From Octopus bimaculoides (lineage: Eukaryota), in NCBI RefSeq assembly GCF_001194135.2, contig NC_068986.1:116639482-116688267 (forward strand): a DNA stretch of 48,786 nt, given 5' to 3'. Made by a program: the position numbers and the translations under genes. The stretch's first letter is position 1. Each line of letters starts with the position of its first letter. The notes under the pieces are model-generated. The model was not told where the DNA came from. It saw only the letters and a list, made by a program, of their open reading frames with translations, and ran no database searches. Positions 1-48,786 of this stretch are shown piece after piece.

Positions 1-333
1 GCTATGACCCTCTCTGTAACTTTCATAACCTGATCTAACAGCTTGATGCCTCTGTAATTATTTGTATCTAAAGCGTCCCCTTTACCTTTGTAGCAGTTGA
101 CTATGATGCTGCTACACCAGTCATTGGGTATGACTCCTTCGTGTATCACCTGGTTCGTAATACGGGTGACTAGGCTATAGCCAACACTGCCAGATATTTT
201 GAGCATCTCTGCAGTGATTCCTGATGGGCCGGGGGCTTTCCCGGTCTTCATACTCTTAATTGCTTTATCTACCCTGGTACTATCAACTCGGATAGCTGGT
301 CCCTCTATTGGGTCGACATACGGCAGGCTCTCC
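1..333 (-). mobile_element. RTE-clade LINE, reverse transcriptase fragment (5'-truncated, runs off left edge)
   Basis: Open frame ESLPYVDPIEGPAIRVDS..KAIKSMKTGKAPGPSGITAEML...IPNDWCSSIIVNCYKGKGDAL..NNYRGIKLLDQVMKVTERVI. NYRGIKL and KAPGP..ITAEM are RTE RT N-terminal motifs. Confidence 0.9.
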
Positions 334-1789
334 AAAAATTACTGAATACACGTTGTAAGACATATTGTAATTTCTGAAGCTTCATTTATTACCTCCATCT
401 TAGCAAAAGCGGAGGTATTGCTTTCAGTTGTTTGTTTGTTTGTGGACAAGATATCTCGAGAACCACTCGATAGATTTGGATGAAACTTTCAGGAATGTTT
501 GGCCTTGTGACTGGCACAAACTGATTAGATTTTGGGATCAATCTGGTACTGGACAAGGATTTGGGATTATTTTTCCGTAACTTAATTTTTGAGAGCAGTT
601 GGGTTCATTTTTAGTATTTCTGTTTGTGAGAGCAGTTGAGTTTATTTCAGATAGTCTCATTTTAAAAATCATCTCTGACTAATCATTGAGAGGGTGTTGG
701 TGTTGCCTCGGCAGAGGTTTGCACTCTCTGAATGCTCTTGTTTTAAAGCTTAATCAGATTGGTCAAATTTATGCAGTGAGTGGTCAACTTGACCATCAGT
801 AAATTATCATCTCCAAGAAAAACAAGGATGTGAAAGGAATACTAGAAAAGTGATGTCCTATGCTAAAAGTAATACCACTGTTCCATATATAACAATACAA
901 AATATTTTTTGTGTGGCCAGTTTGCTTAAGGAAACTTGAAATTACAGCACTTCATTTGCTGTAATTAATTTGCATTTTAACCCAAAACAATCTTCAAAGT
1001 TACACAATATTTATACATGAATCTACTCAGAGTAAAGAGACGTATATATTCTTTAAGGTTCATAGAAGTTAGTAGAATTAAATTTTTACTCAAAGTAGTA
1101 TAAGATACATGCAGCAAATATGAACAGGACATATATACATAGATTTGTGTGTAGGAGGGATGTGTGAGTGTATGTATGTCAGCTAACAAAATTCACATGT
1201 GCAGCCAACCATGAAGAACAGGCCAGCCATCAGTCGGTATCAATACAGTCATCCACTACCTCTCATAGCAGTCTGCCAAAAGTACTCTGGCAGTAAACAA
1301 CATGAATCTACCAACTGCTATTAAGTTTAAAACAAGATGGATGGATGGATGGGATAGCCTTGAAGTTGAAGATTTTAAACTAACAGAGGCAGTGCTAGAA
1401 TATCACCTGAGGAAACACTAGATCTCATTATGCGAACAAACAGTTGCATAACCAAATACCTGTATTTTTGGAGAACTATGTTGTGTGGAAACAATTGTAG
1501 TGGTTAAAAAGTAACTGTCTAACCGTACACCTTGTTGACTCCAATTTCTTCAATTTCATACAAACAAGCAAACGAGCACACACGCACACCATTGTCTTTA
1601 CATGACATGATGGTTGTAAGCCAGTCTTCAGTGAAATACATTTGATCATGGAGAAATATCTTGTCTGGAAACAAACGATGGCTGGTGACAGGTGGGGTTT
1701 CTGTCCAGAGAAAAACTGCTTCAATGAAATCCGTCTGACTCATAAAAGCATGGAAAAGTGGACATTAAAAAAAACGAAGAATTTCTTAC

Positions 1790-1992
1790 CTGGCCAGCAC
1801 CACCCATCAAAGACACCACCATCTTTATTTTTAACAAAAATGTCTTTCTCCTTTCCTTCTTTGTAGATTGAATAATCATCATCTCTTTTCAGGTGAGGAT
1901 CAACAACATTTACCAGCTTCCTGCCTTTTGAAGACAAATTCCGTACCATGTCTTCAGGATTTGGAAATTTTGCACTGTCCCAAGTGAAGTAT
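1790..1992 (-). CDS. GANAB: GANAB exon 13 ([12 protein letters not shown]...DPHLK...GWCWP); last exon found in window
   Basis: TTTCCTAG acceptor, CAG|GTAAGA donor, 203 nt, YFTWD, VDPH and GWCWPG motifs. Confidence 0.97.
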
Positions 1993-2542
1993 CTAGGAAA
2001 TAAAACAAAACCTATCAAAATGAGATCAAAGAAAAAAAAAAGGTGTGTGTGTGAGAAACCAATTTAACCCTTTAGAATTCAGATTACTCTGCCAAATGTA
2101 ATGCTTAATTTATTCATATTGTTTTGAATTAAGCAATATCTTGTAACTTTGAGATTTCAGTGGCATGTTTGTTTAGTGTTTCTTTGAATCACATTGTAAA
2201 GAAGGTATAAGAGGCTGAAGCTAACCAGTTTGAACATAAAACAGCTGGAACACTTGAACCGGATATGACCAGTTTTAACACTAAAGGGTTAAATTCTGAA
2301 TTTTAGCTATTCTGATCCATTAATGCTGCTAATTGCCTTTAAGCATCAATGCCACAAAATCCTCACTTGCCCTCCATTCTATATTTTTGTTCTTATATTG
2401 AAAATAAGGAACATTTTTCTTTTTCACACTTCAACCTGTTTATGTCTCTTCTGAATCTAAAAGATTTACTTTCAAAATAGACAAGTCCTACTAAAAGAAA
2501 ACTTTAAAAAAAAACTATAAAAGGATATCTTAGAGAGAATGA

Positions 2543-2590
<48 letters not shown>

Positions 2591-5500
2591 ATGTGCACAT
2601 GCATGCGTGAGTGGCAGTGAGTTAAGTTTGCTTCAGAACCACATGGTTTTGGGTTCGATCCTATGAGATGGCACCTGGGTAAATGTCTTCTATTATAGCT
2701 CCAGGCTATCCAAAGCCATCTGAATGGGTTGGTAAATGGAAACCAAAAGAAGCCTATCATATGTGGGAGTACATTTGCATTTCTTTGTCTTGACGATACG
2801 TTAGTTGAAGGTCACCGTCATGTAAACAACGACACTCATTTCCAATATTTTGTGGAGAAATGTCAGGCGATGGGGAAATATTACCTCGGAGGGGAAACAG
2901 GTGAAGGTTGGTAACAGGAAGGATAACATCCAACTATAGATAATCTGCCTGAATAAATCCATGGAAAAATAGATGTTAAAATGCTTTGAGGAATGGGCCT
3001 CATGGAAGCAAAGTGGCTGAGTTCCTTTCGAGTGTTGGGCCTCACGGTGGCAATAACCAAGACCTTTGGCATTACGTAATTTGAGAAGAAGATCCATGAA
3101 GCTGAGTAAAATTGCAGTCGTGGCACATACTGGTGTCACGCAAATCAGCACCTGTACCGATGGCATGTAAACACACCTCGGTGTCACACAAATGGCACCC
3201 ATGCTGGTGGCATGTAAAAGCACCCATTACACTCTCGGAGTGGTTGGCATTAGGAAAGGCATCCAGCCATAGCAAACCATGCCAAATCAGACTGGAGTCT
3301 GGTACAGCCTTCCAGCATGCCAACCCAGTCCAATCCATGCCAGCATGGACAACCAACGTTAAATGATGATGATATTACATGCTGGCCATGTAAAAGCACC
3401 CATGCCAGTGCCATGTTAAAAGTGCCCAGTATACTTTGTAAAGGAATGGCATTCAGCCGTAGAAACCACGCCACACCAGACACACGGAGCCTGGGAAGCT
3501 CTTCCACTGGCCAGCTCCAGTCAAACTGATGCCAGCATGGAAAACATTAAACAATGATAATGAAGGTTTCTTTTACGTTCAGTCATAATAAAAACTTTAC
3601 AAAAGTATGGAGTAACCCTTCAATGAATGTAGAGTACAAACTATTCTTTAATAAGACTAGTACTGATGGAGACTTCGAAGTTTCAGTCAGCTAAGCCATC
3701 ATTGGACAATCAGATGACTGCTTAGCTAGCCAAAACTTTGAAGTCACTGTCAATAAATACTATTATTTAAACACACACACACACACACATTTACTGCTAA
3801 CGAATTAGAAAGATGTATAAATCGTTCGTGGTTACCAATTATTTCAATTTATTACATTAAAAGACCAGGTGCTATTGTTACCTTTTACCATCCGTGTGTT
3901 CAATGTCCAACCAAAGCACATCATAAGGAATGTCATGAACATCAAAATTATTATCTACACTGAAAGCAAAGAATAAAATAATTAAGAGACTAGCTTACAT
4001 AAACAATTGAAGTACAGAATGATAAACAAGCAGAGTAAGTAAAAAAAAAGCCATTTGTATAGTATCCTAAGGATAAGTGACAAATATTAGAGAGGGCATT
4101 AATCTAGTTGCTGAGATCTGTTTAATGAAATGATGCAAGTAGAATTCAGTGTTGTGGCCTAGACATAGAAAAACATCTGGAATGCGATATAATATGACCT
4201 CATGATTACATATTCACAAGCTGATATCATATTTTTAAGGTGGCAGGCTTAATCTGTTTAACATTCAGATTACTGTCAAATTGAATGCGTATTTATTGAC
4301 ATTGTTTTTGATTAATCTTGTAATTTGAAGATGTGATTGTTTATTTTAAAAATGACATTATAGGGTAGGTCCGAGAAGCTGATTCTAGTCAGTTTGAACA
4401 TAAAACAAAATTTGGGTCCCGAAATGGTCAGGTTAAAAGCATTTGGATCAGGATTCCAGTTCTTGGCTGCTCTGTTAAAGGACATCAGCACTAAACCCTT
4501 CCTTTTCTCACCAAACCAAAAACAAATATTTAAAAACAAAAATGTTAAAAGAGAATATGAAAGCCACCAACACATTTTTGCTTCTTCTCTTTATTCAATA
4601 ATAATGGTTCAAATTTTTGTAGAAGGTCAATAGTTCTTTTAGGGAAGTAGGTAAGTGAATTATATTGACCCTAGTACTCAACTGGTACTTATTTTATCCA
4701 CCCCAAAAGAATGAAAGGCAAAGTCAAAGATGACCAAATTTGAAACACAGAAATACTGCCAAGTAACATGTCTGACTTGTTATTTTGCCAGTGCACCTGT
4801 AAGAAAACCACTATAAAATAACAATGGATAAACTATAAACTGGCCTAATAAAGTTCTTTGGATGAGCTAATGTAACATTATTGTTCTTACACAACAAACT
4901 TGCTTTTAAGTTAACATTAAACCACATATGTTGTAGAGTAGGTTAGTCGTTCTGATGTTATAAGCATATTTCAACATAAGTACATCTGGCTGAATTGATC
5001 CAACTCAAACAGTTTTGTTTATAATGAATGGTTGAAATGAGTTTGTTTTAAAAAAAATTACTTTTTCTACACTGCTAGAGTCAGTTAACCAAAACCTTTA
5101 CCCAACTACAACTTGCAGTTCCAGTAGCAAAAGATACTCACTTTTTGACATCTTCTTCATCATTATAGTTCCAGCGTGACTGGTGATAGGCCAAAGCAAA
5201 TAACTACAAAATACGTAAAAAAATTTAAAAAAACTAATAGCATACCAATATATCTTTACAAACAGTCAGTTCTAACAGCCTCTTGCTAATAGCAATATTC
5301 CTCATAGATTGCTGCATTACACTGGAGTAAGAGACAGGGAGAAGAATGTAGCCAATGATTAACTCAACTACAGAATGGTTTTAAGAGTTCTCCATAACCT
5401 ATTGGATCCTTCTCAGATTAGAAGAGTTAAGATAGAGCAAACTTGGTGTAGCCCAAGTTTATGAATTTGGAGATTGTCTAAAAATATAAATCACCAACAT

Positions 5501-7556
5501 TAAAACGTTTCTCCCCCCCCCCCCTCAGTGTATAACTTAAGGGCTGTAACAGAATTTGAAGAAACCTTACAGCAGCAAACCCACTTATTTCATTTAGTGT
5601 TAAGGTAAAACCTGAAACTATAGAGGGTTGGAGTGATGGGTTGAACAGAGTTCTTTCATAGTAAGAGAGAGAGAGACAAAGGGAAGGCATTGCTTGACAG
5701 GCCAGAATAAGTTTGCTTAAGAACAAAGCAGAGTTGCAAACCCTTAAAGGAGAAATCTGATTGGCTAATCAAATAATATACAGGAATTGTTATTGCTGTG
5801 TGTTCTAGTCTTATAAAAGCTAGTCTATTAGACAAGGAAATTTGAGTTACAGATATAGTTTTTGTTCTTTCTTTTTGTTAGCAAAAAGATTTAAAACCTA
5901 TTTGGAATTAAAAAAAAAAAGATTCAAATGAGTAAAATCAGTTTTCCTAAACTATGAATAGTGCCAAAGAGAATAAAAGACAAAGAACCTCATATCAAAC
6001 TGATAGTTCATGAAGTACATGCAAAAACAACAAGAATACAAATCAAGCGTGTATCCATTCTTAATGTTTTGGCAGATTTAAACATGATTATTTGAGCACT
6101 GCTGGTCTTCATCAATGGAAACAGCTTCTTTTAGAGGATGTGCTTATAGCACACAACTGACCAGTGTAAGGGGACTTGGAAACACGGCAGAGTGTCCCCT
6201 TAGTCAAAGGAACGTCTAGTTTACAGAAATCAACAAATTATCTTCTGATTTCTATGAACAGACACCTGTGCTCTAGTTAGAATTATTGGTTCAAACAGGG
6301 AAGCTTTGACTGAGGAGACACAATAAGGTTGAAACGCCATATTGTCTCAAAGTAACACCCCCTCCCAATGCCTCCTTACATCAATGAATCACGTGTGTTA
6401 TAAACACACACCATCTATGAGGAAGAGGTGTTCTCTGATGATGTAAAACAACAGCAATCTGATATTCATGTTCAAATCAACCACATTTTACAAATTGATA
6501 CCATTATTTAACGTCCGCTTTCCATGCTGGCAATGGGTTGGATGGTTTGATTGAAAACTGGTAAACCAGGAAGCTGCACCAGATTCTGATTTGGCAAGGT
6601 TTCTACAGCTGGATACCCCTCCTGATGCCAAACACTCAGAGTGCAGTGGGTGCTTTTTACATGCCAGTCACCTGACACCAGCCATGACCATGGTCTCACT
6701 TGGCTTGACAGATCTGTTATTCTTAACCTAATGTCCTTTACATAAAAATGTTAATGTTTTGATCACATTCAAGCTAATTTCACTAATTCTGAGTAATAAA
6801 AAAAATTTGAAGCAATTTTTCATATTTACTCTAATTTGCTAAATCTGGAGAAATTTAGTGGAAGCACATGACCTAGTGGTTAGGGTAGCAGACTTGCAGT
6901 CGAGGGATCGTGAGTTCGAATCCCAGACCGGGTGATGTGTTTACGAGCAAACCACCTAAGCTCCATGCAGCTCTGGCAGAAGGTAATGGTGAACTTCAGC
7001 TCATTCTTTCTTCCTGCATCTAGCAGCTCATCTGTGATGGACTGGCATTCCGTTCAGGTGGGGAACCTATACGCCAATGAAACCGGGAAACCAACCCTTA
7101 TGTGCCAGGCATGGCTTGAAAAGAAACAAACAACAAAGATGATTAAAGGAAACCTACTGGTGGAAGTGGTGTGGTTCCAGTGAGTAGTGAATACTGATAA
7201 AATACATCTCTTGGTTTTGGTCCCAGCATTACAAACACATCAATGATACCACTTTCAGAGAACCAATGAGTATCTGTCTGTGGTATTTCCTGGTCACCTT
7301 TCACATAATCCATCATCTTCTTAAATAAATTCTGCAAGAGTTAAGAAAATTCATTATTACATGACGACAGACTCACCCATCAAAGACAACACACGAGCGT
7401 CCAGCTTTTGCTGAATGACCTGACAAATAATTTGTTTATAGTAATCAAAAGCTCGTGCCGCACATTAGCTTGCTCTCTCCATCAAACAGATGTCTGAACA
7501 GGTGCATGGTGTATCACGTGTCAGGTGAAGTGATCACACCCACATACACAAAACAC

Positions 7557-7647
<91 letters not shown>

Positions 7648-10600
7648 AAGAGACATACACATGAAAAAGGCAGTAAATAGAATGAAGTTGTCCGAAACAT
7701 TTACAAAGATTTACAAAAAAAAATCCAGTTAGTGTTTCTCTTCAACAAAAAGACACCCTGAAATCTTGTTAATATCAATCCATCATGCTGACAACTTATC
7801 CCTTAATCTGGAACATGAGTAATCTGACCACACTTATTCCTTACCAGTGCCCACACCTGCTGTCCCAAATACCCACACTTCATGGCATTCATCAAACACA
7901 GAAATGACAGCTAATTTACATTATACACACCCATACCAGTATTACATTATGAATACCAAACCAGTTATATGACCATACCAATTTAATCACATCTCCCCTA
8001 TACTTACGTGCCAACACACTAAACTACTCACTCTTCTCGTTTATGCTCAACTTTACATAAATATTAACAACGCTTCAGACAAAAACCAGAATTTCACTTG
8101 TTCCTTTCTAGTCATTTCACATTTTCTGTACAAAAGGCTTTTCCTGCCACACCAAAGAGATCTGATGTATCATTAACATAATTAAACATTTCTTGAACTA
8201 CTTACTGAGGTCTATAAATAATTGTATAAGAAACAAAAGGGCAAGAAAATAAAATCATAAAACAAAAAAAAAAAATTTACCTTATCAGCAACATTTGAAG
8301 TGATGTCAATCCAGGTTTCTGCTGCATTGTGCCAAAAAACCCCAACGGTTCTCTCTTCACTGAATAGAGAAGAGAAAAAAAAAACAAATCTTTAGCTAAT
8401 TCACATTCAGATTACTCAGGCAAATGTAATGCTTATTTATTTACATGGTTTTGAATTAATCATGCACTATCTGGTGTCTCTGACATTTCAATATGATTAT
8501 ATTATTTTTGAACAACATTGTATGGTATGTGTGAAAGGCTGGATCTGTTTGAACATAAACCAGGTCAAATATTTGGGCAGGATAAGGCTAGTTTGAATAT
8601 TAAGGGATTTAAGTAACAACAGCAAATATAACTGCTGCAAACATAAATACTTCATAAAACAAGGGTGTGGGTTCTGACAACTACCAAGAGGTTTTATCAT
8701 ACCCAGTTTGAAATCTCAGACATTGAATCAACATCTACAATGTAATTCAACAAGTAAGCCTCTTTGTCGTCACATAGCCCTCTAGAAATAGCAACCAAAT
8801 CTCCTTCAAACAAATCATACCCCACTGCTTGAGAGAGTGAAGGAGTATGTGTGTCTGTTCTGACATTGTATAATTGTAAATGAGTGTCACTGTCTTACAA
8901 GCAGTGTCATTAACTTCCAATATTCTATGAAATATTGTCTGGCCAGGGGGAAATATTATTCTGAAATAAGTGAGGGTTGATGACAGGAAGGGCAAGAGGT
9001 TATAAAAAAAACTTGCCTCAGTAAAACAATGATTTTTATAAAATTTTTCATTATTTTCAAAATTAATTAAAAATAAAAGCAACATAACAGAAATATGGTA
9101 ACAAAAAGATTAAAATGAGAAAGAAGTGGCAAACTATCTACATGTCCTTTTCAGGCCCTGCTAAACTGAAAAATAAGAATTAATGAATGAAGTTAAATTA
9201 AGCAGTGGTTAAATTTAGTTCCAGAGAATATTTGGACAGTCTTTGGTACAAAGTTGTGGGAAGTAACAAAAATTTTTTTAAATGGCTTTATTTGTAAAAA
9301 AAATACAAGAAACATGTGACAACATACTTATGAGCCAACATAACAGGAATACTGCCATATAAAGCCATAGGATTGTATAATTCATATTCAAACACATCCA
9401 AGTTGTAAAGCCGATAGGGATCGGTGCTTCTGGAAAATACAAAACAAAACAAAGCCTCAGTGAATTTATTCTGACAACGAAATGTATTGCTATTTAGAGC
9501 TGTTGATTTGGAATACAAACTTTGAAATAATTGCACGGCTTCTCAAAAAGGAGAGGATTTTGATTAAAAGATTCTATACCAAAACTATTAAGGTTAAATA
9601 AGCTATTGAAAATTTCATTTTTAAGAATTATTGCTTTACAATATTTCCAAGATTTCATTCTAGATAGTTTAAAGAAAACTATTTCAACAACCACCAAGTT
9701 CAATTAAATAAAATACAACTTGCAAACAGTCTTCTTTCTCAAAAGAAATAAGGAGTGGCTGTGTGATAAGTAGCTTGCTTACCAACCACATGGTTCCGGG
9801 TTCAGTCCCACTGCGTGGCACCTTGGGCAAGTGTCTTCTACTATAGCCTCGGGCCGACCAAAGTCTTGTGAGTGGATTTGGCAGACGGAAACTGAAAGAA
9901 GCCCGTCATATATATGTGTGTGTGTGTATATATATATATAAATATATATCATCATCATTGTTTAACGTCCGCTTTCCATGCTAGCATGGGTTGGACGATT
10001 TGACTGAGGACTGGTGCAACCGGATGGCTACACCAGGCTCCAATCTAATTTGGCAGAGTTTCTACAGCTGGATGCCTTTCCTAACGCCAACCACTCAGAG
10101 AGTGTAGTGGGTGCTTTTACGTGTCATATATATAAATATGTGTGTGTGTGTGTGTATGTGTCTGTGTTTGTCCCCCTAACATCGTTTGATAACCGATGCT
10201 GGTGTGTTTACATCCCCGTAACTTAACAGTTCGGCATAAGAGACCGATAGAATAGGCTTACAAAGAATAAGTCCTGGGGTCGATTTGCTTGACTAAAGGC
10301 AGTGCTCCAGCATGGCCACAGTCAAATGACTGAAACAAGAGTAAAAGAGTATCTCAATTTATCTAAAAGTTGTGACAAAAGTGACAGAAATCATACATAC
10401 TTTGTAGACTTTAGTGCAAAACTGTCAGCATGTTCTGGAATGCCATAAACATTTTCAAAGCCAGGGAAAGAGATGTCAATACCAACTGATGTGGGACCTG
10501 TACAATAAACAGCAGAACTAGTTTATAACAACAAACGCTTCAACATTGAGCAAACAAAAAATTAACTTATTAGAAATAATACAAATCAATAATAGGTATT

Positions 10601-13600
10601 TTCACCAAAACGGTCATGTTTAGGGAATTGAAAAATTTTTTTTTTAGAAACAAATGTACACTCATCTCTATTATAAAATCAAATATGAATAATTCATCCA
10701 GAGCTCAGATGATAGTCATTCAACCAATTCTTGGCACTCCGTCACTTCTGACGTCGAGGGTTCCAGTTGATCCAATCAACGGAACAGCCTGCTTGTGAAA
10801 TTAACGTGCAAGTGGCTGAACACTCCAAAGACACATGTACCCTTAACGTAGTTCTCGGGGATATTCAGTGTGACACAGTGTGACAAGGCTGACCCTTTGA
10901 ATTACAGGCACAACAGAAACAGGAAGTAAGAGTGAGAGAAAGTTGTGGTGGAAGAGTACAGCAGGGTTCAATCACCATCCCCTGCCGGAGCCTTGTGGAG
11001 CTTTAGGTGTTTTCGCTCATTAAACACTCACAACACCCGGTCTGGGAATCGAAACTGCGATCCTATGACCGCGAGTCTGCTGCCCTAACCACTGGGCCAT
11101 TGCGCCTCCACCATTCAACCAATTATCTAACAATAAATACCATATACAGATAATTAATAACAGAAGCAGTATTAGTACCAAAATGGAATTTCTTATGCAC
11201 CATGGGTCCATATGAGAGGACTTCTCAAGGTAAATAACACAATATTTGGTAATACTATTCTATATTTTTTAGATGAGGAATTATGTACATTATTTACAAT
11301 GGACAGACAGGTGTCCACACCTTGTTTGTTCTCACCACAACGTTTCGGCTGATGTATTCTCCAGCCTTCATCAGGGGTTCTTTATTTAATCAAATAAAGA
11401 GTTGGGTTTGAAATTCCACCAGAACACCTGATGAAAGCCAAAATGTGGTAACAACAAACAAGATGAAGACCCCTATCCCTCCATTGTTTTACTGTTAGTT
11501 TTGTAGAAAACATGAGAGTTTTTTATGCATTTACACAATTTATTGCATTACTACAAATTTAGCTTTTTTATTATTTTATTTTCTACATGTCTGGTTAATG
11601 TGGTGTATTTCGAATGTAGTGTACTTAGGTTTTGGCTATCTTGGGCTGTTTTTGTTGTTGTCATTATAGTTTGTGCAGTTATAGAGTTGGAGCTGATAAA
11701 TAGGGATATGTTCAGATTTCTGATATGATTCAGACTATGTTTAGGTGAATTTATTGTGTTTTGTGCTGTTGGTTTGAAAATGGGAGATTTTTTTAATTAA
11801 GCAGAGAACAAATGAGTGCAAGTTAAAGAATTTTGGCACTTGTTCTCTATGCCAACTGCAATAACAGCTACACTTGAATTACCATTTGGTTTAGAATCAG
11901 TGAAAGACTTGAAGGTTTCTTCCCACATATCTGGTTCCTCAGGTTCAGATTTAGATTCCTCTTGAGTATTTTCCTAAAATCATAAAATAAATAAAAGATA
12001 TTACATTAGCATTTTCCAGTTAAGCCATTCTATCAAGAGCAGTATTAAAAGAACAGGATCAAAAGATGCATGCATGCACCCAAACATGTTCCTATTATAA
12101 GTTGGGCAGATTTTCTGTGCAGTATCTTTCCAGGCACAAATCAATCTTGTGTCAAACTGCAAGCAGGTTTTGGTTTCGTTTTTTTATAACAGTTCTGCCC
12201 AACCTTTAGGCAACTGTTGTGATGGAGGGAGTTAAGGTTGTTTATTACAATAAATAAAAAATGCACGTTTCATTGGTCAACACCATTGCTGGAGTGGAAT
12301 TCACTCCACCACATCACATTAAAAAAATACACAGCACCAAACCAGTGTACACCATTGAAGGTGTCACTACCCGGATGAAGATGCATTGACAACCAACTTT
12401 TTGAGCCGAGTTCAAAACGGTCAAACATGGCATTTATAGCAATGGTCTTCAGCTTTGGACTACACTGGATGTAAGGAACCAAAAACGTTTATAAATACCT
12501 ATATTTAAACATTTCCTATCCAGTTTGAAGCTAAATGCCATATATAACTAGGTAGATAATAGAGATATTGAATAAATATTATGAAAAGTAGAAAAAGTTT
12601 TAGTGTAAAAATGGCAGATTGAATGCACTCAATCACAGATCAATAAATATAAATGATCTTCTAATTGTGTAAGTGTCCATGCACTTGCAGATGTAACAAA
12701 GTTCCTTCATTCTAGGGGGCGGGAAAAAAATCCATTATCTTACCTTTTTCTCTTCATTAGATTCACCCCCTTCTTGTGGAGGCTCAGCAGGATTAGCATC
12801 TCTGAAAGGGGTTGAAAACCAAGAATATACATAGGAACCAATCCTAGACAACACCCCCCTACAAAGGGAACAAATGGGGCAGTCATTTGTATTGCCTATT
12901 ATGGCTGCAATAGCAGTTAGTTTAACAATAGCATACATAAATTAGCAAATGATTTATTCTAGATTTTAGTTATTAATCAGAAAACATTTGAGGAATTGGC
13001 AGAAAGGACACTATTAGTGTCTTTATCGTTTAATCACAGTTAACTAGTAGATTTTAGTAGCCTTTGTTTATAAATGAAATTGTGGAGTTCAAATCTCATG
13101 TGGACATTGTAGATATTCAGAAACAGGCCATCTGACAATGATAAGAACTAAATACTAACACAAAAGATAAAGTTAATAGTCAGATATAATTTAATTATGT
13201 CACAGATGAATTTAATTACCATAATATTTCAGAAGAATTCTCATTTCTCAGACTTTAAAATAATACAATTAACCATATTACTAATTATTCAAAAGTTTTA
13301 AATTTGTAGTAATCATTGGTGCAATCATTCCATTCCAAGTAGTATTCTAATTACATTTTTAATAAATAGAATATCTTTGATACCAATCTGAGACTGCTCC
13401 TGGTTCTATGATACAAACACAACCATCATCATCATTGTTTAACGTCCGCTTTCCATGCTAGCATGGGTTGGACGATTTGACTGAGGACTGGTGAAACCAG
13501 ATGGCTGCACCAGGCTCCAATCTGATTTGGCAGAGTTTCTACAGCTGGATGCCCTTCCTAACGCCAACCACTCCGAGAGTGTAGTGGGTGCTTTTACGTG

Positions 13601-14595
13601 CCACCAGCACGAAGACCAGTCAAGCAGTACTGGCAACGGTCAAGCTCAAAATGGTGTATTTTACATGCCACCTGCACAGGAGCCAGTCCAGCGGCACTGG
13701 CAAAATTTTGTGTTAGTTTATGTTTCAAAAAAACACCAGCTTAATAATCGTTTCTACTACAGGTACAAAGCCTGACATTTTTGTGGTGGCCAGAGGTGGT
13801 AGGATGGGTGCTATCTGATTACATCAGCCCCAGTGCTCAACTGGTAGTACTTAGTTTATCTACCAAGGAAGGCAAAGCCAGTTTTGGCAGAATTTGAACC
13901 CAGAATGTAAAGAGCTGGAAGAAATGCAGCTAAGTATTTTGTTCAGCTAAAATTCGTTGAAATAAAGGCAGTGTATGCCTACAGAAATATGGTAACAAAA
14001 GGGTTAAATAATAAAATTTAACCACAAAGAATGAACAGCATTTCGTTCTCAAATACAAAGTTATGTAACAGTATCAGGAAATATTACAGTTTCTAATCCT
14101 GCATCCAGAATATCTGTCCTTTATATAGAATTACCACAGAACCTACTGTAAAATATATTATGTAATTTTACAATTTAGTACCTAATCACTTAAGACAAGG
14201 GAATGGAAAGACAAGAACCGTGTTTTCACCCATCAACTAATTCACAACATTAACATTAAAAGTGGAGATAATTATTCCAGTCCAATATTTACTGTTCGGT
14301 GTTTAATACGTAAATCTAGAGGGTAGACCAGTTGAAATCTAAAACAAATCATTTGATAATATTTTTTAAAATTTCAAATGTAACAATTTTTCAACATATT
14401 GGTTAAAGTTTTTCAATAAATCCTTTAGTATTCGAAACTGTAGAAGCAAGTTTAAAAATAAAAACAGTCAATTCTTTTATAGCATTAATGAATTACAATG
14501 GCCAAGTTGAGAAGGTAATCAGCCTATAGCTGATAGCCCTAAGAATTTGTGTCCCAGCGCCACTGGAGTATAGCTTTGAACAAAAACAAACCCGT

Positions 14596-14646
<51 letters not shown>

Positions 14647-17600
14647 NNNNNNNNNNNNNNNNNNNNNNNNNNNNNNNNNNNNNNNNNNNNNNNNNNNNNN
14701 NNNNNNNNNNNNNNNNNNNNNNNNNNNNNNNNNNNNNNNNNNNNNNNNNNNNNNNNNNNNNNNNNNNNNGAGAGAGAGTGAGAGAGAGAGAGTGAGAGAG
14801 AGAGAGTGAGAGAGAGAGAGTGAGAGAGAGAGAGAGAAATGAAAAAAAAAGGGGGGCAGTGAACTGGCATCATTAGTTTACAGCAGTGAAATAGCATTCA
14901 GCATCATCTTCGTTTAATGTCTGCTTTCCATGCTGGTTTGGGTTGGACGGTTTGACTGAGGACTGGCAAACCAGGGCTGCACCAGGCTCCAGTCCGATCT
15001 GGCAAGGTTTCTACAGCTGGATGCCCTTCCTAACACCAACCACTCCGAGAGTGTAGTGGGTGCTTTTTACATACCACTGGCATTGTAACTTAACTCAAGC
15101 ATTTATAACAATTTTTGCTTTCTGTTAAACATTTTCTTCAATATGGTGTTCAAGCAAACGAAATTCAGCAAATCTGAGAGAGTGAGAAAAGTGAAAGCAC
15201 AGAGAGAAATTTACCTCTGTCTTTATCACTTGCTGTGTGACCATATTACTGATTACACTACAGGGAAGCTGACATCATCAAATTAGATACTATAATTTGC
15301 TTCTGCTTGTTACCATATTCCTGTAGAAATACAGTGCCTTTGTTTCAACTTCAAAACTTATAAAGAGTTTAGCAAAATAACTCATTATGGAATATAAATC
15401 AACATGAAATTTTTTGATGGAATCTTTCAAATTGAATTTCTAAAGCAAGAAGTTTGAAAGATTCCAACTAAAAGCAGTGTCAGGCAGGATGGTACCAAGA
15501 GGGTTAACATTACTTATTTATCTCCACAGTACTGGCATGATAAGCTATTCAACTAACATGCAGCATAGTGAAGTGTCCTGCTTCGGTTTGATATCTGTGA
15601 CAAGAAAATAAACCCCACCAGAATTCAAATTATGAATAATTCATAGGACACATTATGTCAGATTCTTGGTAAAATAGACCAGCCTACAAGTGCTAAGTCA
15701 TTGATAAACTATCTCGAGTTAAAAAATAATATAGTTTAAAAAATAGCAGAAACAAATTACAGGATGTGCTTTGAAGAGACAGAACGATAGGCATACTACA
15801 ATGAAATTAGTAACACTGTTGTATAAGCAGGTGATAGACAAGGGTTTAGGCCTCATCAGTGAACTTGTTACACAATAAAAAACATTAATTTGAGACAAAG
15901 ATCAAAAGGTTTATTGGATTGGTTAAGAAAATTTATCTAGTCCATATAATATGTAAGTGCACTGATTTAAGTGGAGGCGCAATGACCCAGTGGTTAGGAT
16001 AGCGGACTCACAGTCATAGGATCATGGTTTCAATTCCCAGACCAGGTGTTGTGTGTGTTTGAGTGAAAACAAAGCTCCATGAAGCTCCAGCAGGGAGTGG
16101 TGGCGAACCCTGCTGTACTCTTTCACCACAACTTTCTCACCCTCTTTCTTCCTGTTTCTGTTGTACCAGTAATTCAAAGGGTCAGCCTTGTCACACTCTC
16201 AGTCATGCTGAATCTCCCCAAGAACTACGCTAAGGGTACACGAGTCTGTGGAGTGCTCAGCCACTTGCACGTTAATTTCACGAGCAGACTGTTCCGTTGA
16301 TTGGGTCAACTGGAACCCTCGTTGTCGTAACCGACAGAGTGCCGTAGTAGCATCAACTTAATATAGGATCATAGAATATGGTTGATTAAAATAGTTGCAC
16401 AAATGATAGCGGGAAGCTATGTGAAAGAGAGAAAGAGAGAAGGTCAAAAACACAAAATACTTGAATATTTAACAACAAATTGTCTGTGAACACTCATGAA
16501 GTGGGTCGAAATTTGCTGGTCATCAAGTCTCGTTTCATCAATATGAACCATTATATTAGAGATTTGTTTGACCGCTCTTTACATACCCCTATCAAAACCT
16601 CAGGTTTGCTTTCTTCTCACTAGAAAGCAACACTTATTAGATAAATAAACAAGAGCCATGACCACCCTATGAATTTGATTTCGGTGGCACATAAAAAGCA
16701 CCCACAACACTCACGGAGTGGTTGGCATTAGGAAGGGCATCCAGCTGTAGAAACTTTGCCAGATCAGATTGGAGCCTGGTGCAGCCTCCTGGCTTCCCAG
16801 ACCCCAGTCAAACCGTCCAACTCACACCAGCATGGAAAGCGGACGTTAAATGATGATGATGATGATTATTGGAAAGGGGGGGGGGGACAATGACAACAAA
16901 TATTAAGACTAACACTGGTTCAGGGAGTTAATAGTCACTCAAGCTGTTGCTAATGAATGCCCTTCTCTCTCAATGATATTCACTAGACTGGAGTCTGGTG
17001 CAGCCTTCCAGAATGCCAGCCTGGTCAAACCGTCCAACCCATGCCAGTATGGACAATGGACATTAAATGATGATGATGATGAACTAATAACACTGACCTT
17101 ACAGCACCTTGTATGGGATTGAGGTTCATGACAAAACTTCAGTGGATATGAACACAAGATTTCAGAAGATCATACATCATTATCATCTCAATTATATATT
17201 TCAACAAGATATATTCACTCATAATTAAAGTAATGCCTACAAAGATCCATGTGACTGTTAGATAAGTGATACTTTTCCAGATCAAAACAGAAAGCCAATT
17301 AGCATACACATGCACATGCCACTAATAGAACGTACTTCTCCCAGTATAAAAAGGAGATCCAAATAAATAGAACCAATAGGAAAAGTGACAACCATCCGAG
17401 ATGGTCAGCAGTTTGCATCATATTATGCTGGAACAAACCAAAACTGTTGATGAGCATAGTACTACATGTGGGTGGAATGGTCCACCACAGTAAACAGAAG
17501 TTGTGCAATAATGTAAACTGCATTTCATCAACCCAGCAGTCCCGAGTTCAAACCTTCATGTAAGCTTGAGCTATGATAGAAATACTAACACTGCTAAATA

Positions 17601-20600
17601 TAGAAGTAAACTAAAAGGATGAGGATTGCATCAGACAAGGAGGGCAAGTTATGGTAGCAATCACGTGTCAGTCACTCAAACTTTGATCCAAATGAGAACC
17701 AAGTTATAAATCACTTCCAGTTTCTAATTAGTTTCAATCAACTTTTAATTATTTCTACCTGATACTAACAACCAATATCACTCACCTGGCTTTCTGAGCT
17801 ACTCTACTGAGTTTTAAATTCTAAGCTGTTAAAGTCCAACTTAACATGAAGTTAACTCAACAAATTTAAAGAAGTTAACACATTTAAACTGACCAACTAA
17901 AGCAGCCAATCAAGACAGTGCTAACGAAGCAGCCTCTTCGTAATTAGTTGACCCGATAGAAGAAATTTTAAAAAAGGAACCGACACATTAGACAATGTAA
18001 TCAGAGATTCTGCCTGAAAAACTAGTCTGGGTGATCATAGCTGGTTTGGGGTGAAACCACAGGTAACACTAGTTCACTCTAGTTTCCTTAATCTTACCTT
18101 TAATAGTAGGGAAATAAACCTTTGACTGAGGACTGGCGAGCCAGAAGGCTGCACCATGCTCCAATCTGATCTGGCAAAGTTTCTACAGCTGGATGCCCTT
18201 CCTAATGCCAACCACTCCGAGAGTGTAGTGGGTGCTTTTACATGCCACCGGCACGAGGGCCAGTCAGGTGGCTCTGGCAATGACCACGATCAAAAGATGC
18301 TTTTTACGTGCTACCTGCACGGGAGCCAGTCCAGTGGCAATGGCAATGACCAGGCTCGAATGGTGTTTTTCACGTGCCACTGTCACATGCGATGGTAAGT
18401 CAACACTGGCAACGATTATGCTTGAATGGTGCCTTTTATGTGCCACCAGCACGGGAGTCAATCCGCAGCCCTGGCAACGATCATGCTCCGATGTGCTTTT
18501 AACATTCCACTGGCACGAGTGCCAATCGGGCAGTACTGTCATCGGCTGACTTTTAGGAGGAAAGCAAGGGGTTAAGAGCACCAAGTATAAATGTTAGGAC
18601 TAAGCATCAAGAAAATTACAGGATAGAGTCAGAGTAGTTTTTAAACACACTTGCATAAACTGTTTTATTTTCTTACAAGTACAATATTAGACGTCAACAA
18701 GTGTTGGTACATCTATAACCTAGTCACAAACTATTCCACCAGCTTTGCAGTGATAGTAGAATATAATAAGCATTAAAAAGTAAAGTGAGTATGAAAACAT
18801 GTGCATATTGTAATCAACAATCATAACTTGTGATGCAAAACGCCATCTCAGATTAGCTAAAAAAAAAAAAAAATTCAAAAAAATTCTTGGAAAACAAAAA
18901 TTAAATAAGCTTATTTACTCACTGTTTTTGTCGTAAATGTTCAAACTTAAATAAACCTTGGCTGTTAATGCTTAAAACAGGATGGTCATTTGTGAGAAAG
19001 TCAATCCGGAATGGTTCGGCTGTGATGACTACATGATTTGTTTCAAACGATAGAATTAAACTATTTTTGTCTTTAGATACTAATTTCAGGCTGAAATAAA
19101 CAAAAGATAAAGATTAATTACAAAAAAAAAAAAAAAAAAAAAATGCTGAGCACACACGATTCAACATTTTCCCTATACAGCATAATATACCATCACTTGC
19201 AAAAGTTAACCGAATGTTGAATTATAAAATGCAAGGTCTCTTAAAGAGAGTATCTTATTTACTGTTCCAGTCACTGGATTGTGGCCATACTGGGGCACTG
19301 TTTTTCTACAGTATAGTAGAGAATAACATGGGTGGTGTTGACTTTGTTGTGAAATGCAGCTCGTCAGCAAACTGAGCTTCTCCAAGTCTCATAACCTTAA
19401 ACCTATTCTTATCATTTGACCCATGCTAGCATGAAAGCCCAATATTAAACGATGATGATGATGATGTAACTCACTATCAATGCATTTGTCTCATCCATGG
19501 TAGATTCAGACAAGTCAGAGCTGCTGCAATGCATTCCTATAGTTGAAGGACTTATCCAGAGTTTGAGCACAAAATGAACAGGGAAAATATTTGATGTGAA
19601 TATAGTCAGTTTAAAGGGTTATGCATTTCAGAAACTATATAACCAGAAGTAAGACAACACATACAGGCTAAAATGTGTAGGTAACCAAATCTTAAGTTCT
19701 CGGATGGCACCAACTGGTCAGAACCACCAACAAGCCATCATCAAGATCTGCATCAAGTCAGAAAGATGCCGACAAGTTCAAAATAGCTCCAGAAAAAACT
19801 TATAAAGTTGAAGGCCACTATCAGTAAATGATCTCTTGGTGTTATCTGAGAAGAACATTTGTAACTTGGTTATAAGATGCTCGACAGCCAGTTAACAATA
19901 CAATGATCCTGGGGCCTATAATCAAACAGCACAAGGATTCAGCTGACATATTGTGAAGAAATATTGTTTCCACAAAGATTACTGAGGTTAACCAAGGTAC
20001 ACCTTACAGAACTGCACAACATCCCATAGAACTGGAAGCAAGACATTTGGCCATGTAGGACAGATCCATGCAAATTTCTGCCAGATAGCCATGGTGGATT
20101 TAAACAGGGGAATCAGAATTAACATGATAGGAATAACTTCTAGAATGGCCTTGGAAAATATCTACAGTCAGACATTCTCAAGGGAATTGTCCTCACTTCT
20201 CAATACAGTCAGAAACTCATGGAATGGAAGATACTCTTTTGTAAAAGAATAAAACCTTTGAAAATTATCAAGCATCTTCTACGATGCTAGTTGAGAATCA
20301 TAGGATAGTTAAATGGAAGAGCAACAAACCACCACCACCAACAAGCATGAGTGTTCTGCTGGTTTGCTTGCCAATTTTGATGATAGGCATTTAGCACGAG
20401 CTTGCTAAATTGTGAGGATGAAGGTCTGGTAACAATAAAAAGTTTTTCCCCAAAAAAATTACAGATCCAAAATCAAGATATGTCTTCTATTATGCAGTAT
20501 CTAGGAAACCACAAAATATTCAAGTTTTATGAACATATTTATGACAACTTCTTGGGTAAACATTCACTCAAGATGTTGCCAATGAGTGTCTTTCTCACTC

Positions 20601-23600
20601 TTTCTTCTTTAAAGGCAGTGATCCAGCATGGCCTTAACTAAAATAAGCACACATTTACTCCACCCTCTCATGCATAAAAAAATAAATAATGTAAAATAAA
20701 TCTAATTCAGCCAAAAATATGTTAAGGAGAGATAAACCACTGGAAACAGATTATTCTTTTCCTAGGTTTCAGTCATTGGATTGTGGTCAAGCTGGAGCAC
20801 CACCCTCTAGGGTTTAGTGGATTCCATCAACCCTTAGTACTTATATTATCAACGAACATGTATTCTTGTAATTGTGGTAAGATGAAAGACAATATGGTTT
20901 TGGATGTAAAAGGGACTTAACCTAATACCACTAAGTATTTTGTCTGACGCTCAACTGATTCTCTACATCCATCAGCCATAATAAAAAAAAGTTAATTCAA
21001 ATGTGGAGTTTATTAAGAAGCTGAAGGGAAGCTATAGACAAAGAAAGGGCCAAGATATTCATTAGAGAGGAAACAATAACGAGTCAGAAATCTAAGAACG
21101 GAATGGCAGGAAGAGAGAAAAGTTGATGTTAAATGTAAACTCTTGTTAATGAAGACTACATGCTATGTTGAAAATTAGGAAGATAATTAGGATTCAAAAT
21201 GAAATCTATAGCAACAAGCCAACAATGAAGCTTGTTTATGGTGACTTGATTTGTTGCAATCAGCAGTCAAATCTCCAATGTACCACACCTTACTATGTTA
21301 AGATGAATGCATTGTACAATATTAATCTTGATATAAAATAATGGGATGGTCACAGCTGGAAAGACTGATTTGTCTGCAAGATGTTGACTTAAACAAACAT
21401 CAAATAAATCTATAAATTATCTATATTTGTATAATCACAATTTTCTCATATGTTTTAAGAGGTGCAGGAGATTAAAGAATGTTTGGTAAAATTTAGTGTG
21501 AAATAAAATTAAAAAAGTAAAAAGATGGACACAAATTTTTCTAGATCAAATGAAAAAATCATACATGGAAACTAATTTTAAAATCCTTCTATCTTAGGAA
21601 ATTGGAAGCCCACAGTGGTACCGATAAAACACTTCTAAAAAAACAGAAAATATCCTCAACATCTTTCAGCCACACTAATGAGTAAGGTTCTTCAAAAACA
21701 CAAGGTCATAAATTTTTCACTGAAATTCTATTTAAATGAAGTCTAAAAATAATTGTTGATATTTAGACACAACCTACTTCAAAAGTATTTCACTATGAAA
21801 GTAAATATCAACAACAGGAATGCAATAAACATTTTCATAAACATGTTTAATGCAACCACATATCAACAATGTGATTCTTAATTCTTCAAACCACTAAAAA
21901 TACTATGTTCATCAACCTATCAGTTTGTCATCCTTGACTATACCAGAGTGTTTTAACCTTTTGTTACCATATTTCTGTTGAAATATGCTATCCTTGTTTC
22001 AATTAATTTTAGAAGTAGTGAAGAATTTAGTAAAATAACTGTCATTAAATTGGTGTTTGGAAAAGAAATTAACACAAAATGTTTTGATGGAAATTAACTT
22101 TCCATCAAAACTAAAACAGTTTCATAGATGCAGGGACGGTCTCAGGTGGATTAATACCAAAAGGGTTAAATTCCCCATTTATCTTAATCTCGCCAATTGG
22201 CCCATGAGGAGTGCCTTTAACAGAGTCTACCCTGTGGTAAAGATTCACATTTTCCAGTTTGAGGACAACCTTCATCGAAGACTTCCTACCACCATAACCA
22301 ATTAGTTACTATTTTTTCCTCAACCACCATTAATCTATGAAGCACTGCAAAAGGCTTTCGGAGCAGTTTCTTCTTCTCTATGATATAAATTCTTGAAATT
22401 AAAACCTCTTCACTCTCCTTCTACTCATTTAAGTAGATCATTTGTAAACATAACATGTTTATGTCTTGGGTTTAGAGCCTCATTAACAGTAGACGCCATC
22501 TGACAGAAAATACAGACTCTTGAAAGCTAAGAGGAATTTTTCTGCAGTTTGTATAAGGCTTGTAACACAAGCTAATTTGCAGGAGCTGTATAGAATAGAG
22601 TTGATTCTGATCTGTTAGTGGCTTGGAGTTAAATTGTCTAAATCATTCTTGGTTTTTAAGATGGTATGGTGTGATCTGAGGGAAAAATTTCTAGCAAATT
22701 GAGCGACCATGTAGTGAGATGGTAGATGGTGTTAAAATTTACATCAACCTGAACTATAATGAGCTCAACTTTGAGGATGGTCACCAGAAAGACGACGACA
22801 AAGGTTTATAATATCACAAAGTAGAAGAGATAATTCTACTAGATGGATAAAATGATAGTGTACTGTCAGTAACTTTTGAAAGTAAATTAATATCCCATCA
22901 TCATTTAACATGTTTTCTATGCTGGTAAGGCCAGGAGCTGTATCAGGTTCTGTTGTCTGCTTTGGTATGGTTTCTACAGTTGGATGCCTTTCCTAATGCC
23001 AACCACTTTGTTGGTGCTATGTAAAAAGTGCACTTGGTACTCTCAGCAGAGTCACCAAGTACCTTGCAAGACAAATCTCTCAACTGGGAGATCAGGGAGT
23101 AGTTTTAGGGGATGTGGCTTTGAGAGATTTAAGGTACAAGGGGGTATAGATATAGGTGTCTTGCTGTTGAGTAGAAACATGAATACCCCAGTTGGAAAAC
23201 AAAGGAGAGGAAGAGTGAGATAAAGAGAGTGATAGAGGAAGTGATGATGGCAGAGATGTGTCAAGGCATGCCCTTAGGGGACACTGGGGGTGGTGAGAAT
23301 AGGTGAAGTGATATGGAGGCTTGGGCAAGTGGACAGGATGAGGTGACTGTAGAGAAGTATAGGAGTGACTTGAGGTCAGGGTTTGCAGTAGATTTGTGAG
23401 GGCATTGAGGGTGGAAGCAGGTAGGTGAGGAGTTGATGGTGGAGGGCAGAGGAGGGACAGAAAGGAGGTGATTGGAGACAGTAGGTAGGGGGGAAAGGTA
23501 ACTGGGGCGGGAGTAAAGGTAACTGATAAAGCCAGGAGTGTAGTATGGGTCTCTTCCGCCCTCAGGTGATAGCGGAAGTGATGGGTGTTCGGGGATGATG

Positions 23601-25460
23601 TGGATGGGAGGAGGTGGTGGACGGGGCAGAACCCTTCATGGACATGCATTACAATGGTTTCAGGATATCAATTCTGTGGTGGTGGGCAGGTCACCAGATA
23701 TCTTGGTCTTTTGTCACCTTCTTCATGAGACTCAGCATTTTGAGATTAGTCTTTATTGGTCCCATGTACTTTAACACTTTTGTTACCATATTTCTGTTGA
23801 GATGCTGTGTGTTTCTTTCAATTAATTTTAAATACAACAAAGAATTTAGTAAAATAATTTAGTTATCACTAAGCTAGTGTTAGGAACATAAATTGTGACT
23901 AAGGTTTGGTGGAAGAATTTAATTCAAAACTTATGGAAACAAGACATTTATACTAGAGAGCCAGAGGCAGTTTCAGCCCGGTTAATATCGAAAGGGTTAA
24001 GCAATCAGCACTTCTTTATGCAATTTTCCTCATTCACAAGCATCACATGACCAAACCAGTGCAGTCTTCTCTTGCACACTGCATCTAATTCCTCTTATGC
24101 CCAATGCTTCTCTCAATACACTAGCGCACTGTTGCATATGTACACTGACATTGGACATCCAATGGAGAATAACAGGTTCATTTCTTTCTAGTCTTCACAT
24201 GTCCACTGCATTCAAGGCCCACATCTCGCTGCCATGTAGCATTGGTAGTCATACACATCCATCATAGAATCTTCCTTTCACTTGGGGAAAGAGACTTTTG
24301 GCAGCCAGAAGAGGTAAAAGCTCTCTGAACTTTCTCTATCGTATTATTCTGGTTAGGGAAATTTTTAAAAATGACATTAAACAATACTAACAATTTAAGG
24401 TTGTACATGGATTCACAATCCATGCCCTGATACTTGAAGTCAATCTAAGGATTCTGTTTCAGTTCTATAATTGGTTGCTGCAGGACTTTTTATTTTATTC
24501 AGAAAATGGAATTATTTCCTTTCAAATATAACCAGGAGCAGGTGTGGCAAGGAGTTTACTTCCCAACTACATGGATTTGGGTTCAGTCCCACTGCGTGGC
24601 ACGTAAGGCAAGTGTCTACTATAGCCTCTGTCTGTCATACATACACACATCTATGTTTGTGTCTCCCACCACTGCTTGACAACCAGTGTTGGTTTGTTTA
24701 TGTCCCCATAACTTAGCAGTTTGGCAAGAGGAACCAATAGAATAAGTACCTGGCTTAAAGAAAAAAAAAGAACCAGGGTAAAGTCATTCGATTAAAAATT
24801 CAAGGTATGCCCCAGCATGGCCATAGTCTAATGACTGAAACAGGTATAAAAAAAAAAAAAAAAAAAAAANNNNNNNNNNNNNNNNNNNNNNNNNNNNNNN
24901 NNNNNNNNNNNNNNNNNNNNNNNNNNNNNNNNNNNNNNNNNNNNNNNNNNNNNNNNNNNNNNNNNNNNNNNNNNNNNNNNNNNNNNNNNNNNNNNNNNNN
25001 NNNNNNNNNNNNNNNNNNNNNNNNNNNNNNNNNNNNNNNNNNNNNNNNNNNNNNNNNNNNNNNNNAGGGGGGGGGGGATATTGAACAATAAAATGTTATA
25101 GAAACAACTTTCTGTATACTGGTTAGGTTCTGTTAAGGTAGAGAGAGATAAGCATTTTGTTTAATTCTATGGTCATTAGACTATTTAAAGAGTTCAGAAT
25201 ACAGTGAGCCATGTTAGCAGAGACCATAAACAATAGAAAGGAAAAATAAATTTAAAAAACAGAGTATTTTAACCTAGAAACAATAACACATCTCAACAAA
25301 AACTGAAAACATGAAACACTTCAGATAGCTCGCATATGAATGATCGCCCAACATTTATAATGAAGAAACACTGAAATGCTTTTAAACATCACAATTAATA
25401 AATATTTCGTAAAGGAACAATCTTCGCTTTTGAACATTTCATTGATAAACAGGTTAACAG

Positions 25461-25510
<50 letters not shown>

Positions 25511-28500
25511 CATGCATTTATTTGATGAAAGGAGTCATTTGCTTGTTCAGACATGATCAAAGGAATGTCAGAATGGATAAATAATAATACATTGACATAT
25601 GCCAAGGAAATCTGGTAGTAATTTCAGACAACTACGTGAATTGGAACAACGAGAGAGAGGAAGAGAAAGTGTGAGTGTGTGTTCACAAACATAATGAGTT
25701 GGCTGCAGTAGATGTAAGCTCACAAACCATAAAACAGCAATGCTATACTTTATCCATAAAGCTATTGCACAAAGTCACTTGATCTGCAAGAAGTAGAAAC
25801 CAAATCTTCCTCAAGTCACACTTTTAGAAAAAAATAATGGATAATGTGGTCATGCATACATTATTCCTGATGTAAAAACAAAATAACCACAGCTGGAATA
25901 ATATAATAGGTGTGAATAATCAGTATTTATCTGCAGCCAAACAACTTCCCAAATCTTCAGCCAAATGTTTGGATGTTTAAGGGTTCATAAACTAGTTTTG
26001 CACAACATCTATTTGGAAGAGAATGAAATGTTAATGGCCCTGTCTAACTTCGTATAAACAAATATTAGAACAGGGTGGAAGACAAACCATACATATTGAG
26101 ATATCTTACAGAGGTCAGTTTAAATGATCCTATTTTGGTAACCTGAATGAAGCCAATTCCTTTCTAAGACAAACATTTCAGCTGTACTCGAATGTTCTTC
26201 ATCATTTAACACCCATGTTCCAGGCTAACATGGGTTCAATTGTTTGATAGATCAAACTGATCCAAACACTGCACTGTTCTCCAGGGTCTGCTTTGACATA
26301 GGAATGACATCCAGCAATAAAAAAACTAACTCTAACCACCTGTGCTGGTGGTATGGAAAAAACACCTAACCATCTCTAGTGACAGTGGCAGAATAAAATG
26401 CACTCAGTCCATGCTGTAAAATGATTGGTCATAAGGGAATCAACTATAACAACATACCAAAAACATGATATGCAACACACTTGACATGTTTGAGTTGCTG
26501 TCTGTTGTGTGGCAGGTAATGAAAGACTTATCTAATTCTTGCTTGTATGGAAAAAATGGACAAATGATATGATGACTGTATATGTGAGACCACTGCTCCA
26601 GGATGTGTGAGCAACACTCCTTGACAGCATAAACTTGTGTTCACTATTCAATTGGCAGAAGAAAACAAAACACAACACTAGAACACAGACAAGCAGAAAT
26701 AGTGATAGTAAAAATGGAAAAGTCTTTGATGTTTCAAGCCCATGCTCTTCAACAGAAAGGAATGAGAAAAGAAAACAAAGAGAAAAATGTGTCTGGTTAA
26801 ATAGTTTCAGATGTTGGCATATATTTTACCTGCTTGATGCTGCTAAAATCAGAATTAAATCCCTGATGTTATTACGGACTATTAGATCCATAAAAAGGAA
26901 AAAAATTGGTAAGAAAGACTGAGTAAAAAAAATTTTAATTATATGGAGAAGCAAACTTGAATTTAATAATACACTCCTCGAGAAGAGAAAGAAAAAAAAA
27001 ATCAAAAACCAATTAACATAATAATAAATAATTCAACTTACTTCTGCAAAACTGGTTCCTTTATTAAAGTATCTCCAATAGGAATTTCATATCGAGATTT
27101 TAATGGGGAGAACTCGTTTAATTTTATGCGAGCCATATTATGTGCCAGAGCATAGAGCTCAAGTTTAAAGCGTACATTGTTTTTTCTGTTAACAAGTTGC
27201 AAAGTTATACTTGAAGGTTTTAAATCCAAAGAATCCAGCAGTACAGCGTATGAGGAATGACCAGCTTCCACTGCTCTTTGGCGCCTGGAAATGAAATTTA
27301 TAAAAGTATATAACAAAGAGGAAATGTACAAAAGTTTCAGTTTCGATAAAATAAAAAAAAAAAAAAAAANNNNNNNNNNAAAAAAAAAAAAAAAAAAAAA
27401 CAATTGGATATCAATAGGCATTAATATAGGACAATCAACTCTATCAGCTCAGACAATGGGGGCAGAGTTGACACAATCGAAGCAGATACGACTGTGTGAC
27501 GAAGGCGGTGAGCTGGCAGAATCATTAGCACGCCAGGCAGAATGCTTAGCAGTATTCCGTCTGCTGTTACGTTCTGAGTTCAAATTCCACCGAGGTTGAC
27601 TTTGCCTTTTATCCTTTCAAGGTCGATTAAAAAAGTACCAGTTACACACTGGGGTCGACGTAATCGACTTAGTCTATTTGTCTGTCCTTGTTTTCCCCCT
27701 CTATATTTAGCCCCTTGTGGGCAATAAAGAATTAGATATGACTGGGTGGTTAAATTCTTCACAATCATAATTCTACATTCGATTCCAGAGTACCATTTTG
27801 AAGAAATTTTTTTCTTTATTGTATCATGAGTTTGATCAAACAAAGACTTGTAAATGAAATCTAGTAGATGGAAAATACGTGCATATATGTGTGCACATGC
27901 ATGCATGTGTACTCAAGCAGGTATAGTTGATAGTCCAGGTGTGACAGTGTGGCTAAGAAGCTCGATTCCCAACCATGTGACCTTGGGTTCAGTTTCAGTT
28001 CCACTGCATAGCACCTTGTAAAATGTGGCTTCTACAACAGCATCAGGCCAACCAAAGGCTTATGTGTGGATAGGGTAGATGGAAACTGAAAGAACCTGTC
28101 ATACATACAAGTATATATTGGGCCATCCCACAAATAATGCAGCTTTTTCAATTGCATAAACTAAAAGTTGAAGTGGGATGGGATAAACTACCTGCATCAA
28201 TTTGCTATAAAAGCGGGTAGCAATTTTACCTCGTACTTATTCTTAGTGCAAGCTTTGAAGAGTGCAGTTTGATTTTAACAGTTATTTTTGCAAAGCTACA
28301 ATGGAAGTGACAAAGGAACATATTCCGCATATTTTGCATTATGAGTTCAATAAAGGCAACAACGCAACGGAAAGTGCGAGCAATATTAATGCAGTATATG
28401 GGGATCGGACAATAAGCGTAAGCCAGTGTCAGCGGTGGTTCCAGAAATTCTGAGCTGGAAACTACAACCTAGAAGACGAGCCTCATCCTGGAAGATCTGT

Positions 28501-29324
28501 GGAGCTTGACGAGGACATCCTGCAAACCCTGGTGGAACAAAATCCCATTGTAATTGTTGAGGAAGTAGCAGAGAAGCTTGAATTTAGTCATTCAACCATT
28601 CACCAACACCTGTGTGCCATCAGAAAAGTCAGCAAATTGGGTCAATGGGTTCCTCACAAACTCTCCAAGTCTAACTGCATGGAGAGAATGAATGTGCACT
28701 CTTCTTTGTTGTCATGTCTCATGAATGAACCTTTTTTTTGGACCGAATAGTGACTGGTGACGAAAAATGGGTTCTCTATAATAATGTGAAGGGTTGAAGA
28801 CAGGAACTAGGGAAAGGAGAGACACTGGCACCCCAAGCTAAAAAAGGTCTTCACTCACGTAGAGTTGTCTGTTTGGTGGGATATGAACCCAAACCAAATG
28901 ATAACAAAGGAGATCTACTGCGAGCAGCCTGAGTGGCGTAAGTCAGCGCTAGAAGAAAAACAACCATCTTTATTTCAAGAGGAAAGGTGTTCTTCCATCA
29001 GGATAATGATCAGCCACATACAGCAAGGATGACATTCCAAAGGCTGGAGCAGTTTGAATGGGAAACAATGCCCCACCCACCATATTCACCGGACATTGCC
29101 CCATCTGATTATCATTTATTCCAGTTTTCAAAATCATTTGGATGGGAAAAAATATGAATTCTGTAGATGAAGTCAGAACAGTACTGGAGGAGTATTTTTC
29201 ATCATGGACAAGGGAATTCTGGAAGAGGGGCCTGGAAAGTCTACCAGATAGACGGAAGAGCATTGTAGAAAATGAAGGAGAGTATATTTTAGATTAAAAA
29301 AGAACTTCAATTATCTTAATTTTG

Positions 29325-29355
<31 letters not shown>

Positions 29356-32300
29356 ATTATTTATGGGATGACCCAAGATTTATAAACAATGTGTGTAGGC
29401 AGATGAGTACACTTGCCTTGACATCACATGATGGTTGTAAACAAGAATTACTATCATGTACATGAAGGGTTCCACCCACCTTTGTCTTGTGTGGGAAACT
29501 GGTCTGGCCATGAGAAAATGTTACCTTGCTTGGAAACAAGTGAGGGTTAGTGACAAGGGCAATGGTCCTTATAAAATCTGCCTTAATACCAATCCAACTC
29601 ATACAAACATGGAAAAAGTGGATGTTAACCCTTTTCTTACCATAGCTCTTGAAATGCACTGCCTTCGTTTCAATTAACTTTGAAACTAATGAAGAATTTA
29701 GTAAAATAACTCATTATTAATTTTTTTTTTTAAGATAAATTAACATGAAATTCTGATGGAAGGCTTTCATTCAAATCTTTTTTTTTTATAAAAAAAAGCA
29801 AGTTTATATCATAGAACCAAGGGTAGCTTCAAAGCAGGTTCAAATGGTATCAAATGGGTTAAAACAATATTTTTTATTAAAACTTATGACTCACTTGCAA
29901 AAGCCACTTTGCTCACAGGTTTTGAAATTTTCTCTACTAACAGCTACCACGCTGTATATTAAACATATACAATAAAGAACAACATGCCAATGTTGGGCCA
30001 TAGTTGACCTGGAAAAGAAAAGAAAAAAAACTTATAAATTTCAACAAATAACCCAAAACAACGTTGATTTATAACAATAAAAACTATTAAAATTTCAATT
30101 TTTTTCCCCCCCAGGTCAATTTTATCTTTTCACTCTTCCAGAGTCACTTTGGCTGCCACCTCACCACCTTCTAAAATCAATATGTAATAAAATGTGGAAA
30201 GTTGAGAAGACTACTACAGCTTTTATATATCAAATTTGAATAGTGAATTCGTTAACTTTGGCTGGTATTAGATAAGGATAAACTATTTATTACTGTTACT
30301 AAATTTTAATTTTCTATAGCCACCTTCACATTCCAAGACTACCATTGGGATCCATCAGGTACCGGACAAGGATCCTGGACTATTTTTCCAGTTTTAATTT
30401 TTGAATTCGACACACGAGTTAGCAAGACATTGTTAAAAGGATCAATAACGTAAATTTAGAATTAGACAATCTTATAAGTAAATGAGTTTGTTAAGGTCAA
30501 TGCTTTTATATTCCAGTTATACTTGATACAAATAACATAAAACCTATTTTATAAAGCGACACATTTATAAAGGAAAGGGAGAAAGAACATTCAGGTGTTT
30601 ATTTCTCCATAGAATTAAAATAGCAGAAATGAATTCTGAACTGGCTTTTGTGAAGAAGTGAAATCTGGGTTACAAACTCAACTTATATGGAAAGGTTACA
30701 GCTAAACAACAATGGTACTAAATATAATTTGTTATATAGAGATCAAACAAAAAGATGAAGCTAATGTTAACTTAAACATTTCCAATCAAATCTTAACTGA
30801 CAACACTCTTCAATGATAGCCATGTGCCGCTTATCAAATTATAAGACCAAGCAAGGAGGTAGGGGTATAAAAAAAAAAACATACTACAACAAAGAGATAA
30901 GAAACGCTTACATTTTAAATTTTATCAATAAATACAATCCCAACAATTGAATAAAGGACCACAGATGGCCTCAGAAAATGTCAGAGAGAACAGAAATACA
31001 TGTTTGTGAATTTATTTGTTAATAAACAGTTGCGTTTATTTATATAACACACACACACACACACACACACACGTAGATGGCCCCACTTGATCTGTAGATC
31101 AAGGTGTGGGTAGAAACTCCATACGATGTACCCAATGTAAGCTATGGACACATAAAAGGCACAGCAATAACAAAGGAAGGTTAACTGGGAAGATAGTTTT
31201 TGTGTGTGGCAGATACACAAGGGAAATAAACACTGAAGATGTACAGAAAACAGATTTTATCACATGCCAGGGGGGAAAACTAGAAGTAATTGATAGTTTC
31301 TGCTACCTAGGTGACCAAGTCTGTAGCGGAGGTGGTTGCTCTGAGAGTGTAGTGGCTAGAATAAGAATAGCCTAGGCAAAGTTCAGGGAGCTCCTACCTC
31401 TGCTGGCAACTAAGGACTTCTCGCTCAGGATGAAAGGTAGACTGTATGATGCATGTGCGCAAACTGCCATGCTACATGGCAGTGAAACATGGGGTGTGAC
31501 TGCTGAGGACAGGTGTTGGATTGAAAGAAATGAAGGTAGTATGATCTGCTGGATGTGTAATGTCAGTGTGCATACACAACAGAGTGTAAGCGCCCTGAGA
31601 GAAAAGTTGGGAATAAAAAGCATCAGATGTGGTGTGCAAAAGAGACGACTGCACTGGTATGGTCATGTATTACATATGAATGAGGATAGCTGTGCGAGGA
31701 AGTGCCACACTAACTGCGGAAGGAACCCGTGGAAGAGGNNNNNNNNNNNNNNNNNNNNNNNNNNNNNNNNNNNNNNNNNNNNNNNNNNNNNNNNNNNNNN
31801 NNNNNNNNNNNNNNNNNNNNNNNNNNNNNNNNNNNNNNNNNNNNNNNNNNNNNNNNNNNNNNNNNNNNNNNNNNNNNNNNNNNNNNNNNNNNNNNNNNNN
31901 NNNNNNNNNNNNNNNNNNNNNNNNNNNNNNNNNNNNNNNNNNNNNNNNNNNNNNNNNNNNNNNNNNNNNNNNNNNNNNNNNNNNNNNNNNNNNNNNNNNN
32001 NNNNNNNNNNNNNNNNNNNNNNNNNNNNNNNNNNNNNNNNNNATCTTGGAAATCCGCCGGCCCAATGGTTTCCCTTCATGGTAGAATTAATAGTGCTTGC
32101 AGGATAGGTCCTCTTTACTCTATATTTTAAGGTTGTTTAGGGTTGACAAGAAAGAACAATCTTCTCTGACCAGTATTCCAGAGTTCCCTCCAGGACAACG
32201 GCTGCTCAAGTGCTTGGTCCCATTATATCCCTTGTCCCTATTATGCAAGCCCTACTGCCTTCATGTGGCAATCTTCCTCTGTTGAATCATGTGGAAAGTT

Positions 32301-35300
32301 TTAATTTCAGTCACACCGTTTATGAAGTTTGTACCATAGAACCAGGAGCAGTTTTGGGCAGGTTGGTGCCAAAAGGATTAATAAGTGTTTAGTGTTTTAC
32401 TCTCTTAAGCCACTAACATTTTGTTCCGACTATGAAATAAATATTTATGAAGTTAATTCCTGAAGAAAAGAAAAACCCTTACCTACAAGGGAATGGAGAG
32501 GCTGATGGTTGCAGTGTTTAGATGGATAGAAAAGAAGTGGGGGAAACAAAACTAGTGAAGAACATCAGAGCATTTCTCAATATCAACATACTACAAACCA
32601 CCTACCAGCCTCATGGTTACAGAAGCCAAATAAAGCAGCTGGTAACACAGCAGAATACTGCAACAGATGTTCTCATTGATAAATGCAAAACTTGGAATGA
32701 GTGGAAAAAGAGGCAGTCGAAAATTATAGCCAGAGACAATGTGAAATAAAAGCAGCACAGAGACAGGTGAAAGGGTATGGATGATTATTTAAAATAGAAA
32801 CAGCAGATAAGTTTATCTATGTGGTAAGGATTGTTTAAAATGGAATCAGTGAGAGATGCATGAAATGTTCTTCAAGTCAGAATGAATCTCAAGTATTCTT
32901 CAATGAAAATCTAAGAAAATTTAAAAGAACTATGAGAATGGTAAAGAAATACACTTCAAAGAGAGTAAAAGAGCTGGTTTATTCTTGGAAGAAAATGCTT
33001 CAGCTGAAAGACCTAGAAAATCCAGAATAACCTTCTACTGTAAATAACAATTTATGTTGGAGACATTTTTATAAAGAATTCCACACGAAGGGAGACAGGA
33101 AATAATCCTCAGAGCATATTCGAAACCAATGTTTATGATAATTAAAAAGGAAATGTCAGTGTTTGCCATTTTAACTAAAAATGCTGATAGAAGATCGATA
33201 AGAGAGAGAAAGCAAGGAATTCACTGTGGAAATATTACGAAACATTTTTGGTGTGAAATATGAAAAGTTCCACGTCAGAAGCACTGGCTACATCTGAAAA
33301 CTAGAAAGACACCTATTCCTGTCCCTCCATCATACTTTCACCTATTAACACTCAGGACAAAGCCAGTTATGCAATCCACCACTCAGTTGAGTGGGGTCTC
33401 ATCCTGCGAGTTACTTAGTGATGTCACTAGTGCTGGAGCCAGAAAAAGCACTCAATACACTCTGCAAAGTGGCTGGTGTCAGGAAGAGCACTTAGCCACA
33501 GAAACACTGCCAAAGCAGACAAACAAGTTCAGTGCAGCTCTCTGACTCATCAGTTCAGGTCGAACCATCCAATCTATGACAATATGGACATAACGATGAG
33601 GACACTGAAACTGAAAATTAATCTACAGTTTTATTTTCCCCGATTTCTGTGTCTGTTGAAAATAAAAAAAGGATGAAGAATATATTAGCAGGCATCAAAT
33701 TTTCAGCAACAGTCAATGCTTCATCTAAAGAAACAAAACCAATATTTAATCCATAACAGATTTCTATATTCTTAAGCATTAAGTATACAATAAATTCCAG
33801 ATCAAGGTAGGTTTTGAATTTCCTTAACTGATCAATACTTAGGGGATGGTAGATAAACATTTTAAGAAGCTATGAAAACAACAGCTTGTCAATTTCTCTT
33901 TTTCTCCTTTTTTGTCTTATTAAATCAATTTTACTCTTGAATCAATGAAGCACTTAGAATTTAAGTTTGTTGAAATGTTCAAAGATATTAAAAATCAAAT
34001 GACAACTGTTAAAACCTGAAGACAATTTTTCAAATATACAGTTGTTGCAAAGAATTTAATTATTGATTAAATGAAATCAGAAGAATTCATGCTAAGCTTC
34101 TTAAGGTTTTTGCAGTAACTATGATGTAAATGCTCATCAACCCTTCAGTATTTGAGCCAACCATATCTGGCCCAACCAGATCTGATCTCTTACACCTACC
34201 GTATAGAGTCATTCTAAAAATACTACAATCACATTAATGAACTCCCAAAGAAAATGTATAATTAATTCATAATTCATAACTGCTTCAGCCAATCCAGTAA
34301 GAAAAACTTAGTGAGACAAGAATTGTCTTTCCAAAATATAAAATACTTAGAAACAAAAGGAGATCCATGAAGCCAAGTAAAATCACAGTCGCGGCAGATA
34401 TCAGTATCACGCAAATGGTATGTCACTCTTGGAGTGGTTGGCGTTAGGAAGGGTATCCAACAGTAGAAGTCATGCCAAATCAGAATGGAGCCTGGTGCAG
34501 CCTTCCAGCGTGCCAGCCCTCATCAAACCGTCCAACCCATACCAGCATGGACAACAGACATTAAAGGAGGAGGATGATGAAGAGAGGCTCGAAGAGAACC
34601 TCCAAGCAGTACTTATTAATAAGGTCTCCCTTAAATCACGCCCATCTAAAATGAGCTAATATAGCCCTTAATACATTGAAGGGGTGATGGTACAACTGGA
34701 ACTAACAGAACAGTAATATGTAAAAAGTATATATGTAAAAAGCTAAGCACATCTTGGTGCTAATTTCTTTTAGTCATTTCTTATGACAAAAGTAATGAAG
34801 CTTTCTTTTTCTGATTTACACAGAATAGAAAAATAAAAACAAGGTAAAATAAATGGGGAAAAGAAAAAGACAAGGAAGTGGGGAGTGGGGGAGCAGGAGG
34901 AAGGAGAGAGAAGGGGAAGGGAAAGAGGAGAGAGAGGGAAACCCATCCAGTGACATATGAGAAGATGGGCGTGGTGAAACTAATGAGCAATCAATGGTAT
35001 TTAATTCATTTCAGAATTAGTTGGGTTTTTTTTTTTTAATATTAACTCTTGTTACCATATTTCTGTTGAGATGCTCTGTGTTTCTTTCAATTATTTTAAA
35101 TATAACAAAGAATTTAGTAAAATAACTTAGTTATCATTCAGCTAGTGTTAAGAACATAAATTGTGACTAAGGTTTGGCGGAAGATTCTAATTGAAAACGT
35201 ATGAAAACAAGACATTTGTACTATAGAACCAGAGCTGGTTTCAGCCGGATTGGTATTGAAAGGGTTAATGACATGCATGGCTTATCATGACAGTTGGATA

Positions 35301-36240
35301 GGTCCCTAGTTATTAGATGCAGTTGATTGTCTAGTTTGTCTGTTTTAAATAATTTCAAATTCAATATAATTATATGTGTGTGTGTGAAGCCAGGACTGAT
35401 AACCATCACCCACCCGTCCAACTTCCTCAAACCACGACAGACTATACAGAGATAAAGGAGAATGACAAGAGAACAGAGTCCAAGATCTCCCATACTTTAG
35501 ACGATAAAAATAAAAATGCTCAAGCGATGGCTTTGAAAGTGGGGTTAGCTGAAGCATAACAAAAACAAGACTAAAGGAAAACTGAGATTAAATCAATTGA
35601 CAGAATTAGAATAGGATTAAAATTGAGGTCAGATTTTGATTGAAGTGGAGATGATGTATTCATAATATGTGAAATATGAAACTTTCAATTAAGATTATAC
35701 AAAATATCATCTTTGATTAGTGTTTAAGAGATAGGCTAATGATTAGGAGATTGGGAGGGGGACATAGTGATGAGGAGAGGAGAGAAGGAGCGAGAGGCGA
35801 GAGACAGAGGAGAGACAAGAGAGAGCGAGCGAGAGAGAGAGAGTGAGAGAGGGACGAGAGAGAGGGGGGACGAGAGAGAGGGGNNNNNNNNNNNNNNNNN
35901 NNNNNNNNNNNNNNNNNNNNNNNNNNNNNNNNNNNNNNNNNNNNNNNNNNNNNNNNNNNNNNNNNNNNNNNNNNNNNNNNNNNNNNNNNNNNNNNNNNNN
36001 NNNNNNNNNNNNNNNNNNNNNNNNNNNNNNNNNNNNNNNNNNNNNNNNNNNNNNNNNNNNNNNNNNNNNNNNNNNNNNNNNNNNNNNNNNNNNNNNNNNN
36101 NNNNNNNNNNNNNNNNNNNNNNNNNNNNNNNNNNNNNNNNNNNNNNNNNNNNNNNNNNNNNNNNNNNNNNNNNNNNNNNNNNNNNNNNNNNNNNNNNNNN
36201 GATAAGAGCAAGAGAGAGAGAGAGTGATAAGAGAGAGAGG

Positions 36241-36274
<34 letters not shown>

Positions 36275-39191
36275 GAGAGAGAGAGAGAGAGAGAGATAAG
36301 AGAGACAAGGCAGCAAGAGACTATCAGTGCTAGAAAGTGGGAAAGAGACTAGTACAGAGAGGGGGTGGGGGTGGAAGGAGACTACTAAAGTGAGTGAGAG
36401 GGGTAAAAAGATAAATAAGAGGGACAGTGAGTGGTCATCACACACACACACACGCACACACACACACTTTTCTTTAAAATGTTATTTATGATGCATAATG
36501 GGAAATAACAGCTGTTTGTCTAAATTGATTAACAGGGAATATAAAGAAAGTTTTAAAGCTCTGAGTAGAGAAAAGGCAGGGGTTTTTATTTTTCCCCTTC
36601 AAGTTGCAAGTGGAGAATTGTAACACTCAATGGCCATTGAGTAAATACACCCCTACTTCATTTTCACCTTAAAATACACAGCAAATATCTTAAATCTCTT
36701 GCAGACTTCAGTCTGATGATATAATTTCTTTTTCTATTTAAATTTTAAGCTAAATACTAAATGTCCAATTCTCAATAGGTCTCATTCCTACATTTGTAGG
36801 TAGACAGAAGTGGGCCGATCCAAGTTTGAAACTCTTAGGTTTTTATTAACACTAGTTTAGAAATAAAGATCCCTAGTTTAAAATCTGGTCCCGTATGTCA
36901 AGATGTATAGACTAAAATGTTTCTGCTCTTCTGAAGCGAATCTTATTGTTCACAATGAACTTCTCAACACCTGGCACAAAGCCACCTCCTTTATTACTGT
37001 CCACTCTCCCACTCTGTCAAGGGTTCTTGCACAATTTGTTAGGTTCCACAAAAACAAAAAAGGGGGCACCAAGTACACTCTGTAAAGTGGTTAGCATTGT
37101 TGTTGTTGGCACTCCATCGGTTACGACGATGAGGGTTCCAGTTGATCCGATCAACAGAACAGCCTACTCGTGAAATTAACGTGCAAATGGCTGAGCACTC
37201 CACAGACACGTGTACCCTTAACATAGTTCTCGGGGATATTCAGCGTGACAAGGCTGACCCTTTGAATTACAGGCACAACAGAAACAGGAAGAAAGAGTGA
37301 GAGAAAGTTGTGGTGAAAGAGTACAGCAGGGTTTGCCACCATCCCCTGCTAGAGCCTCGTGGAGCTTTAGGTGTTTTCGCTCAATAAACACTCACAACGC
37401 CCGGTCTGGGAATCGAAACCACGATCCTATGACCGCGAGTCCGCTGCCCTAACCACTGGGCCATTGCGCTTCCACGGTTAGCATTAAACCACACAAAATA
37501 AACAAAAGGAGAAATTGGAGCTCAATGTAATCATCAGGCTCAAATGACCATGCTTGTGGACATGTCCAGTTCATGTCAGGATGGACATTCAATGAGGACG
37601 TGTCATAAACTCATCCCAGACATTTAGAAAACAAAATATCAAAAGACAAGTGAGACTTCCATTAGCTACTTAATCAGCTGATGTTATCTAAAATATTGGT
37701 TCAGATTCAACTCAAGGCTATATTCTTAGAATTGCTTATTGGTTAAGATTTTAAATGGTTAGCTTTGCAAAACAGTGTTTGCTGAAATCAGCGTCAGAAC
37801 TTGGGTTAATTTAAGACTTATGAGTGAAGTTTGATATATGAAATGTGTGGAAGTCCATCCTAGGTATAAATATATATTTTTGGACTGACTCCTGTGCAGG
37901 TGGCACATAAAAAACACCATTTGAGTGTGGCTGTTACCAGTACTGCTGGACTAGCCTTCGTGCTGGTGGCATGTAAAAAGCACCCATACACTCTTGGAGT
38001 GGTTGGTGTTAGGAAGGGCATCCAGCTGTAGAAAGTCTGCCAGATCAGATTGCAGTCTGGTGTAGCCATCCGGTTCGCCAGTCCCCAGCCAAATCGTCCA
38101 ACTCATGCTAGCATGGAAAGTGGAGGTTAAACGATGATGATGATTACCATTAATATAGAGGAGTTCCAATGATGTTAATGATATTTTTTTTTTTTACTTT
38201 TAACTCCCCCAGTTCAAAGTTTATCTCTGCAAGATACCTGCCAACCTATTTCTGGTCCTATCTATTCCACTGCCAGCCACACCAACCAACTTCACAATAC
38301 AGGCTCAGCTACCATCACAATATAGCTAAATATGATCACAGTTTTGCAAAGGTTGGCTACCAAAGAAATGTTTTTCTTTTTTCATAATCAAGATATTATA
38401 CACATCAAGAAAGGGAGGAACAAAAACAACACGGTAGAGTTAAAGGAAGTTTTGTCAGAGACAATCTTTCTGTAATAGGTGGCATTCTATAAAATGGTCT
38501 GGGTTAAGAACTGAAATAATGGACAGAGGAAACAGAAGACAACTGGAGTTTTTTCCCAGGGTCCTCTTTAGTACCAATGCCAAAATAAAATGTATCCACG
38601 AAAGCAGAACTCTAATATGGCTATAGTGAATATTGGTTTCAAATCTGGGGACAAGAGCAGTAATATCAGTGAAGGGCAGAAGTGAATCATACCAACCCCA
38701 GTGCTCGACTGATACTTATTTCAATGACCCTGAAACGATAAAAGGCAAAGTCAACTTTTGATTTGCATGTTGAGCATCAAGCACAGACAAGGGATCTCCA
38801 TCTGTTTCAATCTTTGACAATGAATTGCGTTAGTCTCCTGATGAAACCACTTGCCAATGCTTCAGTTTCTGTGGACCTTCATTGCATTTGGTGTCAGCCA
38901 TGATTCTGTCTCCTTTGAGGTGTTCATCAGATCCAAGACATACATATTCAGAATGAGAGTGAGTGTGTGTGTGTGTGTGTGCATACTGTACTTTTACTGG
39001 TTTCAGTCATTTGACTGCGGCCATGCTGGAGCACTGCCTTTATAGTCGAGCAAATCCACCCCAGAGCTTATTCTTTTTAAGCCTAGTACTTATTCTATCT
39101 GTCTCTTTTGCCAAACTGCTAAGTTGCAGGGACATAAACACACCAGCATTGGTTGTCAAGTGATGCTAGGGGACAAAACAGAAACAAACAT

Positions 39192-39244
<53 letters not shown>

Positions 39245-41398
39245 GCTTCTTCCAGTTTCTGTCTACCAAATCCACTCACAAGGCTTTGGTTGGCCCAAGG
39301 CTATAGTAGAAGACGCTTGCCCAAGGTGCCCCGCAGTGGGACTGAACCTGGGACCATGTGGTTGGTAAGCAAGCTACTTACCACACAGCCACTCCTGCGC
39401 ATGCATACAGAGAGAAAGAAAAGATACATGCATAGCTGTGGCTACAGATTTTGCTTCATAAGTCTTCATCCAATTCATGCCAAAAGAACAAATACATTTA
39501 CAAAATACTCCATACACAACAGAGTATATTGTGCCTCAGCTACTTGTAGTCTCATGGCAAATCAGAAATACTGGGGACTGGACTGCTATGGGGTAAGGGA
39601 AACCACCTAGCTAGTGCAGGTCTGTAGTCATTAAAGGACAATTATTCCACCATGCTTATTAAATCTGATAGCCGTCTCCTTGAATAGATAGACCTTGGAT
39701 TTTCAAGCATGTGAAAGCTGTCCAAATGGAATTATTCTTGATGATGACATTGGAGTATGGAGTGACTTTATCAATGCTACCTGATGTTACTGAAAGGTAG
39801 ATTGAGAATTAGCTTAGCTGGTCTGGTGCAAATATTGCTTCAACTATTCAATCTTGTGTGAACCTTACAGGTATGAAATCCAAGTAGTAATGTAGGAGAT
39901 CATCTATGAATTTCTAAGATACACATGTCACATTTGAACACATTCTTTCCCCTACTTGTGACTGAAACTTTTAAGACAAAATCAATATTAAAGTAACCAA
40001 CCAATAGAACAGAACTTAGCAACTCTTCTGTAAACACAAATCAGTTAAGGAAATAATACAATGAGGATTCTAAACAGTTACTCAAGTTTTTAGACATAGC
40101 AGCTTGATTCTCCCTCAAATCATGCCCTCAGCTCATCAAACAAAGAAAATACATACATTGGATTAATTATTATAAAATCTGGTAATTAGTCATATATTAA
40201 TTAATATCGAATAATTATCAGGAGGCCAGCACATCTAAAGAATCAAAGAGATTCAGAAATATTATCTACAATCTCAGGGGATTAAGGTACATTTTTTAAA
40301 ATGTTGAGAACAATTTAGGTCTTAATAGACACAAGATGTGATCTATTTCTAGCGCATTAACTGTCCATGTTAATGGTCGTTGTTATTTTTTAAAATGTAC
40401 ATTGGATTAATGTATTCCTAGATACACTGTCTAAATGAAAGCTGAGTAAGATTGGAATACTTTTAATTAAATCAGATCTGCTCATATATGGCAGGCATGA
40501 GGCTAAATTATATCTTAGTATATAAGACATTTTTATATTGAACCCCCCCCCTCAAAAAAAAAAAAAACATTCGGGTGAATGTGAAAACTGGAAAGTGAAA
40601 TGTCTAGTGGTTCAATCAAACCTGAATCAGTAGATATACTGCCAAAAAAGTGCTCCACTAATGACTACCCCATCGTATGTTTAGTCACAATTCATCTAGG
40701 ATTACATGATCTTTTCTTTAAGGGAAACATGGGGTTCACTGCTACTTGCAGCTGATCAAACTCAGAGTTTCTATCACTGGCTCTTACTAAAAGAGGTTTC
40801 TTCTAGTAAAGGAACTGAAATGACAGAAGCATGGCCGTTTTACATAACCAGACCAAAAACAGATACTAAATAGTCAAGTGAACTGAACTGACTGAGGTAG
40901 ATAAAAAGAAAACATTGGAAAAGCTTTATCAGTGATCGATGCTAGAATTACTGCGAAACCCTCCTAAATCACTTCTTTTTTCAGAAATACACTATGCCTA
41001 GAATAAATGGTCATGGTCACAGTTGCAATATTTGATGGCAGGTATGGCTGTGTGGTTAAGTTTGTTTCCCAACCACATAGTTTCAGGTTCAATCCCCCTG
41101 CATGGAACCTTAAAGTGTCTGCTATTGTAGCCTTGTACCAACAAAAAGCTTAGGAGTAGATTTGGCAAACAAGCTGAAAAAAGTGTCTCATATCATCATC
41201 ATTTAACGTCCGCCTTCCATGCTAGCATGGGTAGGACGATTTGACTGAGGATTGGCAAACCAGATGGCTGCACCAGGCTCCAATCTGATCTGGCAGAGTT
41301 TCTACAGCTGGATGCCCTTCCTAATGCCAACAACTCAGAGAGTGTAATGGGTGCTTTTACATGCTACCGGCACGAGGACCAGTCAGGCGGTACTGGCA

Positions 41399-41441
<43 letters not shown>

Positions 41442-42851
41442 GATAGATATGAGAGAGAGAGATATCATCATTTAGTATCCATCTTCCATGCTGGTATGGG
41501 TTGCCAAGTGCTGTTGAGCCAGAGGACTGTGACAAGATCCAGTGTCTGCTTTGGTATGGTTTCCGCAGCTAGATCTCCTTTCTCACACCAATCACTTTAC
41601 AGGGTGCTTTTTACGTGGTACTGTCACTTGTGCAGTCACCAAGCACCTCACAAGATCCCTCAACTCAAGGGGTGTAGACTGAGGATGTGGCTTTATTCCA
41701 GAGGTTAAAGTAGGATAGAGAGAAACAGGTACAGGTGTTTTGTTGTAGAGAAGGTACATGATTACAAACATGTTTGAGTCTCCTTGTCTTAACATTATGC
41801 AACTATGGTAAATGAATGTCATTCATTTCCAATATCCTCCATATTTGTCATGGGACAATATTACCTTGTTTGGAAAGAGTGAAGTGTTGGTGACAGGAAT
41901 AGTATCCAACTGTAGAAAAATCTACCTCAATAAAATCAGTCCAAGCATGAAAAATTGGATGGTAAAACAATGGTCATGATAAATCTACCTAACCAGTGTT
42001 GATATGGAGATATATTTGCCATATGAATCATACTGATAGAGACCCCCGCCCCTAAAGTAGTTCAGACAAAATACACATTTTGGAGAAATTAGCCCATCTC
42101 TACAAACTGACATAGCAATTCCTACAGACCATCATCAAAACGTGAAGGATGCATTTCTACATTATGCAGCCCACACGGTTTGCAACCGATTCTGTTAGTG
42201 CCTTACTACCATAAAGTTTCAATAACTAGTATATCTTATGATAAAAGCCTCCAGGGTTTGCTGCCTGCTCTGCATCACAACTCCACACATTAAATGAGAT
42301 GCGATGGTCACGGTTAAACTGCTTTGTTCATAGGCCTGCTTGATCAGAGCTAATCTAGAGCTAAACGAGGAAGAGTGTACTTAACTAAAGAGCCTGTGTA
42401 GTCGTTCGTTATGCTAGAAATAGGAGCCGAATATCACTCGAAGTCTACCCAGCCATCTTAAACGTTTTTGATACATTACGACTAAATATTCGACAGAATG
42501 GTCATAACTGAGACGTAACTAATTCAAGATTAGAAGAGCTAGGAATAACGGAGGGCATTTCACACAGGAAATTATTTACCTCTCAAAAATGTAAAAACTG
42601 AAACATTTAAATATCTTGTTATCGTTGGCTGAACTAGTTCGTTTAGCAAAAAATATTAAGAGCAATTAACTTATAACAAATCTTATCTCTCACAAACATT
42701 GATAACTTGCATTAAATTTTTTTTTTTAAATAACAACCGAGATATTGCGTATTTTTCTTTTTTCTTTAACATTTGGCAATTATAAACGTTAAAAGGCAAC
42801 TTGATGGTCTATATCAGCAAACGTCAAACAAAAGGGAGGGGCCGCGTGTAG

Positions 42852-42885
<34 letters not shown>

Positions 42886-45147
42886 GGAAGCAAAGTTGTC
42901 AATACTGATCCCTGCTGGTGTTGGAGATCTATGTGACTAACGAAGCGGGTTGGTAAACACCTGAGACGATTTTGAGCATTAAGGGAACCGAAATTATTTG
43001 CAAACTGAATCTAGAAGAGCATGGCTAATTTAAGGCTAAAAATCACTAATTTCCAACCAAATACCGATGCTATATCAATTAGTATTCACCAAATACATAT
43101 TTCACATTAAATATTCTGGTTATATCAATATAACAGGACTGAATTTTTATTGTTCTTTATCAATTTCGTTAAGTATTTTCATTAAATTTCATTAAATATT
43201 TTTTTTCAAAAGCAGTAATGACACCAAAGAACGAAGGAAATTGTTTTCCCTTAATTATACTTTATAAATTTAATTTAGAAATTTACAGGATGGGTGTAAT
43301 TGATCTAAAGAAGTTTTCCAACACCTGGTTCTTCAATTTTCTTTTCATTTTATTTTATTTATAAGAAAAGACATATTGGATAATGCAGTCCTAGAACGAC
43401 AATCTGAAAATAAGACCGACTAAAACGCCTTTTATCAAAACGTCCACTGGATCAGGGCTAACCTAGGGTCAAACAACAACAACAACAATTATTATTTCTA
43501 TATTTTATGATATTTATTCCACTGTATTACTAATATTTCTCAAAATGTTGGCTTTTCCTTCTTTCGAAATACACTCAACTTCCTTATGAGGGGTATCGTG
43601 TGCTTTATATATATATATATATATGGCGATCTTACGGTACAGTGCCTAGAAATGCCATCGAATATATATATTATACACACACTAATATAAATATTATATA
43701 TATATATATATATATANNNNNNNNNNGAGGGGTATCGTGTGCTTTATATATATATATATACACACCTTGGTTGTCGAGACACACCGGTCAACATTGAAAG
43801 AACAGATCAATGGAAAAGAGTAATCATAATGCATAAATCCGTAAACAGACCGTCGTTTTCTTTTAAGGGGTATCTAGAATTATTGCTGGATGTGTCCTTT
43901 AAGACGGCGAGGAATAATTTTGAGAGATATGTACCAGCTATTTTTCTACCAGGTAAAGGTTGTTTCAAGCGAATACAAATCACGACCATCACCCAGACTT
44001 CTTTTAATTCTCACGATTTCTTTTCAATGTAATAAAATGAAATAGACTGGAAACATCCTTTCACACTTCTCTCTCTCTCTCTCATATATACATACATATA
44101 TATATATATAGATATATATAGATAGATAGATAGATAGATATAGGTAGATATAGATAGATAGATAGGTAGATATAGATAGATAGATAAATAAGTAGATATA
44201 GATAGATATAGATATGGTAAGAAAAATAAATAATGTATTAAGCCACTTTATTTGCTGTTGTTGGTGAGGCTCCAGTGAGCCGCCGGTTGTATTTAACACC
44301 CAGCGAAAATATGTAAACAAGAGACTAACTAAAAGGCCGTGAAAATTAGTGACTTAGGCAAGGCGAGAGAAAGAAAAAATAGTTGTTATTGTAAAAGAGA
44401 AAAGAAATCGAAAATATTATACTTTTGTCTCTTCAAAGACGGGAATGTTTTTTAATTTTTGTTATATATAAAATAAAAGCTGACAGGTGTAGGCGAATTA
44501 GGATTAGCATATTATTAAAGAATGTCATTATAGGCTTGGAAGAACAAAATGACAAAATCCCAGTGGAGTTAATAACTGAAGTGTGTGGCGAGGTACCGAA
44601 ATAAATACAGCACAATACGAAGTATGACTCGTTAGTCTATCAAACATTAAAGAAAGAAAAAAACTAGTTTAAATAAAAAGAGTTGGTTAAGGAACCGATG
44701 AATCAGTTGCTTAACCAAGTTGCTTTCTTTTTAGTGAGTAAAAACAAAACGACGTTTCAGGAAGAAGGAAAATAATAAAAAGAGCTGAGTTAAGTACAGT
44801 AGTCGGAAGTGCAGGGGGAAAAACACAACAGAGATATTAGAGTGGTTCTAAAATGGGGGGTTAAAATAGAATGGTTGACGCTTTGTAAATTGGTCCTTCA
44901 ATTCCTGACCATTGATTGGAGTCGGCGCAACTGCTTTGCCACGTTGTCGGAAAACATCGTTATATATTCATAAACAAGACCAGTTAGAGGTTTAAAAACT
45001 AGCGATTTCGTTAAGAAAAAGAGCAATGCTTGCTCGAAATGCCATAAGGAAAGAAATCTGAAAGATTCATAGGTTCAATTCTGATAAAACATGCAGAAAA
45101 ACCCAGGAGCAAACTTACCGGATTAGACATGTACAGGAGAGCGCCAT
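1790..45147 (-). CDS. GANAB: Neutral alpha-glucosidase AB / glucosidase II alpha subunit (GH31), multi-exon, 3'-partial (13 coding exons in window)
   Basis: Spliced translation: [60 protein letters not shown]...[84 protein letters not shown]...[15 protein letters not shown]...[19 protein letters not shown]...DPHLK...GWCWPG. Signal peptide, [34 protein letters not shown] and GWCWPG are recognisable GANAB motifs. All junctions are GT-AG and phases match. Confidence 0.97.
2064..2292. mobile_element. piggyBac-type MITE, family 1 (TTAA TSD)
   Basis: TTAA|CCCTTTAG ... CTAAAGGG|TTAA, ~220 bp, non-coding. Decayed copies near 4255-4445 and 8390-8610. Confidence 0.8.
2995..3563 (+). mobile_element. 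RTE LINE 3' end (ORF2 C-terminus [14 protein letters not shown] + 3' UTR + GAT tail) followed by a second truncated copy
   Basis: The ORF2 terminal remnant is contiguous with the GGCATGTAAAAGCACCC...AGGAAxGGCATCCAGC...GTTAAATGATGATGAT module. This links the abundant (GAT)n-tailed repeat to the RTE LINE. Confidence 0.7.
3666..3751. ncRNA. Inverted dyad of two decayed hammerhead ribozyme motifs (intron 12)
   Basis: Plus arm 3705-3751: GACAAT CAGATGA CTGCTTAGCTAGCC AAAAC TTTGAA GTC ACTGTC. Minus arm 3704-3666: (CA)ATGA TGGCTTAGCTGACT GAAAC TTCGAA GTC. Their consensus gives a full hammerhead, but each arm has core mutations. Confidence 0.5.
3882..3959 (-). CDS. GANAB: GANAB exon 12 ([26 protein letters not shown])
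   Basis: GCTTTCAG acceptor, AG|GTAACA donor, 78 nt, D..WLDIEH.DGK motif. Confidence 0.96.
5142..5203 (-). CDS. GANAB: GANAB exon 11 ([20 protein letters not shown])
   Basis: TTTTGTAG acceptor, AA|GTGAGT donor, 62 nt, YHQSRWNY motif. Confidence 0.96.
6303..6353 (+). ncRNA. Type I hammerhead ribozyme motif (intron 10, antisense to GANAB)
   Basis: CTTTGA-[CTGAGGA]-GAC(ACAATAAG)GTT-[GAAA]C(GCCATATT)GTC^TCAAAG. 6-bp stem I, complete CUGAnGA/GAAA/UH core, GUC triplet. Stem II closes with G-U instead of G-C. Confidence 0.7.
6858..7135 (+). mobile_element. tRNA-derived SINE with family-A-like head and a different body
   Basis: A/B boxes (TGACCTAGTGG, GAGTTCGAATCC), then GATGGACTGGCATTCCGTTCAGG...GAAACCGGGAAACC. 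This resembles a MetaSINE-like core (from memory, unverified). Confidence 0.65.
7158..7331 (-). CDS. GANAB: GANAB exon 10 ([12 protein letters not shown]...[11 protein letters not shown]...LTGTTPLPP)
   Basis: CTCTTGCAG acceptor, CCA|GTAGGT donor, 174 nt, SESGIIDVF and LTG..PLPP motifs. Confidence 0.96.
7559..7649. repeat. (AG)n microsatellite
   Basis: Direct reading. Others: (GT)n 2545-2588, (AG)n 14597-14836 and 35770-36310 (both with gaps), (TA)n 39205-39239 and 42853-42881, poly-A 25462-25505. Confidence 0.98.
8281..8359 (-). CDS. GANAB: GANAB exon 9 ([26 protein letters not shown])
   Basis: TCTATTCAG acceptor, AAG|GTAAAT donor, 79 nt, G.FW.NAAETW.D motif. Confidence 0.96.
9328..9429 (-). 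CDS. GANAB: GANAB exon 8 ([33 protein letters not shown])
   Basis: TTTTCCAG acceptor, AA|GTATGT donor, 102 nt, highly conserved GANAB motif. Confidence 0.97.
9751..10349 (+). mobile_element. SINE family B (head AGGAGTGGCTGTGTG, central (TA/TG)n), with RTE 3' repeat nested at 9949-10125
   Basis: B box GGGTTCAGTCCC. Other copies: 24533-24846(+), 38990-39399(-), 46168-46533(-). Related heads with an RTE-like tail: 2610-2985(+), 27935-28117 + 29377-29624(+), 41038-41990(+). Confidence 0.85.
10401..10497 (-). CDS. GANAB: GANAB exon 7 ([32 protein letters not shown])
   Basis: TTGTACAG acceptor, AA|GTATGT donor, 97 nt, YGIPEHAD motif. Confidence 0.97.
10730..11111 (-). mobile_element. tRNA-derived SINE, family A (head GGAGGCGCAATGGCCCAGTGGTTAGG), with 13-bp TSD
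   Basis: Pol III A/B boxes (TGGCCCAGTGG, GTTTCGATTCC). TSD CATTCAACCAATT at 10717-10729 and 11112-11124. Confidence 0.9.
11334..11380 (-). ncRNA. Minimal type I hammerhead ribozyme motif, Penelope-like (intron 6, sense to GANAB)
   Basis: Minus strand: AACCC-[CTGATGA]-A-GGCTG(GAGAATACAT)CAGCC-[GAAA]CGT-T^GTGGT. Perfect 5-bp stem II and palindromic ACGT stem III; stem I has two mismatches. Confidence 0.62.
11883..11973 (-). CDS. GANAB: GANAB exon 6 ([30 protein letters not shown])
   Basis: TTTTAG acceptor, G|GTAATT donor, 91 nt, WEETFK...DSKP motif. Confidence 0.95.
12744..12801 (-). CDS. GANAB: GANAB exon 5, short form ([19 protein letters not shown])
   Basis: CCCCTTTCAG acceptor, AAG|GTAAGA donor, 58 nt. 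Phase bridges exons 4 and 6; encodes the acidic low-complexity loop. Confidence 0.82.
12802..12858 (-). CDS. GANAB: Putative 57-nt in-frame extension of exon 5 via an upstream alternative acceptor ([19 protein letters not shown])
   Basis: Acceptor ...AATGACTGCCCCATTTGTTCCCTTTGTAG| with AG at 12860-12859. Open and in frame with the short exon. Confidence 0.6.
13424..13702 (-). mobile_element. RTE-derived 3'-end repeat with (GAT)n tail and two ~65-bp modules
   Basis: CATCATCAT...GTTTAACGTCCGCTTTCCATGCTAGCATGG...GGATGCCCTTCCT.... Other copies, approx.: 6502-6712(-), 9949-10125(-), 14902-15083(-), 16683-16866(+), 16985-17083(+), 33330-33600(+), 34358-34582(+), 37870-38143(+), 41190-41400(-), 41463-41760(-). 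Confidence 0.85.
15971..16343 (+). mobile_element. tRNA-derived SINE, family A
   Basis: Full-length copy, colinear with 10730-11111 in opposite orientation. Confidence 0.9.
18120..18550 (-). mobile_element. RTE-derived 3'-end repeat with five tandem ~65-bp modules
   Basis: Same core as the other copies. Units start at 18232, 18297, 18363, 18429 and 18493. Confidence 0.8.
18923..19090 (-). CDS. GANAB: GANAB exon 4 ([11 protein letters not shown]...EPFRIDF...[11 protein letters not shown])
   Basis: TTTATTTCAG acceptor, CA|GTGAGT donor, 168 nt. PFR.D and GL..FEH.R motifs. Confidence 0.93.
22896..24336 (-). mobile_element. Decayed RTE LINE 3' portion (ORF2 end, long 3' UTR, (GAT)n tail), interrupted by a MITE at 23771-24000
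   Basis: 24336-24001 reads [10 protein letters not shown]...[18 protein letters not shown]...LERNE...LHWFGHV. Below the MITE it reads [18 protein letters not shown], then a pyrimidine-rich UTR, an AGGAAGGGCATCC-like core and a GAT tail. Confidence 0.75.
27042..27284 (-). CDS. GANAB: GANAB exon 3 ([12 protein letters not shown]...EPVLQ)
   Basis: TTTCCAG acceptor, AA|GTAAGT donor, 243 nt, lies within ORF 27038..27421 and matches the GANAB N-terminal beta domain. Confidence 0.95.
27503..27732 (+). mobile_element. SINE family C (head AGGCGGTGAGCTGGCAGAATC)
   Basis: tRNA-like head with GAGTTCAAATTCC B box. Decayed minus-strand copies near 4640-4800, 13770-13945 and 38630-38770. Confidence 0.8.
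28118..29376 (+). mobile_element. Mariner (DD34D) DNA transposon, full length, transposase pseudogene 28301-29297
   Basis: TIRs TTGGGCCATCCCACAAATAATG (28118-28139) and reverse complement TTGGGTCATCCCATAAATAATG (29355-29376); TA on the left. Motifs [32 protein letters not shown]; stops and frameshifts present. Confidence 0.95.
29895..30008 (-). CDS. GANAB: GANAB exon 2 (signal peptide + [16 protein letters not shown])
   Basis: TTTTCTTTTCCAG acceptor, AA|GTGAGT donor, 114 nt, hydrophobic leader and NFKTC motif. Confidence 0.95.
31073..31738 (+). pseudogene. RTE-clade LINE ORF2 C-terminal fragment with Cys/His finger remnant; in-frame stop at 31373
   Basis: [17 protein letters not shown]...[50 protein letters not shown]...MLHGSETW...RRLHWYGHV. 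Runs into an N gap. Confidence 0.88.
31739..32042. other. Assembly gap (N run)
   Basis: Other gaps: 14647-14769, 24870-25065, 27370-27379, 35884-36200, 43717-43726. All are intronic, and the GANAB frame is complete without them. Confidence 0.99.
32043..32400 (-). mobile_element. Decayed HERO/NeSL-like (restriction-endonuclease type) LINE fragment
   Basis: Frameshifted [12 protein letters not shown]...[25 protein letters not shown]...[12 protein letters not shown] resembles the HERO region KAV...W..W..LW...RLSFL...NL..W preceding the CCHC finger. Recognised from memory. Confidence 0.55.
35042..35268. mobile_element. piggyBac-type MITE, family 2 (TTAA TSD)
   Basis: TTAA..TTGTTACCATATTTCTG ... 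GAAAGGG|TTAA. Further copies: 21953-22169, 23771-24000, 29625-29862, partial 15307-15507. Confidence 0.8.
37099..37475 (-). mobile_element. tRNA-derived SINE, family A, with 10-bp TSD, inserted into an RTE-derived 3' repeat
   Basis: TSD GGTTAGCATT at 37089-37098 and 37476-37485; (CAA)n tail. Confidence 0.9.
44095..44215. repeat. (TA)n/(GATA)n compound microsatellite
   Basis: Direct reading: tagatagata... array. Confidence 0.95.
45119..45147 (-). CDS. GANAB: GANAB exon 1 ([10 protein letters not shown], phase 2)
   Basis: AAAC-ATG-G start context, 29 nt, ends CG|GTAAGT (consensus donor). Phase fits exon 2, and an ERSE lies just upstream. Assigned by context, not by sequence conservation. Confidence 0.78.
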
Positions 45148-45170
45148 GTTTCGTATACTACGTAGTTCTA

Positions 45171-45189
45171 CGTGGATGATTCTGATTGG
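45171..45189 (-). promoter_or_regulatory. ER stress response element (ERSE-I), CCAAT-N9-CCACG
   Basis: Minus strand reads CCAAT CAGAATCAT CCACG(T): exact 9-nt spacer, 24 nt upstream of the GANAB ATG. Confidence 0.8.
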
Positions 45190-46584
45190 CCGAGACAGGA
45201 CCAACAACAGATTTATTAGAAAGAAGCGTGGAGTGCGCACAGTTACCTATTTTCAACTATGGAAGAGCAGAAGTGAATGTTCTCGTATCTTCTTACCGGC
45301 TTAATGGAACGCCTTTTTCTCTAAAACAAAAGAAACTAATTTAATTTCCTTTTTGTGTTTATTATTAAATTCTTTTCAGTTGTTGCTAGCTGATATGTAG
45401 AATCTTGTTTTAAGCCAATATAAGGCAGATTTAAAACAAGAAGGAATTTTTAAAAAAACACAAATAAATAATGTATCGACCCCTTCGTTCGTTCATTCAT
45501 TCATTCGTGCTGAAGTCGGGCAGGAACTTGGTTAAATGCTTGAAAGATAGATTCACGTTGAAATCAAAGTTTAAAAAATTTTTTAATCACAACTAGACCT
45601 TGAAGAAGCTCAGATAATGCTTAGTCCTAACCGAAGTGATTAACGGCATGATGTAATTATTTCGTATGGTATCCAGTGTTACATTAGCTAAAGTTCGCTT
45701 TTTCGTAGATGGTTTCACTTGAGGAAAATTTGGTTGCTACTTCTAGCAGATCGACCAATCATGTAGAGGCTTCTGTTTTGGCTCGTTCAGTCTCTTGGTT
45801 TCGTAATCAAAATCAATAGTGCGTTATTTGATTAAGTACGAAACCTTTTTTTCCTGTGGTAGCATATAATTTGTTAGATGTTCACACAAAGGGTTTTATT
45901 TTATCGATCCAGACAATTTGAATACGAAACCAATTACAGGAATGCATTTAGACCGATGTCTTCATATCTCGCGGTATGCACCCAGTGAACCGAATCAATG
46001 ATTCAGTCTCAATCCTTGTTTGAATTAAATCCTTAAAAATCGTTCCAAATAAACGTCAGCGTAATACATAATCTCATTTTCCAACATGAAGGTCGGCGAA
46101 CCATCTTTCTAGTTTCTAGGCTCGATTCTCTCTCCATATATATATGTTATATATTCTTTCTTTTTTTCTTTTACTTGTTTCAGTCATTTGACTGCGGCCA
46201 TGCTGGAGCACCGCCTTTAGTCGAGCAAATCGACCCCAGGACTTATTCTTTGTAAGCCTAGTACTTATTCTATCGGTCACTAATGCCGAACCGCTAAGTT
46301 ACGGGGACGTTAACACACCAACATCGGTTGTCAAGAGATGGTGGGGAACAAACACGGACACACAAGCACACACGCACATATATATATATATACGATAGGC
46401 TTCTTTCAGCTTCCATCTACCAAATCCACTCGCAAGGTTTTGGTCAGCCTGAGGTTATAGTAGAAGACACTTGCCCAAGGTGCCATGCAGTAGGACTGAA
46501 CCCGGAACCATGTGGTTGGTTAGCAAGCTACTTTATTTCTTTTAAATTGCCATAACGGCATTACATAGAGGGGGACACTACAAC

Positions 46585-47485
46585 ACATGTGGGGACTTAT
46601 AACAATTAAAATAAAAACATGGCTTTCTTTTCAAAGTTTTTAATCTGTCAATCTTCTCCGGCAACTGAGCAGAAACACAAAGTAAACTCATCTTGGAACA
46701 CTATTCTGGTGATCCACCATTTATTTGATAAACTTATATGAGGAAGATAAGATTTAGAGAAACCTTTCATATCTAATGTTGTCTTAAGAGGATAAAGAAC
46801 CAGTGGTTTGAACTTCAGATCTCTTGAAGCATTGCCACCAAGTAAGAAACTCACATGATCTCTGAGAGCCTTGAACCCTGGTGCAGTTTTTTCCTTCTTT
46901 AAGATATTTGATTTGGTATTTGTTTCCAAAACAGGTTTGAGTCATCTACTCAAAAATATTTGCTGCAGTGTATGTCCTGCTATGTCAATGATAATTTTCT
47001 GTATTTTTGTCAATACTTCCACACTGATCAGTGGTCTATTTATCTTACAATTCTGAGCAATTCTTGAGACACTCAAACCAATCACAGCTTGCCACAAAGC
47101 TTTGACTTTCAATGCCAGAATCACATATTTTGAGATCATACCATAAAATTAATGCTTTCATTTGGCAAGTAGCAAGTATAGTGAGTTACATTAATGCATT
47201 TTCTTCATCCCTATATTCCATTTTCCTGGGTCTATTCCTAGCTAATTGTGTAGAAGTTAAAGGTATTACACTTTAAAATGTTTTTTTAATGTTACAGCAG
47301 ATTTTCCAAACAATTTTTGGTTGCAGACCAAGAGCTCATCCCATATCTACGGCTCATTATGCAACACCAAATCTTTGTAACACTTCTGAGTTAGTTTCTA
47401 AAGTTACTCTTTTTGAGTTGGTTTCTTCCTTCTTTTTTCATTCATAAGTAGCAGTAGTGTAAGGTGTATTTTTTGTTGCCATTGC
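46585..47485 (-). pseudogene. Tigger/pogo (CENP-B-like) transposase remnant
   Basis: N-terminal HTH remnant (KRVTLET..EVLQRF...AVDMG.ALGLQP) and DDE region KKEKTAPGFKALRDHVSFLLGGNASRDLKFKPLV, matching Tigger EK.APGFKA.KDR.TLLLGGNA.GD.KLKP. Many lesions. Confidence 0.85.
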
Positions 47486-47949
47486 AATAGTGATAAATCA
47501 ATGAATAAATATTTGTAGAAAAAAAATTCTAGGGTGTACCTTCTACCACCACATACTTCAAAACTGGCTCAACTACTTTGTTTTAATTGTAATGAAAGAA
47601 TATTTTGGTTGATAGACAAAACGAAACTCTGGGATGGATGTCTATATACACAAATATTTATTCTATCATTAACAAAAAAATGCTGTCATTCTGAGAAATG
47701 ATAGAAAATATTTACACCAAGTGAAGCAGTGATAGTAGCCATTGAATTTTATAGCTGGGCGAGTGGCATAAATTCCTGCAGCAAGTTGGCTTTAGCTGCA
47801 TTATGGCCACTAGCCAAATGTACTATATATATCTAATGGTCTGTCAAAGAAAGGATGCCAGACAAGATTGTTAATAATATTTCAATGCATTGTTTACAAT
47901 AACTGCAATTCTAACAGGTTGAGCATCTGCTGGTCAGACCAGCTACTGG

Positions 47950-48400
47950 TAAAAGCAAGTTTTTAATGCGTCTTCCAGGGACTTAAATTGTTTGCTGACA
48001 TCATCAACCCCTGACAGAATCCTGTTGACTTTTCTCTGCATAATATGCTAAATAGCAATATGAAGATACTTTACATCAATGAGAACAAATAAAGTAGAAA
48101 GAATGAGATTGCCATATCTCAAAGCTGACTGACATAGCTTCCCATAGTACATCGGGTCATTGTGTTGGGCAGTTTGAAATCCCAATATTTTTTATAACAC
48201 CAAACAGAGTTTCTAGAATATTCAACCAAGCTATTGCCAGGAAGATTCCTGTTCACTTGGTTGCACACCAGACTGGCCGTGCTATATTTGCAAAAGTGTC
48301 AAAATCTTTTATGACAACACAGTGTTTCATAACTGGCCTTGCCTTTTATGGAAATATGGCAGGCAATGGTCCTGAGCTGGGGAACCTGAGTGTAATGGTT
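47950..48400 (+). mobile_element. Possible highly decayed CR1/L2-type RT fragment
   Basis: Faint ordered motifs only (SSTPDRI ~ SPGPDGI, KAD ~ KGD, VFHNW ~ VSH.W); no open frame. Confidence 0.3.
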
Positions 48401-48500
48401 TAAAACTCAACGGGAATCTTGAGTTTTATGTGGCATTATGCTTTTCTTTAAGATGGATTTTAAACAATTATTTAATAATAGTAAATCTATTTACCATTTA

Positions 48501-48786
48501 ACCCGTATTACGAACCAGGTGATACACGAAGGAGTCATACCCTATGACTGGTGTAGCAGCATCATAGTCAACTGCTACAAAGGTAAAGGGGACGCTTTAG
48601 ATACAAATAATTACAGAGGCATCAAGCTGTTAGATCAGGTTATGAAAGTTACAGAGAGGGTCATAGCCCAACTAATTAGGGAGCGAATCAATTTAGATGA
48701 GATGCAGTTTGGGTTCGTGCCAGGTAAAAGCACTACTGATGCCTTATTTCTAGTGAGACAGTTGCAAGAGAAATACCTAGCTAAGG
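48501..48786 (+). mobile_element. RTE-clade LINE, reverse transcriptase fragment (runs off right edge)
   Basis: Open frame ...NYRGIKLLDQVMKVTERVIAQLIRERINLDEMQFGFVPGKSTTDALFLVRQLQEKYLAK; QFGF.PG.STTDA RT motif. Confidence 0.92.

Follow-up and report, generated by a model that had tools for sequence, protein, structure and literature searches.

The GANAB-like gene in the 48,786 nucleotides of Octopus bimaculoides DNA analysed here (the window) carries two in-frame acceptors 57 nt apart behind the single donor of exon 4 (the next exon would start at 12858 with one and at 12801 with the other), and a 19-residue segment could therefore be either included in the protein or skipped. By its sequence, this segment is basic, aromatic, helix-prone and amphipathic, and it is conserved better than the protein around it. 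Both acceptors are presumably used. We consider it probable that exon 5 of this gene bears an optional extension, that the extension is a counterpart of vertebrate GANAB exon 6 which became fused to the exon following it, and that it works as a docking helix. The account builds on the observed anatomy of the sequence, its pattern of conservation, its match to the vertebrate exon in phase and position, and its amphipathicity.

Gene structure and the two acceptors of exon 5

The left end of the window cuts the GANAB-like gene, whose mapped coding span starts at the ATG at 30001 and comprises 12 exons that are colinear with GANAB. Neutral alpha-glucosidase AB is the top PDB match for the region of exons 4-8 (E=2e-63), an N-terminal galactose-mutarotase-like domain and GH31 similarity to solved GANAB structures were found, and PF13802 and PF01055 are present in homologues of the gene. 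By sequence, the gene is thus that of the glucosidase II alpha subunit, GANAB-like (GH31); because it runs off the end of the window, the motifs of the GH31 catalytic nucleophile and acid/base lie outside it. Large ORFs elsewhere in the window had no match in Pfam, and an Rfam scan of the window gave none; the ORFs at 31430-32107 and 35717-36463 cross assembly gaps (runs of N). The features that concern us are the following, a caret marking each splice junction.

1790-30001, minus strand: GANAB-like gene, 12 mapped coding exons, ATG at 30001 (exon list and splice sites, tblastn mapping)
18923-19090, minus strand: exon 4 (..LKLVSKD... to CA), the shared donor exon, phase 2, CA^GTGAGT
12882-12887, minus strand: candidate branch AATGAC, by sequence match only, whose A (12883) lies 24 nt ahead of the upstream AG
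12859-12881, minus strand: upstream 3' splice site, a C/T-rich tract and TAG, with AG at 12860-12859
12802-12858, minus strand: putative 57-nt optional 5' extension of exon 5, in-frame and open, 19 residues (long isoform)
12800-12824, minus strand: inner acceptor and coding stretch TCTTGGTTTTCAACCCCTTTCAG^AG, encoding SWFSTPFR, with pyrimidine tract and AG at 12803-12802
12744-12801, minus strand: constitutive portion of exon 5, in which the acidic loop starts, donor AAG^GTAAGA
11883-11973, minus strand: exon 6, where the acidic loop ends and the conserved fold resumes

Exon 4 ends at 18923 as ...CAA AAA CA^GTGAGT, a phase-2 donor that is also found in genomic contigs of related invertebrates (L004, L005, L006 and L009), which together with the window form our comparison set of five genomes. 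As exon 4 ends in CA, the junction codon is Gln with either acceptor (CAG or CAA). At the upstream acceptor the minus strand reads ...caaatgactgccccatttgttccctttgtAG^G GGG GTG TTG TCT AGG ATT GGT TCC TAT GTA TAT, and it continues across the inner one as TCT TGG TTT TCA ACC CCT TTC AG^A GAT GCT... The preliminary description of this DNA had placed a second acceptor exactly 57 nt upstream of the exon 5 acceptor, with an open frame and a Gln codon at the junction; indeed, the AG at -57 is present in all five genomes and the 57 nt are free of stops. At the sequence level, two competent, frame-preserving acceptors follow one donor, as in an alternative 3' splice site. The frame of the extension stays open further upstream, in an ORF (12735-12938) that has no exact match on record.

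The same description had called the upstream site strong, but a scoring matrix derived from the 11 acceptors of the gene itself contradicts it. In particular, the upstream site scores -2.3, lower than every constitutive acceptor (2.1-17.1), while the inner site, at 4.6, falls inside the constitutive range. The branch sequence proposed there, AATGAC, is present at 12887-12882, but as a motif it is not conserved in the other four species compared. Since the weak upstream site is nonetheless the first AG past the only recognisable branch motif, the ratio of long to short form cannot be predicted. A third in-frame AG at 12845-12844 (first exon base 12843) was rejected as a conserved site, as its tract is poor and it occurs in the window and L004 only.

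Conservation and helical character of the extension

All four relatives have the same layout, with an AG at exactly -57, TTTCAG^AG as the inner acceptor, and neither stops nor indels across the 57 nt; the conservation of frame that had been proposed as a check is thus found in each of L004, L005, L006 and L009. The flanking exons are merely 41-81% identical in protein between the window and these relatives, and a layout conserved in five genomes despite such divergence is not due to chance. Across the same four contigs, 16/19 to 9/19 residues of the extension are kept relative to the window, and the GANAB frame is the only one that is free of stops in all five genomes. The constitutive part of exon 5, in turn, is less conserved than the 57-nt extension and has indels between species. 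In the comparison with L004, the conserved block corresponds to the long exon with about 6 nt on either side, beginning 6 nt before the upstream AG. The motif common to the species can be written as G-phi-phi-x-x-phi-G...SWFS(T/P)PFR. In the 5' half of the extension, changes are synonymous or conservative: the Gly codon at position 1 is GGG, GGT, GGA or GGC depending on the species, Arg is encoded by AGG or CGG, and the hydrophobic positions show the replacements V/W, L/V and I/V/L.

At the protein level, the segment is also seen in two further species (P0213, P0215). It is absent from most other animals' orthologues, including many arthropod-like and nematode sequences, and the single annotated mollusc fragment recovered, Potamilus KAK3597384.1, has the short form only. 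An exhaustive search was run with exon 4 alone as the query; P0124 and P0134 from this search were discarded as spurious repeat proteins. Three sequences with extra in-frame segments at the same site (P0007, P0079 and P0025) were left out as evidence, since these segments may represent read-through of short introns on genomic contigs. A word-index protein search with the variable region gave one candidate and no match, and close transcripts were not found in it. Metagenome contigs were scanned twice at the DNA level for patterns of the invariant block, which gave 0 matches and then 10 chance ones, none of them beside GANAB-like sequence.

The clean helical face that had been described for the added peptide is borne out by its hydrophobic moment at 100 degrees, which is 0.52 compared with 0.23 for shuffled sequences (p=0.002). 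The moment lies between 0.43 and 0.53 in all nine sequences examined, vertebrate and hemichordate ones included (p<=0.011 for each). AlphaFold2, a check suggested in the preliminary description, did return a helix at residues 2-14, although at low confidence (mean pLDDT 59).

Relation to the vertebrate cassette exon

Human GANAB exon 6 is a regulated, optional cassette of 66 nt that encodes 22 amino acids and represents the difference between the two mammalian alpha isoforms; control by PTB, PUF60 and U2AF is described for this human exon alone (PMC6093180, PMC1940037). In the literature within reach, this exon serves mainly as a model of splicing and no function is assigned to the extra 22 residues (PMC6093180, PMC1940037). 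An optional mammalian insert of about 22 residues at the same site had been named in the preliminary description, correctly so: in addition to human exon 6, the insert of mouse isoform 2 (PDB 7jty, 5ied) likewise follows the FEH.R strand and precedes the acidic loop. Outside the relatives, gene structure was taken from L007, which is a fish locus, and from the coral-like locus L008. The fish cassette measures 66 nt and is of phase 2/2 (AC^T...AG^gtaaag), a phase matched by the junction CA^G of the window and its relatives. Vertebrate exon 6 (FSDKV(N/S)L(T/A)LGS(I/V)WDKIKNLFSR) thus resembles the extension in insertion point, phase-2 intron, helical moment, similar length and the closing split codon AG^N, which follows F-x. 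Its inclusion is optional, as is predicted for the extension. It differs in being a free-standing 66-nt cassette flanked by an intron on either side, whereas the 57 nt of the window are joined to the acidic exon and would be selected through an alternative acceptor. The vertebrate exon encodes 22 residues as opposed to 19, and similarity to the window segment is weak in a shuffle test (p=0.08 for mouse, p=0.23 for fish); HMMER aligns 15 residues of the window and mouse inserts, with a score gain of merely about 3 bits.

A further insert at the same site (KLLTRAGNMLQSAVSSIVQTFLPAR) is found in a GANAB-like protein of Saccoglossus kowalevskii, XP_006822261.1, which is a computational gene model. 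Its N-terminal half is like that of the window segment (LLTRAGNM versus VLSRIGSY) and it closes in ..PAR before the acidic run, while it is about 25 residues long instead of 19. In the shuffle test this insert is significantly similar to the mollusc-type segment of the window (z=4.6, p=0.0005), and its similarity to the vertebrate cassettes is not significant. The coral-like locus has the phase-2 intron, but a stop lies 5 codons ahead of its acceptor and nothing in it makes a convincing cassette.

Collectively, conservation in five genomes, the match in site and phase with vertebrates and the shared amphipathicity support the view, already put forward in the preliminary description, of an optional amphipathic module that is either ancient or convergent. 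An origin independent of vertebrate exon 6, for a module that is nevertheless real and optional, is possible, though we rather doubt it. An amphipathic insert could easily be acquired in a disordered loop at a phase-2 intron; the non-significant similarity to the mouse and fish cassettes, their different architecture and length, the coral-like locus without a clear counterpart, and the many arthropod-like and nematode sequences that have no such segment are all consistent with convergence. However, convergence would have to produce an identical insertion point and intron phase in fish and five invertebrate genomes, a closing split codon AG^N after an aromatic residue in every version, a helical periodicity common to all of them, and an insert in a deuterostome, Saccoglossus, with significant similarity to the mollusc-type segment.

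A probable double role of the inner acceptor

The 3' half of the extension (TCTTGGTTTTCA.C...TTTCAG^AG) is near-invariant at the nucleotide level in the five species, and in the window its tract contains UCUU. Indeed, 6/6 degenerate invariant codons are identical within codons 11-19, compared with 6/46 in exons 2-4 (four species; Fisher p=4.5e-5). Such frozen synonymous sites would be expected of coding sequence that also supplies the inner acceptor with its pyrimidine tract and AG. A conserved RNA hairpin as the source of the synonymous constraint was rejected, as the consensus fold of four species reaches -4.9 kcal/mol and shows no covariation. Tandem acceptors under dual coding and splicing constraint similarly have two in-frame AGs behind one donor and reduced synonymous change; the 57-nt spacing in the window is far above that of the NAGNAG class, and dual use is here a prediction from sequence.

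In five or more species the segment shows the conservation typical of coding sequence, and its upstream AG is the first past the candidate branch site, both of which could also be expected if the long exon were constitutive, with 12858 as the only acceptor in use, the 19 residues fixed and the inner TTTCAG^AG kept for some other reason, such as a protein motif combined with an exonic enhancer or codon preference. This is unlikely, as the last 24 nt form a textbook acceptor with a score within the constitutive range, and protein constraint alone would not predict six frozen synonymous positions against 6/46 in the flanking exons. Moreover, the upstream site is the weaker of the two, the segment is missing from most other animals' orthologues, and its vertebrate counterpart is optional.

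Conversely, the 57 nt might never be translated and would then represent an intronic element, namely the branch region and tract of a single acceptor at 12801. The pyrimidine-rich 3' half, conserved at the nucleotide level as a splice signal would be, accords with this, as does the lack of the segment in most known orthologous proteins, including the bivalve fragment. Yet we judge it very improbable, since an intronic element requires neither a fixed length of 57 nt without indels, nor one frame that is stop-free in five species, nor four different Gly codons at position 1 together with conservative hydrophobic replacements. An AG conserved in position at -57, with its own tract, also speaks against it, because selection normally acts against an unused AG between branch site and acceptor, and so do the significant helical moment and the significant similarity to the insert of the hemichordate protein model. 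Finally, an open frame that lies by chance beside a cryptic AG, without biological meaning, is effectively refuted by the cross-genome conservation and the codon pattern: an open frame of 19 codons is not rare in itself and this one continues upstream, but conservation in five genomes is confined to the boundaries of the long exon and none of the gene's other 10 acceptors, taken as controls (0/10), is preceded by an AG that is in frame, free of intervening stops and equipped with a pyrimidine tract of 0.7 or more.

Proposed origin and role of the optional segment

In the model that we favour, the 57 nt would be included or skipped depending on which of the two 3' splice sites is joined to the exon 4 donor at 18923. 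The inner, constitutive-like site at 12801 would yield the canonical short protein (FEHLRQKQ^DANPAEPP...), while the weaker upstream site at 12858 would add the 19-residue amphipathic segment. The segment would lie where the protease-sensitive acidic loop leaves the N-terminal domain, at a distance from the catalytic core, and the 3' half of its coding sequence would both encode SWFS(T/P)PFR and provide the inner site with its pyrimidine tract and AG. Its site, intron phase and helical periodicity suggest that this module is the invertebrate counterpart of the vertebrate cassette exon 6, and the two would most likely derive from one ancestral optional exon. In the lineage of the window, this ancestral exon may have been joined to the acidic exon, a fusion by which its terminal ...CAG would have become the present inner acceptor. 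The likely role of the segment would be that of an optional docking helix for a membrane or for a partner protein (the beta subunit, for instance, or some other factor of the ER), and not a change in catalysis.

It is quite possible, if still short of probable, that the segment is ancestral to protostomes and deuterostomes and that, over more than half a billion years and under two splicing designs, it has stayed optional. These would be the cassette of deuterostomes and the mollusc-type alternative acceptor, the latter having arisen after fusion by recycling of the terminal CAG.

Glucosidase II governs both the entry into the calnexin/calreticulin folding cycle and the exit from it. Polycystic kidney and liver disease follows from loss of GANAB, according to work cited in PMC6093180. 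That distant invertebrates have an apparently optional segment of this kind, identical in site and phase, speaks for a long isoform that is functional and old and suggests that the GANAB isoform switch is very old. The extension offers a clear example of one sequence under both protein and splice-site constraint, and may illustrate how a cassette exon turns into an alternative-acceptor extension. A short conserved motif and tractable non-mammalian systems are also at hand for testing the role of the segment. If its deep ancestry is true, an essential, isoform-specific role would be implied for this enzyme of ER quality control.

Gene model and the two acceptors

The GANAB-like gene was mapped, with GANAB sequence and recovered homologues, as 12 coding exons on the minus strand from the ATG at 30001 to 1790, and it extends past the window edge beyond 1790. 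All 12 mapped exons have canonical AG/GT borders, and among solved structures the region of exons 4-8 finds neutral alpha-glucosidase AB at E=2e-63. The two features at issue are (slashes mark splice borders):

19090-18923, minus strand: exon 4, terminus FEHLRQK + CA/GTGAGT
12858-12802, minus strand: extension, the 57 nt that separate the two acceptors and code for 19 residues

About 6 kb 3' of exon 4, the acceptor region reads ccccatttgttccctttgtAG/G GGG GTG ... CCT TTC AG/A GAT GCT. Read directly, it holds two acceptors in frame, with first exon bases 12858 and 12801, and the junction codon is Gln with either, so that the coordinates and frame proposed in the preliminary description were right. 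The intron that leads from exon 4 to the extension contains a 123-N assembly gap (14647-14769), so that its length is approximate. A third in-frame AG inside the extension (12844-12845, tctAG/GAT, first exon base 12843) would add 14 residues; it was rejected, as its tract, at 0.5 pyrimidine, is poor and, of the related loci described below, L004 alone shares it, without counterpart in L005, L006 and L009.

Acceptors were scored with a position matrix trained only on the gene's own 11 other acceptors, which makes it rough. The inner acceptor scores 4.6, at the 95th percentile among all AGs in the gene and within the leave-one-out range of the gene's acceptors (2.1-17.1), while the upstream acceptor scores -2.3 (74th percentile). 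The latter is thus plausible, yet the weaker of the two, and calling it strong was too generous. Its low score is due to a C-rich tract, since the matrix was trained on acceptors whose tracts in this gene are T-rich. A comparable site, meaning an upstream AG that is in frame, free of stops and has a tract of 0.7 pyrimidine or more, is absent from the other 10 acceptors of the gene. Long poly-T runs (20-27 nt) lie just upstream of the exon 4 acceptor in the window (19121-19140) and of the upstream acceptor of L004 (~13415-13440).

Further runs of N are found at 24870-25065, 27370-27379, 31739-32042, 35884-36200 and 43717-43726. The multi-frame ORFs at 31430-32130 and 35717-36463 are spurious products of two of these gaps (31.7 kb and 35.9 kb), and Pfam gave no matches on them. 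A long GA-rich tract (~35760-35880) borders the latter gap and accounts for the GC-skew peak at ~35.9 kb. Two intronic repeats were also seen: an (AG)n microsatellite of ~47 copies (7559-7653) just upstream of exon 9 (7331-7158), and, shortly after exon 4, a 66-nt tandem unit (18236-18380; 2.2 copies, 78% match) that may belong to a dispersed repeat.

Conservation and dual constraint of the extension

Exon 4 was used as query in an exhaustive HMMER search, which returned exon-sized ORFs on large genomic contigs; mapping of the exons there yielded four related loci.

Related loci: ENA accession; flanking-exon protein identity to the window; extension segment
L004: ERZ21867824; 71-81%; 19 residues, like the window's
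L005: ERZ25069865; about 52%; GWLNGVGDSIKSWFSPPFR
L006: ERZ26696912; 41-50%; GWVSRLSSALYSWFSPPFR
L009: ERZ25069870; resembles L005; GWLSGVGDSIKSWFSPGFR

In all four, exon 4 ends in phase 2 and, several kb past it, an AG stands exactly 57 nt before TTTCAG/AG, which opens into the acidic exon. The segment is also seen in proteins of two more species (P0213 and P0215). The nearest named sequence to the window comes from a bivalve, Potamilus streckersoni, at 56% across exons 3-4, and L005 is closer to Potamilus (62%); L006 and Saccoglossus are about equally distant from the window (47% and 44%).

When a 500-nt neighbourhood was compared with L004, alignment was confined to one stretch, which begins 6 nt ahead of the upstream AG, ends 5 nt beyond the exon 5 donor and therefore equals the long exon alone. 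No indels separate the species in the extension, although the acidic coding sequence next to it has them, and the GANAB frame alone is free of stops in each of the five.

The two parts of the extension differ in how they vary. Codons 1-10 show changes of coding type: Gly-1 varies between GGG, GGT, GGA and GGC, Arg-5 between AGG and CGG, and hydrophobic positions exchange V/W, L/V and I/V/L. Codons 11-19 keep seven of their nine residues unchanged, and the degenerate invariant codons are identical in four species (6/6: TCT, TTT, TCA, CCT, TTC, AGA), as against 6/46 amino-acid-invariant degenerate codons in exons 2-4 of the same species (Fisher p=4.5e-5). Pairwise nucleotide identity is 19-24/24 in the 3' part versus, for distant pairs, 14-19/33 in the 5' part. 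Consensus folding of the extension gave no conserved RNA structure. On the simplest reading, this 3' part would do double duty, coding for protein while supplying an active inner acceptor with its pyrimidine tract and AG, and the constraint argues that both acceptors are functional.

Relation to vertebrate exon 6

The optional mammalian segment of ~22 residues named in the preliminary description does exist: mouse isoform 2 (PDB 7jty, 5ied) has a 22-residue middle stretch that shorter PDB entries lack, and HMMER aligned it with the window segment. In human, exon 6 is a cassette of 66 nt, repressed by PTB and nPTB and activated by PUF60, that interrupts a disordered subdomain (PMC1940037, PMC6093180).

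On the teleost-like contig L007, the GANAB gene lies directly downstream of INTS5 (Pfam INTS5_N and INTS5_C; 1-2540, 5300-9500). This neighbourhood, the same as in human, supports a GANAB orthologue rather than GANC. The locus reads GAC AC/gtgaga ... cctag/T TTC TCC ... TTC TCT AG/gtaaag, a 66-nt cassette with phase 2 on both sides and the acidic exon next; insertion point and intron phase of vertebrate exon 6 are therefore identical to those of the window segment. Each segment closes with an aromatic residue and then a split codon AG/N. By shuffling, the mollusc-type segment (that of the window and its four relatives) is weakly similar to that of mouse (p=0.08) and not significantly so to that of fish. 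The insert of Saccoglossus XP_006822261.1 at the equivalent site, KLLTRAGNMLQSAVSSIVQTFLPAR, resembles it (z=4.6, p=0.0005).

The coral-like locus L008 (10250-11432) retains the phase-2 intron at the same position, but a stop 5 codons ahead of the acceptor closes the frame to any extension, and the sole cassette candidate, of 120 nt, is weak and unconvincing. Many arthropod-like, nematode and other sequences have no insert at the site. Common ancestry of the extension and vertebrate exon 6 is plausible, with the chances evenly balanced.

The protein of Acropora palmata that is related to L008 bears the annotation 'isoform X2', which implies another isoform. In an animal with a compact genome, L001 (~1560-1664; near-identical contig L002) has a candidate 105-nt cassette in the homologous phase-2 intron (acceptor ..ggtcag/, donor AG/GTAAAT, frame open) encoding LWEAVTTVYQAVGTVGTALPRIAYTWAQQWLSWS, in which LPRIAY..W..WLSW is faintly reminiscent of the mollusc-type segment, at a similarity that is not significant (p=0.27). 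P0079, P0007 and P0025 have extra in-frame segments at the equivalent site, and in that of P0079 (GLFWKAYYYLAKWFVSQ) G1, W13 and F14 match the mollusc-type segment in register. Such segments may be retained or optional, or may reflect no more than short in-frame introns read through.

The predicted helix and a possible isoform switch

The helical amphipathicity predicted for the segment holds up. At 100 degrees, the hydrophobic moment reaches 0.47-0.53 in the five mollusc-type segments and 0.40-0.48 in mouse, fish, Saccoglossus and the L001 candidate (p<=0.011 against shuffles for each), and AlphaFold2, run on the 38-residue long exon with a 4-sequence alignment, places a helix at 2-14 followed by disorder, at a mean pLDDT of only 59. 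The segment is aromatic-rich with net positive charge, directly before a strongly acidic run, and the corresponding region of the mouse enzyme is cut by trypsin (PDB fragment entries).

In the proposed mechanism, one donor would pair with either of two acceptors: the inner, like constitutive sites, would give the canonical protein, and the weaker upstream one would add the predicted amphipathic helix at the acidic loop's base. As in mammals, the long form would be expected to be a regulated or minor product. An attractive, though unproven, origin is an ancestral phase-2/2 cassette that lost its downstream intron, whereby its terminal CAG, now directly before the acidic exon, would have become the inner acceptor and its last codons would double as the tract.

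Collectively, the original observation is confirmed, and its interpretation is supported by comparative genomics. The literature searched held no description of this arrangement, which, judged by sequence, is a new architectural variant of the known optional GANAB segment. A direct effect of the segment on catalysis is unlikely; our best guess is that it may offer a membrane or a partner protein an optional surface to dock on.
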